DNA from: an uncultured Candidatus Saccharibacteria bacterium | GTDB lineage: Bacteria > Patescibacteriota > Minisyncoccia > GCA-002772825 | NCBI GenBank assembly: GCA_964363045.1 | Contig: CAYIGM010000002.1 | Location: 1 to 52,787 of the forward strand | Length of the DNA: 52,787 nt | Direction: 5' to 3' | Shown: in pieces, positions 1-52,787 of the stretch | Layout: each line of letters starts with the position of its first letter | Numbering within the stretch: position 1 is the first letter of the stretch | Made by a program: the position numbers and the translations under genes | The notes under the pieces: generated by a model | Database searches by the model: none | What the model was told of the DNA's origin: nothing | What the model saw: the letters and a program-made list of their open reading frames with translations, nothing else

Positions 1-1
1 T

Positions 2-115
2 TCTACAGGAAATATGGCCGTGGGAGATATAATACGCTATCGCTTTCAAGCCTCGCCATTTATTATAATGTTTGCCGTATCAGGCATCTTCTTCTGCCTA
101 AAAAATAAAAAATGA
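2..115 (+). CDS. 3' end of an upstream ORF cut by the window edge (hydrophobic C-terminus ...IIMFAVSGIFFCLKNKK)
   Basis: Frame 2 is open from the window edge to TGA at 113-115. That TGA overlaps the ATG at 112-114 in an ATGA junction. No homology recognised. Confidence 0.3.
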   Translation, partial: STGNMAVGDIIRYRFQASPFIIMFAVSGIFFCLKNKK

Positions 116-1770
116 AAAAAGATTTTTTAACCTGGGTATTGATAATATTTATCATCATCATCGGCGTCTATCTTGCCATAAAAGCCACTAATGAAAATAG
201 CTGGGATGGCTGGGGCTTCGGCTCCGCTCAAACGATGATGAGCTTGAAACATTGGGTAAATGACGGCTGGGCAAATCATTATTTCCTGTTTATCCCGGCT
301 GGCTATTCAAAAACAACGCATTACTTTGACGACCCCAATCTGAAACAACACGGGTGGGTTGATGTGACCGGAAACAAAAACGAAAAACAAGCATATTACA
401 CTCATTATCCCTCCGGGTATCTATTTCCTCTTGGCTTTTTGATGGAAATTGGCTTTAAAAACCGATTTTGGTTCAGATTATTTCAAATTTTAATTTCTTT
501 AACCGGATTATTTCTATTGTATAAATTCTTTATTTCAATTACTGATAAAACTATCGCCTTTTCTGCCGTTCTATTTTATATGATATCTATCCCCTTTCTT
601 AACTTTGCCGATTCGCTTGCCAATATGCCCATTGATGATTTCTTGAGATTCCTAATATTGCTTCTCAGTATACTGGCCATCAAAAATATGAACGATGCTA
701 AAAAATACGCCATTTACAATATATGGATATGGATTTCCTATTTTATTCTGTCCGCATCTTCTTATGATTCAACTTTTTTTATTTTTTTCTGGCTGATAGG
801 ACTTGATGTTCTTATCGTAAAACATTTTTTATGGAAAAAATGGCTGATTTTTGCCAGTGCGCCAATATTAGCATTCAGTATTCAGATATTGCAGAATTCA
901 TGGTATCTGGGCTTTCCCGGCATGTTATCGGATTTCTTTGGCGCTTTTAACGCCATTTCCATTTCTTCAAGCCAAAATTCCCTAAAACAGCATTTTTTTC
1001 AAGGAGTATTATTCCCAATAACTGAAGCTTTTGCTTTTTCATTCCGCCTTCGCTACACTTTAATTTCTATTATCGTTATTTTCCTGACTCTTTTTAAATT
1101 GAAAAAAAATAAAAACATAAATAATCTTATTCCCAATGCTTATAAATACGCCATGCTTCTTGGCGGAGCCGGTTTCTTTCAGGCTCTTATACTCACGGAT
1201 AATCATCCCTACAAAGGGCGCTTACTGGGAATATTGACGGCTTTTTTATCGGGGATTTTTATTTTTGCAATTTATCGGCTCATAAAAAACAAATCTACGC
1301 ATAGAATTTTTATTCTAATCTTAATCTTTTTAAGTGTCTTTATATGGTCACTTCAAGCCAAGAGGACATTCGCTTATATAAGACAATGGCCAAATAACAC
1401 TTACAGCAAAGAAAAAATAGATTTCGCCAATGAATTAAGAAGTTCACTCAATTCTTTTATCTCAAAAGATGCCGTAATGTTTACCATGTTCGCTCCGGAA
1501 TCTTACGGCGAATCAATCACGCCGACAATGGCGCGTTATTATGATATGTATTACCACAATATGCCTATTTTATATTTTGATAATCCAAAAGATATTATCA
1601 GAGATTTCACTTATTTAAAACAAATATCAAAATATCCGTTCTCAGCCGTTATAATAACACCAGATAAAGAGGAAGCGGAAAATCTTCTCAATTTACTGAA
1701 ACAAAATTCTGAAAAATTGTCTTCTAAAATAATGAAAATCCAAAACAAAACAATATTAATTATCCCCTAA
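112..1770 (+). CDS. Polytopic membrane protein, paralog A of an unassigned family (candidate GT-C-like glycosyltransferase or polymerase)
   Basis: 552-aa ORF with many hydrophobic segments. Shares the blocks WD(G/D)WGFGSAQTMMS.KHWVNDG, YYTHYP.GYL, ADSLAN.P.DD..RFLIL, SSYDSTFFIF.WL.GLD and KQWPNN with ORF 3346-4974. Confidence 0.75.
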   Translation: MKKDFLTWVLIIFIIIIGVYLAIKATNENSWDGWGFGSAQTMMSLKHWVNDGWANHYFLFIPAGYSKTTHYFDDPNLKQHGWVDVTGNKNEKQAYYTHYPSGYLFPLGFLMEIGFKNRFWFRLFQILISLTGLFLLYKFFISITDKTIAFSAVLFYMISIPFLNFADSLANMPIDDFLRFLILLLSILAIKNMNDAKKYAIYNIWIWISYFILSASSYDSTFFIFFWLIGLDVLIVKHFLWKKWLIFASAPILAFSIQILQNSWYLGFPGMLSDFFGAFNAISISSSQNSLKQHFFQGVLFPITEAFAFSFRLRYTLISIIVIFLTLFKLKKNKNINNLIPNAYKYAMLLGGAGFFQALILTDNHPYKGRLLGILTAFLSGIFIFAIYRLIKNKSTHRIFILILIFLSVFIWSLQAKRTFAYIRQWPNNTYSKEKIDFANELRSSLNSFISKDAVMFTMFAPESYGESITPTMARYYDMYYHNMPILYFDNPKDIIRDFTYLKQISKYPFSAVIITPDKEEAENLLNLLKQNSEKLSSKIMKIQNKTILIIP

Positions 1771-1772
1771 AA

Positions 1773-3374
1773 TTATTTCTCAACTTTATATACAACATTT
1801 TCTCCGTCAGCCGTTTCTTCAACCAATTCATACTTAAGAGACAACTTATCCTTTAAGCCGAGAAAGCATTCTCGAGAACATTTAAAAGCGTAAGCGTAGG
1901 ATGATAAAAAGATATAATTCGGAACTAATTCCGCGTTGCCAGCTCCTGAAAATTTAGAATAGCAATTTGAAGCATCTATATTCAGAAGCCCCTCCGGAAG
2001 ACAAGAACCGATTGACCAGGCATCTGTTTTGAAAGAAACCGTATTAGGAGTAATATTGGTAAAAAAAGTTTTATTTCTATAATTTTCAAGCATTGCCAAT
2101 ATATCCGATAATTTCTTATCATTGCTGAAATTGCCGGCCCATATAAAATATTTCCATCCGATAATAACAATCGCCAACAGCATTATGATTTTAAAAATAA
2201 AATTTTCCAAAAGAAAAATGTAAAAATCTTTATCGTGTTTTATTTTTTCAATCAAACCGTAAAATAAATCACCGACGGCCATTCCCAGAAAAATAACCAG
2301 AAAAGCGTAAAAAAATAAAGGATGATTGCCAATAGTCGGCAAGAAGACAATCTGCCATATAAAAACGGCCAAAAACAGAGGAATTATAAATTTTCTGTTT
2401 TTATAAATACAGCCTCGCCTGAAAATATAAAGAATAAAAGTAAAAATACCGCCTACGGCCAGTGGTATTTTAAACAAATAAAAAGGCCTGATGGCTCCTA
2501 ATAGATAACTGACCATTGGCGCCCGTTCGTTAGAACCCCACAAAACCATATTATGCGCCTGATAGAAATTTAAAAGTTCCTTTCTGGGAGGTATGCTGAA
2601 AAATCTATTTTGCGCCGTAAGCCATATATCCTGCAAAGCGATACTCGGCGTTAAGGCTGACATATTTTGCATTATATGGATAATTGCTCCGACAGAAACA
2701 GAAAGAAAGCAAAAAAAGAATAATCTCATATTTTTTTCAAAAATACCGAATAATAATTCCGAAATCAGCATAAAGCCGGCAAGCATATAATTCGCAAACG
2801 AAGCGATAAAAAATATAAGCGGCACAATAAAATATCTCTTCGGCATATTGCCATATCTAACCCACAAATAACCGAATAATATTGGAAAACTGAGAGAATA
2901 TTGATTATGGTCAACGAGACTTAAAAATCCGCTGAAATTAACAATTAAAAAGATTGAAGAAAAAACGGCGGCAGGCAAAGAGACCGATTCGCTCAAAAAT
3001 AAAAATAAAAAAGCGACTCCGCTTAAAGAAATCAATGAATAAAAAATTCTTGACTGAAAAACATTAAACCCTATTTTTATAAGAAACCCTTGAACAGCCG
3101 ATGGTAAAGACGGATTATGTGTATAAAATATAGGCTGTGAGTTTTTTTCAAAATCAGTTGAATAATCAGGAAGAAAAAAAAGTTTGACAAATCCTTTCAG
3201 CGCAAAATTCCTTCCGGCATTATACTCCAAAATAAAATCCTCTTGAGTGCCACCTGAAGCTAAAGAAATATCTTTATAAGAAAATACGAAATTAAAAATA
3301 TAAAAAATCCCGAAAATCAGAACGAGAATTAAAAACAAATTTTTTTTATTTAATATAGATTTCGCCATAAGCAT
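1773..3374 (-). CDS. Polytopic membrane protein, distant relative of the 112-1770 / 3346-4974 family
   Basis: 533-aa ORF, highly hydrophobic. FYTHNPSLPSAVQGFLIKIGF...SLISLSG parallels YYTHYPSGYLFPLGFLMEIGF...ILISLTG of the paralogs. Its stop is 2 nt from the convergent stop of ORF 112-1770. Confidence 0.7.
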   Translation of the reverse strand: MLMAKSILNKKNLFLILVLIFGIFYIFNFVFSYKDISLASGGTQEDFILEYNAGRNFALKGFVKLFFLPDYSTDFEKNSQPIFYTHNPSLPSAVQGFLIKIGFNVFQSRIFYSLISLSGVAFLFLFLSESVSLPAAVFSSIFLIVNFSGFLSLVDHNQYSLSFPILFGYLWVRYGNMPKRYFIVPLIFFIASFANYMLAGFMLISELLFGIFEKNMRLFFFCFLSVSVGAIIHIMQNMSALTPSIALQDIWLTAQNRFFSIPPRKELLNFYQAHNMVLWGSNERAPMVSYLLGAIRPFYLFKIPLAVGGIFTFILYIFRRGCIYKNRKFIIPLFLAVFIWQIVFLPTIGNHPLFFYAFLVIFLGMAVGDLFYGLIEKIKHDKDFYIFLLENFIFKIIMLLAIVIIGWKYFIWAGNFSNDKKLSDILAMLENYRNKTFFTNITPNTVSFKTDAWSIGSCLPEGLLNIDASNCYSKFSGAGNAELVPNYIFLSSYAYAFKCSRECFLGLKDKLSLKYELVEETADGENVVYKVEK

Positions 3375-4974
3375 TGTCGGTTAAAAATTCTCTTATAATT
3401 TTTACCTCTTGGTCATTGGCAATAATAATCGGCAAAAACGGATACTGGGAATGATTTTTCAATTTTATCAAATCATCCGCCAAATCTTTTTCATTTTTAA
3501 AAGATAAAATCGGCATACCGGAATAATATTCCGAAAATGGATCTGCTTGAGGATAACGATACGAACCGGCTTCATCCATCCTGAATACCACACCATCACG
3601 GCCTTGAGCCGCAGATTTCATATCTTGTCCGAATTTTATAATTTTTTCATCAACGGCATTATTCGGCCATTGTTTAACATACGCATAAGTTCTCTCCGCT
3701 TGCTTAAACCAAAGCAAACTGATTAAAATTAAAAACGCCACTCCACCCGCTTGGAAGCTTAGCTTCCAAGCGGGAAATTTTTTTATATTTTTTAAAATTA
3801 AATAAATTAAAACTGTTGAGGACGCCAAAAGCAAAGAAATAAATGGCGCCGCCTGCCTTGCCTGGTATGGGAAATAACCGGACGAAACGAGAATAAAAGG
3901 ATAAGCAAAACCGGAAACAGCTAAAAGCCCCAGAATTTCATTTTTTGGAAAACAATAAAAATTTTCAACCGCGCGCTTTTTTAAAACAGCAAACGCGGTG
4001 AATAAAATTACGATAATAGGAATAATAAACCGCGCGCGCAAATCTGTCATATATACCCACGGCGAGAAAATCGCTCTTGTGTGCTTCTCTAAAATACCCG
4101 ACCCGGGTCCGGTATTGGCACGCGCCCGAAAGGAACCATAAATATCAAACAAAGCGTCGTGAATCCCCAAATACCATAAATTCTGCAAAAGCTGAACAAA
4201 AAACGCCAAGACGGGCGCCATGGCAAAAATCAACCATCTTTTCCATAAAAATTTTCTTGTCATTATAAGATCAAGACCGACCAGCCAAACAAAGATAAAG
4301 AAAGTAGAATCGTACGAAGAACTGGCAAGGGTAAAATATAAAAACCAGATAAGAATATTATAAAATCTCTTCTTCTTATCATCAGAAACTCTATATACCC
4401 ATATACTTAAAAATAAAATTAAAAATCTAAATAAATCATCTACGGGCTGATTGGCTAAAGAATCCGCTATTCCTAAAAACATCGTCGAACTGGCATAATA
4501 CAAGACCGACAGAAAAGCGATTGTTCGCGTTGAAACAAGCGCAAATGCCACGTACATAAACGACAACCCGGCAAGTGATATTATTATCGCCAAAAATCTA
4601 AACCAGAATCTCGCGGAAACCCCGATTTTCATTAAAATTGCATACGGCAAAAGATAGCCGGCCGGGTAATGAGTATAATAAAGTCTGTTTCCAATAAGCT
4701 CGCCGGTTCGTATGCCATGAGCGTGTTGCCTCAAGTCCGGTTCATCAAAATAACGAACCGCTTTTGAATAACCAGTCGGTATAAAAAGAAACTTACTGTA
4801 AATAAATCCGTCATTCACCCAATGTTTGGAGCTCATCATCGTCTGCGCCGAACCAAAGCCCCAATCATCCCAAACATTTTCAGGTAAAGCCTTAACACCA
4901 AGATAAATAGCCAATATTAAAATAAAAATAATAAATAAAAAATGTGGTTTTAAAATTTGCCAGATTCGTCTCAT
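3346..4974 (-). CDS. Polytopic membrane protein, paralog B of the family
   Basis: 542-aa ORF. More than half of the N-terminal ~280 residues match ORF 112-1770 by eye. Its start overlaps the stop of the upstream GT by 4 nt. Confidence 0.75.
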   Translation of the reverse strand: MRRIWQILKPHFLFIIFILILAIYLGVKALPENVWDDWGFGSAQTMMSSKHWVNDGFIYSKFLFIPTGYSKAVRYFDEPDLRQHAHGIRTGELIGNRLYYTHYPAGYLLPYAILMKIGVSARFWFRFLAIIISLAGLSFMYVAFALVSTRTIAFLSVLYYASSTMFLGIADSLANQPVDDLFRFLILFLSIWVYRVSDDKKKRFYNILIWFLYFTLASSSYDSTFFIFVWLVGLDLIMTRKFLWKRWLIFAMAPVLAFFVQLLQNLWYLGIHDALFDIYGSFRARANTGPGSGILEKHTRAIFSPWVYMTDLRARFIIPIIVILFTAFAVLKKRAVENFYCFPKNEILGLLAVSGFAYPFILVSSGYFPYQARQAAPFISLLLASSTVLIYLILKNIKKFPAWKLSFQAGGVAFLILISLLWFKQAERTYAYVKQWPNNAVDEKIIKFGQDMKSAAQGRDGVVFRMDEAGSYRYPQADPFSEYYSGMPILSFKNEKDLADDLIKLKNHSQYPFLPIIIANDQEVKIIREFLTDNAYGEIYIK

Positions 4975-6053
4975 ATTTTCTTAAATAATTCAATAAATTT
5001 TTCCGCGCAATTTTCCCAAGAAAAATCACCGGCTCTCAAATCAGCCTTATTTACCAGCTCGTCTCTTAATTTTTCATCAAAAACCATCTTAGCCATAGCG
5101 GTAGCAATATCCTCGGGGTTTTTCGGGTCAACTAAAAGCGCGGCCCCGCCGGCCACTTCAGATAAAGAACTCCTGTCGGAAGTGATAACCGGCAAACCGC
5201 AAGCCATCGCCTCAAGCACGGGCATGCCAAAACCTTCAATCAAGCTTGGAAAAACGAGAGCTGACGCATTTTTATAAAGAAAAGAGAGTTGATTGTCACT
5301 GACAAATCCTAAAAAAATCACATCTTCTTTTAAATTATTTTCTTCAATAAAGCGTAATATCTCTCTATAATAAACATTATTGCCATTACCCGCGACAACA
5401 AATTTAAAATCGGATTCATTCTTTTTTTTGAATTCATAAAATCCCTTTATAATATTCAGAAGATTCTTCCTTTCTTTAATCACGCCGACATAAAGAAAAA
5501 AATTTAAAGGAACGGCAATCTTTTCCGACGGCAAAACGCATATTTTACTGAACCCGGGATATATCACCTCTATCTTCTTATGTGGAATATCAAACAATCT
5601 TATAATATCTTTCTTTGTCGCTTCAGAAATAGAGACAATATTATCCTCCCGCCTTAAAGCCAAGCCATTCATCTTATACAATAAAAAATTATTTATTCTG
5701 TTTCTAAAGCCTTCCGGCTTAAAATAAAGATAAGCAAAATCAAGAGCAACCACAATGGATTTCTTAGGGTGAAAAAAAATCGGCATAACAGGGGTATTAA
5801 AAATATAAATATCAGCTTTGGGCGCGAACAAAAGCCCTATCTCCATCCAGAATCTCCCGAAACCCAAAATTTCAATTCTCCAATTTGATGTCGTAAATTC
5901 CGGCATTATTTTGTGATTCTTTTTTAGATAGACTATATACTCATTTTCTTTATCGTTTTCAATAAGATATCTCGTCAAATCAAAAATATAACGGCCTAGT
6001 CCGGCTGGCTTCCCTTCTCCGTATGGGTGCAAGATTATACCTATTTTTGCCAT
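4971..6053 (-). CDS. Glycosyltransferase, GT4 (GT-B fold) family
   Basis: C-terminal EGFGMPVLEAMACGLPVITSD...LVDP motif (E-x7-E type) typical of family 1/4 glycosyltransferases. Confidence 0.85.
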   Translation of the reverse strand: MAKIGIILHPYGEGKPAGLGRYIFDLTRYLIENDKENEYIVYLKKNHKIMPEFTTSNWRIEILGFGRFWMEIGLLFAPKADIYIFNTPVMPIFFHPKKSIVVALDFAYLYFKPEGFRNRINNFLLYKMNGLALRREDNIVSISEATKKDIIRLFDIPHKKIEVIYPGFSKICVLPSEKIAVPLNFFLYVGVIKERKNLLNIIKGFYEFKKKNESDFKFVVAGNGNNVYYREILRFIEENNLKEDVIFLGFVSDNQLSFLYKNASALVFPSLIEGFGMPVLEAMACGLPVITSDRSSLSEVAGGAALLVDPKNPEDIATAMAKMVFDEKLRDELVNKADLRAGDFSWENCAEKFIELFKKI

Positions 6054-6056
6054 ATA

Positions 6057-6659
6057 TTATTTTTTAATTTCCAATTCCCAAATTAATAATTTTACCGGCA
6101 AAAACAAAGAAAGATATTGGTCATAAAATTTTGAATATCTATAAATAAATTTTTTAAAAATTCTCACAAAAAAATTATCTGAATCCTGCGGCCACCCATA
6201 CCAAAATCCCATTTTTTCAAATTTATTGTCAGTATAACCATAATCGGCAAGCGAACTTTTTTTATTTAAAAAATAATCAAGCGAACTTGCCGTGAAAAAA
6301 TGTTTATGTGTGGGGTCTATAAAAGCGTCAATTGAACGAAAATAAGGAACGGCTATAACCGCCCGCGAGCCGTTTCGGCCTATTCGCCAAACTTCATTAA
6401 GAAAATCAACAATATTATCTATGTGTTCCAAAACATTATGCGCGAAAATCAAATCAATGCTATTATCTTCAAAAGGCCATAACACAGAATCTAAATCGCA
6501 TACGATATCAACTGCCGGCATTTTTAGCTTATCAACGCCTACCGCCCCCTTAAGTTTAGAATTACCGCAACCTAAATGCAGGACATCTTTACCAGAAAAA
6601 ATATCTTCTTTGGTAATGCCTTTTTTAGTATAAATTTTCAAGGTGAAACTTTTTTTCAT
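6057..6659 (-). CDS. Class I SAM-dependent methyltransferase
   Basis: VLHLGCGNSKL glycine-rich SAM motif, DLIFAHNVLEHI and GSRAVIAVP blocks (Methyltransf_11/23-like). Confidence 0.75.
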   Translation of the reverse strand: MKKSFTLKIYTKKGITKEDIFSGKDVLHLGCGNSKLKGAVGVDKLKMPAVDIVCDLDSVLWPFEDNSIDLIFAHNVLEHIDNIVDFLNEVWRIGRNGSRAVIAVPYFRSIDAFIDPTHKHFFTASSLDYFLNKKSSLADYGYTDNKFEKMGFWYGWPQDSDNFFVRIFKKFIYRYSKFYDQYLSLFLPVKLLIWELEIKK

Positions 6660-6663
6660 AATC

Positions 6664-7803
6664 TTATAAATCTCGCGTATCCATTTTGATAAATTTTATA
6701 ATGCTACCGGCTCTTTTGTTCCAGGAATAATTTTTTGAATAACTATGCGCTTTTTCCGCTTTATCTTGGGATTCTTTTTTATTTTCCAAGACAAATTTTA
6801 TTTTTTCCGCCAATTTTTCCGCATTGTCCGGTTCCACCAAAAAAGCATTTTCTTCATTCAAAATATCCAAAAAAGACGGCAGTTTGGGGGCGATAATGGG
6901 CCTGCCTGATGCCATATATTCAAAAAGTTTCAAAGGCGAAGTGTAATACTTTGAAATATCGCTTTTAGCGGTGCCTGTCAAAATAAGAATATCCGCTGAT
7001 TTAAGCCATAAAGGAATTTCTTTATACGGCCTCAAGCCGATAAATTTCATATTTTTAAAATTATATTCCTCTTGGCTTGACTCGCCGACTAAATACAAAC
7101 AAATATCGTCTCTCAAAGATTTTCCGGCCTCAATAAGGGTATTGACTCCTTTCCACTTTAAAAAACTGCCGGCATAAACAATAATTTTCTTATCAAGTGG
7201 TAAGCCCAATTTTTTTCTGGCCTCTTGTTTTTCAATATTTATATCAAAATCCTTCAGGCAAACACCGTCCGGAACATATAAAATTTTATTTTTAGAGATA
7301 TTATATTTAACGAAAAGTTCATCTCTGTAATTTTTTGTAACCACAATAATGCCTTTTACTTTTTCAAAAGCTTTTTTATACCAATCAAAATTACCCGGCT
7401 TTATGTGCGTCTCCCAAAAAATGGGCTTTTTCAAAAAAAATGAAAGCGGAACAACCATTTCTCCTCTTGTGTAAACTGAATAATCACCGTCTTTTGCCAA
7501 AAAATAAAAAAACAACGAAACAGAAAAAGTAAAAACCTCAAGAAAAAACACCAACGGAATACCGACAAACATCAAGTCTATAGCGGGTAATTTTTTAATT
7601 TTAAAGACAGGCTCAATATTATAATAAGAAAAAGGATCATCTTTAATAGAATTAAATCTCCACGGCAAAATAAGGGTCAAATCGGCCCCCTCCTTGGCCA
7701 AAGCTTCGCACATCTTCAATATTTGCACCCCGTGAGCTTTCTGCGTAGGAATACGGGCATTTGCCACATAAAAAATCTTAAATTTTTTCTCCAAACCGGC
7801 CAT
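6664..7803 (-). CDS. Glycosyltransferase, GT4 family
   Basis: SPLKLFEYMASGRPIIAP motif. The ORF track starts at TTG 7806, but ATG 7803 overlaps the upstream TGA (TGATG junction), so ATG is preferred. Confidence 0.8.
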   Translation of the reverse strand: MAGLEKKFKIFYVANARIPTQKAHGVQILKMCEALAKEGADLTLILPWRFNSIKDDPFSYYNIEPVFKIKKLPAIDLMFVGIPLVFFLEVFTFSVSLFFYFLAKDGDYSVYTRGEMVVPLSFFLKKPIFWETHIKPGNFDWYKKAFEKVKGIIVVTKNYRDELFVKYNISKNKILYVPDGVCLKDFDINIEKQEARKKLGLPLDKKIIVYAGSFLKWKGVNTLIEAGKSLRDDICLYLVGESSQEEYNFKNMKFIGLRPYKEIPLWLKSADILILTGTAKSDISKYYTSPLKLFEYMASGRPIIAPKLPSFLDILNEENAFLVEPDNAEKLAEKIKFVLENKKESQDKAEKAHSYSKNYSWNKRAGSIIKFIKMDTRDL

Positions 7804-9194
7804 CAATCAATTTTAACCTGATTTGATAAATTTCCCAAACCCATTATAAAATTCCATATTTCCGCAATCGCCAGCGTAAAAAATACTATAAGCAACGGCT
7901 CAATCGGTATTCTAAATCTTGCGTGCCCTTCAAATCCGACAATCAACGAAAAATACGCCATTGTCAAAATTGCAAAAATTCCAACAATAAAATTTCTTCT
8001 TAAATATCCCAACGCCCACAAAATCCCCAACCCCGATTTTAATGCGGTCAAAAAATAACTTACAAAGAAAAAAATTATAAAGAGTATCCCTGATTCAAGA
8101 ACAGATTCCCATAAACCGTTAAAATCAAGAGCGAAAACTTTTTGGGCTATATTGATATTAGGCAATTTTAAATCAAACGCCTCACGCAAAGTAAGCAACA
8201 TTCCATTATTCAAAAAATAGACAGGGGTTGCCGAAATATGAAAAAAAGCATAACTCAAAGGATGCGCTAAAATCTTCTCCTTAGCCAGACGCGCGAGTTC
8301 TGTTGAAGCTGTTATATTATACATTGCGTCTTTGCCGTATTTTTCTTCAATATATTTTAAAATTTCGCTATTTTTCTCATCCCGAGAGACGCCGTCTTTA
8401 TACGCCTGCCATGGCCCGAAATAACTTACATACATATGATATCTTCCCACGGAAGACAAAAATAATTCCCCGAAATGAATCTCATTGCGTATCAGCCAAG
8501 GCGACAAAACAAAAACAAATGCCGCAATCATTAAAACAGACATCATAAATCTTTTCTTAATTTCTTCTTTAAAAAACAATAAGAGAACAAAAATCGGAAT
8601 AATTATAAAAAACTGGGTTACCGGGCGCGTAAGAACAGATAGGCCTAAAAAAGCTCCGACTAAAACAACATTTTTAAAATTAAAATTTATCTCCTTTGAT
8701 ATAATTTTCAAAAACAATAAAACAAACAGGCTAAAAAAGAAAGTAAAAAGAATATCAGCCATTGCCATGCTTGAAAGATAGGCTTTGTAAGGAAGACAGG
8801 CAAAAATTATTCCTGAAAAAACAGCTATATTAAGACGGTGAGTTATCGTCATCGCTATTTCAAAAACAATAATTGCCGTAAGGGCGCTTATTAATATATT
8901 AAGCAATGTGGCTAAAATAAAACCGCCGGTAAGAAGATAGCTGACAGTCAAAAAGAACGGGAAAAGCGGAGTTCGCGCTGAATCAGTAATATAAGGCGCT
9001 GATTGAGACAAAGAAAAAGAATGGCGCTCCGCCAGATTTATGGCAATACGGCCGTATTCCGCCTGATCAGTCCCCTGAACAAGCGGATTAAAAAATTGTT
9101 GTCCGCGCGAAAAATACAGATAAAAAAACATCAATAGATTCGCAATAAGCGCCACTGCAAATAAAATAATTTTTATTTTATTATTTTTTTTCAT
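7803..9194 (-). CDS. GT-C fold membrane glycosyltransferase, ArnT/PMT_2 (GT39/83)-like
   Basis: 463 aa with many TM segments. GTDQAEYGRIAINLAE in the first loop after TM1 resembles the acidic loop of ArnT/PMT-type enzymes. Confidence 0.65.
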   Translation of the reverse strand: MKKNNKIKIILFAVALIANLLMFFYLYFSRGQQFFNPLVQGTDQAEYGRIAINLAERHSFSLSQSAPYITDSARTPLFPFFLTVSYLLTGGFILATLLNILISALTAIIVFEIAMTITHRLNIAVFSGIIFACLPYKAYLSSMAMADILFTFFFSLFVLLFLKIISKEINFNFKNVVLVGAFLGLSVLTRPVTQFFIIIPIFVLLLFFKEEIKKRFMMSVLMIAAFVFVLSPWLIRNEIHFGELFLSSVGRYHMYVSYFGPWQAYKDGVSRDEKNSEILKYIEEKYGKDAMYNITASTELARLAKEKILAHPLSYAFFHISATPVYFLNNGMLLTLREAFDLKLPNINIAQKVFALDFNGLWESVLESGILFIIFFFVSYFLTALKSGLGILWALGYLRRNFIVGIFAILTMAYFSLIVGFEGHARFRIPIEPLLIVFFTLAIAEIWNFIMGLGNLSNQVKID

Positions 9195-9970
9195 ATAATT
9201 TTTTTAATAAAATTATAAAAAACGACGCTAAAACCGAGCTTGCCTTTAAATTCAGCTAAACCGCAATTCTTATGTATAAAATTCCGCTTAAGCTTAAAAA
9301 TATCGTCATTTTGACCCGCCAAACCTTCATTTACTGTCACCGCCCCCAGAAATCCATCCTTTTTCAAAAATTCAATCTGATTTTCATTATAACTCCCTTT
9401 TGGATAAGCAAAAACAAACAGCGACTTAGAAATATTATGATTTATAATTTCTTTAGACATTTTAACTTCCCGGTAAAAATCTTTATCATCCATATCAGCC
9501 ATCTTGCGCGGATGAGTATGCGAATGAAACCCGAAATCAATAAGTCCGGAATTTTCCATCTCTTTAATCTCCCGCCAATTTAAAATATCCAGGCCATTGA
9601 ATTTCCCTCCAATATAAAAAGTGGAAAGAAAAACAGTGGCTGGAAAATTATTTTCTTGAAGAACGGAAAAGGCCTCGGAATAATTATCCTTATACCCGTC
9701 ATCAAAAGTTATCACTACTGTTTTTGACGAAATTTTTTCTTTATTTTTTATCTTTTCTATAATATCCGCGAGTTTTGCGACTTTATAATTCTTATCCTTC
9801 AAATACCTCATTTGACGCGCAAAATTATCCGGCGCGACATTAAACAAAAAATCATTTTTGCCGATTGAATGATACATCAAAATAGAAGCTCCGGGAGGAT
9901 TTATAAAATAAAATAAAATATTCATTAAAGAATAAATCCATTCTTTAATTTTATTATTCCTCAAGAACAT
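9191..9970 (-). CDS. Polysaccharide deacetylase (NodB homology domain, CE4)
   Basis: VVITFDDGYKDNY (TFDDG motif) and HSHTHP metal-binding motif. Confidence 0.8.
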   Translation of the reverse strand: MFLRNNKIKEWIYSLMNILFYFINPPGASILMYHSIGKNDFLFNVAPDNFARQMRYLKDKNYKVAKLADIIEKIKNKEKISSKTVVITFDDGYKDNYSEAFSVLQENNFPATVFLSTFYIGGKFNGLDILNWREIKEMENSGLIDFGFHSHTHPRKMADMDDKDFYREVKMSKEIINHNISKSLFVFAYPKGSYNENQIEFLKKDGFLGAVTVNEGLAGQNDDIFKLKRNFIHKNCGLAEFKGKLGFSVVFYNFIKKII

Positions 9971-11027
9971 AAGCCAACTTGTCTATTAATTTATCCAAAC
10001 CATGATTTTGAACTATAATATCCCTCATTTTTTTCTTTATAACATTCTTTTCTTCAAGAGAAAACTTTATTAATTTCTCAATCTTAGCTGCAAGTTCAAT
10101 GGCATTTCTTTCTTTAAACATCAGCAAATCTCTTAAATGCGCGTCAAATATTCCGCTAAAAGCTTCACTGGAAACAAGGACTAACAAACCGCAAGCCATA
10201 GCCTCAAGGGTCGTCTTGTCAAAACTTCCCGTCTTTGTCAGATTAACGAAAATATCATTATCATTATATATTGCCGGTGTTTGACTATTAGGTATTTTAC
10301 CCAAAAATAAAACATCATCTTCAAGCCCTAATATTCTTATTTTCTCTTTGACTTGATTGAAATAATTCATGTCCTTTTCCGTCGGTCCGCCGACAATATT
10401 AAGATGAAAATTATAATCTCCATTTTTTAGAATACCGAGCGCTTCAATCAACACATTAAGATTTTTAACCGGACTTATCCTGCCTAAATATAAAATCTTA
10501 AATTTATTATCTTCATCTTTTAATTTACCGGCTATCGGATTAAATTTATCTATATCTATCCCTTGCTGCAAAACAACAAGTTTTTTCATATTAAAAGGAA
10601 AAGCTTCTTTAACCGAGGTCACAACTTTATCGGTAAAAAAGACGGCTATCCTCAATTTCAAACTGTCAAGAAAATGCGCATACCACAAGACAACTTTCTT
10701 ACCCCAAAATTTCCATAGCGGACCGGCTAATATGACATATTCCGGATTCATATGGACAAAAACACGATCATAGTCATTTCTTAAAAGCCAAATATGTCTA
10801 TAAAATTTTAAAATATATCCGAGCTTATTCGGTTTCTTATAATCCGGAAATTCCTCCTTTCCAAGAGAATGAACTTCAACATTAATGGGTAAATTATATT
10901 CCCCTTTATAAAGACAGATAACGTGTATAAACTCAAACTTAAGAGTTAATCTCTTTATCCACTCATGATAAACTCCCAAAAGGTCGTCATTTTTATCAAC
11001 TTTCTGGGTTATAAATAAGAGCTTCAT
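9954..11027 (-). CDS. Glycosyltransferase, GT4 family
   Basis: FDKTTLEAMACGLLVLVS motif and GT-B layout. Its start overlaps the Elp3 stop by 4 nt. Confidence 0.8.
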   Translation of the reverse strand: MKLLFITQKVDKNDDLLGVYHEWIKRLTLKFEFIHVICLYKGEYNLPINVEVHSLGKEEFPDYKKPNKLGYILKFYRHIWLLRNDYDRVFVHMNPEYVILAGPLWKFWGKKVVLWYAHFLDSLKLRIAVFFTDKVVTSVKEAFPFNMKKLVVLQQGIDIDKFNPIAGKLKDEDNKFKILYLGRISPVKNLNVLIEALGILKNGDYNFHLNIVGGPTEKDMNYFNQVKEKIRILGLEDDVLFLGKIPNSQTPAIYNDNDIFVNLTKTGSFDKTTLEAMACGLLVLVSSEAFSGIFDAHLRDLLMFKERNAIELAAKIEKLIKFSLEEKNVIKKKMRDIIVQNHGLDKLIDKLAYVLEE

Positions 11028-12655
11028 ATTAATGATTTTACCATATACCCGCCATCAAGCCGATAGCCCAATTTCCGATAATAATCCCTGACACCGACGC
11101 CTGAAATTACGGCCATTTTCTTATATCCGGCCTCTTGGGATATTTTTTCAGCTTCTTTAATGAGGGAACTGCCAAGCCCGCGATGCTGACTCTGTATCCC
11201 CTTTTCTGCCACAGGCACCATTCTGCCGTAAGTATGAAGCTCCCTGACAATAGCGCTTCCGCGGAGCGCGGGGGGTGCTTCTTTTTTGTCAGAAACTCCG
11301 GGCAGAAAAAGCCTTAAAAAGGCAACCAGTTTGTCCGCGCTCCGGTCATTCCAACTTAAAAATACTTCTTTGCCGACAGAAGTCCGGTATTCTTCTTTTT
11401 CAAATTTCAACTTCTCAATTTGAATCTTTCCCTCTCTTATCTCCCTACATCTGATGCATTTGCATTTCCAATTATTTTCTTTTTGGTCTCTTTCAAGAAT
11501 CTGCCTTAAATTGGAAATCTTGCTTCCGGCGACAATATATTCTGACGGAATATCGCGAATGACCCGAATTAATCTGACGAATTTAGGAAGATTCTTTTTC
11601 ACTTCTATCAGAAGCCTCGCCAGCTTCTTATCGTCATAAGTTTTGAATTTTCCTTTCTGCCATAATTTATACAAATTGCTGTTTTTAAGAACAACGCACG
11701 GATAAATCTTCAGCATATCGGGGTAAAACAGCGGATTGGAAAAAAGCTCCTTAAACATCCAGACATCTTTCTTATAAGTGCTGGTGTATAAATTCGGCAT
11801 CATATGATAAACGATTTTAAATCCGGCCAAACGAAGAAGAGCTGTCGCTTTGGAGACCTCGCCTATTCCCGCTCCGCGCGCGTTGGCCGATAAAACATCT
11901 TCATCAAGATTCTGCACGCCTATCTCCACCTTCGTCACTCCAAACTTTCTCATCCTCTCTATTTCCGCTAAATTTATATAATCCGGTCTTGTTTCAACAG
12001 ACAATCCTATAATCCTGCATTTTGCGCTTTCATTGATTTTTTGCAATCCATTCAACGGTTTGGTATTTTTCTTGATTCCTCTTTTTTTCTTATAATTATT
12101 GCAAGCCCTGAAAATCTCCGATATGAATTCTTCCTGATATTTATGCGGATAATAACTCCAGGTTCCGCCTATTATAATAATTTCAATCTTATCTATCGGA
12201 TGGCCGTTTAATTCTAACGCCCGAAGCCTCGCAATAATCTGCTTATACGGGTCAAAATTATTCCTCAAAGCGCGACTGGCGGCAGGCTCTTTGGAAAGAT
12301 AACTCTTGGGCATCTTTTTCTCTGTCGGGCAATAAATACATCTACCCGGACAAGAAAAAGGTTTGGTCAGAAGCGAGACCGAGACTATCCCCGAATTGCT
12401 TTTTGTCTTTATTTTTCGCAATAACAATTCCGCTTCAAGAGACCTTTCCTCTTCCCCTTTTTCAACCATATCTTTATATAAAGCCAAAACCTCCGCGTTA
12501 ACCGGCAATGGCTTTGTTTTAAAGATATGCCCAGCGGGCCTGAAACTGATTTTCTTTTTTATCTCTAATATACGCTCATAAAGCGCATTATTTTTGGAAA
12601 TGACCCTCTTGAGCCTCTCTAAATCTGCTTCTGTTTTAAGATGTTTAAAAAGCAT
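11024..12655 (-). CDS. elp3: Elp3-type tRNA U34 carboxymethyl-modification enzyme (radical SAM + GNAT acetyltransferase)
   Basis: FSCPGRCIYCP radical-SAM CxxxCxxC cluster. The central domain is Elp3-like (VETRPDYI, VTKVEIGVQ). C-terminal GNAT motif QHRGLGSSLIKEAEKI. The 543-aa length fits Elp3. Confidence 0.85.
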   Translation of the reverse strand: MLFKHLKTEADLERLKRVISKNNALYERILEIKKKISFRPAGHIFKTKPLPVNAEVLALYKDMVEKGEEERSLEAELLLRKIKTKSNSGIVSVSLLTKPFSCPGRCIYCPTEKKMPKSYLSKEPAASRALRNNFDPYKQIIARLRALELNGHPIDKIEIIIIGGTWSYYPHKYQEEFISEIFRACNNYKKKRGIKKNTKPLNGLQKINESAKCRIIGLSVETRPDYINLAEIERMRKFGVTKVEIGVQNLDEDVLSANARGAGIGEVSKATALLRLAGFKIVYHMMPNLYTSTYKKDVWMFKELFSNPLFYPDMLKIYPCVVLKNSNLYKLWQKGKFKTYDDKKLARLLIEVKKNLPKFVRLIRVIRDIPSEYIVAGSKISNLRQILERDQKENNWKCKCIRCREIREGKIQIEKLKFEKEEYRTSVGKEVFLSWNDRSADKLVAFLRLFLPGVSDKKEAPPALRGSAIVRELHTYGRMVPVAEKGIQSQHRGLGSSLIKEAEKISQEAGYKKMAVISGVGVRDYYRKLGYRLDGGYMVKSLI

Positions 12656-12662
12656 AATAAAT

Positions 12663-12692
12663 TTGGAAAAATTCCCGCAATTTAGCTATACT
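12663..12692 (+). promoter_or_regulatory. Candidate sigma-70 promoter for the Trm9-like gene (leaderless)
   Basis: TTGGAA (12663-12668), 18-nt spacer, TATACT (12687-12692). The ATG at 12700 is 7 nt after the -10 box and has no SD. Confidence 0.4.
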
Positions 12693-12699
12693 ATAAACA

Positions 12700-13395
12700 A
12701 TGGAAGAAGAAATGGCAAAAAAAATTTTAGATGAATCAATCGCCAATTACAATAAAATAGCGGAAGATTTTTCTTATACTCGAACGGCATTTTGGAATGA
12801 ATTAAATTTCATAAAAGGGCTTATAAAAGAAGGCGACAACATATTGGACTTAGGATGCGGAAACGGCCGTTTTTTTGAACAACTGAAAGGTAAAAATATC
12901 AAATATACCGGCAGTGACGCATCAGAAAATTTGCTGAAAATAGCGAAAGAAAAATATGGAAAAGAAGCGAAATTCATTCACACCGACACATTAAATTTGC
13001 CGTTTAAAGACAATTCATTTGACATAATAATATCGTTTGCCGTTTTACACCATATTCCATCTAAAAAATTCCGAGACCAATTCATCAAAGAAGCGCGCAG
13101 AGTATTGAAAAATGATGGAATTTTAATTATCTCCGTATGGAACCTGTGGCAAAAAAAGTTTATTCCCATTATCATAAAATACGCCCTTTTAAAATTATTC
13201 AGACTTTCTAAATTTGATTTTAAAGATATTTATCTTAATTTCGGAAAATATAAAAAGGCCCGCTTCCTGCATGCTTTTACTGAAAAAGAATTGGGTCAAC
13301 TGCTGGCAAAAAACAGACTGGCCGTAAAAAAATTAGAAAAAATAAAAAGAAAAAGCGGCTACTCAAATCTTATCGCAATTGCCAGAAAGATTTAA
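12700..13395 (+). CDS. Trm9/ALKBH8-like SAM-dependent methyltransferase (candidate tRNA cm5U34 methyl esterase-forming enzyme)
   Basis: YNKIAEDFSYTRTAFW, DLGCGNGRF, DTLNLPFKDNSFDIIISFAVLHHI, ISVWNLWQ and RFLHAFTEKEL match the block order I recall for yeast Trm9. It lies divergent from elp3. Confidence 0.6.
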   Translation: MEEEMAKKILDESIANYNKIAEDFSYTRTAFWNELNFIKGLIKEGDNILDLGCGNGRFFEQLKGKNIKYTGSDASENLLKIAKEKYGKEAKFIHTDTLNLPFKDNSFDIIISFAVLHHIPSKKFRDQFIKEARRVLKNDGILIISVWNLWQKKFIPIIIKYALLKLFRLSKFDFKDIYLNFGKYKKARFLHAFTEKELGQLLAKNRLAVKKLEKIKRKSGYSNLIAIARKI

Positions 13396-14537
13396 GAAAC
13401 GCAATCCTCCCACAACTTCTTATAAGCATTCAAGTATTCTTGCTTATCAAACAAAACAGCAGACATATATTCAGCGCTAACGACAAAATCATTAAAAAGC
13501 AGCCTATCGCGAATTATTTTAAAAAGAACTTTTTTTAGTTTTTCTTCATCGCCGACCGGCACCACAAATCCGCTATAACCGTCTCTTATTATCTCACCGG
13601 CAAGTCCGACATCAGTCATAATTACGGGGCAAGAAGCCGTCACAGCCTCTATAACAGTCCTGCCGAAACCTTCATAATTTGAAGTGAGAAGAAAAACGCT
13701 GGCTGTCTTATAATACGAAATCAAGTCGTCGCTCCACGGCTCAAAAATTATATTAGCTTCCATCTTCCTGGCTTTAGCTTTAAGCTTTTTCTCTTTCGGT
13801 CCGGCACCCACAATAACAAGACCTGTCTTGGGGTATTTTTCCAAAATATCCTTCATAACATCAATTGCCAAAGGAATATTTTTTTCAACAGTAAGGCGTC
13901 CGGCCATAAGAATTATAAAATCAAATTGCGGATATTTTTTGCGAAGATTATCTTTAATTGGCGTTTCTCGTATCTTTTTTACATCAACAAAAATAGGCAA
14001 AATTTCTATATTATAAACTTTAAATTTTTCTGATACGGATTTTTTTATCCTAAGAGAAACCGCTCTGATACAATTCGCGCGAGGAATCAAGAATTGAGCG
14101 ATAATAAATCTGATGCGATTTAACAGAGACTCTCTTTTAAAATACGGGGATAGAAAATCAGTATGAATTTGTATTTGCAGTTTAATCCCTGTCTCTCTTC
14201 TTATCAACCAGCCGACTAAACCCGTTTCAAACGGGTCCTGGCTAGTGATAAGCGAATCATCAATGACAAATTTAAAATCATAAATAATCTTCTTCCCGAT
14301 ATTTATCGCGTCTTTAATATAAAACCACCTACTGCGCGAATTTGTCGGATAAATCCAAATATTATCAGCTATTCTTTGCTTCTCTATTTTTGATTCTTGA
14401 TTCTTGATTCTTTTATTAAACACTATCACATGGAGCTCTTTCACTAATCCGCCGTAATCAATCATACGGCTTCTTACTTCAGAGCCTTCTTCAAATATCA
14501 ATCTATCGCTTGAAATCATTAAAACATTTTTTATCAT
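13392..14537 (-). CDS. Glycosyltransferase, GT4 family
   Basis: EGFGRTVIEAVTASCPVIMTDVGLAGEII motif. Its stop overlaps the convergent stop of ORF 12700-13395 by 4 nt. Confidence 0.8.
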   Translation of the reverse strand: MIKNVLMISSDRLIFEEGSEVRSRMIDYGGLVKELHVIVFNKRIKNQESKIEKQRIADNIWIYPTNSRSRWFYIKDAINIGKKIIYDFKFVIDDSLITSQDPFETGLVGWLIRRETGIKLQIQIHTDFLSPYFKRESLLNRIRFIIAQFLIPRANCIRAVSLRIKKSVSEKFKVYNIEILPIFVDVKKIRETPIKDNLRKKYPQFDFIILMAGRLTVEKNIPLAIDVMKDILEKYPKTGLVIVGAGPKEKKLKAKARKMEANIIFEPWSDDLISYYKTASVFLLTSNYEGFGRTVIEAVTASCPVIMTDVGLAGEIIRDGYSGFVVPVGDEEKLKKVLFKIIRDRLLFNDFVVSAEYMSAVLFDKQEYLNAYKKLWEDCVS

Positions 14538-14540
14538 AAA

Positions 14541-15695
14541 TTATATTAATATTTTAATCGTCTCATTTATCATTATCTCTCCTGAAAATTCTCTTATTTT
14601 TTCTTTGGCATTTTGAATTAAAGTATTTCTCAATTTTTCATTACGCAACAGTTCTAAAATAACCCATTTTATTTCTTCTTTGTTGTTATATTCAACCAAA
14701 AGACCGTCCTTTCCGTCTTGTATAAGCTCCGGATTTCCTCCAATATCAGTTGCCACAACAGGAATACCGCCCGCCATAGCCTCGAGCAATTGATGCGAGA
14801 ACCCCTCGTAAGCCGTATTCAAAATGAAGATATCGGAAGCTTTCAAATAAGCGCGCAGTTCTTCGTGAGGGAGCCTGCCAGTCATTATCACCTCATTTTC
14901 AAGACTAAGATTCAAAATTTTATTATTTAAATTTTTCTTTTCCGAACCATCGCCAATAATCAAAAGTTTCGCATCAGGATAATCTTTTAGAATATCAGGC
15001 ATAATCTCAATAAGGGAGCCAAATCCTTTCCACGGAACCAGCCGGCCGATTGAGACGATAATATTTCCATTGATACCGTATTCCCGTCTTATTTCATTCT
15101 TATCTTCAAGCACGGAAGACGGACTAAAAGAATTATAAACAACAAAAATTTTGCTTTCGGCGACACTCCATCCTAATAAAATTTTTTTTAAATAATTGCT
15201 GGGCACAATCACTTTAAAGGCATGCTGGGCAACATACTTTTGTATCCTCCTCCTCATCTCGGTAATTAAATCATACTTTTCTTCCTGAAATTTTTCCAAA
15301 CTTGGTAATTGAAGACCGGTAATTGAAGATTTCTGGCAATACTGTTCCCAAGCGTAATCGCCCACAACTTTAAGTACAAACTTTTTTCTTAATATCCTTG
15401 AAGCTAGATAGGCCGGCAAGCCGACACTCACCGGGTCTTGCGCGAAAATCACATCAGTATTTCTCCCTTTTTTTAACAGCATTAAAAAATAAATAAAATG
15501 ACGCAATATTTTCGGCAAATTTCTGACTTTACCGAAATTTACAATATAGACGCTCACCCCATGCAGAGGCAAGTGGTCAAATAATTGCTTTGAATAAGTC
15601 GCCGGTCCGCCGATATCGGGAGGATAAAGGCCTGTCGCAATTAAAATCTTCTTTGAGGGAGAGTGTTCGCCGACTTTTAGAATATCTCCTTTCAT
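14541..15695 (-). CDS. Glycosyltransferase, GT4 family
   Basis: EGFSHQLLEAMAGGIPVVATDIGGNPELIQDGKDGLLV motif. N-terminal GGP motif (DIGGPATY). Confidence 0.85.
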   Translation of the reverse strand: MKGDILKVGEHSPSKKILIATGLYPPDIGGPATYSKQLFDHLPLHGVSVYIVNFGKVRNLPKILRHFIYFLMLLKKGRNTDVIFAQDPVSVGLPAYLASRILRKKFVLKVVGDYAWEQYCQKSSITGLQLPSLEKFQEEKYDLITEMRRRIQKYVAQHAFKVIVPSNYLKKILLGWSVAESKIFVVYNSFSPSSVLEDKNEIRREYGINGNIIVSIGRLVPWKGFGSLIEIMPDILKDYPDAKLLIIGDGSEKKNLNNKILNLSLENEVIMTGRLPHEELRAYLKASDIFILNTAYEGFSHQLLEAMAGGIPVVATDIGGNPELIQDGKDGLLVEYNNKEEIKWVILELLRNEKLRNTLIQNAKEKIREFSGEIMINETIKILI

Positions 15696-15698
15696 TTA

Positions 15699-16268
15699 TT
15701 ATATATTCAATTTATTTAAAATCTTCTCATGTGGATAATCCAAAATATCCCGCACGAATTTATCATATATCCCCAAACGATATAAAAATTCATCAGTATC
15801 AAAAAACGCATACTTGAGTTCTTTGCCAACAATCGCCTCAATATCTTTTACGGTCTTCTCAATTTTATTTTTCTTTATAAAATCACCGACAACCAGAAGG
15901 TCAACCCTGCTATCATTATTTTGTATAAATATGCCGGATATTATTATTAATTTTATCCTACCAACAACTTTAAGTTTTTTAGATAAATCCTCCGCGCTCA
16001 CGGCAGTAGAATTAAGAAGTAAATTTCTAAGCAAATTTAAGTAAGGAAAAGCTGGGTTAATCTGCCAGCCCTTTAGCTTCCCAAGACTTTTCTTCTTTAT
16101 AAAACTTATTTTGGACAAAATAGAAATCTCCCGACGGAGAGCGGCAGGTAAAACCTTGCTTCGTCGGGAGATTTCTTTATTTTCTATAATTTTTTCAGCA
16201 TTAAGAAAAAACAAGCGTAAAATTTTTACACGATTTTGAGAGCCTAAAAGTGTCCCTAAGATATCCAT
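15699..16268 (-). CDS. Hypothetical protein with an N-terminal winged-helix-like segment
   Basis: 189-aa ORF tightly packed between rplL and a GT. NRVKILRLFFLN...ISRRSKV resembles an ArsR-like wHTH. The rest is unassigned. Confidence 0.5.
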   Translation of the reverse strand: MDILGTLLGSQNRVKILRLFFLNAEKIIENKEISRRSKVLPAALRREISILSKISFIKKKSLGKLKGWQINPAFPYLNLLRNLLLNSTAVSAEDLSKKLKVVGRIKLIIISGIFIQNNDSRVDLLVVGDFIKKNKIEKTVKDIEAIVGKELKYAFFDTDEFLYRLGIYDKFVRDILDYPHEKILNKLNI

Positions 16269-16320
16269 AATACAAATATCTTAACTCTTTTATCGCGTTT
16301 TTTCAAGTCTCAAGCCGGTT

Positions 16321-16728
16321 TTATTTAAGCTCCACCGTCGCGCCAGCCGCTTCAAACTTCTTCTTGATTTCTTCCGCTTCTTCTTTTTTAACACCCTCTT
16401 TAATCACTTTAGGAGCGGCATCAACGAGGTCCTTCGCTTCCTTAAGACCAAGAGCCAAAAGCTCTTTTGCAACTTTGATAACTTGAATCTTCTGTTCTCC
16501 GGCACTCTTAAGTTCTACTGTAAACATGCTTTTCTCTTCTCCTGCTCCGGCCTCAGCGCCGGCCGCCGGCGCGACAGCCACCACAGCGGCCTGCGCGGAT
16601 ACGCCAAACTTCTCTTCAAAAATCTTTACCAATTCTGAAAGGTCAAGAACGCTCATTTTTTCAATAGCCTCAACAATATCTTTGAATTTTGCAGGCACTT
16701 CTACCTCTTTTTTTGTTTCTTCTGTCAT
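16321..16728 (-). CDS. rplL: 50S ribosomal protein L7/L12
   Basis: Ala/Gly-rich hinge [20 protein letters not shown]-terminal domain ...[29 protein letters not shown]. Confidence 0.95.
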
Positions 16729-16749
16729 AATATTTTTATAATTAAACTT

Positions 16750-17271
16750 TTAATTTATTTTTTTTATTTGACCTAACACTCTCACGAAATTACCCATAAC
16801 TCCATTCAAAGTGACGACCATTCCTTGAACCGGTGAATTTATCACATTAACAAATTTTCCATAAAGCACTGCGCGCGACGGAATACTGGCAAGCATTAAA
16901 GCTTTATTGGCGTCTATATACTCGCCTTCAAACATGCCACCCAATATTTTAACCATGTCTTTATGCTTTTTCCCAAATTCAAATACCTCTTTAGCCGGAG
17001 CAACAGCATCTTCTCTGCCGAAAGCAATCGCCACCTCTCCGTCAAGCTCGGGAATTTCTCCCTTAAGCTTAAGCGCGTCAAAGGCCTTTTTTATCAATGT
17101 CTTCTTTGCGACGACATAATCTACATCGTTATTCCTCAGATTATTTCTAAGTTCTGTTTCGCCTGCTACATTCAATCCGTGAAAATTCACGAAAATAGCC
17201 GAAGCGGATTCTTTGCCTTTATTTTCAATATTCTTCAATATTTCTTCTTTCTTTTGTCTTGTTATTGCCAT
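16750..17271 (-). CDS. rplJ: 50S ribosomal protein L10
   Basis: 173 aa immediately upstream of rplL, with L10-like N-terminus (FVNFHGLNVAGETELR, VAKKTLIKKA). Confidence 0.9.
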   Translation of the reverse strand: MAITRQKKEEILKNIENKGKESASAIFVNFHGLNVAGETELRNNLRNNDVDYVVAKKTLIKKAFDALKLKGEIPELDGEVAIAFGREDAVAPAKEVFEFGKKHKDMVKILGGMFEGEYIDANKALMLASIPSRAVLYGKFVNVINSPVQGMVVTLNGVMGNFVRVLGQIKKIN

Positions 17272-17455
17272 AATTTAATACTTAGCCAATAATAATTTTT
17301 TTATTGGATTCTCTAGTCGCTAGTGGCTAAAAACTAGTGGCTAAAAAAACAAAAACGACCTATAAAAGCCGCGAGAAATAGCCAAAAATGGCCAATGTCT
17401 CGGCAGGGCTTATTTATCCCGTAAGGCGGGACAGGCCTACTGTCTGCGACTATAT
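17272..17455 (-). promoter_or_regulatory. Long structured 5' leader of rplJL (candidate L10-leader-type autoregulatory RNA)
   Basis: About 184 nt lie between the candidate promoter and the ATG. GC-rich nested hairpins at 17395-17452. Tandem TTTTTAGCCACTAG x2. Mutually exclusive pairings (TTAGCCA/TGGCTAA versus CCAATAA/TTATTGG) end 10 nt from an ATG that has no SD. Confidence 0.35.
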
Positions 17456-17461
17456 GTTTAA

Positions 17462-17489
17462 AGTATACTCAAGAATAAAATCCTGTCAA
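17462..17489 (-). promoter_or_regulatory. Candidate sigma-70 promoter for rplJL
   Basis: On the minus strand: TTGACA (17489-17484), 16-nt spacer, TATACT (17467-17462). Confidence 0.45.
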
Positions 17490-17564
17490 CTTCGTGCGCG
17501 CTCGCCTCTTTTCTTCGCGCTTTATTTATTTATAAATGACTGCGGACATCGCATATTTGTAGCT

Positions 17565-18488
17565 TTAAATTATCCCCAATATCTTTCCTATTGTCAGAGC
17601 CAGAAGAAAAGAGACGGCGACCAAAAGCCATTTATGCTCTAAAATATAAATCAAGGCCAAAATAAATTTTTCATAATAATTATTCCGACTAGACGGCCCG
17701 CTTTCATCAATGGCTGTTTTCTTGTCCTTCAAACTCCCGACAATATTATCTATAACCGCTCCTGTCTTTTGTCCGACAGAGTCAGCGACATCTTTCAGCG
17801 CTGTGTCTTTTATTTTATTTTCCGGCGTGGTATTTCCGCTTATCTTGCTATCGGCAGAGAGCGGATTTGTGCCACTTAAAACCTCCTCCCCGTCAGAAAC
17901 ACCGTCTCCGTCCGTATCTTTATTTAAAGAGTCTGTCCCCAGCGCTTTCTCTTGTATGTCAGAAAGTCCGTCATTATCATTATCAGTATCAACCGCATCT
18001 CCGATTTTATCGCCATCAGTGTCAGAATCAACAAACCGTTTATCCGCGTTAGAAGAATCAAAAGCCAATGTTATAGGTTCAAACTCGCCACCGATAAGAG
18101 CCTTTTTGGTATCAATCAATTTTATATAAATATTATGGTCGCCTTTTTCAGCCTTCCAATCGGCCCACTTTTCCGCCAACTGGCCGTTTACCGCCGAGAA
18201 ATCCGACTCGCCGATAATCTCCTCATTGTTAAAAAATTGAATTTTGCCAACAATATCAAAACCGGAATTATTCTGTATGGCCGAATAAATTCTCACATTA
18301 TCACCGGCGAAAAAAGTATTGCTGGAATACCACAACCCGCTGACAAAACCGGCGTTTACCGTGTCGTCGGCCTCTGCTCGTGGCGCGTTCGTTGGCAGAA
18401 AGGAAGTACTAAGAATGCCGAGCGTTAAAATAGCAGTAAAAATAAGCCTCTTTGTATTTATAGTATTTATAGACTTATTATACAACAT
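17565..18488 (-). CDS. Secreted, C-terminally anchored protein with a CARDB-like beta-sandwich and thrombospondin type-3-like Ca-binding repeats
   Basis: N-terminal signal-like segment. DSDTDGDKIGDAVDTDNDNDGLSD and DTDGDGVSDGEE Asp-rich repeats. C-terminal TM (LLVAVSFLLALTIGKILGII). Confidence 0.7.
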   Translation of the reverse strand: MLYNKSINTINTKRLIFTAILTLGILSTSFLPTNAPRAEADDTVNAGFVSGLWYSSNTFFAGDNVRIYSAIQNNSGFDIVGKIQFFNNEEIIGESDFSAVNGQLAEKWADWKAEKGDHNIYIKLIDTKKALIGGEFEPITLAFDSSNADKRFVDSDTDGDKIGDAVDTDNDNDGLSDIQEKALGTDSLNKDTDGDGVSDGEEVLSGTNPLSADSKISGNTTPENKIKDTALKDVADSVGQKTGAVIDNIVGSLKDKKTAIDESGPSSRNNYYEKFILALIYILEHKWLLVAVSFLLALTIGKILGII

Positions 18489-18495
18489 TCTGTTT

Positions 18496-18526
18496 CAACG
18501 GCTAATCCTCAACGGATTAGCCGTTG
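18496..18526. repeat. 13-bp-stem hairpin (CAACGGCTAATCC / GGATTAGCCGTTG)
   Basis: Perfect inverted repeat with a 5-nt loop, between the 1301-aa gene stop and the 307-aa gene start. Contains the GGCTAA/TTAGCC motif seen in other spacers. Confidence 0.7.
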
Positions 18527-18547
18527 CCTCTTTAGAATCAATCGCCA

Positions 18548-18564
18548 CAAAGGACCCTCCTTTG
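18548..18564. repeat. Degenerate REP-like hairpin CAAAGGA-CCC-TCCTTTG
   Basis: Shares ACAAAGGAC with the REP copies at 23702 and 23771. A second hairpin follows: TTCCGCA (18567-18573) / TGCGGAA (18584-18590). Confidence 0.5.
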
Positions 18565-18599
18565 GATTCCGCATGGCTCACATTGCGGAAATATAGGGC

Positions 18600-21500
18600 T
18601 TAAAATAAGCCTTCCGGGCTGGTGCTAACGGTATTGCCTATAAAATTTATTAAATCAGCGGTAAAATTTGAAACTGCATCTGAAAGAATGCCGAGAATAT
18701 TATTCTCAAACAAAAGATTGGTTAAAGTGGTGGAAGAATTATAGATAGCCAACGCCGCCATTGAGCTGTATCTCATTGTTACCAAATTATGGTCTTTAAA
18801 TTCAGTATCTGATATCTCCACATTGTTTGAATTCTGAATTCTTAATCCAAATGGAAAATTAGCAAAAAATAAAGCGTTTTTTATGCTGACTGGCGACTCG
18901 TCGGCATAAATGCCACCCAGTGATGTTGACCTGGAATAATCCGAACCGGCATAACGCACGGTAAAGCCATTTCCGCTTATAGAGCCTGTTTTTGAGATTT
19001 CAATTCCTCCCCACACTGGGGCTGATAAAGGAGTAGTTGTGCCATCAGCAATAGTTGCTGGAAAAATTGTATCATCATAAAGACTGGTAAAAACAATGTC
19101 ATCCGATTTTTCTCCATCAATCACAAGATTCCCGCCTACTTTCAATACCGCATATAATGATTTCATAACCGCGCCTTTTTCAATCACAAGAGCGGAATCT
19201 TCCGGCACGGCGATATCCGTGCGGTCCATTACATAAGGAAGGGTATCCGCCGCCAAAGTCGTGGTGGAACCGGCAACCGCAATATCGCCGTAAATGACAA
19301 TCCCGTTTATCCTGTTGCCGGAAGCCGAATTGCCGGTAAATCGAGGAAGATTGCCAGTGGCAAAAATAGCTTCATCCGTGTTTGAATTAAAAATATTAGA
19401 ATCAACAGCACCTGGACTTTCTTTAATACTAAGCCCGCGTTCATTATTCTCAATAATATTATCTTTAAATAAGATATTTCCGCTATCAACAAGAACCGCT
19501 GAATCTGTTCCGGAATAGACATATTCATTTTTATTATTGTCCCTAAAGATATTACCCGTTACGGAAGCATCAGAATTCGCCAATTCCAAACCGCGAAAAT
19601 CCGAGTATTCAAAGATTGAATTATTAATAACAACTGAAGAATCAACGACTCTTAAATCGGCGTAAGGATAATAATTCCCGAATCCATAAGTATTATAAGT
19701 CAAGCCGCCATAGCGAAAAATGGTATTATCTAAAACAGACCGACCTGAAATATCACTATCAATATCAACCCCAAACCAGGAACCGGGTCGAGCGGAAGTT
19801 GAGGTGGCATCATTATTAGTATCGCCTCCGTATTCATCATCATAAAAACTGGTAAAAATTATCGGTTCAGCCAGCGTGCCATTTGCGATAAGACTTGCAT
19901 TTTCAAATCTAAAGCCAGCTTTATTATAAAATTTAATCACTACACCCGGTTCAATAGTAAGACTTGACCCATTTTTAAAAACTTTCCACTGATTATCTAC
20001 GATATACGGACTTTTCGCTTTCGTTAATACGATATCTTCTGAAATATCCGAATGATAACCGTCAATAAGAGAAGAAAGACTGTTTTTTGACTTCGGTGTT
20101 CCTGTAATATTATTCCCATCAACATTTTTGCCATTTATCATAAGACCGTTATTCGTGCCCCAATTTTCCGTATCAATACCAACAATAAGCGAATCTATCC
20201 GCTCCATTGTTTGATAACTGGAAGCTGAACCGCCGTGCCAGCCGAGGGGATTCGTATCCGGCATCTTATCAATCGTCGTAGTCGCTTCCCCTTCTTTTTT
20301 ATAAGAGAGTATCAAGGTTTCGCCAGCATTTGAAAGACCTGACCCGCTCCCCGCCCCGCTAAACGGCGCTATCAAATCGGCTTTTATATCGCTGACAGTC
20401 TCGTCATCGCTTCGCTCTATCAGATAATAATCTTTCGCTTTTATCACTCCGGAAAGAGGAATGTAAGGCGCGCCGTCCTCCGCTTCAAGAATCCAATTAT
20501 CAAAAGGGATGTCATAATCAGTATTGTTATAAAGTTCAATCCACTCATCGCTAGAATGGCCTTGAGTGCCAGCCCAAGCCACTTCATTTATAACGACAGC
20601 GGAATTGAAAATTGAAACAGTTTGCGTACTGGTGGCGGAAATATTGCCCGCTTTATCGCGAGCGGAAACACCAAACGAAAAAATTGAATTATTAAGCGCA
20701 TAAACAACGGTGGATGTGGCTGTCGTTGTGGCAAATACGCCGTTAGTATCGGTAATGAAATAATCCAAATCATCAGCAGTTGAAGACCATGAAATATTTA
20801 AAATGGCGCTTGAAGTAAGACAACCCGCGGAGACGAGGGAATTTTCGCATTCTAAAACAAAAAGTGAAATATCGGGCGCTTCCGTATCCGCATCAATAAT
20901 TAAAATCTTACCCGCTGAAGTTGCCTTATCTTCAATACTGGCGCTTACAGACTGAACTTGAGAATCACCAGTTCCCACTCCGGATTGAGGGTCAGATGAT
21001 GTCGCAGGAGGCGCGCCGCCGCCAAAGCCGGGTGCGGGAATTGAAGTTGGCTGAATTTTAGACGCTGATGAAAGAGCCTGAATCGTATTTTGCGTGACGG
21101 CAGGCGCTAGCGCCTGGCTATTTTGAATATTTGCTTGATTACTTAAATTATTCGCTTGAGTTTGAAGCGCCTGAACCGCCAATTGGGCTTGATTCAGCTG
21201 ATATTGAAGAGAGATTAGATTATTACTGGTGGCACTGGACAATACCGGCGCCGCAACAGGCTGATTTGCATTATTTACAGAGTTTGCGACAGCAGAAACA
21301 TTTTCCTGACTTGACGGTTGAATAGCATTTATAACGGATGATGTCTGCGCGATAGATGTGCCCGGGAAGAGATTTTTGATGCCTGAAACAGCGTTATTAT
21401 AAATATTTATAGCGCTATTTATCACGCCTATAATCTTATTAACCGGAGATTTAACACTTGAACTGTCACTTATCGGAATTTTTAAATTATTGATATTATT

Positions 21501-22505
21501 TTTCGCTTCTTCTCCTTGACTGCGAAATAGATCTATGACTCCGGCGCCGTTTATAACCGCTTCACGAGAAAGGCGGGTGAAATAATTTAGTAAAACAATA
21601 GAATCATTGTCTTTTTCTGGTAGGTAATAATTTTCTATTTTTTTATATTCTCCATTTTCATAGATATGAAAAATAGTAATGTTAGCCAATAGAAATTTTT
21701 CATAATTCTCATCTTTACCATACCCAAAATTGTCATCTTTTTCTACAACCTTCGGGTCACTATATTTCGGATCATTAATCGTATCTTTGCTAAAAAAGTA
21801 TTTATTAGAATATTCAGCCAAAGATATAATATACTCATCTATTGAATCCTTCATAACGGGATTATAGCCACTACTTTTAAAACCTTGCGCTATGTCTAAA
21901 GTATCTCTTCTAAACTGCTTATTATATTCTTCATACGGACTTCCATAATCACCGGTCATGTACTGCAACTCATGCGCATGAGTATCATTCCTTGTATGGT
22001 CCGGCACCGTCGCATCCTCCACAAGATGAAGTATGAAACCGAGAGTATAATACGCCTCTTTTTCATTCCCACTAGCATATTCATAGATAGCCCTTTCCCA
22101 TGTCCTATTCCCTTTGAATTCACCGTATTGAGCTTGTAAATTTTGATTATGTATCCAATCCAGTGAAGAAACAGGTTCTTTGCTTGATAATATTACTTTG
22201 GAAAAGTACTTTATACTAAGTGCTGGCCATATACCCGTCTTTTCTCCTGACCAACCTACTTTATATACAGGATCATAGAAATGATTTATCCATCTTGGTG
22301 GCGTATCTTCAGACATAACTCCCTCTATTATCCATTCTTTTTGATCATCTGTGAGTTTATCGTCAAAAAATAAGTTATAAAAATCCACTATCTCATCCGT
22401 AAGGGCAGGGTGAGTAGTTAGGTCATCGTATGCAAAAACAGGATTATAGAGACATAATCCTGCCAAAATTAAAATGCCGATTTTTAGACAATTCCTAAAT
22501 TTCAT
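18600..22505 (-). CDS. Giant secreted protein: phospholipase C/P1-nuclease-like Zn domain + Q/N/S-rich linker + lamin-tail domain + right-handed beta-helix repeats
   Basis: Signal peptide. HLVEDATVPDH has the H-x3-D-x5-H spacing of P1/S1 nuclease and Zn-PLC. VVINEVAWAGTQGHSSDEWIELYNNTDYDIPFDNW is a typical LTD. The C-terminal half has repeated N/S/I-rich beta-helix turns. Confidence 0.85.
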   Translation of the reverse strand: MKFRNCLKIGILILAGLCLYNPVFAYDDLTTHPALTDEIVDFYNLFFDDKLTDDQKEWIIEGVMSEDTPPRWINHFYDPVYKVGWSGEKTGIWPALSIKYFSKVILSSKEPVSSLDWIHNQNLQAQYGEFKGNRTWERAIYEYASGNEKEAYYTLGFILHLVEDATVPDHTRNDTHAHELQYMTGDYGSPYEEYNKQFRRDTLDIAQGFKSSGYNPVMKDSIDEYIISLAEYSNKYFFSKDTINDPKYSDPKVVEKDDNFGYGKDENYEKFLLANITIFHIYENGEYKKIENYYLPEKDNDSIVLLNYFTRLSREAVINGAGVIDLFRSQGEEAKNNINNLKIPISDSSSVKSPVNKIIGVINSAINIYNNAVSGIKNLFPGTSIAQTSSVINAIQPSSQENVSAVANSVNNANQPVAAPVLSSATSNNLISLQYQLNQAQLAVQALQTQANNLSNQANIQNSQALAPAVTQNTIQALSSASKIQPTSIPAPGFGGGAPPATSSDPQSGVGTGDSQVQSVSASIEDKATSAGKILIIDADTEAPDISLFVLECENSLVSAGCLTSSAILNISWSSTADDLDYFITDTNGVFATTTATSTVVYALNNSIFSFGVSARDKAGNISATSTQTVSIFNSAVVINEVAWAGTQGHSSDEWIELYNNTDYDIPFDNWILEAEDGAPYIPLSGVIKAKDYYLIERSDDETVSDIKADLIAPFSGAGSGSGLSNAGETLILSYKKEGEATTTIDKMPDTNPLGWHGGSASSYQTMERIDSLIVGIDTENWGTNNGLMINGKNVDGNNITGTPKSKNSLSSLIDGYHSDISEDIVLTKAKSPYIVDNQWKVFKNGSSLTIEPGVVIKFYNKAGFRFENASLIANGTLAEPIIFTSFYDDEYGGDTNNDATSTSARPGSWFGVDIDSDISGRSVLDNTIFRYGGLTYNTYGFGNYYPYADLRVVDSSVVINNSIFEYSDFRGLELANSDASVTGNIFRDNNKNEYVYSGTDSAVLVDSGNILFKDNIIENNERGLSIKESPGAVDSNIFNSNTDEAIFATGNLPRFTGNSASGNRINGIVIYGDIAVAGSTTTLAADTLPYVMDRTDIAVPEDSALVIEKGAVMKSLYAVLKVGGNLVIDGEKSDDIVFTSLYDDTIFPATIADGTTTPLSAPVWGGIEISKTGSISGNGFTVRYAGSDYSRSTSLGGIYADESPVSIKNALFFANFPFGLRIQNSNNVEISDTEFKDHNLVTMRYSSMAALAIYNSSTTLTNLLFENNILGILSDAVSNFTADLINFIGNTVSTSPEGLF

Positions 22506-22959
22506 TTATTTTCCAAATACCGGATGGGTATTTGATAAATTTTGTATATATTGGTTTTTCAAGTAAAAACCAATCTTCCTCAGTAGAATAACGACCATTA
22601 TCCACATTTTTGCTTATTTCTTTTACATCTTTCAGAAATTCGTCTATATTTTTTGCATTTCCTAGATTATCTCTCCACTCTTCCAGTCTCTCCACCACTA
22701 AATACTTACTCGCCAATTCGTAATCCCCTTTTTCAACGGCGTCAATAAACATCTGTAGGGTCTCTTGCGGGGTTGAGCCGCCATAAGTATCCATTGCTAT
22801 AAGCACCCTGAGCCTATCCTGCTCAGCGTTAAATCTATCCGCCTCTTTCCTCATCTCCCTCAACCATATAAAATCACTATATTTTCCATAGCCATACCAC
22901 CCGCCGGCCCCAATGAGCAAAATTATTAAAACCAGAAAGATTATTTTTTTAGTATTCAT
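22495..22959 (-). CDS. Small membrane-anchored hypothetical protein
   Basis: 154 aa with an N-terminal TM (IIFLVLIILLIGAGGW). Its stop overlaps the start of the 1301-aa gene by 11 nt. Confidence 0.6.
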   Translation of the reverse strand: MNTKKIIFLVLIILLIGAGGWYGYGKYSDFIWLREMRKEADRFNAEQDRLRVLIAMDTYGGSTPQETLQMFIDAVEKGDYELASKYLVVERLEEWRDNLGNAKNIDEFLKDVKEISKNVDNGRYSTEEDWFLLEKPIYTKFIKYPSGIWKINEI

Positions 22960-22971
22960 AATATTCTTATC

Positions 22972-23676
22972 CTATCTTAAATTGATTAAATCTCCAACTT
23001 TCTTATTATCCATTTCCAAGGTCTCATCTTGGAAATTTAGCCACTCACTGATAAAATTGTTAAATTCTTTAAAATCAGCAAAATATTCCGGAAAAGCGCT
23101 CTTATCTAAAAGCATTGATTCTTCCCTATTCTGCCCGATATAATCAAGATAACTTGAATATTTATAATTATTCAAGTTATCTTTCGCCCCCTCTTCATCA
23201 GAAATACCCTTTTCTTTCCACTCCGAGTCAATCAACTTAATAGGGTTTAAGTGAATATAAGCGAATAGATACTTCAAATACTCATCACTATCCACATGAA
23301 CGGCTTTAAATGCTCCCTCAAAAAGCTTCCCCGTTCTTTCGTTTTTCTTATTGAAATACATTGAATAACCTGTGGATAACTTTTTCATAAATACACTAAT
23401 ACCATTTTTTACCCTTTCTTTTGCCAATATATGGAAATGATTCGGCATCAAACAGTAAACCCCAATATCAGTTAGTGTTTCTCCCTTGTTTGCCTCCCCA
23501 AAGGACTGTCCTTTGGGGACTTCCCTTATGTTGACTGGCTTTATGCTATTGCAGAAAAATAATAATTTTATAAATCTTTTTCTATCTTCCTCGTTTAAAA
23601 ATATATCCCTTTTATCATTGCCACGATTATAGATATGATAAAACTCGCCTACTGAGAAAGAAAATTTACGATACAT
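22972..23676 (-). CDS. REP-associated tyrosine transposase (RAYT), IS200/IS605 Y1 HUH superfamily
   Basis: YHIYNRGNDKRDIF, HUH motif in YCLMPNHFHIL and catalytic-Tyr block FAYIHLNPIK. REP-like palindromes lie immediately upstream. Confidence 0.8.
   Translation of the reverse strand: MYRKFSFSVGEFYHIYNRGNDKRDIFLNEEDRKRFIKLLFFCNSIKPVNIREVPKGQSFGEANKGETLTDIGVYCLMPNHFHILAKERVKNGISVFMKKLSTGYSMYFNKKNERTGKLFEGAFKAVHVDSDEYLKYLFAYIHLNPIKLIDSEWKEKGISDEEGAKDNLNNYKYSSYLDYIGQNREESMLLDKSAFPEYFADFKEFNNFISEWLNFQDETLEMDNKKVGDLINLR
23495..23519. repeat. REP-like palindrome inside the RAYT ORF (TCCCCAAAGGAC-T-GTCCTTTGGGGA)
   Basis: Perfect 25-nt palindrome, in frame, encoding PKGQSFG. Confidence 0.8.
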
Positions 23677-23681
23677 ATTTA

Positions 23682-23687
23682 ATTATA
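23682..23687 (-). promoter_or_regulatory. Candidate -10 box for the RAYT gene (leaderless)
   Basis: TATAAT on the minus strand, 5 nt before ATG 23676. The -35 position falls inside the REP copy at 23702-23720. Confidence 0.35.
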
Positions 23688-23701
23688 ATAACACATAAAA
23701 C

Positions 23702-23720
23702 ACAAAGGACAGTCCTTTGT
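23702..23720. repeat. REP-like palindrome ACAAAGGAC-A-GTCCTTTGT
   Basis: Perfect 19-nt palindrome, 26 nt upstream of the RAYT start. Confidence 0.85.
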
Positions 23721-23767
23721 ATGAGAATAAATGTGGATATCTAATATAAGACACTTTAAATACACGC

Positions 23768-23792
23768 AACACAAAGGACTGTCCTTTGTGTG
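23768..23792. repeat. REP-like palindrome AACACAAAGGAC-T-GTCCTTTGTGTT
   Basis: Perfect 25-nt palindrome. Its central base is the complement of that in copy 23702-23720, consistent with an inverted pair (REPIN-like). Confidence 0.85.
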
Positions 23793-23798
23793 TTAGAA

Positions 23799-24467
23799 TT
23801 AAAAGTTGTTGGAAAGAAGAGATTGGAGGTCGTCTGAAGTGTCCGGATTAGCCGCTATCCCTTCTTTTAGAATGGCCTTTGCTTTTGTGTCGTCTTTCAT
23901 ACCAAACTTGTATAATTCATAAAAATTACGATAAATATAGATTTTTGAAGAATCATTAACCAGCGCTTTACGAAAATTCGCTTCCGCTTTTTCATAATCT
24001 TTTAATTCATAAGTGTACAAACTGCCCAAATTGGCAAAAGAGGTTGAATTCAATGGCCTTATCACTCCCGCATACTGCCACACTTCTTCTGCCGTCTCAT
24101 AATCCCCTATTGTCTTTAAATAAACACCTAAAACAAGCCAATTATCAACAAAATCAGAGTTTTTCTTAATTTCCGCTATAATATCCTTTATTCTCAACAA
24201 GTAAGATTCTTTAACATCAACTGGCAAACTATCTTTAAAATAAAATTCCCTATCTAAATCCGGCATTTTAATATTAATTTGACCTAGATTATTATCAATA
24301 TTATTATCATTTGTCTGACTATCAATATCTCCATCATTATTTTTCAAATTCAAAGTGTCAATTTGAATTGATGGTATCGACAATTTATTTAAATCACGCC
24401 AAATATAAAAACTGGTACCGATTACAATAATTAAAATAATAGCTATAAATATATACTTATTTTTCAT
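23799..24467 (-). CDS. TPR-repeat protein with an N-terminal membrane anchor
   Basis: N-terminal TM (YIFIAIILIIVIGTSFYIW). C-terminal W..LG..Y...G.Y..A...Y..A TPR-type repeats. Confidence 0.75.
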   Translation of the reverse strand: MKNKYIFIAIILIIVIGTSFYIWRDLNKLSIPSIQIDTLNLKNNDGDIDSQTNDNNIDNNLGQINIKMPDLDREFYFKDSLPVDVKESYLLRIKDIIAEIKKNSDFVDNWLVLGVYLKTIGDYETAEEVWQYAGVIRPLNSTSFANLGSLYTYELKDYEKAEANFRKALVNDSSKIYIYRNFYELYKFGMKDDTKAKAILKEGIAANPDTSDDLQSLLSNNF

Positions 24468-24487
24468 AAAATTTTATTTTTTAATAA

Positions 24488-24508
24488 TATCAAGGACCGT
24501 CCTTGATA
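24488..24508. repeat. REP-like palindrome TATCAAGGAC-C-GTCCTTGATA
   Basis: Perfect 21-nt palindrome. Shares the core AAGGAC-N-GTCCTT with the copies at 23.5-23.8 kb. Confidence 0.85.
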
Positions 24509-24567
24509 AGGGAATACTAACAACAATAGGATAATAAATATATTTTAGCAAAATTTTGATAAAAAAC

Positions 24568-24600
24568 AATCCCTATCAAGGACCGTCCTTGATAGGGATT
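24568..24600. repeat. REP-like palindrome AATCCCTATCAAGGAC-C-GTCCTTGATAGGGATT
   Basis: Perfect 33-nt palindrome with the same core. Confidence 0.85.
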
Positions 24601-24624
24601 GTAGTTGCTCAAGCTCAACATAGC

Positions 24625-24660
24625 AAAAACCCCCAATCTCTTTCGAGAAAGGGGGTTTTT
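24625..24660 (-). terminator. Intrinsic terminator after the 1183-aa gene (bidirectional shape)
   Basis: AAAAACCCCC ... GGGGGTTTTT with an inner TCTC/GAGA extension, 61 nt downstream of the stop at 24721. Confidence 0.7.
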
Positions 24661-24720
24661 GACTAACCATCAGCCGGTTAACTAAACATTAGCTAGCCGA
24701 ACTGACACAAGAAGGTTAAA

Positions 24721-27700
24721 TTATTGAGACAATACTTCCGCAGTCAAGTTCGTGCCTGGAAGACCAGTTACATTGTAACCGTTTGTCCAGTCATTATTTG
24801 AATTAACTGAAGTTGTAGTGGCGTTTGGTGACCAGATAAAGTCATCATTTGAACCAGCCTCATCATCAACTAGAGTAACGTTGCCCATGAAGCTAGCAAG
24901 CTGTGGATATGCAGCATCACCCTGTAGTTGAGTTGATACTGATGCTCCAGCCGCTGAACTTGCCACTGTGGCAAGAACCTCAAAGTATCGTGTCTGGCCG
25001 GCCGGAATTTGGATGTTGGTAGCTGTTCCGGCAAGGTCCGCAATGATATTTATATCTGTGCTGTTCTGCATTGTAGCTTTATCACTATTCATCATTTTAC
25101 CTCCAGCATTAACACCTGATACCGGTGTTGAGAAGGCTGAATCAGAGTAAGCGTAAGCATTCAAGTTAGTAATAACAGCGGTTGTGGTAGAAACCTGGAC
25201 AGTGAATTTGTACAAGCCCACATCACCGGCTGTATCAGCAGTAATCTTGAATCGTAGAAGCGACTTCGTACCGTTGCTTAAAGTATTTGTAGGAACAGAT
25301 ACTTTAGCGATAGTAGGAAGAGATTTGAACAATCTCAAGCCGTTGACAGCTGTGTCCGCCGTTGAACTGGTGTCGATAGTGGTGCCTGAATTTACGCCAG
25401 TACCTCTGGTGCCGGTTGAATCAGCTCCATCGTAATCAACAGTCACTAAATGACCCTGTGTACCAAGACCAGTTGTGCCGATTGTCGCCAAATCAACTTT
25501 AATTGTCATATACTTGTCAGAATCTTTTGGAACCTGGAAAGTACTTGTCAATGTTGAAGTTGCGTTATTGGCAGTTGTGAAGAACGCTTCACCGACTTGC
25601 GCGCCTGTATCGTAATCATGCAATGTCAGTCTCGCAATGTCATTTCTAGAAGTTGAAGCTGATGTAATCTGCAAAGCAACTCTTGAAATATTGATTGCTT
25701 CGTTTGTCGCATGGAATTTCAATACACCCATTACATTACCTGTTGTACCGGCAACACCCGCTTCTTTAGATGAAGGGCTCTTGCCAGTATCAAGGGTCAC
25801 TGTAAATGAACCGCCTGAAGCCAATGTAATCAACTGACCGTTGGAATCGGTGGCTGTTGGGGTAATTGACTGACCTGAAGTCAAACCGGTTGAAGCGAAT
25901 GTGGCGGCTGAATCAACTCCCCACATATATTTACCAGAAGCATTTCCGGCAATATCGCAATTCAAGCTGATAGTCTTAACTATTCCTTTAGAAACAACCA
26001 ATCCCGTGCCATCAAATGTAAATGATGTTGATGAACCGGCGGCTGAAGGATTAACAGCGTTTGAACCTGTAGTCAATTTAGTTGAACCATCATATAAGGC
26101 GCAACTTGTAAGACTGGTGGCTGAACCGTCGCCTGACACGCCGTAAGCCAAAGGCACTGATGACATTCTAATGTCTTCGCCTGAAGCGGTCGCGTCAAAG
26201 TAGTAATTAGCAAAAATGAATGAACCTCCCGCCACAACCGTCTGAGCGGCCGGGTCTGGAGATACAGAGATTGCCAATGAACCTGACTTCACTGTCATTG
26301 TGTTAGCAGAAACTGCTGATGTAGGTGAAGGGGTTATTGAATTGCCCGTAGTCTGACCTGTGACAGTCGTCCAATTTGATGAAGGGGTTGTAGAAGCCTG
26401 AACTGTATCGTTATTTACGAAATCAGTGCCAATCTTGCCTTTCAAAGTGAACAAATGCTGGCCGACAGGGAAGGTGACCGTATCAGCGAATGTAGCCGTA
26501 CCGCCCGTTCCTGTGCCTGAACCGTCTACCGGACCGGCAACCACATTGCCATTTTCATCAACCAAAGTGATGCTGGTAATGTCGTTTACTCCTTGAGTCG
26601 TTCCTGATGTTCTGACAATCAAGAAATTGAAGATTAAATTTGCGACAGACACCTGTTCTCCTTTAGCTTCCACCAAGAAACCGCCAAGAGCCTGGTCTGC
26701 CACATTCTCAGCAATGTTCTGGGCCGCTACAGTAGAAGCTTTCTGAACATTGAGTGAACCTGTTGATACTGTGACTTCGTAAGCATCATACCAAGGGTTT
26801 GTTGATTGGTGGAATGCGCCGTCGTCCGTACCTGAAGTATCAGTTCCGTTTGGAGGAGTTATGCCGTAACCGTAAGTCTCTCCAACGATATTGATATCCG
26901 TTGTCTTGTAGATATCAAAATCAATCCCTCTGCCTGAACCGCCAGCGATATCACCTTTGATAGAAACTTCTTTGAAGCCTCCTTTGTCAATGACAATACC
27001 TGAACTGAAATTTGAAGTGTAATACTTACCGTCTGATGAAACCTCTACATCATAAGCTGTTCCATCAACATAAGTCTTTATGTTCGCAACATCTGAAGAT
27101 GCGGCTGAACCTGACTGATTCCATCTGATTGATTTCAATCTGACTTTTTCAGCTGAACCGGCTGTTACATTAACAGATGTGAATGTGTAACCTGTTGTGC
27201 CTATCTCTTTGCTCTGGCTTGAACCAGGATTTAGAGAACCGAGACTCATTGCCACTGAACCGATTGTAAGTGACGCGTTGATTGTGTGTCCAGCTCCTGT
27301 AATAGGAAGCGCTCCCGATACATTAACTGAAGTGTTTACTCCCACTACTGAAAGGTAAGCAACCTGACCTGCTCTTGTGGAGTTGTCAGCTACCATATTA
27401 CCGGCAATAGTGATAGTTCTTGTCTGTCCGGCTTTAACAACAAATGAATCACCGGCTGTTGCCTGATGAAGTGAATTCAATGTTTTAGCAATGCCAATCT
27501 GATTTCCATTTTCGTCCAAAAGGACAACTCCGGAAAATACGGCATCTTGAGCCAAACCTGTTCTTTCAACAAGGATTGAATTTACAGTAATGTCTCCATC
27601 CGTTGAAGCTGTCAAAGCAACTTTAGTGAATGGAAGATTAGCGGCGCTATTTACTGCCAGTGTTGCCGCTGGCTGAGCTACCGATGAAACTGTAAGTCCC

Positions 27701-28272
27701 GTGCCAACTGTAGTGGTACCGCCTGTGGTTGTTGTATCACCAGTAGTTGTACCGCCAGTAGTTGTGCCCGCGCATGTTCCATAAAGAGCATTCAATTTAG
27801 CTCTGGTAGAAGCGCCGACATAACCTGTTCCCGATGTTAGGCCAACCGGGGCCAAAACATCAGAGGCGTATTTGTTCTGGAATTTAATAACGGCTGATTT
27901 CGTCAAAGAACCGAAATAACTTGATTCGCTTCCTGGTGAACCAGCTCCGCTTGAAGCAATCTGTGTAGCTGAATCAGAGTTTAGAACCTTCTGAAGATTC
28001 ATAACATCTGAACTAGACTGACCTTGCTTCAAATTCGCACCGAATGTATATCCGCAAACTACTCCTGTGGCAGAAGCTCCGCCTGTGACACCTGACATCT
28101 GTGTCTGTAAAGCTGAGATCTGAGCAAGAAGATTTGCAATCTGTGACTGAAGCTCTTCCGTTGTTGCCGCGCCTGATGTATTTATAATACCACCAAACAT
28201 CATAACAGCAGTTGTAAGACCTAAGGTTACAGAAATTACTTTACTTAACCTAGATTTCTTAAATCTACTCAT
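24721..28272 (-). CDS. Giant cell-surface protein: signal-anchor, coiled segment, PG_binding_1-like domain, T/G-rich linker and an array of divergent Ig-like repeats
   Basis: The N-terminus is a TM segment followed by ELQSQIANLLAQISALQTQ. SSSDVMNLQKVLN...YFGSLTKSAVIKFQNKYA matches the peptidoglycan-binding fold. Recurrent (V/I).(K/A)G..(K/R).(I/F).(I/L).G(D)(I/L)A blocks occur about every 100 aa. Confidence 0.85.
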   Translation of the reverse strand: MSRFKKSRLSKVISVTLGLTTAVMMFGGIINTSGAATTEELQSQIANLLAQISALQTQMSGVTGGASATGVVCGYTFGANLKQGQSSSDVMNLQKVLNSDSATQIASSGAGSPGSESSYFGSLTKSAVIKFQNKYASDVLAPVGLTSGTGYVGASTRAKLNALYGTCAGTTTGGTTTGDTTTTGGTTTVGTGLTVSSVAQPAATLAVNSAANLPFTKVALTASTDGDITVNSILVERTGLAQDAVFSGVVLLDENGNQIGIAKTLNSLHQATAGDSFVVKAGQTRTITIAGNMVADNSTRAGQVAYLSVVGVNTSVNVSGALPITGAGHTINASLTIGSVAMSLGSLNPGSSQSKEIGTTGYTFTSVNVTAGSAEKVRLKSIRWNQSGSAASSDVANIKTYVDGTAYDVEVSSDGKYYTSNFSSGIVIDKGGFKEVSIKGDIAGGSGRGIDFDIYKTTDINIVGETYGYGITPPNGTDTSGTDDGAFHQSTNPWYDAYEVTVSTGSLNVQKASTVAAQNIAENVADQALGGFLVEAKGEQVSVANLIFNFLIVRTSGTTQGVNDITSITLVDENGNVVAGPVDGSGTGTGGTATFADTVTFPVGQHLFTLKGKIGTDFVNNDTVQASTTPSSNWTTVTGQTTGNSITPSPTSAVSANTMTVKSGSLAISVSPDPAAQTVVAGGSFIFANYYFDATASGEDIRMSSVPLAYGVSGDGSATSLTSCALYDGSTKLTTGSNAVNPSAAGSSTSFTFDGTGLVVSKGIVKTISLNCDIAGNASGKYMWGVDSAATFASTGLTSGQSITPTATDSNGQLITLASGGSFTVTLDTGKSPSSKEAGVAGTTGNVMGVLKFHATNEAINISRVALQITSASTSRNDIARLTLHDYDTGAQVGEAFFTTANNATSTLTSTFQVPKDSDKYMTIKVDLATIGTTGLGTQGHLVTVDYDGADSTGTRGTGVNSGTTIDTSSTADTAVNGLRLFKSLPTIAKVSVPTNTLSNGTKSLLRFKITADTAGDVGLYKFTVQVSTTTAVITNLNAYAYSDSAFSTPVSGVNAGGKMMNSDKATMQNSTDINIIADLAGTATNIQIPAGQTRYFEVLATVASSAAGASVSTQLQGDAAYPQLASFMGNVTLVDDEAGSNDDFIWSPNATTTSVNSNNDWTNGYNVTGLPGTNLTAEVLSQ

Positions 28273-28755
28273 AAATTTCTTTCTAATTAATAATCTCGTT
28301 GTGTTTTATCTCGTCTCATTTATTTCGCTTGGCGAAATAAAAATAATTCAATAAAACATTTTCAAGACTATCGTAAGCATAGAGGAATTTAAGTTCGACA
28401 GTTCCTAAATAATTCTATGCAACTACTAATAATTACTAATTTAATTAACCCTCATACTTTCCTGCCTTTACAGACAAAAAAGAATAAGAAGAAATTACAA
28501 TAAAATAAACTTTTTAACTAATCTGAATTTCAATCTTTTCATCCGTAAATATTTTTTTTTCAATGTGCCCTCTTTCATTCTGACCCGCCGGACAATATCG
28601 CAAAATAACAGACGACCAGTCAAATCAATCTATTCAACTTAAACACATTATAAATCGTCGCGTATCGCTTTCAAAATTATAATGTGGATAACTCAAATCC
28701 TTATAAAAACAAGCCGGGGCTGATAGGCTCTAGGCTTATATTTAAGGCACTTTAC

Positions 28756-28785
28756 AGTATATATTTTCACGGCCCCTAAAGTCAA
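28756..28785 (-). promoter_or_regulatory. Candidate distal promoter for the 1183-aa gene
   Basis: On the minus strand: TTGACT (28785-28780), 18-nt spacer, TATACT (28761-28756). This would give a ~480-nt 5' UTR. Other start points are not excluded. Confidence 0.3.
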
Positions 28786-28823
28786 TAAAAGTCTAAATAA
28801 CAGCATATATTATAATATTGTAA

Positions 28824-28849
28824 ATCCCGTCGCTCACGAGCGACGGGAT
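28824..28849 (-). terminator. GC-rich hairpin downstream of the 267-aa gene (possible terminator)
   Basis: ATCCCGTCGCT / AGCGACGGGAT, an 11-bp stem with a 4-nt loop. The following tract is A/T-rich but is not a clean U-run. Confidence 0.45.
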
Positions 28850-28886
28850 AAACCCTTAATTAAAAACAACGGTTTCCGATCTGCTC

Positions 28887-29690
28887 TTATTTTCTAACAA
28901 AATATTTCCTCCAACGTTTATTCCCCTCTTTTTCCATCAAGCCAATATCCACCACATGCAATAATCTGCGCTGGATTGTCTTTTGGCTTAGGTCCGGAAA
29001 ACCGGAAGAAATGTCCTTTATAGTGACATGACCATTTCTTTTCACAAAATCAATAATATCTTTTGATTGAGTGTCCTTTTGATTATCCGGCAAGTCTTTA
29101 TTATTAAAATTATCTTTATGTCTATCAACATTATTCCCTCCTTGTCTTAAATTATCTTTTCCTTTAATTCCATAATAACCGCTTGTAATGGACTTACTTT
29201 GTCCTTTATAAATTTCCTGTCCTTTATCCATTCCTTGTCCTTTATGCTGTCCATTATGTCCATAATACTCATTCGCCTGTCCTTTACCAAATAGACCGGC
29301 TTTATGGACATTATCGGACAATTCGGGAAACAATTTATCAGAAAACAATATCTCTTCTTCTTTGTCAGACTCTATAAGTTTGCCGATTTTTTCATATTCT
29401 CTTTTCAAAATTTCAAAATTCAATCCAACGATAAACCCGCTTACGCTTGCCAAATCAAGTAGATAAATCATCTTATTCAATAAATCAAAAATTCTAACAA
29501 AAGCCGTCGCTTTATCTTGTTGATTTTTATCTTTCAAAGAAACAATATTCATCAAAATATCCACTGAAACATCTCTAAGAGACCATTTAATGGGTTCTCT
29601 GTCCAGCAAAAAATCAGTCACCTTATATAGAGCATTCGTAATCTTCCCTATTCTTTCATTCAAATAATTGCCACCTTCCTCATTTATCAT
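28887..29690 (-). CDS. Hypothetical DNA-binding protein: helical N-domain, (K/N)GQ low-complexity repeats, C-terminal winged helix
   Basis: C-terminal TIKDISSGFPDLSQKTIQRRLLHVVDIGLMEKEG is wHTH-like. The middle region is GKGQANEYYGHNGQHKGQGMDKGQEIYKGQ. Confidence 0.6.
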   Translation of the reverse strand: MINEEGGNYLNERIGKITNALYKVTDFLLDREPIKWSLRDVSVDILMNIVSLKDKNQQDKATAFVRIFDLLNKMIYLLDLASVSGFIVGLNFEILKREYEKIGKLIESDKEEEILFSDKLFPELSDNVHKAGLFGKGQANEYYGHNGQHKGQGMDKGQEIYKGQSKSITSGYYGIKGKDNLRQGGNNVDRHKDNFNNKDLPDNQKDTQSKDIIDFVKRNGHVTIKDISSGFPDLSQKTIQRRLLHVVDIGLMEKEGNKRWRKYFVRK

Positions 29691-29786
29691 AATTTAAATT
29701 TAAAACTTAAAGCACAAAATGTAAAGCTTCCGTCCTGACCGGCAACAAATTGCCATTTTCCGCTTCTCGTTTTTCACTTTTCGCTT

Positions 29787-29792
29787 TATAAT
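29787..29792 (+). promoter_or_regulatory. Candidate -10 box for ftsK (leaderless)
   Basis: TATAAT 6 nt before ATG 29799. The -35 is weak. Confidence 0.35.
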
Positions 29793-29798
29793 AATCCT

Positions 29799-32030
29799 AT
29801 GGCAAAAAAACGCAAAAAAAACAATGATGCCGAAAAGTGGCACGCCGGAATAAAAGAAGAAACCAAACATTCAATCCTCGCTATAATTTCATTTGTCTTT
29901 GCTCTCTTCTTCACGCTAGCCGCTATAGGGAAAGCGGGAATAATCGGCGACTCGGTATTTAAATTTTTTGAATTTCTTTTCGGCAGAGGATTTTTCCTTT
30001 TGCCGATTTCTTTTTTTCTAACCGGCGTATCTTTTTTAACCTCATTCCGGCCAAACTTTATGCTGGCGACTTTCATCAGCAGCGGTTTTTTTCTCGCTTC
30101 AAGTTTAGGACTTACGGATTTAATTTTTAAAGACGGAAAATCCGGCGGCTTTGTGGGAAAAATTATTTCATTTCCGCTAGTAAAACTTTTTGATTTCTGG
30201 GTAAGCTTGATAATTCTCTTGGCCGTCCTGATAATCTCTCTCCTGGCAATGTTCAATCTGAGACTCAAATTCGGCTGGCCAGAATTTTTAAGACTCTCTT
30301 TCTTTAACAAAAAAAATGACTTTGAAAATACGGAGGATGAAGACGAAAGTGAAGGGGGCGATGAAGCTGAAGAAGAACTTAATCAAGACACCCCGCCAGT
30401 CAATGGAGAAATAAAAGAGAGACTGAAAGGGGCGGTAAACGCCGTAAAAGAAAAAATGGCCGGCAAAAAAGAAACGCCGGATAAAAGCGCGGAGCTTATC
30501 ATAGCGACAGGGTCCACTCTTTCGGGAAAAATATTTTCTCCCCCACCCCTTTCTCTGCTTGAAAGCGATAGAGGCAAACCGGCGGTCGGAGACACAAAAG
30601 CAAATTCCAATATCATAAAAAGAACTCTGCAAAATTTTGGAATTGAAACTGAAATGGGCGAAATATCCATAGGACCATCCGTGACGCAATATACATTAAA
30701 GCCAGCCGAGGGAATCAAACTTTCAAAAATAGTCGCGCTCCAAAACGACCTCTCGCTCTCCTTGGCCGCTTATCCTATCAGAATAGAAGCTCCCATACCG
30801 GGAAAATCGCTCGTGGGCATAGAGATACCGAACATGGTCAAAGCCATAGTCGGATTGGCGTCTCTTTTAAATGACGAGGAATATAAAAATTCTCCAACCC
30901 CCCTCCTCTTTTCCTTAGGCCGAGACATATCAGGCAAAGCCCTTTTTTCAAATCTGGCAAAAATGCCGCATATGCTTATTGCCGGCGCGACCGGTTCAGG
31001 CAAATCAGTGATGATCCACGCGCTTATCACATCGCTTCTTTATAAAAATTCTCCGGAAAATCTCCGTCTTATACTAGTGGACCCCAAAAGAGTTGAATTG
31101 ACGCTCTACAACAATATACCCCACCTGCTTACTCCAGTGGTGACAGAAGCCAAGAAAGCCATTCTCGCGCTAAGATGGGCGGCTCGAGAGATGGATAGAA
31201 GATATAATATACTTGAACAGCATGGCGCGCGCGACATCCAATCCTACCATAAAAATATACTAGCCCCGTATATTAAAAAGAATCAAAAAAAAGATTATGC
31301 TGACGAAGATGATCCATCTCAAGCGCCGGAGACTCTCCCGTATATAGTGATAATAATAGATGAATTGGCCGATATTATGTCCAGCTATCCCCGGGAACTG
31401 GAATCGGCGATAGTAAGACTCGCCCAAATGTCTCGAGCCGTGGGAATTCATCTTGTCATATCAACCCAAAGGCCTTCAGTGGATGTCATTACGGGACTTA
31501 TTAAAGCAAATATCCCTTCCCGCATAGCGCTCCAAGTCTCCTCTCAAATTGACTCTCGGACAATTCTTGATATGTCCGGAGCGGAAAAACTCCTTGGTTC
31601 CGGAGATATGCTCTATCTATCGGGCGATATGTCAAAACCAAAACGAATCCAATCCCCTTTTGTCTCTGAAAAAGAAGTCAAGAAAGTAGCGCAGTTTCTG
31701 AAAGATGAATATGAAAATGAAGCGCCGCCAGATATCAATTTATTTTCAGCTGAGAATAATCAGAATTCCGTATTCAGCCAAAAATTTGATGAAGAAGATA
31801 ATCTAAGCGGTGATGATGAATTATACGAAGAAGCCCGCCAATTGGTGATAGAGGCGGATAAAGCTTCATCGTCATATTTACAGCGAAAACTGAAGATTGG
31901 CTACGCCCGAGCGGCTCGGCTCCTTGACATACTTGAAGAGCGCGGAGTGGTTGGCCCCGCTGACGGTTCAAAACCGAGAGAAATATACAATGAATCAGAA
32001 GAAGACCGTTCAAAAGAATATGGTGGATAA
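29799..32030 (+). CDS. ftsK: DNA translocase FtsK
   Basis: N-terminal TM segments, acidic linker, motor domain with Walker A GATGSGKS and IIIDELAD, and a C-terminal gamma wHTH (SSSYLQRKLKIGYARAARLLDILEERG). Confidence 0.92.
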   Translation: MAKKRKKNNDAEKWHAGIKEETKHSILAIISFVFALFFTLAAIGKAGIIGDSVFKFFEFLFGRGFFLLPISFFLTGVSFLTSFRPNFMLATFISSGFFLASSLGLTDLIFKDGKSGGFVGKIISFPLVKLFDFWVSLIILLAVLIISLLAMFNLRLKFGWPEFLRLSFFNKKNDFENTEDEDESEGGDEAEEELNQDTPPVNGEIKERLKGAVNAVKEKMAGKKETPDKSAELIIATGSTLSGKIFSPPPLSLLESDRGKPAVGDTKANSNIIKRTLQNFGIETEMGEISIGPSVTQYTLKPAEGIKLSKIVALQNDLSLSLAAYPIRIEAPIPGKSLVGIEIPNMVKAIVGLASLLNDEEYKNSPTPLLFSLGRDISGKALFSNLAKMPHMLIAGATGSGKSVMIHALITSLLYKNSPENLRLILVDPKRVELTLYNNIPHLLTPVVTEAKKAILALRWAAREMDRRYNILEQHGARDIQSYHKNILAPYIKKNQKKDYADEDDPSQAPETLPYIVIIIDELADIMSSYPRELESAIVRLAQMSRAVGIHLVISTQRPSVDVITGLIKANIPSRIALQVSSQIDSRTILDMSGAEKLLGSGDMLYLSGDMSKPKRIQSPFVSEKEVKKVAQFLKDEYENEAPPDINLFSAENNQNSVFSQKFDEEDNLSGDDELYEEARQLVIEADKASSSYLQRKLKIGYARAARLLDILEERGVVGPADGSKPREIYNESEEDRSKEYGG

Positions 32031-32367
32031 AAACAAAATAATAATAAAAATCGCGGTCGGCTTGATTTTATTCATAATCGTTGCCGGTTATTCGTATTAT
32101 GAAATGAGAAATTTCCTCGCCGGGCCGAAAATAGAGATAATCTCTCCAAAAGACGGCGAGCTGAAAAATCAATCGCTTATAAATATAAAAGGAACGGCAA
32201 AGAATATCTCCAAGCTATTTTTAAATGACAGGCAAATATTCACTGACGAAAAAGGGGTTTTTAATGAAGAATTGCTCTTGTCTCTCGGCTATAATATAAT
32301 AGAAATCAAGGCCGAAGATAAATTTAACCGAGAAATTAAAAAAACAGCAAGAGTGACTTATAAATAA
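32020..32367 (+). CDS. Small membrane-anchored protein with a beta-sandwich-like ectodomain
   Basis: The ORF track opens at 31897 inside ftsK. ATG 32020 (or 31990) gives a basic N-terminus followed by a TM ([18 protein letters not shown]), with only an 11-nt overlap. Confidence 0.5.
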
Positions 32368-32377
32368 TAAATATTTT

Positions 32378-33391
32378 ATGGCAAAAGTAAAACAACAAAG
32401 AATCCAAACCGACAAAGACAGCAGTATAGAAGATACTCTGAAGCTCATAAAAACAAAATTCGGCGAAGGGGCGATAATGAAACTCGGCGAAACACCTAAG
32501 GTTGATATTGATGCAATATCAACCGGCTCAATCGGGCTTGATATGGCGCTGGGCGTGGGCGGCATACCACTGGGAAGAATTATAGAAATTTTCGGACCGG
32601 AATCATCAGGCAAAACTACGCTCTCTCTTCTTATAGCCGCTCAAGCTCAAAAGAAAGGCGGTTTATGCGCTTTTATTGACGCGGAACATGCGATGGACCC
32701 GGAATACGCAAAAAAACTCGGGGTCCAAATAAACGACCTTTTAATCTCTCAGCCTGATACTGGCGAGCAGGCGCTGGAAATAACAGAAAGCCTGGTTCGT
32801 TCGGGAAAACTAGACCTGATTATCATTGATTCAGTAGCCGCTCTTACCCCTAAAGATGAAATAGAGGGAGAGATGGGCGCATATCATGTCGGGAAACAGG
32901 CCCGTCTTATGTCTCAAGCCCTCCGCAAGCTCACCGCCATAGGCGCCAAAAGCAAAACTTCAGTGATTTTCATAAATCAAATCAGAATGCAGATAGGCAT
33001 AATGTTCGGCAATCCGGAGACAACGCCCGGAGGGAAGGCTCTTAAATTTTATTCTTCCGTTAGGATAGATATCAGACGCATCGCTCAAATCAAAAAAGGA
33101 GAAGATGTGATAGGAAATCGCGTCCGCGCCAAAGTGGTAAAAAATAAAGTTGCCGCTCCATTCAAGCAAGCGGAATTTGACCTTATCTTTTCTGAAGGAA
33201 TATCAAGAGAAGGAGAAATACTAGCCATAGGAGAAAAATACGAAATTGTGACAAAAAGCGGAACTTCCTACAACTTCGGCGAAGAGAAACTCGGTAGAGG
33301 GTATGACGCTTCTCGTCTTTTTCTTAAAGAAAATCCTAAGATTGCAAACGAAATAGAAAAGAAAATAAAAGAAGCGATGAAAAAAAATTAA
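32378..33391 (+). CDS. recA: Recombinase RecA
   Basis: GPESSGKTT Walker [17 protein letters not shown] and FINQIR blocks. Confidence 0.97.
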
Positions 33392-33411
33392 AAAAACAAA
33401 GTCGTTCCATT

Positions 33412-33452
33412 CCCCTAGGTACACCTAAGGGAGACTTAGGGGTGGGATTTTT
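33412..33452 (+). terminator. recA terminator candidate
   Basis: CCTAAG-GGAGA-CTTAGG hairpin (alternative outer pairing CCCCTA/TAGGGG), followed by GGTGGGATTTTT. Confidence 0.5.
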
Positions 33453-33458
33453 AAAAAC

Positions 33459-33493
33459 GCAAAAGCCGTTCGTCATAAGCGAACGGCTTTTGC
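33459..33493 (-). terminator. Intrinsic terminator of the sigma / membrane-partner operon
   Basis: 14-bp stem GCAAAAGCCGTTCG / CGAACGGCTTTTGC, followed on the minus strand by GTTTTT. Confidence 0.65.
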
Positions 33494-33507
33494 GCAAATT
33501 AACTCTA

Positions 33508-33873
33508 TTAATTAAAACGACTCTTTATCCTTACAGGGATACTAAAATTAAAAATACCGCTAACAACGTCTTTCAAAAACATAAAAGCAAAAATAACAAT
33601 AAATAAGAAAAATAATTTGATTACCATCTCCGTATGCAAAAAAGCGCTTAATATAAATCCATAGACAGAAGCGATGTCAAAAAACGACGACAGATTATTA
33701 ACATTACTGATGACACTGCCAAAAGAGACATAAAGCGTCACCTGCCAAGCCGCAAGCAGGATTAAACCGTTTCTCAAATTAAAAGTCTCCCTAAAAAGCC
33801 AGATAGCGTAAACTCTCCTCATCACCCCTTTTTTAAATTGTATATCTTCTTTATAATTTTGCATCGTCTTCAT
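33508..33873 (-). CDS. Membrane protein, putative anti-sigma factor partner
   Basis: ATG 33873 forms an ATGA overlap with the sigma stop, whereas the track start at 33891 is TTG. Multiple TM segments. The function is inferred from position only. Confidence 0.45.
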   Translation of the reverse strand: MKTMQNYKEDIQFKKGVMRRVYAIWLFRETFNLRNGLILLAAWQVTLYVSFGSVISNVNNLSSFFDIASVYGFILSAFLHTEMVIKLFFLFIVIFAFMFLKDVVSGIFNFSIPVRIKSRFN

Positions 33874-34433
33874 AATACAACCTCGGCGCAAATCCGCTTG
33901 AACTCCTTTTTGGCGCGATATACTCTCGTCTTCACCATCTGCAGAGAAACGGCTTCAATCTTGGCAATCTCTTTCTGCGGTTTATCTTCCAGATAATACA
34001 GCGATAACACGCGGCTTAAACTTTTTGGCATTTTGGAAAATATTGAAATTATGAAATCCTCAATCTCGCCTTTACTAACATAATCAGAATCATCGGCGAT
34101 ATTCTCATAAAAACCCGCCCCCTCATCGACAAACCAGCTCCCCTCTCTTTGTTTCTTCCTGTAAAAAGAGAAACTCGTATTTAAAACAATTCTATAGGCC
34201 CAAGCTTTAAAACTTGCTTCTTCCATTTTTTTGAATCTGGGGGCGTTAAGATAAATCTTCATAAATGACTCTTGAACAATGTCTCTGGCCAACTCGTCAT
34301 CATGGATAATATCTTTTGCCTTGCGCAAAAAAGCATTCTGATACTTATTAACTATAATTTCAAAAAGTGAGGGTTTATCAATAGACAAGACTAATATCTC
34401 CTCATCGCTTTTTGTTTTATCTTCAAAATCCAT
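33870..34433 (-). CDS. RNA polymerase sigma factor, ECF (sigma-24) type
   Basis: Region 2 DIVQESFMKIY...AWAYRIVLN and region 4 KEIAKIEAVSLQMVKTRVYRAKKEF. Confidence 0.85.
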   Translation of the reverse strand: MDFEDKTKSDEEILVLSIDKPSLFEIIVNKYQNAFLRKAKDIIHDDELARDIVQESFMKIYLNAPRFKKMEEASFKAWAYRIVLNTSFSFYRKKQREGSWFVDEGAGFYENIADDSDYVSKGEIEDFIISIFSKMPKSLSRVLSLYYLEDKPQKEIAKIEAVSLQMVKTRVYRAKKEFKRICAEVVL

Positions 34434-34601
34434 TTTATTAAGTTAAAATCTATAATTATTTCTATTCTCTATCATCCATCTCTATCATCTCTATATTTAT
34501 TATAACACTTCAGAGACAAGAAAGGTTACACTATTTCTATTGAGGTTGAACCTCGATAATTACTAGACTTTTGGCTTAATGTGCTATAAAATAAGGCTGT
34601 T

Positions 34602-35180
34602 ATGGCGATGTTAGAATATAATGAAATAAAAGAGAGAAAACATATAATTTTTGAAGGCGAGCCTTATGAGGTGCTTGATTCTCATGTCTTCCGCAAGCAA
34701 CAGAGAAAACCGGTAAATCAGACCAAGTTGAAAAATATGATTTCCGGCAGGGTTGTGGAGCATTCTTTTCACCAAAGCGACAAAGCGGTGGAAGCGGAAT
34801 TGGAGACCAAACAAACAAAATATTTATATTCAAATCCAAAGAAAAATGAAGTTTGGTTCTGCTATGAGAATAAACCGAGCGAACGATTCTCTCTTTCTGA
34901 AAATGTTATCGGCCAATCGCTTAAATTTCTTAAAGAGAACAGCCTAGTGAATGCGATGATTTTTGAAGACAAAATCATAGACGTAAAGCTCCCGATAAAA
35001 GTGGAGCTTAAAGTGACCGAAGCGCCACCTTCCATCAAGGGCAATACCGCCCAAGGCGGAAACAAACAAGTGACTCTGGAAACAGGCGCCAATGTAAATG
35101 TTCCCCTATTTATAAATGAGGGCGATATCATTACCATCAATACCGAAACTGGAGAATACACAGACCGAGTGAGTAAATAA
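34602..35180 (+). CDS. efp: Elongation factor P
   Basis: Aligns without gaps to the EF-P N-domain (FEGEPYEVLDSHV...TKLKNMISGRVVEHSF) and the C-terminal GNKQVTLETGANVNVPLFINEGDIITINTETGEYTDRV. Confidence 0.92.
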   Translation: MAMLEYNEIKERKHIIFEGEPYEVLDSHVFRKQQRKPVNQTKLKNMISGRVVEHSFHQSDKAVEAELETKQTKYLYSNPKKNEVWFCYENKPSERFSLSENVIGQSLKFLKENSLVNAMIFEDKIIDVKLPIKVELKVTEAPPSIKGNTAQGGNKQVTLETGANVNVPLFINEGDIITINTETGEYTDRVSK

Positions 35181-35181
35181 T

Positions 35182-35206
35182 CACTTGGGCACCGAGTGGC
35201 CAAGTG
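35182..35206. repeat. Hairpin CACTTGG-N11-CCAAGTG between convergent efp and rpsR
   Basis: 7-bp inverted repeat. The arms are identical to those of the palindromes inserted in ileS (50121-50170). Confidence 0.5.
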
Positions 35207-35223
35207 GCGCTAGATAGAACAAA

Positions 35224-35424
35224 TTACCTGCCAATGAAAGGCAAAAGCGCCAAGAAACGGGCGCGCTTAATAGAGACGGTGAGTCTTCTCTGGTGCTTGG
35301 CGCAGGTGCCGCTTTTTCTCCTGTTTAATACGCGCGCCAAAGGGTCAATAAATTTCTTCAAAGTTTCCACATCTTTATAATCAACTGTTTTGACATTATT
35401 CGTACAAAAACTGCATTGTTTCAT
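35224..35424 (-). CDS. rpsR: 30S ribosomal protein S18
   Basis: CSFCTNNVKTVDYKDVETLKKFI...GTCAKHQRRLTVSIKRARFLALLPF. Confidence 0.93.
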   Translation of the reverse strand: MKQCSFCTNNVKTVDYKDVETLKKFIDPLARVLNRRKSGTCAKHQRRLTVSIKRARFLALLPFIGR

Positions 35425-35435
35425 TTTATTAGTTA

Positions 35436-35504
35436 TTAGCCGCTAGTATTTAGCCATTAGTAAATTTTTATCACTCATCGTCAACCCTAATGGCTAGTGG
35501 CTAA
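35436..35504. repeat. Imperfect inverted repeat built from TTAGCC(R)CTAG / CTAGTGGCTAA units in the ssb-rpsR spacer
   Basis: The left arm is TTAGCCGCTAG-TATT-TAGCCATTAG (35436-35460). The right arm is CTAATGGCTAGTGGCTAA (35487-35504). The same 11-mer occurs twice upstream of rplJ. Confidence 0.6.
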
Positions 35505-35518
35505 CGACTATCATCTAA

Positions 35519-35962
35519 CTAAAAAGGTATCTCATCAGGATTGATATCATCTTCAGGATATTCTATGGTATCAACATTTTCATTTTTGCCACGCTCTTCT
35601 TGAGGCGCTCCTTGCGAAGAAGATTGCCCATCTGTCCTTCTTGGCCCAAACTGAACTCTCTCCGCCACAATTTCAGTCCTATATCTTTTATTTCCATCAG
35701 GTCCGTCCCAACTTCTGTTCTGAATTCTCCCTTCAATCAAGGCCGAGCTTCCTTTCTTAAGATATTGCGCGACAATCTCCGCTTGTTTGCCAAAAACTAC
35801 TATATTATGAAATTGAGTATCATCTTTGCGCTGGCCGCTCTGGTCTTTCCATACTCTATTAGTGGCGATAGAAAATGAAGCCACCTGCGCGCCCGAAGGA
35901 AGACTTCTTAATTCAGGGTCTCTCGTTAAATTGCCTATAAGCAGAACTTTATTCAGATTCAT
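35519..35962 (-). CDS. ssb: Single-stranded DNA-binding protein
   Basis: OB-fold N-terminus (NKVLLIGNLTRDPELR) and an acidic C-terminal tip DDINPDEIPF. Confidence 0.93.
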   Translation of the reverse strand: MNLNKVLLIGNLTRDPELRSLPSGAQVASFSIATNRVWKDQSGQRKDDTQFHNIVVFGKQAEIVAQYLKKGSSALIEGRIQNRSWDGPDGNKRYRTEIVAERVQFGPRRTDGQSSSQGAPQEERGKNENVDTIEYPEDDINPDEIPF

Positions 35963-35995
35963 AATTTATAAATTAAATATTAATTATTAAATAAA

Positions 35996-36505
35996 TCATA
36001 TACCGGCTATCTCCTCTAATTTTCTATCAATCTCCTCTTCTTTTATCTTTTCCTTGTGTGGCAAATCCGCTGATTGTTTTTCTATATTTTTTAATTTTGG
36101 CTCTCTTGCCGGTTTCTGAAAAGCGATTTCTTGCATCGCGCTAAGAATTAAAAATCGCAAAATATTGCCGTTCTCTTCAAGATTCTTTTTAAGACCCTCT
36201 ATGGCATCCGGTCTGGCCATAAATTTAATCCAGCCAAAATAAGCCATATTAAATTTCTTAATCTCATAAGCAAGCTGTCTATTCTTAGGAGTTTCTTCAT
36301 CGGTAATCAAACCCTTCTCTTTCTCTATGGCTGACCTCACTAAATTTACTTCATCGGCAAGCTTATCTACCGGTATTAAAGGCGTTAAAAGATACCCTAT
36401 CTCATATAGTTTAGGGTCGGCTTCCACATTTTCTTCAATTATATCTTTAATCTCCTCTATTTCATCCATAGGCGCTATATTAGCAAATATATCAGCGGAT
36501 TGCAA
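35996..36505 (-). CDS. rpsF: 30S ribosomal protein S6 with N- and C-terminal extensions
   Basis: Core YEIGYLLTP...RQLAYEIKK...YFGWIKF lies in the conserved rpsF-ssb-rpsR order. The track start is TTG 36505, preceded by AAGGA. An alternative ATG lies at 36469. Confidence 0.8.
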   Translation of the reverse strand: MQSADIFANIAPMDEIEEIKDIIEENVEADPKLYEIGYLLTPLIPVDKLADEVNLVRSAIEKEKGLITDEETPKNRQLAYEIKKFNMAYFGWIKFMARPDAIEGLKKNLEENGNILRFLILSAMQEIAFQKPAREPKLKNIEKQSADLPHKEKIKEEEIDRKLEEIAGI

Positions 36506-37282
36506 CTAATCCTTGCAAAACATCCTCAAAGCGTTTTCTACGGTGACTATGGCCACCTCCTCATAAGATATATTTCTTATTTCAGCGATTTTTTGAGCAA
36601 TCTCTTTCACATATAAAGGTTCATTGCGCTTGCCCCTGTAAGGGACAGGCGCCGTAAATGGCGAATCCGTCTCAATCATTATCTTATCAAGAGGCGCGCT
36701 TCTTATCACTTCATCATAATCACGGGAAAATGTAATGACACCGGCAAAAGAGATTGAAAAACCAAAATCAAAATATTTTTTCGCCATATCAAAATTTCCC
36801 GAAAAGAAGTGAATATTGCCGCGCAATTTATCACTATGCGCTAGATGATAAGAATGGAGAATTTTCAACACTTCATTATGGGCATCTCGGCAATGTATCA
36901 TTAAAGGTTTATTAATATCTATAGCCAATTCAATATGTTTCTTGAATATATCCGCTTGTCTCCCCATATCACCCTTATCACAATGGAATAAATCTATTCC
37001 GCACTCGCCTATCGCAACAACTTTTGGATGATCAGCCAATTTTCCATAAAAGCCATAATCAAATTCTTCATTCTCTCTGTCTGTTGGGTGAAGTCCGATA
37101 GATGCGAAAATATTTTCGTAGCGCTCCGCAAGCTCTATTGCCAATGTTGAAGTTTTTTTATCCGTGCCAACAACAATGCTAAAAATACCCTCCTCCCGCA
37201 TCTTTTCAATCACCTCTTCTCTATCATTATCAAACTCGGGAAAATTCAAATGCGAATGTATGTCAAATAATTTCGATTTCAT
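36506..37282 (-). CDS. tatD: TatD-family metal-dependent hydrolase (DNase)
   Basis: FDIHSHLNF, GECGIDL, MIHCRDA and ETDSPF motifs. ATG 37282 is preferred to the TTG at 37285. The gene ends in TAG. Confidence 0.9.
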   Translation of the reverse strand: MKSKLFDIHSHLNFPEFDNDREEVIEKMREEGIFSIVVGTDKKTSTLAIELAERYENIFASIGLHPTDRENEEFDYGFYGKLADHPKVVAIGECGIDLFHCDKGDMGRQADIFKKHIELAIDINKPLMIHCRDAHNEVLKILHSYHLAHSDKLRGNIHFFSGNFDMAKKYFDFGFSISFAGVITFSRDYDEVIRSAPLDKIMIETDSPFTAPVPYRGKRNEPLYVKEIAQKIAEIRNISYEEVAIVTVENALRMFCKD

Positions 37283-37330
37283 CAATTAATTTTAACAAAT
37301 TAAATCAAAAAAGAAAAACTTTAAAACTAA

Positions 37331-37363
37331 TCCTTAGTATTTGACGCGACCGCGATTTTTACT
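37331..37363 (+). repeat. Direct repeat copy 1 (contains the CGCG-AC-CGCG palindrome and the promoter of the PaaX-like gene)
   Basis: TCCTTAGTATTTGACGCGACCGCGATTTTTACT matches 38047-38079 at 28 of 33 positions by eye. Confidence 0.7.
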
Positions 37364-37369
37364 TAAAAT
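37341..37369 (+). promoter_or_regulatory. Candidate promoter of the PaaX-like gene (leaderless), with a palindrome in the spacer
   Basis: TTGACG (37341-37346), 17-nt spacer containing CGACCGCG, TAAAAT (37364-37369). The ATG at 37376 lies 6 nt downstream. Confidence 0.45.
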
Positions 37370-37375
37370 ATAAAT

Positions 37376-38023
37376 ATGCCAATACACAGACCAATAAAAT
37401 TTGAAAAAACGCTTGAACCGTCTATCATAAAAGAGATTGAGGAAATAGTCAGAAAAAATCCTAAAGCCAAAACTATATTAAACGCAACATTGGCTATCAT
37501 AGCGCTTGGAGGTATTCTAACGATAGGAGCATTGGCACCAGGCCTTGCTGGCGAAATTGTCAAAGCACAAAAACAGAGAAAAAAACAATCTTATGATGAT
37601 TATCAAAAAATCTGGCACAGTTTCAATTCATTAAAAAAACAAAAAGATCTACAATTTGTAAGAGAAAAAGGTGATTACCTTGTTTATCGTTTAACAAAAA
37701 AAGGGCGAGAAAAAATTAAAAAATTGATACTAAATGAATTTATTATTAAAAAACCAACCAAATGGGACAAAAAATAGCGATTGGTAATTTTTGACATTCC
37801 CGAAACAAAAAAAGGGGCGAGGGATGCTTTAAGAAACAAACTTATTCAATTAGGGTTTTATCAATGCCAAAAAAGCACATGGATTCATCCTTTTCCATGT
37901 TTAGAAGAAATAGAATTTTTAAAACAACAGTTAGCCATTAAACCTTTCGTTAAATTATTTTTAATTGAAGAAATGACGGACGGAAAGGCGCTGTACTATT
38001 TTAAAAACTTAATAAAAATATGA
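37376..38023 (+). pseudogene. PaaX-family-like regulator interrupted by one in-frame TAG (37775-37777)
   Basis: ORFs 37376-37777 and 37781-38023 are in the same frame. The junction KWDKK*RLVIFDIPE matches the family block KWDGKWR.VIFDIPE, with TAG in the Trp (TGG) position. Confidence 0.65.
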
Positions 38024-38046
38024 CTTCTTATTTTTTATAAATTGTA

Positions 38047-38079
38047 TCTTTAGTATATTTCGCGACCGCGATTTTTATT
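38047..38079 (+). repeat. Direct repeat copy 2 (degenerate promoter/operator copy downstream of the PaaX-like gene)
   Basis: TCTTTAGTATATTTCGCGACCGCGATTTTTATT. Confidence 0.7.
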
Positions 38080-38206
38080 AAGGATACTTAATAAACTGGA
38101 TCGGATTGGGTTTAATTGGAAAATATCTTTAAATTATGAAATACAATTTCCCCATTCTTCCCTTAGTAATACCGCAAGGCAAACCATAGAAAAATCGCTA
38201 CGCGTA

Positions 38207-39631
38207 TTATTCTTTTCTTAAAAATAACGGCTCCGGCATTTTGTTTGTTTTAATCGCATCTTTTATTTTTTGCGAAGTTTCAGGCATAAATGGAGCAATC
38301 AAATCAGCTATATTCCAAAGCTCGCCGGTTAATCCGGCAATTTCGCCAAGAGCTTTTTCTTTATCTGTCTTTATAAGTTTAAACGGCTGAGTTTCCTGAA
38401 TGCGCTTATCCATGCCACTTATCCTCTCCCAAACAAAATCCATTGCTTTATTGAATTCAAATTTTTCAATAAAATCTTTATATTCCACCGGAAAATCCTC
38501 ATCAACATCCGCAATCGGAGCATTAAGATAGGATTCGCTCATCTTTAAAATTCGCGCCGTCAAATTACCAAGACCATTCGCTAAATTGGAGTTATACATT
38601 TCTTTAAATTTTTCCTCCGTAAAATCGCTGTCTTCAAAAGGAGAAACTTCACGCGTCAGATAATAACGCAAAGCATCAGTACTGTAACGTTCCACAATAT
38701 CAAACGGGTCCACAACATTGCCCAAAGTTTTTGACATTTTCTGGCCGCCGCTTGTGATAAATCCGTGAATTATCACCTGTTTGGTATTTGGCAAACCGAC
38801 AGACATAAGCATAGCCTGCCACATTACGGCCTGCTGGCGTAGATTGTCTTTGCCCGCCACCTGAATACCCGGCCAAAAAGCGCGAAATTTTTCTTCATCT
38901 TTAGGCCAGCCAAGCGTTGAAATATAATTTACTAAAGCGTCAAACCACACATACATCACATGGTCTTGGTCACCGGGAACCGACACTCCCCACGGCATCT
39001 TCTCTTTTAATCGAGAAATGCTGAAATCGCAAATTCCGCTTGCCACAAATTTTTTTGCTTCATTAAATCTTTTTTCCGGTAAAACAAAATCCGGATTCTT
39101 TTCATAAAAATCAATCAATTTGTCTTTATACTTGGAAAAACGAAAAAAATAATTTTCTTCTTCAATTATTTCTATTTTCAAACTTGGATGCTCCGGGCAT
39201 TTGCCGTCCGTAAGGTCAGAATCAGTTTTCTCCATTTCGCAGCCAACGCAATATTTAACTTTATAATTTTTCTTATAAATATCCCCGGCCTCAAAAGACC
39301 TTTTCCAAAATTCCTGAGCGGCTTCTTTATGATAATTGTCAGTAGTGCGGATAAAAGCATTATTGCTTAAATTAAGCGCTTTCTGCAATTTCCTGAAATT
39401 TTCCGCGCAAGCATCGCAATAATTTTGCACTATTTCGCCTCTCTCCTCCGCCTTGCGATACACCTTAAGCCCGTGCTCATCGGTGCCGGTATTAAAAAAT
39501 ACATCCTTCCCCATGCTTCTTTTAAAACGAGCTAAAATATCCGCCTCCACCAATTCAAAAGCATGCCCCAAATGAGGGTTGGCGTTAACATACGGCAAAG
39601 TGGTTGTAATGTAAAATTTCCCTTTTTCCAT
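38207..39631 (-). CDS. metG: Methionine--tRNA ligase
   Basis: PYVNANPHLGHAFE (HIGH), KMSKTLGN (KMSKS) and a Zn knuckle CVGCEM...CPEH. ATG 39631 was chosen because the longer track ORF overlaps the upstream gene. Confidence 0.93.
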   Translation of the reverse strand: MEKGKFYITTTLPYVNANPHLGHAFELVEADILARFKRSMGKDVFFNTGTDEHGLKVYRKAEERGEIVQNYCDACAENFRKLQKALNLSNNAFIRTTDNYHKEAAQEFWKRSFEAGDIYKKNYKVKYCVGCEMEKTDSDLTDGKCPEHPSLKIEIIEEENYFFRFSKYKDKLIDFYEKNPDFVLPEKRFNEAKKFVASGICDFSISRLKEKMPWGVSVPGDQDHVMYVWFDALVNYISTLGWPKDEEKFRAFWPGIQVAGKDNLRQQAVMWQAMLMSVGLPNTKQVIIHGFITSGGQKMSKTLGNVVDPFDIVERYSTDALRYYLTREVSPFEDSDFTEEKFKEMYNSNLANGLGNLTARILKMSESYLNAPIADVDEDFPVEYKDFIEKFEFNKAMDFVWERISGMDKRIQETQPFKLIKTDKEKALGEIAGLTGELWNIADLIAPFMPETSQKIKDAIKTNKMPEPLFLRKE

Positions 39632-39638
39632 TGCAGAA

Positions 39639-40694
39639 TTATATCTCTCTCTTAAAAAGGTGCTTTCTCTCCACAATGTCTCTTGAAAACTCCATTAAAA
39701 CAGTCGCGACCGGAATAGCCAAAAGCACGCCAAAAAAACCGGCCAATTCACCGCCTATGACCAAAGAGAGAATTACCAAAATAGGCGGAATTCCAATAAT
39801 CTTTTTCACAACCAAAGGATAAATCAGATGATTCTCAAATTGCTGAATAATTATATATAAACCTATGACCATCAATCCTAAAGTGGGCGACTGAAGAAAA
39901 GCCACGCCTATCGCGGGTATGGATGCCATTATAGGGCCAAAGAACGGCATAAGTTCAAAAAGCGCTGAAATAATTCCAAAAATAAGCGCGTATTTCACAC
40001 CTAAAATAGTGAGTCCCAGATAAACCAAAATCCCCACCAGAACTCCGAGCAATATCTGACCCTGGAGCCACAAGCCTATTTTTTTCTGAACTCTCCGCCA
40101 AAGCCCTATGACATATTCTTCATCGCTGTCCGGCGAAATAATTCGCAGAAAATTCTCAATACCGTCTTTCTGAACCGCGAGATAAAATGATATGATAACA
40201 ATCAAGATAAATGACGAAGCGCCGCCAAAAACAGCGGACGCGGCTTGAAAAAATCCAGAAGTTATCTTGCCACTGGAAGCTTCAAGAACTTTAGTCAAAT
40301 CTGAAATAGCAATGGATAATGATTCCGGTATGCTTACTATGAAAGAAGAAAAGGTGGCTGATTCAAACGGCTTATTAAGATAAGTTGGAATCGCCTCGGT
40401 AAATCCTGATAGATTTTGAAATACGGGCGGTATTAGGAAAACAAATATTCCGCCTATTATTAAAAAGGATATCAGATAAATAAATAAAACACCGGCTACT
40501 CTTGGAACGCGCCGTCTTTCCGCCCAGCGAGCCGCCGGCTCAACAGCGGAAGCAATGACGATGGAAATTAAAATAACCATGGCTATATCCTTTAATATAT
40601 AGATAAACCAAGCGAGCGCGACAAAGACCGCCATCTTAATAATCGTTCCGCTCGTAATGCTTATTGTAATATTTTTTTCTTTTTTATCATTCAT
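39639..40694 (-). CDS. AI-2E family transporter (PerM/UPF0118)
   Basis: 8 TM-type hydrophobic profile. C-terminal ...IIIQQFENHLIYPLVVKKIIGIPPILVILSLVIGGELAGFFGVLLAIPVA. Confidence 0.85.
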   Translation of the reverse strand: MNDKKEKNITISITSGTIIKMAVFVALAWFIYILKDIAMVILISIVIASAVEPAARWAERRRVPRVAGVLFIYLISFLIIGGIFVFLIPPVFQNLSGFTEAIPTYLNKPFESATFSSFIVSIPESLSIAISDLTKVLEASSGKITSGFFQAASAVFGGASSFILIVIISFYLAVQKDGIENFLRIISPDSDEEYVIGLWRRVQKKIGLWLQGQILLGVLVGILVYLGLTILGVKYALIFGIISALFELMPFFGPIMASIPAIGVAFLQSPTLGLMVIGLYIIIQQFENHLIYPLVVKKIIGIPPILVILSLVIGGELAGFFGVLLAIPVATVLMEFSRDIVERKHLFKREI

Positions 40695-40696
40695 AC

Positions 40697-41977
40697 TTAT
40701 TTTGAAAATATTTTTCTTATTTTTTCAGAATCTATATTTTTGCCATCCTCCGGTATAATGCCGGCTATATTTATATTCTTCGGACGAAAGATATCCCTCG
40801 CTACTTTCATAATATCACTTGCGGTGACTTTTTCAATCTTTTTCATATATTCAACAGGAGTTAAAATTTTACCGCAAAAAAGCTCTTGTTCACCAAAAAA
40901 ATCAGCTATTTCTTCAGTATGTTCAAGAGAAAGAGTCATTCTGCCTCGTAAAAACTCTTTAGCAAAATAAAGCTCGTTCTTTGACAATTTGCGCTTCTTA
41001 AAATCATCCATCAATTTTGCTATTATCTGAAAGACAAGATAAAGTTTTTCCTTGGGCACGCCTGCGCGTATATTCAGATAACCGGAATCTTCATACTGGG
41101 CTCCGGACGCGCCAAGATAATAAGCAAGCCCGCGTTTTTCTCTTAATTCCTTAAAAAGTCGAGAAGACATATTTCCTCCCAAAATTACAGCCAAAATATC
41201 AAGAGCGTATTTTCTCTCGTCATTTATTCCATACGCGCGAGCGCCAACGACGATATGAGATTGGTCGCATTTTTTATCTTTTAAACTTATTTTTACTTCT
41301 TTCTGCTTTACCTTAGGCGGTAAAATCTTTTTTAACTTGCCGGTTTTAAGCCCGCTGAATAATTTACCAATCTTTTCAAACGCCGATTTTTCATCAATAT
41401 CTCCAGCGACAACCACTACTATATTATTCGGCAAATATCGTTTTTCCCTATATTTTATAATATCAGTCCGAGAAATATTTTTCACGCTTTCGCTCGCGCC
41501 AAGAGTCGCCATACTATGAGGATTCCCTTCATAAATCATACTTTCAATATCCCTTACTACTTTATCGCGAGGCTGATCTTCATACATTGATATCTCCTGC
41601 AAAATCACCCCTCGTTCTTTTTCTATTTCTTTTGCGTCAAAAATCGGATTTAAAACCATATCAGACACGACATCAAGGCCAATATCAAAATTACTAGAAG
41701 CGGACTTCACCCAAAATCCGGTAATTTCTTTACTGGTAAAAGCATTATTTTCTGCTCCTATACTATCAAGCTCTTTACTGATTGCCCCGGGTTTGGGCCT
41801 GTTTTTAGTCCCTTTAAAAACAAGATGCTCAAGAAAATGAGAGATGCCATTTACTTTTTTGTCTTCATTTTTAGCACCCGTCTTTACAAGCACCTGAAAA
41901 ACAACCGATTCCGTATTTTTCATCGGCGCAATAATGACCCTCAAGCCATTCTTCAAAGTATGTTTTTCGTATTTCAT
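40697..41977 (-). CDS. M16-family zinc peptidase (pitrilysin-like)
   Basis: HFLEHLVFKGT inverted zinc motif (HxxEH). The ~420-aa two-lobe length fits. Confidence 0.88.
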   Translation of the reverse strand: MKYEKHTLKNGLRVIIAPMKNTESVVFQVLVKTGAKNEDKKVNGISHFLEHLVFKGTKNRPKPGAISKELDSIGAENNAFTSKEITGFWVKSASSNFDIGLDVVSDMVLNPIFDAKEIEKERGVILQEISMYEDQPRDKVVRDIESMIYEGNPHSMATLGASESVKNISRTDIIKYREKRYLPNNIVVVVAGDIDEKSAFEKIGKLFSGLKTGKLKKILPPKVKQKEVKISLKDKKCDQSHIVVGARAYGINDERKYALDILAVILGGNMSSRLFKELREKRGLAYYLGASGAQYEDSGYLNIRAGVPKEKLYLVFQIIAKLMDDFKKRKLSKNELYFAKEFLRGRMTLSLEHTEEIADFFGEQELFCGKILTPVEYMKKIEKVTASDIMKVARDIFRPKNINIAGIIPEDGKNIDSEKIRKIFSK

Positions 41978-41979
41978 TA

Positions 41980-43272
41980 TTAAATTATGTTAATTTTTGT
42001 CTTCAAAAAATCAAGCAGTTCGGAAGATTTTATTCGCTCCTGCTCCCCAGTATCCCTGTCTCTCACTGTCATGGTATCATCTTCCAATGTATCAAAATCC
42101 ACAGTGATGCAATAGGGTGTCCCTATCTCATCTTGTCTTCGGTATCTTTTACCGATATTACCATTTGTATCAAACATTATCTGAGGGACCTCTTTTTTAA
42201 TCATATCGTAAACTTCGCGCGCTTTACCTACAAGCTCAGGCTTATTTTTAAGAAGCGGAAATATAGCCGCTTTGACAGGAGCGACGGGTGGCTTAAACTT
42301 GAGAAAAACGCGTGGCTCCCCTCCCAAACTATCTTCCGTATATGAATCAGAAAGCAAAGCGAGGACTGTCCTATCTACTCCGAAAGTCGGTTCAATTACA
42401 TGAGGGATAAAGGTCTCTTTTGCTTCTTCGTCATAATAATCAAGTTTATGATTTTTAAGGTCAAAGTCGGTTCTATACGCCAACCCGTAAAGCTCGCTCA
42501 CTCCAAAAGGAAACTTATATTCAAAATCAATCGTTCTTTTGGAATAATGAGCAAGGTCGTCTTTTGAAACTTCAAGCTCCGAAACATTACCGGGCGAAAG
42601 CCCTATCCCATCAATCCAAGAAAGCATCTCTTGTCTCCAGTATTCAAAATATTTTTCCCAATCTTTTTCCCTTATAAAATATTCTATCTCCATTTGTTCA
42701 AACTCCCTGGTGCGAAAGATAAAATCCTTGGGCGTAATTTCATTCCTGAAGGCTTTACCTATCTGACCGATGCCAAACGGAATTTTAGGATGAAAGGAAT
42801 CAACAATGTTGCCAAAATTTACAAACATCCCTTGAGCTGTTTCCGGGCGAAGATAAACTTGCGCCGAAGTCTCTTCAACCGGACCTATTGATGTTTTAAA
42901 CATCATATTAAACTGCTTTTCATCCGTAAGCTCTCCGTCGCATTCAGGACATTTATCATCTTTCAAATGGTCAGCTCGAAAACGCTTATGGCATTTTTTA
43001 CATTCCACTAAAGGGTCTGAGAAACCGGAAACATGTCCTGAAGCTTCCCAGACTTTTGAATTCATAATTATAGCCGCGTCAATTCCATACATATCATCCT
43101 TATTTAAAACAAACTTCTTCCACCATAGATTTTTTATATTATTCTTCATCTCAATGCCAAGCGGACCGTAATCCCAAGTGCCAGCCAGCCCACCATACAC
43201 ATCAGAGCCCGGATATATAAACCCGCGCCGTTTTGCTAAAGATACGATTTTCTCCATTTTTGATATTTCCAT
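41980..43272 (-). CDS. glyQS: Glycine--tRNA ligase (dimeric class II type)
   Basis: RRGFIYPGSDVYGG, YLRPETAQG, FRNEITP and GVDR motifs, plus a C-terminal anticodon-binding domain. Confidence 0.93.
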   Translation of the reverse strand: MEISKMEKIVSLAKRRGFIYPGSDVYGGLAGTWDYGPLGIEMKNNIKNLWWKKFVLNKDDMYGIDAAIIMNSKVWEASGHVSGFSDPLVECKKCHKRFRADHLKDDKCPECDGELTDEKQFNMMFKTSIGPVEETSAQVYLRPETAQGMFVNFGNIVDSFHPKIPFGIGQIGKAFRNEITPKDFIFRTREFEQMEIEYFIREKDWEKYFEYWRQEMLSWIDGIGLSPGNVSELEVSKDDLAHYSKRTIDFEYKFPFGVSELYGLAYRTDFDLKNHKLDYYDEEAKETFIPHVIEPTFGVDRTVLALLSDSYTEDSLGGEPRVFLKFKPPVAPVKAAIFPLLKNKPELVGKAREVYDMIKKEVPQIMFDTNGNIGKRYRRQDEIGTPYCITVDFDTLEDDTMTVRDRDTGEQERIKSSELLDFLKTKINII

Positions 43273-43284
43273 ATTTTTATTATA

Positions 43285-45204
43285 TTATTGAATTACTTTT
43301 TCCTGCCCAGATTCAAATCTGGAATCATTATCAAGTCTCGTAGTCAATACTCCCTTAATTTTTCTGATATCTATCCCGGCAAATGAATCCTTCCCCTCTA
43401 TAACAGTCTCCGAAACAAGATTCGGCGCAAAACCAACCTGTGAAAGCGAGGGGAGAAATCCTATTTGAAAAGAGATGTCTCTGGCCGGCTTCAATATCCC
43501 CGTCCCCGCGGAAATAAAACCGGCCTTCCAGACAACTTCGCCGGTATTTTTATCATAAGAGATAATATCATCTTGAGGAGACAAAGCGCCAGCCCATTCA
43601 ACATAAGACGGTAAAAAAGCCCTCACTTCCGCATTTTCAATATCATTTGTGGAATTGGAAAGCGACCAAACAATCGTATAAGTTGTCTTCTCCCCGGCTT
43701 TAGGCGGCAAGGGCCCGGTATTTTTAAAAGCCCCTTCATAATAAAGCGCTTGCGAGGCAAACTGAAGATTAGAAGCTATTTTTATATCTTTCTTGATTGC
43801 GCTTTTGACATTCACATCATCATATCCGCCGATAGTCTTCTCCCCAAAAATATTCGCCTCTAAAGAGATGACAAAATTCTTATCATTGGCATTCTTTTGG
43901 GGCAAATTGCCGGAGACAGAAAAAGTAAAACTAACCTTCCCTTCTCCGCCGGGTTCCATAAACTTAAATTCCGGCACTGACGAAGCATTCCACACCAAAG
44001 TCTGATCTGATGTTCTATAAAATCCGTTGACCGGAGAAATTGACTGAAAATTAACAGCACTGCCTGTTAATTTAACTTCAACAATGCCATTCTTTATTCT
44101 AACCGGCAGATTATTTTTCCAAAAAATATCAACCCTCATAATGTCCCCCGGGGAAGCTATATTATCTTTCTCATCATTATTATTTATAAATAAAGCCAAA
44201 TCTAAAAGTGTTTTTTTAATGACAACTGTTTCAGCTTTCTCTCCATAAACTTCAAGCTCATTATTTTCATTCAAAACTCCAACTTGAGCGAGAAAACCTT
44301 TTTCATCTAAATCGCTCCCATCTACCGTGCCTTTAATACTTATAACTCTTTTTTTTCCCGGTTCCAGCGCCCCTATATTCCATAAATTATCTTTGCCGGA
44401 AGATATCTTTGGACTGCTTTCTTTAAATTGAAATCCCGGCGGATACTGCATTTGCAAAACAAGATTATCAATCACGCTCTCTGCCTTAGATACATATTCA
44501 ACATCAAAATCAAGCTCTTGTTTTGCATTTGTCTCCTTGGGAAGTTTTATAGTAACCTCCACCGGCGATTCAAGCAATTTAATGGTCTTTTTTTCCGTTT
44601 TAACAAAAATAGCGTTTGAACCGGCGAGTCTGTATTCCAGAGTGGCATTTATAACTTTTTCACTGCCTTCACTCCCAAGCAGAATCAAATTTATCTCTTC
44701 AGTCGCTTTTCCGCCGGGAGATATCTGCCCCAGCTGATATCTCTGCTTTAAAGACTTGTCATCATTTTTCAAATTACGGGCTCCGGAAGGATATTCCAAT
44801 ATAAAGTCGGCAAATTCAAGCGGGGCATTATTATTATTGGACACGGCGACTTTCCAACTGTTAAGCTTGCCGCCCGACACGCTTCCCGGCCCTTCAAAAG
44901 TAATTTCAATATCATTTGAAGAGATAAAATTAAAACCTTTATTCCAAAAATAAGCTGTAGCCAAAAGAGCGATAGAAAAAAATACTCCGGCAAAGAGAAG
45001 AGCCATCCGCATCATTTTAGAAACAAAAGTTTTTTTCTTTGTCATATTTAAAGAAGAATTCCATTGAGATTTGTCTTTATCCGCCTCTGCCTCAAACTGC
45101 GTATTCAAACCAAGAAACGGGCGCTTTGCTCTGTTCTGAAAAGAATGCCCCTGGCTGTAAAGATTTCTTTTTAATTTCTCTATATTATCGGTATTTTCTG
45201 ACAT
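43285..45204 (-). CDS. Membrane-anchored protein with several CARDB/DUF11-like beta-sandwich domains
   Basis: A cytoplasmic N-tail, one TM (ALLFAGVFFSIALLATAYFW), then repeated PG.K..(I/V)S(I/F).(G/V) beta-sandwich signatures. Confidence 0.7.
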   Translation of the reverse strand: MSENTDNIEKLKRNLYSQGHSFQNRAKRPFLGLNTQFEAEADKDKSQWNSSLNMTKKKTFVSKMMRMALLFAGVFFSIALLATAYFWNKGFNFISSNDIEITFEGPGSVSGGKLNSWKVAVSNNNNAPLEFADFILEYPSGARNLKNDDKSLKQRYQLGQISPGGKATEEINLILLGSEGSEKVINATLEYRLAGSNAIFVKTEKKTIKLLESPVEVTIKLPKETNAKQELDFDVEYVSKAESVIDNLVLQMQYPPGFQFKESSPKISSGKDNLWNIGALEPGKKRVISIKGTVDGSDLDEKGFLAQVGVLNENNELEVYGEKAETVVIKKTLLDLALFINNNDEKDNIASPGDIMRVDIFWKNNLPVRIKNGIVEVKLTGSAVNFQSISPVNGFYRTSDQTLVWNASSVPEFKFMEPGGEGKVSFTFSVSGNLPQKNANDKNFVISLEANIFGEKTIGGYDDVNVKSAIKKDIKIASNLQFASQALYYEGAFKNTGPLPPKAGEKTTYTIVWSLSNSTNDIENAEVRAFLPSYVEWAGALSPQDDIISYDKNTGEVVWKAGFISAGTGILKPARDISFQIGFLPSLSQVGFAPNLVSETVIEGKDSFAGIDIRKIKGVLTTRLDNDSRFESGQEKVIQ

Positions 45205-45210
45205 TTTTCA

Positions 45211-45219
45211 ATTATACCA
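45211..45219 (-). promoter_or_regulatory. Extended -10 promoter for the 639-aa gene (leaderless)
   Basis: TGGTATAAT on the minus strand, 6 nt before ATG 45204. Confidence 0.4.
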
Positions 45220-45224
45220 TAAAA

Positions 45225-45242
45225 CCTCTTAAACCGAAGAGG
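45225..45242 (-). terminator. Hairpin after recO (CCTCTT-N6-AAGAGG followed by TTTTAT)
   Basis: Short 6-bp stem followed by a U-rich tract on the minus strand. Confidence 0.4.
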
Positions 45243-45250
45243 CGCCCTAA

Positions 45251-45835
45251 TCAAAGATGGCTCTCTTTCAATCCTTTTCTGATTTCCAGAGACGCCTCCT
45301 TCTTAAAATTGTTCATCTCGTTAACAATCTCCAAAGAAAGTTCTCCTTCTAAAAACTTGCCAAGATTGCCGGTTGTGCCGATATAACCAAGATTATCCAA
45401 TATTTTAAGCGCCATTATAATTTCAAAATTGGCAATAGATTTTTTATCCAAAGAATTTTTATCAAGAAAACATATCCCTTTTTCAACAATACGCCAAAGA
45501 ACTTCGTTTTTCTCTTCGCCTTGAACCAATCGGGAAAGAAGATTTGCAATTCTTCCGAGCGATATATATTTATCATTATCTTCCTTAATGCTGAATCCCG
45601 AAATTTCTCTCGCATCTATCACACGCCATGATTCCCTGCCACGGACAAAAGAAAAACTGGCGTAAGATAAATTATCCAGATTATATCTTAATTTTGACTT
45701 TAAGAGCCTAACACCGTTTGCCGCGGCTTTAAGTCCGCCCAAACCGGCAGTATAGAAACTGATGAATTGGTCAGCTTCGCCAAAATTTTTTTTCCCGAGA
45801 ATAATCCCTTCTGTTTGATATATATAATGAGACAT
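45251..45835 (-). CDS. recO: DNA repair protein RecO (short form)
   Basis: N-terminal OB-fold signature TEGIILGKKNFGEADQFISFYT. 194 aa. Confidence 0.78.
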   Translation of the reverse strand: MSHYIYQTEGIILGKKNFGEADQFISFYTAGLGGLKAAANGVRLLKSKLRYNLDNLSYASFSFVRGRESWRVIDAREISGFSIKEDNDKYISLGRIANLLSRLVQGEEKNEVLWRIVEKGICFLDKNSLDKKSIANFEIIMALKILDNLGYIGTTGNLGKFLEGELSLEIVNEMNNFKKEASLEIRKGLKESHL

Positions 45836-45839
45836 TTAT

Positions 45840-46835
45840 TTACCTTTTTTCGTTTATAATATCTTTGGCCGCCTCCCAAAATTCCGGCCGATTATGCTTC
45901 TCCTTCATCCAATACCACCACTCAACCCCCCATAAATAGATTTCCTTAAAACCGGTTTTCTTGGCATATTCTATATTACTGTGAAATTGATTTATATTCA
46001 TAGATATCTCCTGCTCGGATAAAGGCGTCTCGTAAATCATCTTGGGTCCCCAGGGTTCAAGCTGGAGCTCGCTTATTATGATAGGCTTGTCGGGATAAAA
46101 CAGGTGCAATAAATTAGCCTTAAACCAAAAAAAGTTTGGCGGCAAAGGGTATTCAAAAAAACCGAAATATTTATTCCAAACTATCCTGTAAACACTAGTG
46201 CCAAAAATATCCGCGCGCTTGGCGGCGGAAAACCATGTGCCAAGCTCCCCGCTATCCGTTAACATAACAGGCCGGCTCGGGTCGGCAGAACGCACGATTT
46301 TGATCTCTTCATCTAAAAAATCTTTATTGAATCTGTCACATTCGCCGAAATGCAAAAACGGCTCATTTTCAATCTGCCAAGCGTATATATTGTCAAAATC
46401 TTTATACCGTCTGACTATTTTGTCCACAAGATGAAGAATCTCGTCTTTCTTACGCTCTTTACTCAAAGGATCAATCCATAACGGGATTTGACACTCAGGC
46501 CAACGCGGGAGTTTCTGCCCTATCGCCAAAACCAATTTTACGTCCCTTTTTTCAGCTTCTTTTATCATCCAATCGTAATCGTCAAATATATAAACACCTT
46601 CCTCCGGCTCAACATCATGCCAATAAAGAGGGATGCGCACCACCTCCGGATTAAGCTCTTCAAGCATAGCGAGATAAACCTCTTTAAAATCAAGCCCCAT
46701 ATCTTGGCTGAAAGACTTGGAGAATGTTATCCCCCAAGTATAATCAGGATTATCATTTACAATCGGCGTAAAAAGTAAAAAAGCAAAAAATCCCAATATT
46801 GAAATTAAAAATAAAATTAAAAATATTTTTTTCAT
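45840..46835 (-). CDS. Membrane-anchored or secreted glycoside hydrolase, clan GH-A (GH42/GH5-like)
   Basis: N-terminal TM or signal. IPLYWHDVEPEEGVYIFDDYD and the acid/base motif WQIENEP. Confidence 0.7.
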   Translation of the reverse strand: MKKIFLILFLISILGFFAFLLFTPIVNDNPDYTWGITFSKSFSQDMGLDFKEVYLAMLEELNPEVVRIPLYWHDVEPEEGVYIFDDYDWMIKEAEKRDVKLVLAIGQKLPRWPECQIPLWIDPLSKERKKDEILHLVDKIVRRYKDFDNIYAWQIENEPFLHFGECDRFNKDFLDEEIKIVRSADPSRPVMLTDSGELGTWFSAAKRADIFGTSVYRIVWNKYFGFFEYPLPPNFFWFKANLLHLFYPDKPIIISELQLEPWGPKMIYETPLSEQEISMNINQFHSNIEYAKKTGFKEIYLWGVEWWYWMKEKHNRPEFWEAAKDIINEKR

Positions 46836-46841
46836 TTTTTA

Positions 46842-47762
46842 TTAAAAAGCCAAAACCATTAACCCTATACCTATTAAAAGCACAGCGGCAACTTTCTGAA
46901 AGAAGCATTTCCAGTGGTGCACTTCTTCTTTAATGGCTCCCGGGGAAACCCTGACAATAACCCCCGCCAGAAAAAGAATGGAAATATACTGCACCCCCTG
47001 AAGCGCGTTTACCAAAGTGACACTACCGAGAGAGATGGCGTAATTTAGAAGGATGAATCCGATGCCGGCTAAAAATTTATTGGCGATAAACAGACCGCCA
47101 CCCCCGACTCCGACATTTTTCGTAGTGTGAAATATGGCCTGCCTAAATCCCTTTGGTATAATAAGAAAAAAAGCGGCAAAGAAACTCCCGACCCTCGTCC
47201 AGACAAAAGTTGAAATAAACGGCTGATTAAGAAAAACAAATTTCGTCAAAACATAAAAAATGGCAAAAAGTAAAGCAGCCAAGATTGAAACTTCAATCTT
47301 TCGCCAAGAATATTTTTTAAATGCTGAATTATTATGAAGATGATGCTCTTTCCTTCTCGCCAAGATCAAAATACCCCCTGCAAAGAGAAAAAAGAACGCT
47401 ATTATTTGATACCAAAATAATCTTTCTCCCAAAAATAGAAACGAGAGTAAAAATACAAAAATCGGCGTGAAGGCGCCGACAATCGGCGCTATACGCGAAA
47501 CCTCGTCTTTACTCAAAGCGATGAAAAATGCCAGAAGCGCGCAGAGAAAAACCGCACCGACAAGAAAATTCAAAGCAAGTTGGCTTACTCCCGGCCAAAC
47601 AAGACTAAAGGGAGCAAAGACCAATCCAAATATGCTGAATAACCCCACATAGAATGTGTAAGCGATAGGGTTCGGAATATTCTTATCCAAAAGGAGTTTA
47701 TCTATTACCGAATTGGCGGCATTTATAAAGTAAGCAATGATAGCAACAAAAACCCAGCTCAT
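46842..47762 (-). CDS. EamA/DMT-superfamily transporter
   Basis: 306 aa with about 10 TM segments in two similar halves. Confidence 0.78.
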   Translation of the reverse strand: MSWVFVAIIAYFINAANSVIDKLLLDKNIPNPIAYTFYVGLFSIFGLVFAPFSLVWPGVSQLALNFLVGAVFLCALLAFFIALSKDEVSRIAPIVGAFTPIFVFLLSFLFLGERLFWYQIIAFFFLFAGGILILARRKEHHLHNNSAFKKYSWRKIEVSILAALLFAIFYVLTKFVFLNQPFISTFVWTRVGSFFAAFFLIIPKGFRQAIFHTTKNVGVGGGGLFIANKFLAGIGFILLNYAISLGSVTLVNALQGVQYISILFLAGVIVRVSPGAIKEEVHHWKCFFQKVAAVLLIGIGLMVLAF

Positions 47763-47806
47763 ATTTAAATAATTATACCCTAATTAGAAATTTAGGTAAA
47801 ACAAAA

Positions 47807-47828
47807 GGCGGGTTTTTAAAAACCCGCC
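47807..47828 (-). terminator. Intrinsic terminator after the GH1 gene
   Basis: Perfect palindrome GGCGGGTTTTT/AAAAACCCGCC, followed on the minus strand by TTTTGTTTT. Confidence 0.75.
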
Positions 47829-47859
47829 TAGCAAAGACCTGGACTGTTTTTAACACAAA

Positions 47860-49107
47860 TCAAAGCTCCATCTCATTCTCTTTGCAAATCTTCGCATACT
47901 CATAGGCGCTGGGGCGGATTTTACGCTCCAGTGTCTTGTAATCAATCTCCACCAAGCCAAACCTCGGCCAGAACCCCTTATCCCATTCAAAGTTATCCAG
48001 CAAAGACCAATAGAGGTATCCTCTGACATCCACCCCGTCCTCCATCGCCCTTGCCACAGCCTTAATATTCTCTCTGATAAACCAACTTCTATACTTATCT
48101 TCCTTGTCAGCCAAACCGTTTTCTGTAATATAAATCGGCTTATTATATTTTCTTATATCAAGCAGTCCATAATACAGAGCCTCCGGATAAAGTTCCCACC
48201 CCATATCGGAAAGCTTCTCATTTTTATTCTTATTAAAACCGTAATTGATCGTATTGTGATGATAATTATTCAGACCGATAAAATCCTGGCAATTCGCGAT
48301 ACTATTCAGAAACGAGAAATTCCATGCCCAATCAAGCGCTTTTTTAAGCAGGCGATTTATAAATCTCTCTTTATACGCATCAAAATAAACATTATGTTTA
48401 GAAATCCCAACTTGATAATCTTTATTTATTTCTTTAAGTGTTTTATAAGCCGCGCGATGAGCCTTAGTTAAATTTCTTATTACTAAAAACAAAGACAACG
48501 GATCCTTTTTCTGCGGAGGCCATGCGCCTTTTAGATATGAATGCGTCGCATAAACCAGCGGCTCATTTAAAGTAATCCAGAATTTGGCATCAGCGCCGAG
48601 CGCTTCTGCCATCTTCCTGGTGTATCTTCCAAAATACTCTATCACCTCGCCAGACATCCAGCCTCCTTTATCTTTAAGCCAGACAGGAAGCGGCCAATGC
48701 CAAAGGGTAACAAAAGGCTCAATTCCTCGCGCGCGCAAAGCCTTAATTACTTTCCGATAATGCTCTATCTCTTTCTCGTCAAATCTCCCCTCCTCCGGTT
48801 CAATGCGCGACCACTCTATGGAAAAACGAAAAGCGTTTTGCCCCAGAGATTTCGCAATATCAAAGTCCTCTTCATAACGGTTGTAATGGTCGCAAGCGAC
48901 ACCCGAGATGTAATTCTCGGGATTCTCCGCCTCTTCTTTAATGCTTTCCCAATTCGGCAAATAGCCAAATTTTCTCTTAGCGCTCTTCGCCAATCTCTCG
49001 GCATTCTTCTTCTCCCAGATAAACCAGTCGTTCACATTGCCACCTTCCACTTGATGGCTGGCCGTAGCACTCCCCCACAAAAAATTTTCCGGAAATTTAA
49101 ATTTCAT
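47860..49107 (-). CDS. GH1 beta-glucosidase
   Basis: FLWGSATASHQVEGG N-terminal signature, TLNEP acid/base motif and ITENG nucleophile motif. Confidence 0.92.
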   Translation of the reverse strand: MKFKFPENFLWGSATASHQVEGGNVNDWFIWEKKNAERLAKSAKRKFGYLPNWESIKEEAENPENYISGVACDHYNRYEEDFDIAKSLGQNAFRFSIEWSRIEPEEGRFDEKEIEHYRKVIKALRARGIEPFVTLWHWPLPVWLKDKGGWMSGEVIEYFGRYTRKMAEALGADAKFWITLNEPLVYATHSYLKGAWPPQKKDPLSLFLVIRNLTKAHRAAYKTLKEINKDYQVGISKHNVYFDAYKERFINRLLKKALDWAWNFSFLNSIANCQDFIGLNNYHHNTINYGFNKNKNEKLSDMGWELYPEALYYGLLDIRKYNKPIYITENGLADKEDKYRSWFIRENIKAVARAMEDGVDVRGYLYWSLLDNFEWDKGFWPRFGLVEIDYKTLERKIRPSAYEYAKICKENEMEL

Positions 49108-49237
49108 ATGTTAATTTATTTTTCAACTCTTTTTTATATTCTTCATCATTAAGTATACGTATTTTTGGTATTTCACCACCCCCTTTGATAATCTCGGGAA
49201 TTTTATCTCTCACTAATTTATTATAAATTTTTTCCAT
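49103..49237 (-). pseudogene. 44-codon remnant of a MazG/PRA-PH-like NTP pyrophosphohydrolase gene
   Basis: MEKIYNKLVRDKIPEIIKGGGEIPKIRILNDEEYKKELKNKLTYEI*. The KLVRDKIPEII...L.DEEY..EL..KL start is characteristic of a ~100-aa family. The ORF stops where the GH1 gene starts, with a 5-nt overlap. Confidence 0.45.
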
Positions 49238-49238
49238 A

Positions 49239-52200
49239 TTATCTCACAACTTTTATTATAAACTCCAAACCATCTAACTTCAAAGCCTCTCCGCCTTCCA
49301 CTTCCTTAAACTCAACAGCGCGCGCGTTAACAATCTTCTTAAGCTCATCCTCAAATTTCTTTACCAATTCTTGTCCGACAGAATCCGTCTTAATGAAAAC
49401 AGCAATCTCATCCTTCGGTGTCAAACCGGCCTTCTTCCTTAAATCCTGGACAAACCTAACGATATCCCTAAACCTTCCTTCGGAAACAAGTTCGGGAGTT
49501 AATTCCAAATCTAGCTTTACGTCATTTTCAATTCCGGCATCGAAACTAATCTCCTTTACATTCACCTCGTCTTTCACCAGCTCAAGTAAATCATCTTTTC
49601 CTTTTAACTTTTCGTTCTTAATTATCAATTTTTGCAGAGGCTGCCTTACTTTAATCCCCGCTTCAGCTCGCGCCTCAAGACCAAAGGAGACGATCTTCCT
49701 TATCTCCTTCATATCATAAAGAATCTCTAAATCTTTATTCGTTTTATCCACCCCGAACATACCAAGGAGATTCTCAGTTAATGATTTCTTTAACGGCCAT
49801 TCTTCCAAGTGTACGCTTTCTTTTTCACTGCTCAACAACTTATAAAGCCTTTCTGCCATAAACGGCATTAAAGGAGCCGTCACTTTAGCAAAGCCCAAGA
49901 GAATGAATTTTGTGGTCAAGATAGCGCTCTCTTTATCTTCCCCTTCGTCTTTAAATCTGTCTCTGGAACGCCTGACATACCAAGTGGAGAGATCATCCAC
50001 AAAATCAAAAATAGGCCTTGCCGCTTTATCAAGTTCATATTTATCAAGGCCCGCTGTTATTTCTTCCGTCAATTCATTAAGTCGCGCGACTATCCACCTG
50101 TCCAAAATATTTCCTATAGTCCCACTTGGCGGCGCCGCCAAGTGGGACTTGGCGGCGCCGCCGCCAAGTGAGTACATATCGTAGAAACTATACACATTCC
50201 ATAAACGCAAAATTACTTTCTTATACACTTCATCTACATTTTTTTCCGAAAAATTGATATCCTCCGCGCGTACCGCCGGTGAGGATAAAAGATAAAGCCG
50301 AAGCGCGTCAGCGCCATATTTTTTAACAATTTCCACCGGGTCGGTATAATTCTTAAGACGTTTGCTTATCTTCTGCCCGTCGAGAGCCAAGATAATGCCG
50401 TTTACAATCACATTCTTATACGCCGGCCGACCAAACAAGGCGGTAGATAATACAAGCAGTGTGTAAAACCAGCCTCGCGTCTGGTCTAGCCCTTCGGCGA
50501 TAAACTCCGCCGGGAAATTCTTTTCAAGCTCCTCTTTATTTTCAAAAGGATAATGCGCCGAGGCATAGGGCATTGAACCAGACTCAAACCAGCAATCAAA
50601 TACATAGATAATCCTCTTCATCTTACCACCGCAAGAACAGTCAAACTCCACCTTATCTATATAGGGCCGATGCAAGTCCAGTTCATAATCCTCATTATGA
50701 GGAACTGGGGTAAACTCTAGCTTTCTTAATTCTCCGGTCTCTATATAATCATCGCCCTTTTCTTCTTTCATCTTTACCGACTTTTTCACATCAGCGCCAA
50801 GAGCGCCGGCAAAGAGAAGCCAGATAGGATACTCATGACTGATAATTAAAATATTCTTACCCTGATATTTGTTTTCAATATCATACAAAAATTCAGACAC
50901 TCTGTTTTTAAGCTCTGTCAGATTCTCCCCTTTAGGCGGCGATTTTACAAACTTCTCTTCAAAAGTGTCAAAATAATTATGGTAATCAGCCGGACTTTTC
51001 CCGTCAAAAATTCCGGTATTTAATTCCCTAATTCGTTTGTCAAAAATAATTTTCTCTTTATCATAACCGATCTCTCCTGCCACTATTTCAGCCGTCTCTT
51101 TTGTCCGGATAAAATCCGAAGAAAAGATAATATCAATATTTTCACTTTTTATTTTTTGAGAAATTCCACTCGTGTCCGCCCTTCCTTTTTCCGTAAGATG
51201 GTGCGGGTTATCCACCATGGAACTCACGATATTTTTCTTATTGTGGTCTGACTCTCCATGACGCATCACGAAATATCCATTGCCTGACTTTTGAATTTTA
51301 TCTTTGATATCATCTATGGAGCCTGCGATTTCCAAGCTATCGCACTTCTCGCATTTCCACACTGGCAAAGGCGCTCCCCAGAATCTGCTTCTTGATATCG
51401 CCCAGTCTCTGGCGCCAGAAAGCCACTTTCCGAAACGGCCGTTCTTTATATGCGCCGGCACCCAATTAATCTCCTCATTATTCTTAAGAAGATTGTCTTT
51501 AATTGCCGTCACTTTCACAAACCAAGAAGAGGTCGCGTAATTCAAGAGAGGTGTATCGCACCTCCAGCAATGTGGGTAAGAGTGAACTATCTTTTTCTTG
51601 GCAAACAATTTCCCTTCGCGAGCTAAATACTTTATTATTTCAATATCAGTTTCCTGGTGATTCTCTTTCGGTTTTACAAATCTTCCGGCAAAATCCTTCA
51701 CTTCACTTCTAAAACGACCGTCACCGGTGACATGCTGAACAAAAGGAAGAGCGTATTCCATGGCGACATTCATATCGTCCTCGCCAAAAGCCGGCGCGAT
51801 ATGCACAACACCCGTTCCTTCTTCCGTTGTCACAAAATCAGCCGAATATATTTTCCAGCCGTTTTCCCGATTCTCCAAATCTCTTTTCTCTGAATAATAA
51901 TCAAAAAGCGGTTTATAACTTTTACCGGAAAGAGTGCCTCCCTTAAAGGTTTCAATTATCTCGTATTCTCCTTCAATAACAGAAAGCCTGTCTTTCGCCA
52001 AAATAATCTTCTCGCCGTCTTTTTCAATCTTCGCATATAAAATATCCGGATTCATCGCCAAAGCGACATTGCCCGGAAGAGTCCAAGGCGTCGTCGTCCA
52101 AGCGAGGACAAAAGTGCCCGGCTCATCAACGAGCTCAAATTTAGCCGTCACCGAAATATCCGTAATATCCTTATACCCTTGAGAAACTTCAAAGTTCGCG

Positions 52201-52763
52201 AGGGTCGTTTCGCAACGCGGGCAAAGGTGCATCGGTTTGTATCCCTCATACACAAGACCTTTGTCATAAAGAGTTTTAAAAACCCACCAAACAGATTCCA
52301 TATAATTCGCATCCATCGTCTTGTAATCCGCTTCCATGTCAACGAATCGTCCAATTTGAGGAATAATCTTTTTCCAATCGTTTGTATCGCGAACAACAAC
52401 ATTTTTAGCGGCTTTATTAAATTTCTCAAGCCCCAACTCTTCAATGTCACTCTTAGCTTTAAGACCAAGCTCCTTTTCAACAACATTTTCAACAGGCAGA
52501 CCATGGCAATCCCAACCCCAACGACGCGGGACGCGATATCCTTGCATTGTCTTATAGCGAGGAATTATATCTTTAATGACACTCGCCAAAATATGCCCAT
52601 AATGAGGCGGACCATTGGCAAAAGGCGGTCCATCATAGAAAACAAACTCACCTGAAGTGGAATCCTTCTTGAGAGTTTTTTCAAAAATTTTATTATCCTG
52701 CCAAAACTTTAAAATATCCTTTTCCGCTTCAGCCGGAGATTTATCTTTTAGATTATCTTCCAT
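49239..52763 (-). CDS. ileS: Isoleucine--tRNA ligase (type 2, eukaryote/Thermus-like) with an internal histidine-phosphatase domain
   Basis: PPFANGPPHYGH (HIGH), editing domain TTTPWTLPGN, WAISRSRFWG, FDCWFESGSMPYA, DQTRGWFYTL and KISKRLKN (KMSKS). Confidence 0.95.
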   Translation of the reverse strand: MEDNLKDKSPAEAEKDILKFWQDNKIFEKTLKKDSTSGEFVFYDGPPFANGPPHYGHILASVIKDIIPRYKTMQGYRVPRRWGWDCHGLPVENVVEKELGLKAKSDIEELGLEKFNKAAKNVVVRDTNDWKKIIPQIGRFVDMEADYKTMDANYMESVWWVFKTLYDKGLVYEGYKPMHLCPRCETTLANFEVSQGYKDITDISVTAKFELVDEPGTFVLAWTTTPWTLPGNVALAMNPDILYAKIEKDGEKIILAKDRLSVIEGEYEIIETFKGGTLSGKSYKPLFDYYSEKRDLENRENGWKIYSADFVTTEEGTGVVHIAPAFGEDDMNVAMEYALPFVQHVTGDGRFRSEVKDFAGRFVKPKENHQETDIEIIKYLAREGKLFAKKKIVHSYPHCWRCDTPLLNYATSSWFVKVTAIKDNLLKNNEEINWVPAHIKNGRFGKWLSGARDWAISRSRFWGAPLPVWKCEKCDSLEIAGSIDDIKDKIQKSGNGYFVMRHGESDHNKKNIVSSMVDNPHHLTEKGRADTSGISQKIKSENIDIIFSSDFIRTKETAEIVAGEIGYDKEKIIFDKRIRELNTGIFDGKSPADYHNYFDTFEEKFVKSPPKGENLTELKNRVSEFLYDIENKYQGKNILIISHEYPIWLLFAGALGADVKKSVKMKEEKGDDYIETGELRKLEFTPVPHNEDYELDLHRPYIDKVEFDCSCGGKMKRIIYVFDCWFESGSMPYASAHYPFENKEELEKNFPAEFIAEGLDQTRGWFYTLLVLSTALFGRPAYKNVIVNGIILALDGQKISKRLKNYTDPVEIVKKYGADALRLYLLSSPAVRAEDINFSEKNVDEVYKKVILRLWNVYSFYDMYSLGGGAAKSHLAAPPSGTIGNILDRWIVARLNELTEEITAGLDKYELDKAARPIFDFVDDLSTWYVRRSRDRFKDEGEDKESAILTTKFILLGFAKVTAPLMPFMAERLYKLLSSEKESVHLEEWPLKKSLTENLLGMFGVDKTNKDLEILYDMKEIRKIVSFGLEARAEAGIKVRQPLQKLIIKNEKLKGKDDLLELVKDEVNVKEISFDAGIENDVKLDLELTPELVSEGRFRDIVRFVQDLRKKAGLTPKDEIAVFIKTDSVGQELVKKFEDELKKIVNARAVEFKEVEGGEALKLDGLEFIIKVVR
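50121..50170. repeat. Tandem GC-rich palindromes inserted in frame in ileS
   Basis: CCCACTTGGCGGC|GCCGCCAAGTGGG is a perfect 26-nt palindrome at 50121-50146. A near copy ACTTGGCGGCGCCGCCGCCAAGTG follows directly. Together they encode ...LGGGAAKSHLAAPPSG. Confidence 0.8.
50682..51284 (-). other. Histidine phosphatase (PGAM/His_Phos_1-like) domain embedded in IleRS, about residues 494-694
   Basis: FVMRHGESDHN (RHG), SSDFIRTKETAEIV (second Arg), RELNTGIFDG (Glu) and LIISHEYPI (second His). Flanked by VWKCEKCDSLEIAGS and LDLHRPYIDKVEFDCSCGG, which sit about 12 aa apart in the Thermus IleRS as I recall it. Confidence 0.8.
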
Positions 52764-52787
52764 TCTTGAAATGATACTATTTTAAGC

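Follow-up and report, generated by a model that had tools for sequence, protein, structure and literature searches.

Glycosyltransferases of the GT-C_A class are defined by a conserved module of seven transmembrane (TM) helices, whose first luminal loop carries two helices, followed by a variable module (PMC13503287; PMC11127046). Members have 7-13 TM helices in total, place the catalytic acid at or in the first helix of the loop after TM1 (EL1), and use a polyprenyl-phosphate-linked sugar as donor (PMC13503287, PMC11127046). In ALG9 and ALG12, for example, the variable module contributes 4 TM helices and is accompanied by a luminal C-terminal domain (PMC13503287). GT-C enzymes are also found in the three-component systems of extracytoplasmic glycosylation, reviewed in PMC8035078, such as GtrA/GtrB/GtrC, ArnC/ArnEF/ArnT, CsbB/GtcA/YfhO and GT136 ribofuranosylation (PMC11127046), in which the polyprenyl-phosphate sugar made by a small GT2 enzyme is carried across the membrane by a flippase and transferred on the outside by the GT-C enzyme.

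In this study, we examine three neighboring membrane-protein genes from an uncultured Candidatus Saccharibacteria bacterium (GenBank assembly GCA_964363045.1), located at the start of a 52,787-nucleotide stretch of DNA that we call the window. Judging from profile comparisons and a predicted structure, their products P0001, P0002 and P0003 most likely represent a branch of the known GT-C superfamily that is rare and has no name, with the middle protein belonging to a sister subfamily. We consider it probable (about 0.75) that all three are integral-membrane glycosyltransferases of the GT-C_A class that would transfer a lipid-linked sugar to a surface acceptor.

The locus and its glycan island

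The three ORFs lie where the first-pass annotation had placed them, and their strands, on which it was silent, can now be added: P0001 (552 aa) is encoded at 112..1770 on the plus strand, whereas P0002 (533 aa, or 531 aa with a start at 3368) at 1773..3374 and P0003 (542 aa) at 3346..4974 are encoded on the minus strand. P0001 and P0002 are thus convergent, with stop codons 2 nt apart. Immediately upstream of P0001, the 3' end of a PMT_2-type GT-C gene (2..115, plus strand) is coupled to it through an ATGA overlap, the TGA stop (113-115) overlapping the ATG (112-114). The remainder of this gene is found on another contig of the assembly, C29, whose end overlaps the window start with a few mismatches and whose open-ended 424-aa ORF matches PMT_2. 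A relative of the same genus has the same layout, in which a gene of 457 aa runs into the P0001 orthologue.

The ATG of P0003 overlaps the stop codon of an upstream GT4 gene (4971-4974), the first in a co-directional run on the minus strand (4971..11027) whose members were assigned by Pfam matches: GT4 (4971-6053), class I methyltransferase (6057-6659), GT4 (6664-7806), a GT39/83-like PMT_2 GT-C (7803-9194), polysaccharide deacetylase (9191-9970) and GT4 (9954-11027). Gene junctions throughout this run either overlap or leave gaps of 3-5 nt. The neighbors named earlier, GT4 genes, the GT39/83-like gene and the deacetylase, are thus all present, the GT4 genes being three in number, together with the methyltransferase, and they place P0001-P0003 within a glycan island. 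The same-genus relative, in which ~35 kb of glycan genes form one island, has a near-identical gene order, but there the methyltransferase sits among the family genes.

The island continues on contig C29, where a 244-aa GT2 of the ArnC/AglJ/DPMS-like type is encoded; its similarity to GtrB (5ekp), DPMS (5mlz), ArnC and AglJ is weak and falls below all family cut-offs. GT2 genes of this type are the commonest neighbors of the family genes across phyla, and 22 of 47 related loci have some GT2 gene no more than 6 kb from the family gene. A glycan setting recurs around the delta-proteobacterial member P0029, which is part of an EPS locus with Wza, Wzz and Bac_transf genes. The genome also encodes a GtrA-family protein, on another contig, and a Wzx-type flippase; no flippase gene adjoins the family genes. 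The genome has four bona fide PMT_2 proteins, and the genes for three of these fall inside the island or beside it.

Relationships among the three proteins

P0001 and P0003 were described in the first-pass annotation as clear paralogs, and pairwise alignment bears this out (43% identity over 514 residues, E 6e-134). Six of the shared blocks quoted there were recovered as written (WD.WGFGSAQTMMS.KHWVNDG, YYTHYP.GYL, ADSLAN.P.DD..RFLIL.LSI, SSYDSTFFIF.WL.GLD, FLWK.WLIFA.AP.LAF and MPIL.F), and a seventh, KQWPNN, needs correction to (K/R)QWPNN. Identity between the two is unevenly distributed, reaching 59% in EL1 and 59% in TM2-7, compared with 23% in EL4, 21% in TM8-11 and 35% in the C-terminal domain. 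In the profile search of its own genome P0001 matched with an E of 1.9e-206. It belongs to a separate clade with orthologues P0085, P0076, P0081 and P0087, and sister genomes contain an orthologue clade for each of P0001 and P0003. We therefore place P0003 in paralogue clade 1 and P0001 in paralogue clade 2 of the unnamed GT-C family, A1.

The middle ORF had been regarded as a further homologue retaining the central signature of the other two. Homology is confirmed by both BLASTP and profile-profile alignment, but P0002 represents a separate subfamily (A2), remote from A1 though sharing its membrane core. By BLASTP it matches P0001 and P0003 over only ~120 residues (E 2e-7 and 2e-5), centered on FYTHNPS...GFLIKIGF...SLISLSG, whereas hhalign of the A1 and A2 families extends over 366 columns, spanning the whole membrane domain, with a probability of 97.1% and an E of 7.5e-11. 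The invariants common to both are YTHxP, G, R, S, D, QN and D, and residues conserved in both subfamilies lie almost entirely between EL1 and the start of EL4. P0002 has neither the WD.W block nor D222, and its C-terminal domain is unlike that of P0001 and P0003, being Cys-rich with four invariant Cys.

Database placement and family distribution

Searches of Pfam and NCBIfam gave zero matches for P0001, P0002 and P0003, even at E 10, and neither sequence nor profile searches of the PDB returned a match for the window proteins. Having no database model, the family is labelled ‘hypothetical’ everywhere. The only sequence-level link to a described group is marginal and leads to ArnT/PMT/PMT_2 (GT83, GT39; PF13231, PF02366), as PMT_2 matches a few members of the family, from YTHYP to about TM6. 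Five of the 42 aligned members (best 3.7e-6) and some further relatives show such a match, always starting at the YTHYP position; a single one of the 42 (27.7 bits) passes the Pfam gathering threshold of 26.1 bits for PMT_2 (PF13231), and the four others fall short. The window proteins differ from this group in having no PMT_2 match and in their EL1 sequence and C-terminal domain. Likewise, hhalign against the neighboring PMT_2 subfamily gave only 14% probability for A1 and no match for A2.

The family is small: in a set of 1.84 billion representatives it accounts for 435 clusters at 50% identity. These are scattered over about ten phyla, so that the family is not CPR-specific, and all sequences come from MAGs or SAGs. 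Some relatives carry C-terminal fusions beyond the small C-terminal domain, consisting of NPCBM, F5/8-type-C, Laminin_G_3 or TPR domains. Like the four invariant Cys of P0002, such fusions fit a C-terminus that faces outward, and they hint at a connection with glycans.

Predicted structure and topology

P0003 was chosen for modelling, and its AlphaFold2 model is of high confidence (pLDDT 94.3, pTM 0.93). When this model was compared with the PDB by Foldseek, ranks 1-28 were all GT-C structures, with probabilities of 0.94-1.00 and E-values down to 2e-7; they include STT3, PglB, AglB, ALG9, ALG12, AftA, AftB, AftD, Pmt4 and PimE. Twenty-one matches have an E of at most 1e-3, and the TM-scores of the GT-C matches are moderate (0.42-0.53). 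The first match outside the class appears at rank 29, where transporters and GPCRs begin at probabilities of at most 0.21 and TM-scores of ~0.1. The GT-C reading proposed earlier thus gains structural support, with transporters at noise level. The model of P0002 is unreliable (pLDDT 54), and the putative assignment of this protein is accordingly based on profile homology.

AlphaFold2 helices and hydropathy together indicate 11 TM helices in P0003, divided into 7 conserved and 4 variable ones. With the N-terminus inside and the C-terminus outside, this model obeys the positive-inside rule at every loop, the inner loops being rich in K and R. It predicts an outside location for the WD.W loop, YYTHYP, D171, D222, Q264-N265, D277 and the C-terminal domain. 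The conserved WD.W loop is therefore predicted to be extracytoplasmic rather than cytoplasmic, as the GT-C reading had anticipated. EL1 of P0003 (residues 28-121; 4612..4893, minus strand), delimited from model secondary structure, column conservation and the positive-inside rule, is predicted to form two alpha-helices (39-55 and 71-84) between TM1 and TM2 and contains W35, D36, W38, D55, D77 and Y100-T101-H102-x-P104. The corresponding loop of P0001 (about residues 26-118; 187..465, plus strand), placed by alignment to P0003 and its topology model, contains WDGWGFGSAQTMMS, D52, D73 and YYTHYPSGY. The soluble C-terminal domain, previously called large, is in fact small, at about 108-125 aa; in P0003 it spans residues 435-542 (3349..3672, minus strand), where the model shows alternating strands and helices in a predicted extracytoplasmic alpha/beta domain.

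P0003 therefore resembles described GT-C_A enzymes in its TM count, its split into conserved and variable modules, its predicted two-helix first loop and its Foldseek similarity. Among these enzymes, ALG9 and ALG12 (GT22; 9s6s, 9s6u, 9s6t) have in common with it the 7+4 TM arrangement, the two-helix first outer loop and the non-cytoplasmic C-terminal domain, and align with E-values of 2.3e-5 to 2.4e-3, TM-scores of ~0.44-0.51 and an rmsd of ~8 A, lower than for any other match. By analogy, a polyprenyl-monophosphate sugar would be the expected donor for the window proteins as well. There is, however, no detectable sequence similarity, and the eukaryotic enzymes act on Dol-PP-oligosaccharide. 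Moreover, the EL1 motifs W-D/S-x-W and YYTHYP are unique to the window family, in which the catalytic acid maps to no single column.

The acid of the WD.W loop, described as invariant in the first-pass annotation, is not fixed. W35 and W38 are present in 42/42 family members, whereas position 36 is D in 30/42, S in 10/42 and G in 2/42. At least one D or E nevertheless occurs within residues 31-37 in 42/42. In addition, D55, at the end of the first EL1 helix, is D or E in 41/42, and D77 is found in 42/42. The P0002 subfamily also retains YTHxP, R, QN and the equivalents of D171 and D277.

A radical-SAM/ThDP sugar-tailoring cassette

Across several phyla the family is coupled to a cassette consisting of a GmhA-like isomerase, two radical-SAM/SPASM proteins, a ThDP-dependent (orphan PDH) E1 alpha/beta pair and a GT2 resembling ArnC and AglJ. 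A conserved gene order, with one family gene immediately after the cassette, is seen in at least 12 loci, which belong to Nitrospirota, Geobacteraceae, Pseudomonadota and Deferrisomatales. Orthologues of cassette genes are found in the CPR genome on contigs C17 and C29, the latter adjoining the window: rSAM-B is 68-70% identical to its counterparts in Nitrospirota and Geobacter, and identities of 43%, 35%, 52% and 65% were obtained for rSAM-A, GT2, E1 beta and a third rSAM, respectively. In a contiguous same-genus assembly, a single island of ~35 kb holds both the cassette genes and the family genes, at distances of 2-8 kb from each other.

Compared with the three-component systems, the locus would follow the same logic and has in common an ArnC/AglJ/DPMS-like GT2 in the island and a GtrA-family gene elsewhere in the genome. 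It differs in that its GT-C proteins belong to another, unnamed family, occur as several paralogues per island and have no flippase gene beside them; the classical systems, in turn, do not contain the radical-SAM/ThDP cassette that embeds GT2 and GT-C in many phyla. We tentatively propose, at odds somewhat short of even, that the family acts as the dedicated outer-face transferase of this widespread, uncharacterised cassette. In this reading, a sugar not described so far, branched or chain-extended and probably derived from heptose, would be transferred by the family from a polyprenyl-phosphate carrier to the cell surface, and in CPR the transferase would have multiplied into 3-5 paralogues that supply different acceptors with this sugar or its variants.

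Proposed function and alternative readings

In the mechanism that we envisage by analogy with solved GT-C_A enzymes, a cytoplasmic GT2 would load a sugar onto polyprenyl phosphate, and the lipid-linked sugar would then be flipped across the membrane. At the outer face, the donor would be bound by the conserved N-terminal module (TM1-7 and the first outer loop), with a putative site formed by YTHxP, R126, D171, Q264-N265 and D277 together with an acidic residue in the first loop helix or shortly ahead of it. The variable module, comprising TM8-11 and the small outer C-terminal domain, would hold the acceptor to which the sugar is then passed. The acceptor would most likely be a cell-surface glycan made by the neighboring GT4, deacetylase and methyltransferase genes. 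As most of the divergence among the three copies falls in the variable module, their acceptors or linkages probably differ, and distinct acceptors for each are a plausible arrangement.

Other activities within the same fold deserve consideration. STT3, PglB and AglB (GT66) have the GT-C_A core and, by E-value, are the best Foldseek matches (2.2e-7 to 9e-4), as might be expected if the window proteins were oligosaccharyltransferases that move a pre-assembled, diphosphate-linked oligosaccharide en bloc onto a protein, whether pilin, S-layer or the giant surface proteins encoded in the window. However, ALG9/12, Aft and PMT structures fall in the same TM-score range, so the Foldseek ranking does not discriminate between them. 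The Wzx-type flippase would suit such a role, the island's three GT4 genes could assemble an oligosaccharide, and some relatives are fused to TPR domains, which serve to bind protein acceptors in GT-C enzymes of the TMTC type. Against this, all three window proteins have neither a match to the STT3 Pfam domain (PF02516) nor a WWDYG-type motif or WWD; P0003 has 11 TM helices instead of 13, and its C-terminal domain measures only ~110 aa, where the GT66 enzymes have a large one; the island showed no initiating phosphoglycosyl transferase; and the GT2 that recurs beside the family is small and ArnC/AglJ-like, a type usual for monophosphate-sugar donors. We consider this activity unlikely.

A role as surface-polysaccharide polymerases or ligases, Wzy/WaaL-like in function or processive in the manner of Emb and Aft rather than adding a single decorating sugar, would accord with the Aft and Emb arabinosyltransferases among the structural matches and with the possibility that several copies per genome work in succession. 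It is also suggested by the delta-proteobacterial member P0029, which lies in an EPS locus with Wza, Wzz, tyrosine-kinase and Bac_transf genes and no obvious Wzy. It nonetheless appears very unlikely, since the proteins have no Wzy_C or O-antigen-ligase match (PF04932/PF13425), structures of WaaL, RodA and Wzy are missing from the significant Foldseek matches, and each cassette couples one such gene to one GT2 and to sugar-tailoring enzymes instead of genes for chain length or export. Most improbable, in our estimation, is that at least one of the proteins, especially the middle one, is a non-catalytic GT-C fold acting as a scaffold, substrate-binding subunit, lipid-carrier handler or transporter. 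PIG-U, a non-catalytic GT-C-fold protein of the GPI transamidase, does occur among the structural matches (7wld_U), the acid after TM1 is variable, and P0002 lacks two of the features of its neighbors; yet the outward-facing polar residues are strictly conserved over about ten phyla and common even to the P0002 subfamily, the pattern expected of an active site, and the Foldseek result speaks against a transporter. A catalytic GT-C_A transferase thus remains our preferred reading.

Biological meaning

GT-C enzymes determine what a cell displays on its outside, and each new GT-C family so far has brought a new donor-acceptor chemistry, GT136 in 2024 being an example. The genome studied here is only 0.59 Mb in size and contains three copies of the family in addition to four PMT_2-type GT-C genes; so many glycan and GT-C genes in an ultra-small, probably host-attached bacterium point to an important surface structure. 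Beyond this organism, the coupling across phyla makes the radical-SAM/ThDP cassette a place to seek the family's donor, and the family a candidate for the final transferase of the cassette pathway. A profile of the family would furthermore improve the annotation of CPR, Nitrospirota and Desulfobacterota MAGs.

A distinct family within the GT-C superfamily

All three membrane-protein ORFs at the start of the window, which coincides with the contig edge, are open throughout: P0001 (112-1770, + strand, 552 aa), P0002 (1773-3374, - strand, 533 aa) and P0003 (3346-4974, - strand, 542 aa). The paralogy of P0001 and P0003 proposed in the first-pass annotation is borne out by 43% identity over 514 residues (E 6e-134), and the shared sequence blocks quoted there are present. 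The central signature attributed to the middle ORF also holds, BLASTP matches of P0002 being confined to the region of FYTHNPS...GFLIKIGF...SLISLSG (E 2e-7 and 2e-5). Since this match is purely local, alignments were built for both families, comprising 42 relatives of P0003 and P0001 (A1) and 12 relatives of P0002 (A2). Profile-profile comparison of the two (hhalign) gave 97.1% probability and an E of 7.5e-11 over 366 columns, equivalent to the whole membrane domain. The C-terminal domains of the two types are unrelated, that of P0002 carrying four invariant cysteines in A2. Columns kept in both subfamilies, in P0003 numbering of the merged alignment, are Y100-T101-H102-x-P104, G118, R126, S133, D171, Q264-N265 and D277. 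The loop after TM1 had been described as an invariant WD.W motif; both tryptophans are indeed invariant, but D36 occurs in only 30 of 42 members, being replaced by S in 10 and by G in 2. A tree of 117 members places P0003 and P0001 in separate, well-supported clades, each with orthologs from sister genomes, and the duplication therefore predates the genus.

Neither Pfam nor NCBIfam models matched P0001, P0002 or P0003, even at E 10, and sequence- and profile-based searches of the PDB yielded only a single Dsb protein at E 0.49, rejected as noise. The AlphaFold2 model of P0003, computed with A1, is confident (pLDDT 94.3, pTM 0.93), and a Foldseek search of the PDB with this model supports the earlier suggestion of a GT-C fold: ranks 1-28 are exclusively GT-C glycosyltransferases, including STT3 (in several OST complexes, best E 2.2e-7), ALG9, ALG12, PglB, AglB, AftA, AftB, AftD, Pmt4 and PimE. 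These matches have probabilities of 0.94-1.00 and query TM-scores mostly of 0.4-0.53 (lower for PimE), and EmbB, PIG-U and Pmt1 follow further down the list, still with high probability. Transporters and GPCRs first appear at rank 29, with probabilities of at most 0.21 and TM-scores of about 0.1, and on these probabilities a transporter reading was rejected. For P0002, the model from its 12-sequence alignment is poor (pLDDT 54).

At the sequence level the proteins connect to a named family only weakly and only through PMT_2 (PF13231), which matches 5 of the 42 A1 members (best E 3.7e-6, one just over the gathering score) and a few more distant relatives, always from the YTHYP position onward for about 150 residues. 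These results set the three proteins apart as a family of their own within the GT-C superfamily, outside PMT_2, GT39 and GT83, with P0002 as a sister subfamily. Against an alignment of the neighboring PMT_2 subfamily (A3), hhalign gave A1 a probability of 14% and A2 no match, and A3 itself reached Pmt1 in the PDB only at E 0.043, over TM3-7; transferring ArnT/PMT catalytic-residue numbering through A3 was dropped on these values. The PMT loop 1 (DE.HFG ... HPPL) and the ArnT loop-1 motif presumably resemble the W-D-D-W-G-F-G ... YTHYP arrangement, a likeness that we treat as a lead.

Topology and domain architecture

With transmembrane segments taken as the helices of the P0003 AlphaFold2 model, the protein has 11 TM helices, an inside N-terminus and an outside C-terminus, TM1 spanning residues 9-27, TM2-7 residues 122-269 and TM8-11 residues 314-434. 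K/R clusters (MRR, STR, YRVSDDKKKR, RKFLWKR and NIKKFPAWK) occupy the short inner loops, and the short outer loops carry zero or one, so that the first extracytoplasmic loop (EL1), bearing the WD.W motif, is predicted to lie outside, as expected from the first-pass annotation. In this topology, every strongly conserved polar residue of A1 maps to the predicted outer face: W35, W38, D55, D77 and YYTHYP in EL1, D171 and D179 in EL2, D222 in EL3, Q261, Q264, N265 and D277 at the outer end of TM7 and in EL4, and Y370 and R373 in EL5. EL1 is modeled with two helices (39-55 and 71-84). P0001 and P0003 are 59% identical across EL1 and TM2-7 and 21-23% identical across EL4 and TM8-11; their C-terminal domains, which had been called large and in fact comprise about 110 aa, are 35% identical.

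In published accounts of the GT-C_A class, seven TM helices form a conserved module, the first luminal loop contains two helices, and most contacts with the acceptor come from a variable module (PMC13503287; PMC11127046). ALG9 and ALG12 have exactly four variable TM helices and a luminal C-terminal domain (PMC13503287), as in the P0003 model. The modeled architecture of P0003 matches this published description of GT-C_A. A further defining GT-C_A trait is a fixed catalytic acid just after TM1; every A1 member has a D or E within residues 31-37, but its column varies.

Relatives recovered by an exhaustive profile search have additional C-terminal domains, namely two NPCBM domains in P0169, an F5/8-type-C domain in P0250 (weak in P0163), Laminin_G_3 in P0231 and long fused TPR arrays in P0171 and P0173. 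These fusions lend independent support to an outward, glycan-directed C-terminus. Separately, both delta-proteobacterial-type loci examined have a gene for a TPR protein just upstream of the family gene or near it, and TPR or TM+TPR genes adjoin it in L018 (8350-10020), L019, L064, L054 and L066 (Desulfobacterota, Planctomycetia and Omnitrophota).

Genomic setting

P0003 occupies the penultimate position in a - strand run of overlapping, co-directional genes encoding a GT4, a polysaccharide deacetylase, a PMT_2 protein, a GT4, a methyltransferase, a GT4, P0003 and P0002. On the + strand, window positions 2-115 hold the end of another PMT_2-type GT-C gene, whose TGA overlaps the P0001 ATG. The rest of that gene lies on another contig of the assembly, C29, whose end (L026 2516-2564) overlaps the window start with a few mismatches, indicating an assembly break inside the gene; strain variation is the probable cause. 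C29 further encodes a second PMT_2, a 244-aa GT2 weakly similar to GtrB, DPMS, ArnC and AglJ, a GT9-like gene and a radical SAM (rSAM) gene. Simple joining of C29 to a third contig, C17, is not supported, since the same-genus relative described below has the 286-aa rSAM followed directly by rSAM-B and C17 has an E1-beta-like ORF before rSAM-B; only C29 is claimed to adjoin the window.

The order is continuous on a 214-kb contig of a same-genus relative, where a glycan island of about 35 kb begins with GT4, deacetylase, PMT_2, GT4 and GT4, and continues with two family genes, a methyltransferase, a third family gene and a P0002-type gene. A family gene and PMT_2 follow on the opposite strand. 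Next come PMT_2, GT2, GT9, rSAM, rSAM/SPASM-B, rSAM/SPASM-A, GT2, GT4 and Wzx, and after these other genes, a PMT_2, other genes and a B12-rSAM. The genome of the window (587,509 bp, 98.9% complete) encodes three proteins of the family kind, four PMT_2, a GtrA-family protein and a Wzx.

P0001 and P0002 are convergent, with 2 nt between their stop codons (window 1768-1775), so that any terminator of either transcript must lie inside the other gene. The coding region of P0003 contains a perfect palindrome of 13 bp, CCCGCTTGGAAGC-TTA-GCTTCCAAGCGGG (3746-3774, + strand). As AAATTTTTTT follows it on the + strand, it resembles a terminator for antisense transcription. The element encodes KKFPAWKLSFQAG, within the weakly conserved inner loop joining TM10 and TM11, and is single-copy within the window.

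Class I SAM methyltransferases (Methyltransf_11/23/25), numbering one to four, repeatedly flank family genes in CPR loci (L028, L029, L038, L045, L047 and L057, and window 6057-6659), a pattern largely absent from non-CPR loci, which suggests a methylated sugar or glycan in the former.

A radical SAM, ThDP enzyme and GT2 cassette

At 49 loci, every ORF up to about 6 kb from a family gene was clustered and the recurrent clusters were annotated, with neighbors counted over the 47 loci holding a family ORF. Another GT-C or TM+TPR protein is nearby in 25 of 47 loci, a small GT2 in 22 and an rSAM gene in 20 (17 of them rSAM/SPASM), GT2 and rSAM genes occurring together in 16; class I methyltransferases are found at 9, mostly CPR. 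A fixed cassette, consisting in order of a GmhA-like SIS isomerase, rSAM/SPASM-A, PDH-E1 alpha, E1 beta, a GT2 of about 250 aa and rSAM/SPASM-B, recurs at no fewer than 12 loci (Nitrospirota, Geobacteraceae, Pseudomonadota and Deferrisomatales), where it is ended by a single family gene that is often followed by a 286-aa rSAM. In NCBIfam the cassette GT2 aligns best with AglJ, ArnC and dolichyl-phosphate hexose transferase, in each case under the family cut-off.

Orthologs of cassette genes, at 35-70% identity, also occur in the genome of the window, on C17 (7960-12664) and C29 (110-988): the GT2 (C17:7960-8757, 35%), rSAM-A (C17:8770-9897, 43%), rSAM-B (C17:10040-11194, 68-70% to the Nitrospirota and Geobacter genes), the E1 beta-like ThDP enzyme (C17:11300-12664, 52%) and the 286-aa rSAM (C29:110-988, 65%). 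The cross-phylum identity of rSAM-B is strikingly high.

In a Nitrospirae MAG, a transketolase-like E1 beta and a GT2 are fused in a single 580-aa ORF (L075 3074-4813), which supports the view that the ThDP enzyme and the lipid-carrier glycosyltransferase are functionally linked. Gene neighborhood suggests that the family is functionally tied to lipid-carrier GT2 and sugar-tailoring enzymes.

Distribution

The family is small, with 435 representative clusters at E <= 1e-3 and 114 at <= 1e-30 among 1.84 billion representatives. Among GTDB species genomes, it occurs in 4 of 4 from the genus and order of the window, in 11 of a sample of 401 from its class and in 0 of 400 others sampled across the phylum. 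The family is not confined to the CPR; members are encoded on contigs from many phyla, named carriers being Patescibacteria, Nitrospirota (many), Thermodesulfobacteriota and 'Deltaproteobacteria', Geobacteraceae, Planctomycetia, Omnitrophota, Elusimicrobia, Riflebacteria, Deferrisomatales and Polyangiales. These contigs are MAGs or SAGs of uncultured organisms throughout.

Proposed mechanism and significance

From the fold, topology and context established here, we infer donor, acceptor and individual residue roles as follows. The GT2 would load a sugar onto polyprenyl phosphate, possibly before or after tailoring by radical SAM and ThDP enzymes, and the lipid-sugar would be flipped across the membrane, with GtrA or Wzx as candidate flippases. 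The conserved module of each GT-C would hold this donor, with R126 and R373 as putative phosphate binders, D171, D277 and an EL1 acid as possible base or metal ligands, and the YTHxP motif at the mouth of TM2, and the variable module would present the acceptor that receives the sugar. Less well supported are the alternatives that these proteins act as en-bloc oligosaccharyltransferases, that they are polymerases or ligases, or that they are non-catalytic representatives of the GT-C fold.

GT-C_A enzymes working in three-component-like systems are a familiar kind. Our literature searches found no paper describing this family, a radical SAM plus GT-C system or the rSAM/E1/GT2 cassette. New here are the high-confidence model with its clean, GT-C-only fold search, the predicted 7+4 TM architecture and topology, and the C-terminal lectin and TPR fusions and multi-phylum distribution of the family. 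Also new is the placing of the family, from gene neighborhood, as the probable terminal transferase of the rSAM/E1/GT2 cassette. The family has no name as yet and, if characterized, would probably form a new CAZy family.

Follow-up and report, generated by a model that had tools for sequence, protein, structure and literature searches.

Does a bacterium of the candidate phyla carry, in two neighbouring genes, both steps needed to convert the tRNA wobble uridine U34 to mcm5U, with the two enzymes that serve this purpose in archaea and eukaryotes? The question is raised by a divergent gene pair on contig CAYIGM010000002.1 (GCA_964363045.1) of an uncultured Candidatus Saccharibacteria bacterium, of which a stretch of 52,787 nt (the window) was analysed. 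The host is a groundwater bacterium. Both ORFs lie where the original prediction had placed them, facing away from each other and 44 bp apart: elp3 (11024..12655, minus strand, 543 aa), encoding a predicted radical-SAM/GNAT enzyme that forms the carboxymethyl group on tRNA U34, and a trm9-like gene (12700..13395, plus strand, 231 aa), encoding a putative class I SAM-dependent methyltransferase of the Trm9/ALKBH8 family. We put at roughly three in four the probability that the pair is a self-contained two-step module making cm5U from U34, and mcm5U from cm5U.

Judged by its sequence, the minus-strand ORF is a full-length Elp3. The NCBIfam model TIGR01211 (ELP3), whose cutoff is 350 bits, scored 545, spanning residues 48–542 of the protein and positions 31–522 of the 522 in the model, which upheld the identity first proposed for it. 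End-to-end alignments were obtained with MinElp3 (6IA8, Methanocaldococcus infernus; 1.4e-112) and DmcElp3 (5L7J, Dehalococcoides mccartyi; 3.9e-106). Of the three Pfam profiles suggested as a check, PF04055 and PF16199 matched, whereas PF00583 (GNAT) stayed sub-threshold at 18.5 bits (20.7 required). The two motifs quoted in the original prediction, CPGRCIYC and QHRGLGSSL, are present in the translation. The first (12329..12352, minus strand) supplies the three cysteines of the radical-SAM [4Fe-4S] motif (C102, C106 and C109), kept in 58/58 aligned Elp3 sequences covering the site and spaced CX3CX2C, as against CX4CX2C in MinElp3. The linker zinc site CKCIRC (C398, C400 and C403; 11447..11464, minus strand), a hallmark of bacterial and archaeal Elp3, is retained in 56 of 61 sequences. 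The KAT (GNAT) active-site region (11078..11245, minus strand) holds R471-E472-L-H474, QHRGLGSSL (490–498) and Y525/Y526, and its QHxGxGxxL acetyl-CoA motif is conserved among the aligned Elp3 sequences. MinElp3 residues K150, K266 and Y517 correspond to K156, K280 and Y525, invariant in our alignment A2. The radical-SAM plus KAT architecture, the Fe-S and zinc cysteines and the acetyl-CoA motif are thus common to the window protein, DmcElp3 and MinElp3.

Ahead of the cysteine motif lies a basic N-terminal extension (residues 1–85; 12401..12655, minus strand), with 20 Lys or Arg among the first 90 residues, which can be classed as archaeal-type; the corresponding stretch has a median length of 98.5 residues across 61 bacterial Elp3s. 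Such long basic extensions are typical of archaeal and eukaryotic Elp3. In MinElp3 this region is needed for recognition of tRNA and the anticodon stem-loop, and it is missing in DmcElp3 (PMC6367351). Its presence bears on the idea that this Elp3 homologue is not a tRNA modifier, and that the methyltransferase is its partner in protein or small-molecule acetylation or in another radical-SAM reaction. A protein acetyltransferase role has historically been proposed for Elp3, the GNAT match falls short of its threshold, and the position of MinElp3 Q461 is occupied by E472, a glutamate invariant among these bacterial sequences. Set against this, the Dehalococcoides and archaeal enzymes hydrolyse acetyl-CoA only if triggered by tRNA (PMC6367351), the window Elp3 shares 40–57% identity with 12 other bacterial Elp3s (alignment A2) and keeps the cluster, zinc and acetyl-CoA features, the tRNA-binding extension is in place, and the neighbouring gene encodes a relative of a tRNA methyltransferase. 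We regard a function away from tRNA as very improbable.

Assigning the 231-aa protein required more specific comparisons, since Pfam (best match the generic Methyltransf_11), NCBIfam (the equally generic UbiE/MenG, below cutoff) and Foldseek (3sm3 ranked first, Trm9 14th) cannot separate it from generic class I methyltransferases. Its AF2 model has a pLDDT of 93. The yeast Trm9 strings given in the original prediction proved to be real when checked against an authenticated yeast sequence (99% identity to 'Trm9p [S. cerevisiae]' over 279 aa; E = 4.5e-71 to the solved Yarrowia Trm9). BLASTP aligned the window protein to this sequence with 33% identity over 135 aa (E = 4e-20), well beyond chance. 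A family HMM scored full-length ScTrm9 at 95.3 bits against 81.0 for the best PDB chain, and eukaryotic Trm9 (95 bits) is the best-scoring characterised relative. In the reverse direction, a fungal Trm9 HMM gave the window protein 81.7 bits and five outgroups, the closest solved methyltransferases, 22–37 bits; median scores with an archaeal Trm9 HMM were 166 bits for the bacterial set and 138 for eukaryotic Trm9, with the outgroups reaching at most 80. In a neighbour-joining tree the window protein joined the Trm9 proteins of archaea and eukaryotes with moderate support. It should be noted that the outgroups in the tree were five partial PDB sequences, and that bootstrap support for Trm9-like proteins versus all five was 41/100, rising to 84/100 with the short 3ege fragment allowed on either side. 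Some family members are annotated by JGI as TRM9 or ALKBH8. Reciprocal profile searches and the tree thus bring the protein nearer to Trm9 than to generic Methyltransf_11 enzymes, as had been proposed, and these specific tests place it, at the level of sequence, in the Trm9 family.

The blocks on which that proposal was built (YNKIAEDFSYTRTAFW, DLGCGNGRF, LNLPFKDNSFDIIISFAVLHHI, VWNLWQ and RFLHAFTEKEL) all occur in the translation, and they carry residues with known roles in yeast. Six of the eight residues required for full activity of yeast Trm9 are identical in the window protein (R29, D72, H116, W145, R241 and N271); at the remaining two, W168 is replaced by F181 and Y243 by L190. Conservation was counted in 76 methyltransferase sequences aligned to ScTrm9. 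The N-terminal signature YNKIAEDFSYTRTAFW (12748..12795, plus strand) contains Y17, F24 and R28, equivalent to ScTrm9 Y18, F25 and R29 and present as Y in 70, F in 66 and R in 70 sequences; R29 is required for full activity and its proposed role is to hold the carboxylate of cm5U in position (PMC4678810). SAM-binding motif I, LDLGCGNGR (49–57), and the acidic D73 (12844..12924, plus strand) follow, with D50, G52, G54, N55 and G56 invariant or nearly so and D73, equivalent to D72, an aspartate in 74/76; the yeast D72A mutant does not bind SAM (PMC4678810). In VLHHIPS (13042..13062, plus strand), H117 and H118 match H115 and H116 and are histidine in 73/76 and 75/76, and in VWNLWQ (13135..13152, plus strand) W147 matches W145 (W in 71/76) and Q151 matches Q149. 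Yeast Trm9 is inactivated by H116A and by W145A, and W145 has been proposed to stack on U34 (PMC4678810). The segment comprising DIYLNF and RFLHAFTEKEL (13225..13293, plus strand) places F181 at W168 (W in 61, F in 11), R188 at R241 (R in 70/76), L190 at Y243, a variable position (V in 26, Y in 22), and H191 at H244 (H in 68/76). Lastly, N223 (13366..13368, plus strand) matches N271 and is asparagine in 48/76; N271 is proposed to read uracil O2/N3, and N271A has strongly reduced activity (PMC4678810). With equivalents of R29, H116, R241, N271 and W145 all conserved, the simplest reading is that the enzyme acts on the same substrate as Trm9.

The strongest evidence for the pair is two-way gene linkage, which bears out the expectation that the adjacency would be conserved in relatives. 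Elp3 was found in 67/80 loci chosen by the methyltransferase, or 67/76 where the flank suffices, four of the 13 Elp3-negative loci not holding enough sequence to judge; in 62 of the 67 it is divergent and immediately upstream. Conversely, with Elp3 as the starting point, the methyltransferase was present in 65 of the 74 metagenome loci that could be judged. The partner gene is missing nearby in about 12% of testable loci. Among the 81 clustered regions, all other gene families appear in 9 or fewer. The methyltransferase family comprises 1,341 clusters at 50% identity (E <= 1e-30). The pair is spread throughout Patescibacteria and is also present in Anaerolineae/Chloroflexota, so that the earlier statement that Elp3 is confined to a few bacterial lineages no longer holds; DmcElp3 had been introduced as a 'rare example' of a bacterial Elp3, whereas the type found in the window is widespread.

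The surroundings of the pair suggest a different explanation, in which the 231-aa protein belongs to a glycosyltransferase cluster as a generic methyltransferase of small molecules or glycans (UbiE-like, or a sugar O-methyltransferase) and its adjacency to elp3 is incidental. The methyltransferase gene is surrounded by GT4, deacetylase and PMT-like genes; as originally reported, elp3 overlaps the next glycosyltransferase gene by 4 nt (11024–11027) and a run of overlapping minus-strand genes lies downstream. In two proteins of the family a WecG/TagA glycosyltransferase domain is present as a fusion, 9/161 loci have a WecG gene after that of the methyltransferase, and the best Pfam and NCBIfam matches are generic. 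But the predicted glycosyltransferase operon, although present in the window, is lineage-specific and lies outside the module: the only loci that share the GT4 genes are two from close relatives (L003 and L082), and 6% of loci have WecG, whereas Elp3 and the methyltransferase stay together in ~88% of testable loci, whichever of the two is used to choose them, and do so across phyla. The Trm9-specific substrate residues are also conserved, and the fungal Trm9 profile favours the family over generic enzymes by >40 bits. The linkage statistics largely refute this explanation, to which we give hardly any weight.

More serious, though still unlikely, is the possibility that the genes form a genuine Elp3 and Trm9-family module that departs from the textbook pathway in its end product or its requirements. 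The methyltransferase could use cm5s2U or a different Elp3-dependent intermediate as substrate, could depend on a Trm112-like activator encoded elsewhere, or the final nucleoside could be other than mcm5U. In eukaryotes and in Haloferax, Trm9 requires Trm112, and the Haloferax Trm9–Trm112 complex makes mcm5U (PMC6144793). No Trm112-like ORF was found in the window, nor in the 4–6 kb around the pair at 160 loci, and the pathway is thus not established as 'complete' in the sense first claimed. The Trm112 interface is only partly retained, with two hydrophobic contact positions polar in the window protein (N47 and K68). Such a variant would also suit the non-conserved Y243, the phenylalanine at W168 and the unsettled pathway intermediates in yeast and Haloferax (ncm5U accumulates in yeast trm9 mutants, and cm5U is not seen in Haloferax trm9-delta). 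Against it stands the conservation of all five residues (R29, H116, R241, N271 and W145) with a proposed role in holding the carboxylate of cm5U and its uracil ring.

The conversion of U34 via cm5U to mcm5U is retained as the most likely function predicted for the pair. Several observations weigh against it: the generic results of the Pfam, NCBIfam and Foldseek searches, L190 at the position of yeast Y243, E472 at that of MinElp3 Q461, the lack of a linked Trm112-like ORF together with the two polar contact positions, the 41/100 bootstrap value, and the testable loci in which the partner gene is missing. Elp3 would act alone, without other Elongator subunits, and would bind its tRNA targets with the help of the basic extension. 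Its [4Fe-4S] cluster would cleave SAM to a 5'-deoxyadenosyl radical, which would in turn convert acetyl-CoA, bound by the GNAT domain, to an acetyl radical; addition of this radical to C5 of U34 would give 5-carboxymethyluridine (cm5U). The Trm9-family enzyme would then use SAM to methyl-esterify the carboxylate to mcm5U, or the end product may be mcm5s2U if a 2-thiolase also acts. The 44-bp spacer (12656..12699) is probably a shared bidirectional promoter that would co-express both enzymes: consensus matching alone identified promoter-like sequences on the plus strand (TTGGAA-18-TATACT, ending at 12692) and the minus strand (TTGCCA-17-TATAGT, ending at 12690), with overlapping -10 boxes.

Among known systems, eukaryotic Trm9–Trm112 (S. 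cerevisiae; Y. lipolytica 5CM2; the human ALKBH8 methyltransferase domain) is, like the window protein, a class I SAM methyltransferase and shares with it the block order and functional residues (Y18, F25, R29, D72, H115/H116, W145, R241, H244 and N271), and the predicted reaction, cm5U34 to mcm5U34, is alike. Unlike yeast Trm9, the 231-aa protein lacks the low-complexity insertion and has L at Y243 and F at W168; unlike ALKBH8, it has no AlkB or RRM domain attached; and unlike in eukaryotes, its gene is head to head with elp3. Archaea resemble the window in combining a stand-alone prokaryotic Elp3 with a small Trm9 homologue of ~210–230 aa (Haloferax volcanii HVO_1032), but the Haloferax protein depends on Trm112. 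Clustering of the Elp3 and Trm9 genes in S. solfataricus was noted in 2008 (PMC2584109). In an archaeal locus of our set (L037, labelled Crenarchaeota) the two genes are likewise adjacent, but on the same strand; the nearest database relatives of this locus are Korarchaeota proteins. Here, by contrast, the host is bacterial and the divergent pair is conserved across many Patescibacteria and Chloroflexota. MnmE–MnmG (cmnm5U/mnm5U) and CmoA/CmoB/CmoM (cmo5U/mcmo5U) are analogous in function, decorating C5 of U34 to tune decoding, and CmoM also methyl-esterifies a wobble-uridine carboxylate. These enzymes are unrelated, relying on folate/FAD/GTP-dependent aminomethylation or carboxy-SAM chemistry rather than radical-SAM/acetyl-CoA carboxymethylation by Elp3. 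Our literature search found no report of a bacterial Elp3–Trm9 cluster, and the pair predicts a tRNA chemistry that has not yet been reported from bacteria.

The elp3 gene (11024..12655, minus strand; 543 aa) and the trm9-like methyltransferase gene (12700..13395, plus strand; 231 aa) are divergently oriented and separated by a spacer of 44 bp. Both ORFs were found exactly where the original prediction had placed them, and every peptide block that it quoted for the two proteins is present in the translations. The 4 nt overlap of elp3 with the next glycosyltransferase gene, and the long glycosyltransferase run that follows, were likewise recovered: the 3′ end of elp3 shares 4 nt with the start of a minus-strand GT4 glycosyltransferase gene, the first of a tightly packed series on that strand that continues with a polysaccharide deacetylase, a PMT_2-like membrane protein, more GT4 genes and others. 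The 3′ end of the methyltransferase gene overlaps a convergent GT4 gene, also by 4 nt, and the pair is surrounded by a minus-strand cell-envelope cluster (1773–11027 and 13392–15695) in which 4 nt gene overlaps recur. Promoter-like matches on both strands of the 44 bp spacer, with overlapping −10 boxes, fit co-expression of the pair, and are consensus matches only. The glycosyltransferase cluster also contains a second, weak class I methyltransferase-like ORF (6057–6659, minus strand; 200 aa), which matched PF08241 at 1e-08, scored 30 bits against the HMM of the Trm9-like family, and is plausibly a sugar or lipid methyltransferase.

Elsewhere, the window carries ordinary chromosomal genes (those for L7/L12, L10, FtsK, RecA, EF-P, SSB, S6, TatD, MetRS, GlyRS and IleRS) at a GC content of 34–45%. 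A scan of the window identified no tRNA genes or Rfam families, and mnmE, mnmG and cmoA/B were not found within the 52.8 kb. Several of the other genes are of interest in their own right. The IleRS (49239–52763, minus strand; TIGR00392, 897 bits) contains a histidine phosphatase domain (PF00300, His_Phos_1, 1.6e-32; residues 498–662) that splits the synthetase match in two, an unusual insertion for a class I aminoacyl-tRNA synthetase. A peptidase-like gene (40697–41977, minus strand) showed sub-cutoff similarity (138 bits versus 250) to the YfmH/YfmF 'EF-P 5-aminopentanol modification-associated' families, and is located approximately 5.5 kb from efp (34602–35180). An IS200/Y1-transposase-like ORF was found at 22972–23676 (minus strand; PF01797, 32.5 bits), with the REP-associated tyrosine transposase model below its cutoff. 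Two large minus-strand ORFs, 18600–22505 (1301 aa) and 24721–28272 (1183 aa), are almost devoid of recognizable domains, the former matching only the Lamin Tail Domain and the latter none, and may be large surface proteins of the kind often seen in CPR genomes.

The Elp3 architecture that had been read from the sequence was borne out by profile searches. The protein scored 545 bits against NCBIfam TIGR01211 (cutoff 350), with residues 48–542 covering positions 31–522 of the 522-position model, and matched the Pfam domains Radical_SAM (PF04055, 1.5e-12) and Radical_SAM_C (PF16199, 1.1e-19). The GNAT domain alone was sub-threshold (18.5 bits versus 20.7); the acetyl-CoA motif QHRGLGSSL is kept, in the family form QHxGxGxxL, among 61 bacterial homologues. 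Solved Elp3 structures from Methanocaldococcus infernus (1.4e-112), Dehalococcoides mccartyi (3.9e-106) and eukaryotes align with the protein end to end. A contig from the Hainich groundwater metagenome encodes the same Elp3, and the closest named relatives are Parcubacteria/Patescibacteria.

The residues expected of an active Elp3 are largely in place. The [4Fe-4S] cysteines C102, C106 and C109 (CPGRCIYC) are kept in all 58 of the bacterial homologues that cover the site, out of 61 compared. A three-cysteine zinc site in the inter-domain linker is a hallmark of bacterial and archaeal Elp3 (PMC6367351), and the corresponding C398/C400/C403 are kept in 56/61 bacterial sequences. In the M. infernus enzyme (MinElp3), tRNA-induced acetyl-CoA hydrolysis requires K150, K266, Q461 and Y517 (Lin et al. 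2019). Three of these correspond to identical residues, K156, K280 and Y525, which are invariant in an alignment of the window Elp3 with 12 other bacterial Elp3s. The acetyl-CoA-binding Q461 is not kept, being replaced by E472 and by Glu in all 13 aligned sequences, a conservative substitution that is lineage-wide on this alignment. The window Elp3 also carries a basic N-terminal extension of approximately 100 residues; an N-terminal extension is needed for tRNA recognition by archaeal Elp3 (PMC6367351), whereas the D. mccartyi protein lacks the one seen here.

The strongest evidence for the pairing of Elp3 with a Trm9-like enzyme is genetic linkage. A search with the methyltransferase profile of one genome per GTDB species yielded 80 loci, 67 of which encode Elp3 within 6 kb, directly upstream on the opposite strand in 62, as in the window. 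Four of the 13 negative loci had too little upstream sequence, leaving 67/76 testable loci, and several others were partial matches only. By record label, the positive loci comprise about 29 from Patescibacteria (Lloyd-, Portnoy-, Kuenen-, Komeili-, Dojka-, Woese- and Gracilibacteria, WWE3, Paceibacterota and others), 21 from Anaerolineae/Chloroflexota, five from unclassified bacteria, a few others, and a single archaeal locus (labelled Crenarchaeota) whose two genes are neighbours in the same orientation. The reverse search gave a similar picture: among 80 metagenome loci picked by Elp3 similarity alone, the methyltransferase was present in 65, divergent and upstream in 64, and six loci were untestable (65/74). 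The adjacency proposed from a single contig is, accordingly, conserved in relatives from both directions of search.

Clustering of all ORFs in the first 80 loci placed every other gene family in nine loci or fewer, from which we infer that the pair is a self-contained module in varying contexts. No third conserved gene (Trm112, Kti12-like or thiolase) emerged from this clustering; the small recurring neighbour families, judged by reading their sequences, resemble a LOG-like protein, a NUDIX hydrolase and membrane proteins. The possibility that elp3 is a functional member of a glycosyltransferase operon was rejected, as the Elp3-to-GT4 arrangement is common only to the loci of two close relatives, L003 (Lloydbacteria) and L082, indicating that the 'glycosyltransferase operon' is a local arrangement. 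In L003, an extra, unrelated methyltransferase-like ORF (5240–5920, minus strand) lies between the elp3 and trm9-like genes. In two family proteins, P0442 (520 aa) and P0480 (469 aa), the Trm9-like methyltransferase continues, through fusion or read-through, into a WecG/TagA/CpsF glycosyltransferase domain at the C-terminus. In 9/161 loci (L022, L023, L025, L032, L101, L120, L131, L140 and L161), the next gene downstream, in the same orientation, is WecG-like. This arrangement might reflect alternative-code read-through, L023 being from Gracilibacteria.

The identity of the methyltransferase was less readily established by general resources. Pfam and NCBIfam returned generic class I families only (Methyltransf_11, 25 and 31; PF08241, 2.6e-26), with UbiE, BioC and others far under their cutoffs and no equivalog cutoff passed; as neither library has a Trm9-specific model, they cannot arbitrate the Trm9 question. 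The AlphaFold2 model of the protein (pLDDT 93) has a Rossmann-type fold, and because this fold is generic, a Foldseek comparison with the PDB does not discriminate, ranking 3sm3 first and Trm9 14th. A single-sequence phmmer search of the PDB placed Trm9 only fifth. We do not regard this rank as evidence against a Trm9 relationship but as an artefact of the truncated Yarrowia lipolytica crystal construct, which lacks the N-terminal helix, since full-length Trm9 tops the ranking.

Family-specific comparisons were more informative. A profile of 40 family sequences, searched against the PDB, placed two proteins without an assigned function at the top (81.0 and 80.3 bits) and Y. lipolytica Trm9 third (77.6 bits). 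Full-length Saccharomyces cerevisiae Trm9 scored 95.3 bits against the family HMM, the highest of all, while the best PDB chain reached at most 81. The yeast sequence used here was verified: its numbering agrees with 16 residues named by Létoquart et al. 2015, it matches the Y. lipolytica structure 5CM2 at 4.5e-71, and it is 99% identical to the database entry 'Trm9p [S. cerevisiae]'. As a query against the PDB it found only Trm9 and 3ege. In the opposite direction, a profile built from fungal Trm9 only scored the window protein at 81.7 bits, close to the bacterial family median of 81.8, and the five closest PDB methyltransferases at 22–37. With a profile of archaeal homologues, the median was 166 for the bacterial set and 138 for eukaryotic Trm9, and outgroups reached at most 80. 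These reciprocal comparisons, in which the outgroups were five partial PDB sequences, place the methyltransferase closer to Trm9 than to other methyltransferases. At 50% identity and E ≤ 1e-30, 1,341 clusters belong to this large family.

A neighbour-joining tree was consistent with this placement. The window protein fell among bacterial sequences whose group connects with the Trm9 of archaea and eukaryotes, and the PDB methyltransferases branched outside; eukaryotic Trm9 was monophyletic (100/100). Bootstrap support against all five outgroups was 41/100, rising to 84/100 if the short 3ege fragment was allowed on either side, so that this simple method lends moderate support to a grouping with Trm9, as had been proposed, over one with unrelated methyltransferases. 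In the PDB search with yeast Trm9, the only chain other than Trm9 to come in below 1e-5 was 3ege_A itself, from Anabaena variabilis and annotated as a 'putative methyltransferase from antibiotic biosynthesis pathway'. It shares the YNxIxxxYSQTR motif at the N-terminus as well as the HH motif, takes no stable place in the tree, and is possibly a bacterial enzyme distantly related to Trm9.

Mutational data from yeast allowed a comparison at the level of individual residues. Alanine at R29, D72, H116, W145, W168, R241, Y243 or N271 of S. cerevisiae Trm9 renders yeast zymocin-resistant, four of these changes abolishing Trm9 activity and four reducing it at least 10-fold (PMC4678810). The window protein has R28, D73, H118, W147, F181, R188, L190 and N223 at these sites, that is, six identical residues, one conservative change and one loss. 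In an alignment of 76 methyltransferases with the S. cerevisiae and Y. lipolytica proteins, the expected residue was found in 70/76 sequences at R29, 74/76 at D72 (the SAM-binding acidic residue), 75/76 at H116, 71/76 at W145, 70/76 at R241 and 48/76 at N271. At W168, which is proposed to stack on the nucleotide next to U34 (PMC4678810), 61 of the family sequences have W, 11 have F and two have Y, and the aromatic character is retained in the window protein. The position of Y243 is variable (V in 26, Y in 22, A in seven, and others); the yeast Y243A mutant has approximately 10% activity and is zymocin-resistant (PMC4678810). Y18, F25, H115 and H244 of the yeast protein are also kept.

In eukaryotes and Haloferax, Trm9 is soluble and active only with the help of Trm112 (PMC6144793 for Haloferax), and nothing was known of bacterial Trm112 orthologues according to the same 2018 paper (PMC6144793). 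No Trm112-like ORF was detected in the window, or within 4–6 kb of the pair in 160 loci, by a pattern and a YcaR probe, a search of low sensitivity. The Trm112-interface residues are only partly retained in the window methyltransferase, which makes independence from Trm112 possible; the residues that are kept belong to a motif shared by many Methyltransf_11 proteins.

Taken together, the original observation is confirmed, and its interpretation as an Elp3–Trm9 pair is supported in silico. We propose that Elp3 alone would generate cm5U34 through the radical-SAM/acetyl-CoA chemistry that has been described for its archaeal and Dehalococcoides counterparts (PMC6367351, PMC13315578), and that the Trm9-like enzyme would then methyl-esterify the carboxylate to give mcm5U. 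In the latter step, R28 and H118 would position the carboxylate, W147 would stack on the base and N223 would recognize the uracil, in line with the model for the yeast enzyme. We see in the pair not a new kind of system but a bacterial addition to a two-enzyme pathway that was already known. More speculatively, with a probability that we put at roughly three in ten, the decoding of split codon boxes in Patescibacteria (CPR) and Anaerolineae relies on a wobble modification of archaeal/eukaryotic type, mcm5U or mcm5s2U, made by a minimal two-gene Elp3–Trm9 module that dispenses with Elongator accessory subunits and Trm112 and has taken the place of the canonical bacterial MnmE/MnmG pathway.

Parts of this pathway have been described before. 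Elp3 is established in 'some bacterial clades', the D. mccartyi protein being a 'rare example' in 2019 (PMC6367351), and its occurrence in 'numerous bacteria' was mentioned in 2026. Clustering of the Elp3 and Trm9 genes in Sulfolobus solfataricus was noted in 2008 (PMC2584109), and Haloferax Trm9–Trm112 was shown to make mcm5U in 2018 (PMC6144793). In a 2020 review, cm5U and mcm5U are confined to Archaea and Eukarya, and the modifications listed for Bacteria are cmnm5U, mnm5U and nm5U (PMC7694415). Full-text searches, mostly outside subscription journals, returned no paper that connects either Elp3 or Trm9 with Patescibacteria, CPR or Chloroflexi, although a prior mention is possible, and nothing relevant on MnmE/G in Patescibacteria. 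To our knowledge, bacterial Elp3 has so far served for structural work (Dehalococcoides), and no enzyme that acts after it has been described.

The breadth and minimal composition of the module, and the bacterial mcm5U that it predicts, merit experimental follow-up. The pair offers small, apparently partner-free versions of the medically relevant ELP3 and ALKBH8/TRMT9B for mechanistic work, and a direct test of Trm9 function in the absence of Trm112. If the more speculative reading is true, mcm5U-type chemistry would be new to Bacteria and a Trm112-independent Trm9 would be without precedent, and the finding would bear on whether the Elp3/Trm9 pathway predates the archaeal–bacterial split or was transferred between domains as a unit. 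From the tight conservation of an Elp3–Trm9 pair in two large lineages of bacteria, we predict that a substantial share of bacterial diversity uses a different wobble-uridine chemistry, among them the ultra-small CPR organisms with their otherwise reduced translation machinery.

Follow-up and report, generated by a model that had tools for sequence, protein, structure and literature searches.

A RAYT-like Y1 HUH gene and five matching hairpins in a streamlined Saccharibacteria genome: a probable sedentary REPtron-like module

Introduction

Most known REP/RAYT systems come from Proteobacteria whose genomes are roomy and in which hundreds of repeats are served by a single enzyme or a small number of them. 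A RAYT-like gene in a reduced genome is found at a locus in contig CAYIGM010000002.1 of an uncultured Candidatus Saccharibacteria bacterium (assembly GCA_964363045.1). The stretch analysed, called the window below, is 52,787 nucleotides long. An earlier note on it had described a RAYT-type transposase gene accompanied by two palindrome doublets that bracket a TPR gene. Among the papers searched, none ties RAYT or REP to Patescibacteria, apart from one mention in a KEGG annotation. The locus is neither an active REP/REPIN population nor a bounded insertion sequence. It is probably a sedentary REPtron-like module, made up of a vertically inherited class-2 Y1 HUH gene for a putative single-strand DNA nuclease/ligase and five private hairpins.

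The Y1 protein and its class

The Y1 HUH gene, RAYT-like and of TnpA-Y1 class 2, occupies positions 22972-23676 on the minus strand and encodes 234 aa in an intact ORF. Both sequence blocks that had been claimed for it are present. The HUH block reads N79-H80-F81-H82 (NHFH), with H80 and H82 as its histidines, and the tyrosine block reads Y140-I-H-L-N-P (YIHLNP, residues 140-145), with Tyr140 as the putative catalytic residue. These catalytic residues are invariant across 28 homologues and are kept in eight of eight paralogs of the genome. The C-terminal tail bears a Y-SS-Y motif.

The ORF matches Pfam Y1_Tnp with 32.5 bits (cut-off 23) and NCBIfam REP_Tyr_transpos with 37 bits (cut-off 80). 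Over the eight paralogs the latter model gives 18-43 bits, whereas transpos_IS200 never exceeds 17 bits. As all REP_Tyr_transpos scores lie below the equivalog cut-off, the protein does not count among the equivalogs of that curated family. Searches of the PDB by sequence, with the single protein and with a 28-sequence profile, found no relative. The AF2 model has a pLDDT of 81, and Foldseek places the predicted fold closest to 4er8_A, a RAYT with its REP hairpin (E 5.5e-5); the TnpA proteins of IS608, IS200 and ISDra2 all score E 5e-3 or worse. The signature Y---NP is that of TnpA-Y1 class 2, whereas IS200 has Y---Q (PMC6006769). Tyrosine motif, HMM scores and predicted fold, on which the placement is based, thus support a RAYT-like rather than an IS200-like protein. 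The alternative of an IS200 protein within a bounded element also sits poorly with the length of 234 aa, the lack of duplicates and the missing downstream end at this locus. The intact catalytic motifs suggest that the protein could cleave and rejoin the single-stranded DNA of its cognate hairpins.

The structural match points to the E. coli TnpA-REP (RayT/YafM) REPtron (PDB 4ER8; Nunvar 2010; Ton-Hoang 2012; Messing 2012; Corneloup 2021, PMC8266576), which shares the Y1 HUH fold and the Y---NP motif. There, too, the gene is unduplicated and flanked by cognate hairpins, and several specific enzyme/hairpin pairs can share one genome. However, sequence identity is only about 12%, and the protein described here has an extra C-terminal tail of 85 aa. 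In its motifs the protein can be set beside TnpA-Y1 subclass 2.1, which corresponds to the Group 1 RAYTs of Bertels and the TIRYTs of De Nocera (Quentin et al. 2018, PMC6006769). Subclass 2.1 is defined by NH[YF]H, FQ-type and Y[IV]HLNP motifs, a median length of about 238 aa, a proximal SS-motif tail and a distal HTH/DnaA_C-like domain (PMC6006769). The counterparts here, in a comparison of motifs only, are NHFH, LFEG (LFQG in paralogs), YIHLNP and YSS in 234 aa. Unlike in subclass 2.1, the distal domain is undetected: the tail was rejected as a DnaA domain-IV-like HTH after comparison with 24 DnaA C-termini by hhalign (probability 0.1%), and it has no Pfam match.

A DnaA-like tail was considered because it might have explained boxes resembling TTATCCACA at these loci. 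One such box, ATATCCACA (23732-23740, minus strand), agrees with TTATCCACA at eight of nine positions and lies between the hairpins of the Y1-proximal doublet. The exact TTATCCACA stands at the corresponding place in a second genome of the genus (G002). Over 80 loci, the DnaA-box-like 8-mer is 3.4 times denser beside the ends of Y1 genes than in other non-ORF DNA.

Five hairpins at the locus

All four palindromes that had been listed as sharing AAGGAC-N-GTCCTT are exact, and a fifth copy, absent from that list, lies inside the Y1 ORF. The window holds five exact matches to AAGGACNGTCCTT; each of 100 dinucleotide-preserving shuffles held none. The Y1-proximal doublet consists of ACAAAGGAC-a-GTCCTTTGT at 23702-23720 (9-bp arms, centre A) and ACACAAAGGAC-t-GTCCTTTGTGT at 23769-23791 (11-bp arms, centre T). 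The distal doublet comprises TATCAAGGAC-c-GTCCTTGATA at 24488-24508 (10-bp arms, centre C) and the longest hairpin, ACAATCCCTATCAAGGAC-c-GTCCTTGATAGGGATTGT (18-bp arms, centre C). The latter is perfect, as had been said, and its extent is 24566-24602, slightly beyond the 24568-24600 first assigned to it. The internal copy, TCCCCAAAGGAC-t-GTCCTTTGGGGA, is found at 23495-23519 with 12-bp arms. It is in frame, encodes PKGQSFG at codons ~53-60 (centre at codon ~56) and falls in a low-confidence loop of the AF2 model between helix A and the strand preceding the HUH block. All five are perfect palindromes. Four thus stand upstream of the Y1 gene, one inside it and none downstream, the hairpin 3′ of the gene that most relatives possess being absent here.

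The GT[AG]G foot of classical REPs is found at none of the five, and their flanks share no tetranucleotide. In contrast to E. coli REPs, these hairpins are bulge-free, perfect palindromes with an AGG-N5-CCT top and no GTAG foot. The proximal doublet folds as a single REPIN-like stem of 21 bp (dG -23 kcal/mol, z -7.9), and the distal one as two separate hairpins. The earlier view of the A and T centres as the mark of an inverted REPIN-like pair therefore holds insofar as one long hairpin is possible. The centres themselves are not diagnostic, since upstream and downstream hairpins of relatives are inverted in 21 and direct in 17 of 38 loci. The same counts rule out a fixed inverted orientation of the two.

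Distribution within the genome

The exact core AAGGAC-N-GTCCTT occurs five times in the 587-kb genome, always at this locus and within 1.1 kb, so that the enzyme is without a dispersed REP population. The genome-wide count proposed in the earlier note thus yielded no intergenic enrichment, and the palindrome is confined to one place, a result that the note had held to favour simple terminators or operators. As the exact core has not spread beyond 1.1 kb, mobility of this particular hairpin can be no more than hypothetical. Elsewhere the genome carries a variant doublet, on contig C29, and other sub-families of the AGG-N5-CCT type. A decayed copy, caaAGGACCCTCCTttg, lies at 18548-18564, just past a 1301-aa gene, and the corresponding place in a sister genome (G003) has an intact AAGGACCGTCCTT. 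A similar concentration of repeats beside the enzyme gene is seen in the REPtrons Ma and Mb of Marinomonas sp. MWYL1, where REPs are clustered near the tnpA-REP gene rather than genome-wide (PMC8266576); unlike the locus described here, these have proteins of groups 2 and 3 and GTAG-footed REPs.

The 0.59-Mb genome holds eight Y1 paralogs, this gene included, that are 25-44% identical. Every one of them is flanked, upstream and/or downstream, by a hairpin family of its own, and five have the internal-loop copy as well. Five of the families are dispersed; one of the families in this genome (C13) has 12 copies, several of them in frame in ORFs. The family of the present locus (C2) and one other (C8) are purely local. 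No clear pairing of paralogs that would mirror the hairpin classes appears in the protein identity matrix.

Related loci in Patescibacteria

The clade is very large, with 5,939 clusters (50% identity) at E values up to 1e-10 and more than 530 genomic loci. Hairpins accompany the gene in 65 of 80 related Patescibacteria loci and stand on both sides in 45 of the 80. The identity of the 17-nt core is 0.93 within a locus, a value that none of 2000 shuffles reached, and 0.55 for shuffled partners; internal copies are 0.92 identical to their flanks and 0.64 identical to shuffled partners. This co-variation, together with the eight paralog-hairpin pairs of the present genome, bears out the proposal that the palindromes are the cognate hairpins of the enzyme. 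AGG-N5-CCT forms the centre of 131 of 149 odd-centred hairpins. This stem top is family-wide, whereas the lower stem varies between lineages.

The layout conserved across the clade begins with a hairpin that stands some 26 nt ahead of a leaderless-type promoter and the ATG; an in-frame copy often follows, and as a rule there is a further one at the stop codon, the copy that is missing here. The in-frame copy occurs at codon ~55 (56 here) and in the same frame in about a third of related loci (20-24 of 64-80), where CAA GGN NNN NCC TTG is read as QGxxL. Insertion of REPs in frame within tnpA-REP is known for TnpA-Y1 subclass 2.4 of Cyanobacteria and Bacteroidetes (PMC6006769), in which the cognate hairpin likewise leaves the reading frame of its enzyme unbroken. 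The copy described here differs in that it precedes the HUH block at a fixed codon (~55) and frame, is conserved clade-wide and is matched to the flanking copies. No REP-like sequences were found near subclass 2.1 genes (PMC6006769), whereas genes of the Patescibacteria clade have cognate hairpins on either side. Dispersal is modest: AAGGTT-N-AACCTT has nine copies in a genome of the same genus (G001), six of them away from the gene, two other genomes have eight (G041) and six (G042), and sister systems reach only 4-12. E. coli has hundreds of copies per genome as opposed to 2-12, and its REPtron lacks both the in-frame copy inside the gene and the restriction of all exact copies (here five) to one locus.

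Promoters, terminators and the TPR neighbour

A TATAAT -10 box of the Y1 gene can be read at 23682-23687 (minus strand), 5 nt before the ATG, which implies a leaderless or near-leaderless Y1 mRNA. The same box is found in G002 and G003, and in most of 79 related loci a -10-like box stands 6-11 nt ahead of the start codon. With its end 26 nt from the ATG, the hairpin 23702-23720 spans the -35 position. Its location at the RAYT promoter was therefore correctly given in the earlier note, but the -35 hexamer is poor and a consensus scan returned no promoter call. Placement of the proximal hairpin in this way is conserved across the family, with a median distance of 26 nt to the ATG. A T-rich run follows the hairpin on the minus strand and makes it terminator-like for the TPR gene.

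This neighbour (23799-24467, minus strand) encodes a membrane-anchored TPR protein of 222 aa with a TPR_8 match (E 7.5e-9). The two doublets do bracket it, with one hairpin 7 nt past its stop codon and another 20 nt from its start. The TPR gene is a conserved companion of the Y1 gene, being syntenic in G002 and G003; at 7 of 80 loci a homologue adjoins Y1, as it does in a further genome (G022), and cognate hairpins bracket it at the loci L054 and L074. Its extended -10 box, TGCTAAAAT (24542-24550, minus strand), is conserved in the intergenic alignment of three genomes (G000, G002 and G003) and sits between the hairpins of the distal doublet. The hairpin 24488-24508 consequently lies between the TPR promoter and the start codon and is probably in the 5′ UTR. 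The hairpin 24566-24602 is followed by a T-run on the minus strand and stands just after the canonical terminator (24626-24662) of a 1183-aa gene. Two of the five hairpins score as terminator-like.

Inheritance and sequence turnover

Gene order at the locus is identical in the same three genomes of the genus. Among the syntenic genomes the Y1 gene shows 70-72% identity and its neighbours 69-79%. No near-identical copies of the Y1 gene exist within nine genomes, the best pair having 72% nucleotide identity, and recent transposition of the gene is thereby ruled out for these genomes. Carriage by a plasmid or phage was likewise rejected: there are only 12 plasmid matches and one phage match, all distant (26-32% identity). 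The hairpin 24488-24508 recurs at the orthologous position in G002 and G003 with its outer arms, ATATCAAGG/CCTTGATAT, kept and its inner bases changed on both arms, from AC..GT to TG..CA in G002 and to GG..CC in G003. Within one genome the hairpins match each other, but their orthologues in sister genomes carry other inner bases.

Proposed mechanism and alternative explanations

By analogy with E. coli TnpA-REP, the enzyme of the sedentary module would bind a hairpin extruded on single-stranded DNA, then cut and rejoin the strand beside it. Now and then this activity may copy hairpins, as the dispersed copies in sister families and sister genomes, some of them in frame inside genes, suggest. 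The same activity could hold the local copies matched. The host, for its part, may employ the hairpins as promoter-proximal and terminator or insulator elements around the TPR and Y1 genes. Several observations weigh against the module. The 21 inverted and 17 direct arrangements are not what one would readily expect of a strictly strand-specific enzyme, and conserved position combined with sequence turnover would also fit pure selection on regulatory hairpins. The absence of a GTAG-like foot and of the downstream hairpin, the NCBIfam score below cut-off and the empty PDB sequence searches count on the same side.

A more speculative extension, which is rather doubtful, is a self-recognition circuit made up of the promoter-proximal, in-frame and stop-codon hairpins. 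Through it the enzyme would act on its own gene, by autoregulation or self-editing, and HUH-mediated strand exchange ('hairpin conversion') would keep the sites identical. If so, enzyme specificity and site would drift together within the genus (AAGGAC to AAGGTG to AAGGGG), and this would allow eight orthogonal pairs to live side by side in 0.59 Mb and to insert hairpins in frame into host genes.

It is unlikely that the Y1 protein is instead a domesticated regulator, co-opted to bind regulatory palindromes that it does not mobilise and that selection keeps matched. One of its sites would then be an operator of the Y1 gene, at the -35 position, and another would lie inside the gene, in mRNA or DNA; around the TPR gene the palindromes would serve as a hairpin in the 5′ UTR and as terminators or insulators. 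Much of the layout suits such a role: the hairpins are fixed relative to promoters and gene ends (the median of 26 nt and the -10 box 6-11 nt before the ATG), the extended -10 box of the TPR gene lies between the distal hairpins in three genomes, two hairpins are terminator-like, and two families, C2 and C8, are restricted to their own loci. A mere binder, however, would have no need of HUH and tyrosine residues that are invariant in 28 homologues and the eight paralogs. Nor does regulation account for dispersed copies in sister families and genomes, including in-frame ones in unrelated genes, and the perfect symmetry of the internal copy at third codon positions points to a process at the DNA level.

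Less probable still is an IS200-type relic, in which the hairpins would be the left and right ends of a once-mobile element of ~0.8 kb, now fixed and decaying, and the extra palindromes solo ends. The gene does resemble IS200 (subclass 1.1) in its ~0.7-0.8 kb unit, its single Y1 gene and a hairpin near each end, of which the upstream one can shield the gene from transcription that enters from outside. In most relatives either end of the gene has a hairpin, and the whole unit measures about 750-800 bp; in 17 of 38 loci the two ends are direct. The distribution is patchy, with 1-8 copies in 19 of 41 genomes of the class, and the best-matching full-length copy in G001, of the same genus, is 56% identical and stands among unrelated neighbour genes. 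Yet IS200 has a Y---Q motif and a length of about 150 aa, is present in numerous near-identical copies in each genome, and has both of its ends on one strand. The present gene has Y---NP, and HMM scores and predicted fold favour a RAYT. None of the genomes sampled has near-identical copies (72% nucleotide identity at best), and the gene is syntenic within the genus and has diverged like its neighbours. Moreover, the right-end hairpin is absent here, and hairpins also bracket the TPR gene and are found, in frame, inside further genes.

A reading of the palindromes as plain terminators, or as inverted repeats that arose by chance, with no connection to the Y1 gene would explain the T-rich runs after two hairpins but is highly improbable given the lack of any match in 100 shuffles, the copy within coding sequence, the canonical terminator (24626-24662) that the upstream gene already has and the locus-specific matching in 45 related loci.

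Implications

The clade represents a very large branch of known REP/RAYT systems, one for which no description was found in Patescibacteria, and the present locus is an ordinary, rather inert member of it. The tolerance of short palindromic repeats in frame in protein-coding genes of a reduced genome has a precedent in the Rickettsia palindromic elements, which measure 100-150 bp and for which we know of no cognate enzyme gene. The picture of roomy genomes in which few enzymes serve many repeats contrasts with a streamlined Patescibacteria genome of 0.59 Mb that has eight RAYT-like genes with intact catalytic motifs, each with a private hairpin in low copy number. The fixed three-site layout common to the clade includes a copy within the reading frame of the enzyme itself. 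The view of proteins like those of TnpA-Y1 subclass 2.1 as REP-less is called into question. The system offers a natural series of orthogonal hairpins and enzymes in which the substrate choice of HUH nucleases can be studied, and it has a bearing on the persistence of repeats in minimal genomes and on their tolerance within genes there.

The Y1 protein and its relatives

The ORF at 22972-23676(-) codes for 234 aa and carries the HUH and catalytic-tyrosine blocks that the earlier note had recognised, as NHFH (residues 79-82) and YIHLNP (Y140). It scores 32.5 bits against Pfam Y1_Tnp (cut-off 23). PDB sequence searches with the protein and with a 28-sequence profile found nothing. An AlphaFold2 model based on an alignment of 28 homologues (pLDDT 81, pTM 0.83; residues 50-60 form a low-confidence loop) finds its top PDB fold match in 4er8_A (E 5.5e-5, TM 0.64 on target), the REP-hairpin complex of the E. 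coli RAYT, followed by the IS608, IS200 and ISDra2 transposases, all at E 5e-3 or worse. The Y---NP motif is the mark of class 2, TnpA-REP-like proteins (Quentin et al. 2018, PMC6006769). Fold and motif thus side with RAYT in the proposed choice between RAYT and IS200, but the NCBIfam REP_Tyr_transpos score of 37 bits is under the equivalog cut-off of 80; the IS200 model gave no match in the same profile search (E up to 0.1). By its motif set (NHFH / LF[EQ]G / YIHLNP / SS tail) and length of ~234 aa, the protein appears to come nearest to subclass 2.1 (Bertels Group 1), which is described as having no REP association (PMC6006769).

Database homologues number >7,800, the best being 60-73% identical; those with a source name carry the labels of Patescibacteria lineages, and their sole annotation is 'transposase'. 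An exhaustive search (E up to 1e-10) returned 5,939 clusters at 50% identity. Within the class, the gene is present in 19 of 41 genomes at 1-8 copies each.

Hairpins at the locus

The window contains AAGGACNGTCCTT five times as an exact match, whereas 100 dinucleotide-preserving shuffles contain none. All four upstream palindromes of the earlier note are exact, and the fifth copy lies inside the ORF. Extended from core matches to full perfect palindromes, the hairpins lie at 23495-23519 (12-bp arms, centre T, within the Y1 ORF and encoding PKGQSFG), 23702-23720 (9-bp arms, centre A, ending 26 nt 5' of the Y1 ATG), 23769-23791 (11-bp arms, centre T), 24488-24508 (10-bp arms, centre C) and 24566-24602 (18-bp arms, centre C, past the terminator of the upstream gene). 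Across the whole assembly (587,509 bp, 37 contigs, 39.5% GC, 98.9% completeness) the exact core AAGGAC-N-GTCCTT occurs at these five sites only. The enzyme thus lacks a dispersed REP population in this genome, an outcome that, by the earlier note, would favour simple terminators or operators.

The intergenic copies form two doublets that bracket the TPR gene (23799-24467(-)), as first described, with hairpins 7 nt beyond its stop and 20 nt 5' of its start. A conserved extended -10 box of the TPR gene, TGCTAAAAT at 24550-24542 in the intergenic alignment, lies between the two distal hairpins, so that hairpin 24488-24508 is probably within the TPR 5' UTR. A TPR homologue adjoins Y1 in genome G022 and in 7 of 80 related Patescibacteria loci. 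Because two loci (L054 and L074) likewise have it bracketed by cognate hairpins, the bracketing is a recurring arrangement and may reflect either a two-gene module or linkage of long standing.

A second in-ORF palindrome of other sequence, AAGATAACTTGAATA..TATTCAAGTTATCTT at 23146-23183 (15-bp arms, 8-nt loop), encodes KDNLNNYKYSSYLD and spans the conserved YSSY motif. No counterpart was seen in the same-genus genomes G002 or G003; at the equivalent codons (~165) of locus L073 there is an 18-bp-arm palindrome, and the paralog on contig C13 has its cognate hairpin directly before its SSY motif. A DnaA-box-like TTATCCAC(A) also adjoins hairpins, with the form ATATCCACA at 23732-23740 and exact TTATCCACA in G002. 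It lies <=130 nt from the Y1 gene ends in 18/80 loci, at a density of 1.12 per kb, compared with 0.33 per kb for the remaining non-ORF DNA (Poisson P ~7e-7). The conserved in-gene KLSTG motif is encoded by GTTATCCACAG (23370-23380), and the protein tail has no similarity to DnaA domain IV.

Conserved layout of the family

Scanning GTDB species genomes yielded >530 loci, of which 80 were kept for comparison. Perfect hairpins stand at the gene in 65 of these and on both sides in 45. An AGG-N5-CCT stem top is found in 131 of 149 odd-centred hairpins (here A-AGG-ACNGT-CCT-T). The upstream hairpin ends a median of 26 nt before the ATG (IQR 21-29), exactly as at this locus. The claim that copy 23702-23720 occupies the -35 position of the Y1 promoter holds as to position, next to a perfect TATAAT -10 box at 23687-23682 (minus strand, 5 nt 5' of the ATG), but a consensus scan did not call this promoter. 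Since a -10-like box precedes the ATG by 6-11 nt in most loci, a hairpin at the -35 of a leaderless-type promoter is a family feature. The Y1 protein might then be purely a regulatory hairpin binder. We regard this as unlikely; HUH and Y---NP are kept in all eight Y1 paralogs of this genome. The paralogs also share a C-terminal W.EK...Y.SSY tail.

The internal copy also has a fixed place. Twenty loci hold a perfect copy centred at codons 54-64 (~56 here), and 24 of 64 hold one when <=2 mismatches are allowed; its frame is always CAA GGN NNN NCC TTG, giving QGxxL, and its identity to the flanking copies of its own locus is 92%, compared with 64% when partners are shuffled. There is precedent for an in-gene hairpin, since in-frame REPs are known within tnpA-REP genes of subclass 2.4, where they lie between HuH and Y and not before HUH (PMC6006769). 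The fixed pre-HUH position and, in contrast to the description of subclass 2.1, the hairpin association of a clade with similar motifs and length are without precedent.

Inheritance and hairpin evolution

The Y1 gene is sedentary and vertically inherited. This genome, G002 and G003 share the order 1183-aa surface protein, TPR, Y1, 154-aa protein and large surface protein, with Y1 70-72% identical among them, TPR 69% and the 1183-aa protein 78-79%. Copies within a genome are never close in the nine genomes compared (best 72% nucleotide identity), and the plasmids and phages searched gave no close homologue. Dispersal of the cognate hairpin in other genomes is low-copy, with 9 copies in same-genus G001 (3 at the gene) and 8 (2), 6 (4) and 2 (both) in G041, G042 and G043. 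In single-stranded DNA folds the A/T-centred doublet forms a single 21-bp long hairpin (dG -23 kcal/mol, z -7.9) and the C/C-centred doublet two separate ones. The first is compatible with the REPIN-like inverted pair read from the A and T centres. Among relatives, the downstream copies are inverted in 21 cases and direct in 17 relative to the upstream copy, which fits neither the IS200 rule nor a strict inverted-REP rule. An IS200-type element in decay is a still less likely account of this vertically inherited locus.

The downstream hairpin begins a median of 1 nt past the stop, and its 17-nt core is 93% identical to the upstream core of its own locus versus 55% for shuffled partners (0/2000 shuffles as high); that the palindromes are terminators unrelated to the Y1 gene is highly improbable.

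Hairpins occupy orthologous positions in the three genomes (intergenic alignment), with outer arms kept and inner bases altered on both arms, as in ATATCAAGG-AC-G-GT-CCTTGATAT here versus ATATCAAGG-TG-C-CA-CCTTGATAT in G002. Doublet partners agree within each genome (AAGGAC here, AAGGTG in G002, AAGGGG or AAGGTG in G003). In G002 a single hairpin of AAGGAC type survives, located on the stop codon of Y1, and a solitary AAGGACCGTCCTT is retained in G001 and in G003, where it sits after the large surface gene; its counterpart here, at 18548-18564, has decayed. On another contig, a membrane-protein gene contains at C29:3604-3653 an inverted doublet in frame, with stems ACAAAGG/CCTTTGT like the proximal hairpins; it recurs at identical codon positions in both G003 and G002, where its inner bases differ. 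As intergenic and C29 sites behave alike, such hairpins persist for long at fixed positions and evolve in concert.

Two other palindromes were noticed. Seven intergenic hairpins genome-wide with stem core GTCGCT..AGCGAC (one at 28824-28849), frequently with flanking CCC/GGG and T-runs, are a conserved terminator-like family. A perfect palindrome of 68 nt (33-bp arms) at C4:10634-10701, ~110 nt downstream of dnaA, may with a TTATCCACA box at C4:10776 be part of oriC.

Paralog-hairpin pairs in one genome

The eight Y1 paralogs are 25-44% identical pairwise, and a perfect-palindrome survey with flank folds places beside each its own hairpin family. The C4 paralog has CCGAYGTC-N-GACRTCGG (2 local and 4 dispersed copies), C8 GGAYGTC-N-GACRTCC (3 and 0), C13 CTTGGCGGCG-N-CGCCGCCAAG (5 and 7, several in frame in ORFs), C19 GACCCAAAC-NNN-GTTTGGGTC (3 and 1) and C21 TCGAGGTT-N-AACCTCGA (2 and 3); hairpins of C12 and C14 are topped CAC-TCG-GTG, with ~13 copies altogether. 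The C2 gene, which is the one at this locus, and those on C8, C13, C14 and C19, five of the eight in all, hold their own hairpin inside the pre-HUH loop. This pairing of every paralog with a family of its own marks the five local hairpins as cognate to the C2 gene, although their core is confined to the locus.

Members of these families recur in the window. Tandem GC-rich C13-family palindromes, ACTTGGCGGCG-N-CGCCGCCAAGT at 50118-50169, lie in frame in the 1174-aa ORF 49239-52763; their cognate Y1 gene (C13:1663-2352) holds two in-frame copies. A C21-family hairpin, TTGAGGTTGAACCTCGA, is intergenic at 34540-34556. The C21 Y1 gene, at its contig start, loses paralog similarity exactly at its own-hairpin copy (C21:566-592) and may be a pseudogene. 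A CAC-CGA-GTG-topped hairpin stands at 35190-35198, at the end of ORF 34862-35203. The palindrome CCCGCTTGGAAGCT-T-AGCTTCCAAGCGGG at 3746-3774, inside ORF 3346-4974, belongs to a four-copy family for which no cognate Y1 gene was identified. The gcAAGGTGAGACCTTgc family (5-6 copies over C4, C7, C9, C11 and C25) lacks a Y1 gene to itself, and its AGG-N5-CCT top puts it in the same hairpin class as that of the C2 enzyme; AAGGTGAGACCTT recurs in G001 and G003 too. One C4-family hairpin is present at two contig ends, C7:21978-21998 and C36:2910-2930, where its flanks are reverse complements of each other; the assembly was probably broken by this repeat, and the two contigs may join at it.

The locus is, with reasonable probability, a sedentary REPtron-like module, in which a RAYT-like HUH nuclease would cleave and rejoin DNA at private hairpins, homogenising their copies, and the hairpins would double as promoter-proximal and terminator/insulator elements. 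The eight enzyme-hairpin pairs of this one genome would be orthogonal.

Follow-up and report, generated by a model that had tools for sequence, protein, structure and literature searches.

A histidine phosphatase domain nested in the CP3 zinc knuckle of Patescibacteria isoleucyl-tRNA synthetases

What is a phosphatase doing inside an isoleucyl-tRNA synthetase (IleRS)? Aminoacyl-tRNA synthetases are among the best-studied enzymes; we know of no phosphatase that takes part in tRNA charging, and of no solved or described IleRS that holds a catalytic module in its CP3 region. The stretch of Patescibacteria DNA analysed here (52,787 nucleotides, herein referred to as the window) encodes an IleRS with such a module, and below we consider what the domain is, where it sits, how widely it occurs and what it might do.

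The host synthetase and its nested domain

The window ileS is a single frame of 1174 aa with no stops and no frameshifts, and its product scores 897.2 bits against the IleRS family TIGR00392 (cutoff 621.4) in two stretches, with the insert between them. The features of the host enzyme, including the two halves of CP3 that flank the insert, are as follows.

49239..52763, minus strand: ileS, complete type-2 (eukaryote/archaea-like) IleRS with insert, 1174 aa (open reading frame list, TIGR00392, Foldseek)
52593..52604, minus strand: HIGH signature of the synthetic site (HYGH, aa 54-57; translation, conservation)
51279..51362, minus strand: first half of CP3 (aa 468-495), with CxxC (C471, C474; nt 51342-51353) and a helix, ending in IQKSGN at the junction (alignment)
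50613..50684, minus strand: second half of CP3 (aa 694-717), with CxC (C709, C711; nt 50631-50639) (alignment)
50358..50372, minus strand: KMSKS signature (KISKR, aa 798-802; translation, conservation)
49626..50102, minus strand: anticodon-binding domain (Pfam Anticodon_1, aa 888-1046)
49245..49520, minus strand: C-terminal IleRS2-type domain (Pfam DUF5915, aa 1082-1173)

The HIGH and KMSKS signatures, the TTTPWT motif of the editing domain and the zinc cysteines are all conserved in this host. Among 118 homologues, H54 and G56 of HYGH and K798 and K801 of KISKR are invariant and H57 is conserved in at least 90%; each of the zinc-knuckle cysteines C471, C474, C709 and C711 likewise reaches at least 90%, while H698 and D703 in the second half of CP3 do not vary. 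The CP1 editing motif is invariant at W222-TTTPWT-228 and at G316-x-G318...H321. In Foldseek the full-length model matches IleRS structures only, best of all Priestia IleRS2 (8c8v/8c8w, E ~1e-85), the yeast enzyme (8wnd) and the Thermus enzyme (1ile); with Priestia megaterium IleRS2 (8C8U/8C8V) and Thermus thermophilus IleRS (1ILE) the window protein shares both Rossmann halves, the CP core, CP1 editing, CP2, CP3 with a Thermus-like zinc knuckle, and DUF5915 (TMt 0.80 to the type-2 references; phmmer E 1e-231 to 1e-219). Identity with the mupirocin-resistant IleRS forms MupA and MupB (NF000257, NF000258) is rejected at 760 and 775 bits against an exception cutoff of 1900, and the window protein is related to them only as a generic IleRS2.

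Within this otherwise ordinary architecture, the insert comprises a further set of features.

50685..51278, minus strand: insert of 198 aa (G496-Y693), a histidine phosphatase (branch 1) domain followed by a C-terminal return strand (alignment, Pfam, AF2, Foldseek)
51255..51263, minus strand: RHG motif in FVMRHGES (R501; H502, the predicted phospho-accepting nucleophile; G503) (conservation; codons verified)
51105..51107, minus strand: R553, second phosphate-binding arginine, in FIRTKET (invariant in 118/118; codon verified)
51024..51026, minus strand: E580, predicted general acid/base, in RELNTG (invariant in 118/118; codon verified)
50835..50837, minus strand: H643, second catalytic histidine, in ISHEYP (invariant in 118/118; codon verified)

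The insert boundaries were set by alignment with an insert-less Patescibacteria IleRS, and the slightly wider interval 50682-51284 translates as G494-E694 (GNGYFVMRHGES...PHNEDYE). Pfam His_Phos_1 (PF00300) matches aa 498-662 (nt 50778-51272) with E=1.6e-32 and 113.2 bits against a gathering threshold of 21.7, covering profile positions 2-166 of 194, and tRNA-synt_1 is matched on either side. The RHG motif follows a predicted strand (496-501), as expected of a branch-1 nucleophile histidine, and a second arginine, an acidic proton donor and a second histidine complete the canonical set in the canonical order. The inserts of the 118 homologues have a mean pairwise identity of only 51%, yet R501, H502, R553, E580 and H643 are invariant among them, and G503 is retained in 115. 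Modelled alone with AF2, the insert takes the alpha/beta, dPGM-like fold with pLDDT 96.4 and pTM 0.92; in the full-length model (mean pLDDT 88.9, pTM 0.82), its blocks reach 91-97 and its junctions 92-94. Foldseek places it with short branch-1 phosphatases (probability 1.00, TM 0.73-0.81, rmsd 2.1-3.3 A), the nearest being PspA (4ij5/4ij6, TM 0.78), Rv2419c (4qih), PhoE (1h2e), CobC (6nru/6e4b) and 9mmh, all of them small-molecule phosphatases. These data show that the insert is a complete branch-1 histidine phosphatase domain, one that belongs with the short enzymes like PspA, PhoE and CobC, and the modelled fold, through its neighbours, would favour a pocket of the small-molecule type.

Likeness to known enzymes does not extend to a named function. 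The phosphoserine phosphatase PspA of Hydrogenobacter (4IJ5), Geobacillus PhoE/YhfR (1H2E/1EBB), the alpha-ribazole phosphatase CobC (6NRU, 6E4B) and Rv2419c (4QIH) have the fold, the RHG...R...E...H series and the size (~190-210 aa) in common with the insert, but are only 18-26% identical to it, and they are free-standing metabolic enzymes, whereas the insert is nested in a tRNA synthetase and its relatives may be operon-coupled to one. Identity as a cofactor-dependent phosphoglycerate mutase (dPGM: NF038349, NF002339, TIGR01258 and others) is rejected, the best model (dPGM_arch) giving 74.5 bits against 225 and the others lower still relative to their own cutoffs; the sequence after the glutamate, RELNTGIFDG, is of what we take to be the phosphatase type rather than the ERHYG type of the mutases. 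CobC (TIGR03162; 77.3 bits against 162.9) and PspA (NF045917; 69.2 against 350) are rejected as well. The domain falls below every NCBIfam equivalog cutoff, and hence no function can be transferred to it by homology. Among composite proteins, the RNase H/acid phosphatase family (NF005567, Rv2228c type) also joins a branch-1 phosphatase to a nucleic-acid enzyme, and the insert matches its phosphatase half (model positions 180-348) at 73 bits, the cutoff being 326; that protein is an end-to-end fusion with RNase H rather than a nested insert. A curator-recognised precedent for an IleRS with a second enzyme domain (an N-acetyltransferase) is NF040702, ileS_w_GNAT, to which the window protein does not belong (335.8 bits against 1999, with no acetyltransferase Pfam match). 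Mycobacterial LysX (LysRS-MprF) and ProRS with a YbaK-like domain similarly link a synthetase to a second activity; there the added activity makes use of aminoacyl-tRNA, the product of charging, or edits it, whereas no role in aminoacylation is known for a phosphatase.

The insertion point lies between the CxxC and CxC halves of the zinc knuckle, in a peripheral, variable loop. Type-2 IleRS references have a linker of 5-8 residues where the window protein has its phosphatase domain: against human IleRS (9w01) query residues 488->696 align to 490->498 of the chain, and against Priestia IleRS2 (8c8v) 485->688 align to 473->479. CP3 is a peripheral appendage whose topology varies among the Thermus, Staphylococcus and Candida enzymes (PMC7191050). 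The original prediction had described an intact histidine phosphatase domain of about 200 residues in place of a short linker, carrying its full catalytic set in the right order, in a frame unbroken through both junctions; all of this holds, the linker also being short in the insert-less Patescibacteria IleRS. The same prediction put the domain inside the catalytic core, or active-site domain. It does lie between two blocks of IleRS, but the peripheral position of CP3 makes that wording an overstatement.

Prevalence, the free-standing gene and other insertion sites

The nested architecture is common in Parcubacteria/Paceibacteria. PF00300 and PF00133 occur together in every one of the 120 best homologues, which come from NCBI, JGI, ENA and Logan at 57-84% identity. 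In GTDB no fewer than 489 species genomes encode a relative, and 79 of the 80 loci fetched read through both junctions in a single in-frame alignment; the GTDB scan was queried with 11 close sequences, which biases it towards the CP3-insert (site A) type. The catalytic residues are strictly conserved across a large Parcubacteria/Paceibacteria clade. In NCBI, JGI and ENA these proteins are named "class I tRNA ligase family protein" or "isoleucyl-tRNA synthetase". The original prediction had allowed that the insert might prove both common and already characterised: common it is, whereas our search of the literature on histidine phosphatase, phosphoglycerate-mutase-like or GNAT insertions in IleRS, tRNA synthetases or CPR found no paper, in agreement with its statement that no description was known. 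The main text of a 2026 survey of 96,219 IleRS architectures likewise makes no mention of the phosphatase insert. Phosphatase-bearing IleRS are hence already in public databases under generic names, and we found no paper that describes them.

The original prediction also pointed to ileS genes with and without the insert as informative, and both forms occur, the insert-less gene usually having directly upstream of it the gene for the closest free-standing phosphatase. In loci L081-L086 a stand-alone phosphatase gene, whose product belongs to a group 41-46% identical to the insert and retaining the same catalytic set, lies directly 5' of an insert-less ileS. Among the 63 stand-alone loci of a metagenome sample with room downstream, ileS starts directly downstream on the same strand in 38 and 0.5-1.5 kb further downstream in 4 more. 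Of the 32 loci that could be evaluated, 25 have the two genes overlapping or at most 10 nt apart, most often with a 4-nt overlap (10 loci), an arrangement that predicts co-translation and probably a complex. None of the 61 inserted-form loci keeps a phosphatase copy upstream of ileS, and the free and inserted forms are complementary, that is, mutually exclusive, at the ileS locus. The following neighbour supports the correspondence between the two.

45251..45835, minus strand: recO, conserved downstream neighbour of ileS (Pfam RecO_N; synteny with L081, L085 and L170)

Because recO also lies downstream of the window ileS, as it does immediately 3' of ileS in 31 of 65 inserted-form loci, the locus is marked as an orthologue of the argS/thrS - phosphatase - ileS - recO loci in lineages whose ileS has no insert. 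The stand-alone proteins, which sources call "broad specificity phosphatase PhoE", are very basic (median pI 9.7, net charge +14), whereas an embedded domain is close to neutral and sits in an acidic host IleRS (net -16). This contrast fits docking of the free protein onto IleRS or tRNA, which would be needless once the domain is tethered; the high pI may also just reflect AT-rich genomes. About one third of the stand-alone relatives are not near ileS, and one such subgroup adjoins genes for a Gmad2/Germane protein and an HI0933-like flavoprotein. The operon evidence shows that the link of the phosphatase to IleRS is specific; conserved gene order alone does not prove shared function, ribF-ileS-lspA in proteobacteria being the standard counter-example. 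The likeness of the insert to 9MMH, a histidine phosphatase of the riboflavin pathway, taken with the ribF-ileS gene order elsewhere, was set aside as a probable coincidence.

Intact copies of the phosphatase occur at no fewer than three different IleRS sites overall, two of them found in other IleRS, none of which also has a copy in CP3 (site A). One of these, site C, was mapped in P0234 and P0264 and corresponds to the loop at aa ~865-885 of the window protein, just upstream of Anticodon_1; the P0234 type, with its differing insertion site, has 6 members on contigs of up to 1.06 Mb, and one alternative-site variant lies in a gene context unlike that of minimal Patescibacteria genomes. Every full-length extra copy in the relatives retains R-H...R...E...H. 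A neighbour-joining tree of 149 domain copies is star-like. Two relatives, P0084 and P0236, carry both GNAT and His_Phos_1 and score far below the NF040702 cutoff, and unrelated modules, namely GNAT and an IS200/RAYT-like domain, are found in frame in these IleRS. Rare fusions of the phosphatase join it to ArgRS, TsaC and ValRS, and all identified fusion partners perform ATP -> acyl-AMP + PPi chemistry that serves tRNA. The theme that the partners are all adenylate-forming enzymes of tRNA metabolism is nevertheless weaker than it first appeared, because read-through between neighbouring genes accounts for the ArgRS fusion (only 3 clusters), TsaC is fused on just one contig (away from ileS), and the ValRS fusion is an odd ORF that lacks an anticodon-binding domain and comes from low-coverage assemblies.

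Candidate roles of the phosphatase

We infer, with good support from conservation and gene neighbourhood, that the insert is probably catalytically active as a phosphomonoesterase of the small-molecule type and is a partner dedicated to IleRS, and the best overall explanation, to which we give a probability of roughly 0.6, is that this partner has become tethered to the synthetase in the lineage of the window. An abutting or nested gene, with independent capture at other sites and in other enzymes, reads as a classic signature of functional partnership. The window lineage would have the same activity as the free protein, covalently tethered to the synthetase surface.

Several other explanations share part of this evidence. 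It is unlikely, though it deserves to be taken seriously, that the domain is a housekeeping phosphatase (a phosphoserine, sugar-phosphate or phosphoglycerate phosphatase/mutase) whose gene adjoined ileS by chance in the operon of a Patescibacteria ancestor and which, in genome-reduced lineages, became part of the synthetase by fusion or by insertion in a surface loop that tolerates it, without functional coupling to aminoacylation. The metabolic, small-molecule character of the fold neighbours, the PhoE name of the free form and the third of stand-alone relatives that lie elsewhere in the genome would all fit such a history, as would the variable, insertion-tolerant nature of CP3, the plain read-through behind the ArgRS fusion, and the in-frame GNAT and IS200/RAYT-like modules, which imply that the IleRS scaffold tolerates passengers. 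An internal insertion does not arise from simple stop-codon loss, however, and yet intact copies stand at three or more IleRS sites, one variant outside the usual minimal-genome context; the inserted form has persisted in 489 or more species genomes without change at any catalytic residue, the free gene typically overlaps or closely abuts ileS while excluding the inserted form there, and the TsaC fusion is an independent one at a distance from ileS. We can practically dismiss an artefact, whether assembly chimerism or an intein-like or mobile element that would be absent from the mature protein. The insert has a slightly lower GC content (0.376) than the rest of ileS (0.425), and a conserved PHN precedes the downstream junction; but the same in-frame architecture recurs in hundreds of independent assemblies, and the chimera considered alongside the original prediction is rejected by its presence in all of the best homologues and in 79 of the 80 GTDB loci. 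An intein is rejected too: the fold of the insert is that of a canonical phosphatase, Hint, intein, homing-endonuclease and LAGLIDADG domains are all absent from the Pfam matches of the window protein, the HN is followed by E or D (E/D-Y-E) rather than C/S/T, and the upstream junction lacks a conserved nucleophile.

The remaining alternatives concern what the domain acts upon, or whether it acts at all. HipA and HipT toxins inactivate the class I synthetases GltX and TrpS by phosphorylating the ATP-binding loop, and branch-1 histidine phosphatases include the protein phosphatases PGAM5 and Sts-1 and the phosphohistidine phosphatase SixA; the domain could on this basis be a self-protecting protein phosphatase that takes phosphate off IleRS itself, for instance at a serine within the KMSKS loop or close to it, or off a neighbouring translation factor, as an in-cis antidote to Hip-like or other toxin kinases or to host kinases. 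Tethering at several surface sites and the multiple copies are compatible with in-cis protection, and some relatives match the SixA model weakly, below its cutoff. We nonetheless regard it as improbable: neither protein phosphatases nor SixA appear in the list of 50 structural neighbours, the conserved gene neighbourhood shows no kinase gene, we know of no kinase that targets IleRS, and the fusion partner TsaC has no KMSKS loop. Slightly more improbable still is a non-catalytic module, either a ligand sensor that tunes IleRS through a phosphorylated metabolite or a spacer that is structural or binds tRNA. In this fold the catalytic residues also bind the ligand, such that conservation cannot separate binding from catalysis, and the confidently modelled junctions suggest rigid packing onto CP3; but the complete set, E580 and H643 included, is invariant in the 118 homologues and kept in every full-length extra copy, beyond what binding alone would usually demand; it is retained by the free-standing homologues as well, and pseudo-enzymes of the family typically lose the nucleophile or the glutamate.

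If the domain is a dedicated, active partner of IleRS, it might take a phosphate off a molecule bound at the synthetic site or departing from it. The original prediction had put forward tRNA 2'/3' phosphate ends, a phosphorylated nucleotide and a phosphorylated inhibitor as purely speculative targets. Our first, speculative choice of substrate would be a nucleotide phosphomonoester such as the product AMP, whose local removal would pull ATP -> AMP + PPi forward in organisms thought to conserve PPi. Against AMP, its hydrolysis would be costly, and a need for it by IleRS alone among ~20 synthetases would be without explanation. A second, likewise conjectural choice is a 2'/3'-(pyro)phosphorylated A76 end of tRNA, which would have to be cleared before charging. 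That an obligatory, IleRS-dedicated phosphatase step of either kind, tRNA(Ile)-end clearing or AMP hydrolysis, belongs to aminoacylation in a major branch of the Patescibacteria is a tentative proposal, and the odds are against it. If it were true, the phosphatase module would be a translationally coupled subunit or a nested domain of the synthetase. In the tRNA-end version it would clear 2'/3'-(pyro)phosphorylated tRNA(Ile) ends and so amount to built-in repair, or immunity to toxins that modify tRNA ends; in the AMP version it would let charging proceed in cells that keep PPi high.

The generic label "class I tRNA ligase family protein" hides a probably bifunctional enzyme, and large-scale surveys of IleRS can overlook the phosphatase insert, which is in itself a clear-cut natural case of one domain inserted into an enzyme of the Rossmann fold. 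The substrate could reveal a quality-control or repair step at the tRNA end, a thermodynamic drive of aminoacylation in energy-poor symbionts, or a defence against toxins that target translation.

The host synthetase and its nested domain

The window IleRS is encoded by a single open reading frame that reads unbroken through the insert:

49239-52763, minus strand: ileS, one open reading frame of 1174 codons
50685-51278, minus strand: insert, 198 aa (G496-Y693), with boundaries set by alignment to insert-less Patescibacteria IleRS

The product is an isoleucine--tRNA ligase by NCBIfam (TIGR00392, 897 bits; cutoff 621), with the match broken into two pieces, and its nearest solved structures in a structure search are IleRS2 of Priestia, yeast, and Thermus. 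Where human IleRS and Priestia IleRS2 align with a linker of 5-8 residues, the window IleRS carries ~200. At the junction, insert-less Patescibacteria IleRS read ...KSEKEIN followed by NLELHRPFVDKV; the window IleRS reads ...IQKSGN, the 198 inserted residues, and then 12 residues. The original prediction of a histidine phosphatase at 50682-51284 (G494-E694 on translation) is borne out by a His_Phos_1 match (PF00300) at residues 498-662 (E=1.6e-32; 113 bits, gathering score 21.7), flanked on either side by tRNA-synt_1, and by the presence of all of the catalytic motifs it had named (R501-H502-G503, R553, E580, and H643). The GC content of 50682-51284 (0.376) is slightly below that of the rest of ileS (0.425).

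The insertion splits the CP3 zinc knuckle, with the CxxC half ahead of it and the CxC half after it. Situated between CP2 and the second Rossmann half, CP3 is a connective-peptide module at the periphery of the enzyme; in Thermus IleRS it binds zinc, and its topology varies between the Thermus, Staphylococcus, and Candida enzymes (PMC7191050). Because the site is this peripheral module, the earlier description of the domain as sitting inside the catalytic core is true of chain order only and not of the three-dimensional active site. An alignment of 118 proteins shows conservation of HYGH, KISKR, the TTTPWT motif of the editing domain, and all four cysteines of the zinc knuckle, and by these sequence features the host enzyme looks fully functional.

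Across the same 118 proteins the insert diverges further (mean pairwise identity 0.51 vs 0.71 for the flanking core), with R501, H502, R553, E580, and H643 invariant and G503 and N508 nearly so, a pattern that would be expected of a domain under selection as an enzyme. An AlphaFold model of the whole window IleRS is confident (pLDDT 88.9, pTM 0.82; 91-97 in the insert blocks), as is the insert modeled alone (pLDDT 96.4). The structural neighbors of the insert model (TM 0.73-0.81) are PspA, Rv2419c, PhoE, CobC, and a riboflavin-pathway phosphatase, all short small-molecule phosphatases, and no protein phosphatase or SixA occurs among the 50 listed structure matches. The predicted fold points to a small phosphomonoester as the class of substrate. 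None of the NCBIfam models reaches its equivalog cutoff on the insert, and homology therefore assigns it no specific substrate.

Recurrence, other hosts, and other insertion sites

PF00133 and PF00300 occur together in all 120 best database homologues (57-84% identical; NCBI, JGI, ENA, and Logan), of which the named ones belong to Wolfe-, Niyogi-, Lloyd-, or Yonathbacteria or to Paceibacterota, and a relative is encoded in at least 489 genomes in a GTDB scan of one genome per species. Both junctions are crossed by a single in-frame alignment in 79 of 80 fetched GTDB loci, the lone exception (L065) having an ileS that is frameshifted throughout. Misassembly, which had been raised as a possible refutation, is excluded by this recurrence: the insert-bearing IleRS is neither an artefact nor rare, and an artefact or an intein is so improbable that we give it almost no weight. 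Many of the fetched GTDB records are titled "uncultured Candidatus Saccharibacteria" and one "Spirochaetia bacterium", all with this Parcubacteria-type ileS; these titles look like automatic labels or mis-binned contigs.

Both parts belong to known families and the combined architecture has been deposited many times, so it is not categorically new. The proteins are named only "class I tRNA ligase family protein" or "isoleucyl-tRNA synthetase", and our search of the literature on IleRS, tRNA synthetases, and CPR found no description of a histidine-phosphatase-bearing IleRS, in keeping with the original prediction, which knew of none. The prediction had named as a refutation an insert both common and already characterized; the architecture is common, and no characterization of it turned up in this search. 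The main text of a 2026 preprint annotating 96,219 IleRS architectures names neither a phosphatase nor CPR. Enzyme-bearing IleRS are known to curators, as the NCBIfam "ileS_w_GNAT" model shows; the window protein does not belong to that family.

Searched by HMMER with only the insert as query, 1.84 billion representatives yielded 76 matches at E<=1e-30. Of the best 150 matches, 97 are IleRS-flanked (the majority of the IleRS-borne copies at the CP3 site), 46 are either proteins of ~190-200 aa that stand alone or short fragments, and seven have other flanks. The hosts that depart from the window arrangement include:

L172, 6001-10260: P0234 ileS, with phosphatase copies at two non-CP3 sites
L173, 977-2140: P0183, a TsaC/Sua5 threonylcarbamoyl-AMP synthase with a C-terminal phosphatase copy, on a single 3.7-kb contig
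L174, 366-3851: P0142, a complete ValRS-like open reading frame with three full and one truncated phosphatase copies

P0234 and a second IleRS, P0264, lack the CP3 insert and have two intact copies at other places, one following SGSMPYAS/HYPFEN and ahead of FPADFIAEGLDQTRGW, the other in the loop at the start of the anticodon-binding domain. P0234 has six members on contigs of up to 1.06 Mb, and its setting (purA, DAHP synthase, SUF, and an SLH-domain protein; 48.5% GC) differs from typical, minimal Patescibacteria genomes, suggesting an independent origin. Three clusters of ArgRS bear a C-terminal copy. The copy in P0183, whose gene is not adjacent to ileS, fills the position of the SUA5 domain in some Sua5 proteins, and P0142, found in two low-coverage assemblies and devoid of an anticodon-binding domain, may represent a gene that has split or is decaying. 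The catalytic set is retained in every full-length copy.

In some IleRS there is a GNAT domain as well, and in one an IS200/RAYT-like domain in frame. P0236, a JGI metagenome protein of 1066 aa that ends at its contig end, has three foreign modules in frame:

aa 340-461: IS200/RAYT-like Y1 transposase domain, inside the editing region
aa 680-854: His_Phos_1, at the CP3 site
aa 935-1063: GNAT acetyltransferase, at about the second insertion hot spot

P0084 (NCBI MFC1801975.1, 1325 aa), an IleRS that combines the phosphatase insert with a GNAT domain, is named at NCBI only "GNAT family N-acetyltransferase" and scores far below the cutoff of NF040702 ileS_w_GNAT (321 bits, cutoff 1999).

Free-standing relatives and gene order

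Within Patescibacteria the free-standing relatives make up a separate family (479 matches), labeled "PhoE" or "histidine phosphatase family protein". In six loci (L081-L086) the phosphatase gene has argS or thrS on one side and an insert-less ileS (949-966 aa) on the other; recO and a DUF11/CLIPPER-type protein come after ileS, a downstream synteny shared with the window. Among 72 loci with room downstream, from a metagenomic sample of 80, ileS starts directly downstream on the same strand in 38 and 0.5-1.5 kb further on in four; nine proved to be CP3 inserts, and ~21 have no ileS near the phosphatase gene. One subgroup away from ileS (P0501; L167, 5001-5600) has a Gmad2/Germane protein on one side and an HI0933-like flavoprotein, then BipA, on the other, and may play a different role as a paralogue. 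Where the spacing of phosphatase gene and ileS could be evaluated (32 loci), the pair overlaps or is at most 10 nt apart in 25, and a 4-nt overlap is the most frequent arrangement (10 loci). One such operon-type pair lies at 5001-5594 and 5591-8440 of L081.

Upstream of ileS, a free copy is absent from all 61 inserted-form loci in which enough sequence precedes the gene; a single locus has one far downstream, and argS is still the direct upstream neighbor in 15. In the ArgRS-fusion genome (L170), ileS is gone from the locus and the phosphatase is joined to argS ahead of recO, which we read as read-through of neighboring genes. The stand-alone phosphatases are strongly basic, with a median pI of 9.7 and a net charge of +14; the embedded domains come close to neutrality (median pI 6.8, net -1), in a host IleRS of net charge -16.

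Three genes separate ileS from recO in the window:

47860-49107: GH1 beta-glucosidase
46842-47762: EamA transporter
45840-46835: GH42-like protein

Since recO directly follows ileS in 31 of 65 related loci, this stretch looks like a small inserted glycoside-utilization island. Beyond it, 38207-45204 encodes a DUF11 protein, a class II aaRS (tRNA-synt_2b and HGTP_anticodon), an M16 peptidase, an AI-2E transporter, and MetRS. From recO as far as the AI-2E transporter, L170 is syntenic with the window. Several large open reading frames (533-1301 aa; 112-4974, 18600-22505, and 24721-28272), without a Pfam match except for a Lamin-tail domain in 18600-22505, resemble the large uncharacterized surface proteins common in CPR genomes.

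A probable phosphatase partner of IleRS

A Rosetta-stone relationship joins the free and nested phosphatases, as alternative forms of a single partnership. Together with the strict conservation of catalytic residues and repeated independent tethering, this makes a functional phosphatase-IleRS link the best-supported reading of the sequence data, and we put the probability of an active phosphatase functionally coupled to IleRS at roughly 0.6. By itself, gene order is a weak argument, the free gene lies elsewhere in the genome in a third of cases, and non-IleRS fusions are few, which keeps alive a less probable but serious explanation, that a housekeeping phosphatase was fixed beside or in ileS by gene order in reduced genomes. 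A protein phosphatase acting in cis against kinase toxins is improbable; a non-catalytic sensor or spacer, for a domain that keeps its catalytic set in every full-length copy, is slightly more improbable still.

All identified hosts share one chemistry, ATP to acyl-AMP and PPi, for tRNA. If phosphatase and synthetase are coupled, there are two candidate substrates, which we offer jointly and tentatively: AMP or a related nucleotide, whose local removal as a product would pull the charging reaction forward, or a 2'/3'-(pyro)phosphorylated A76 end of tRNA, which would be cleared ahead of charging. The insert-bearing IleRS is real, widespread, and conserved, with genomic context as independent support, and simple biochemistry offers a direct test.
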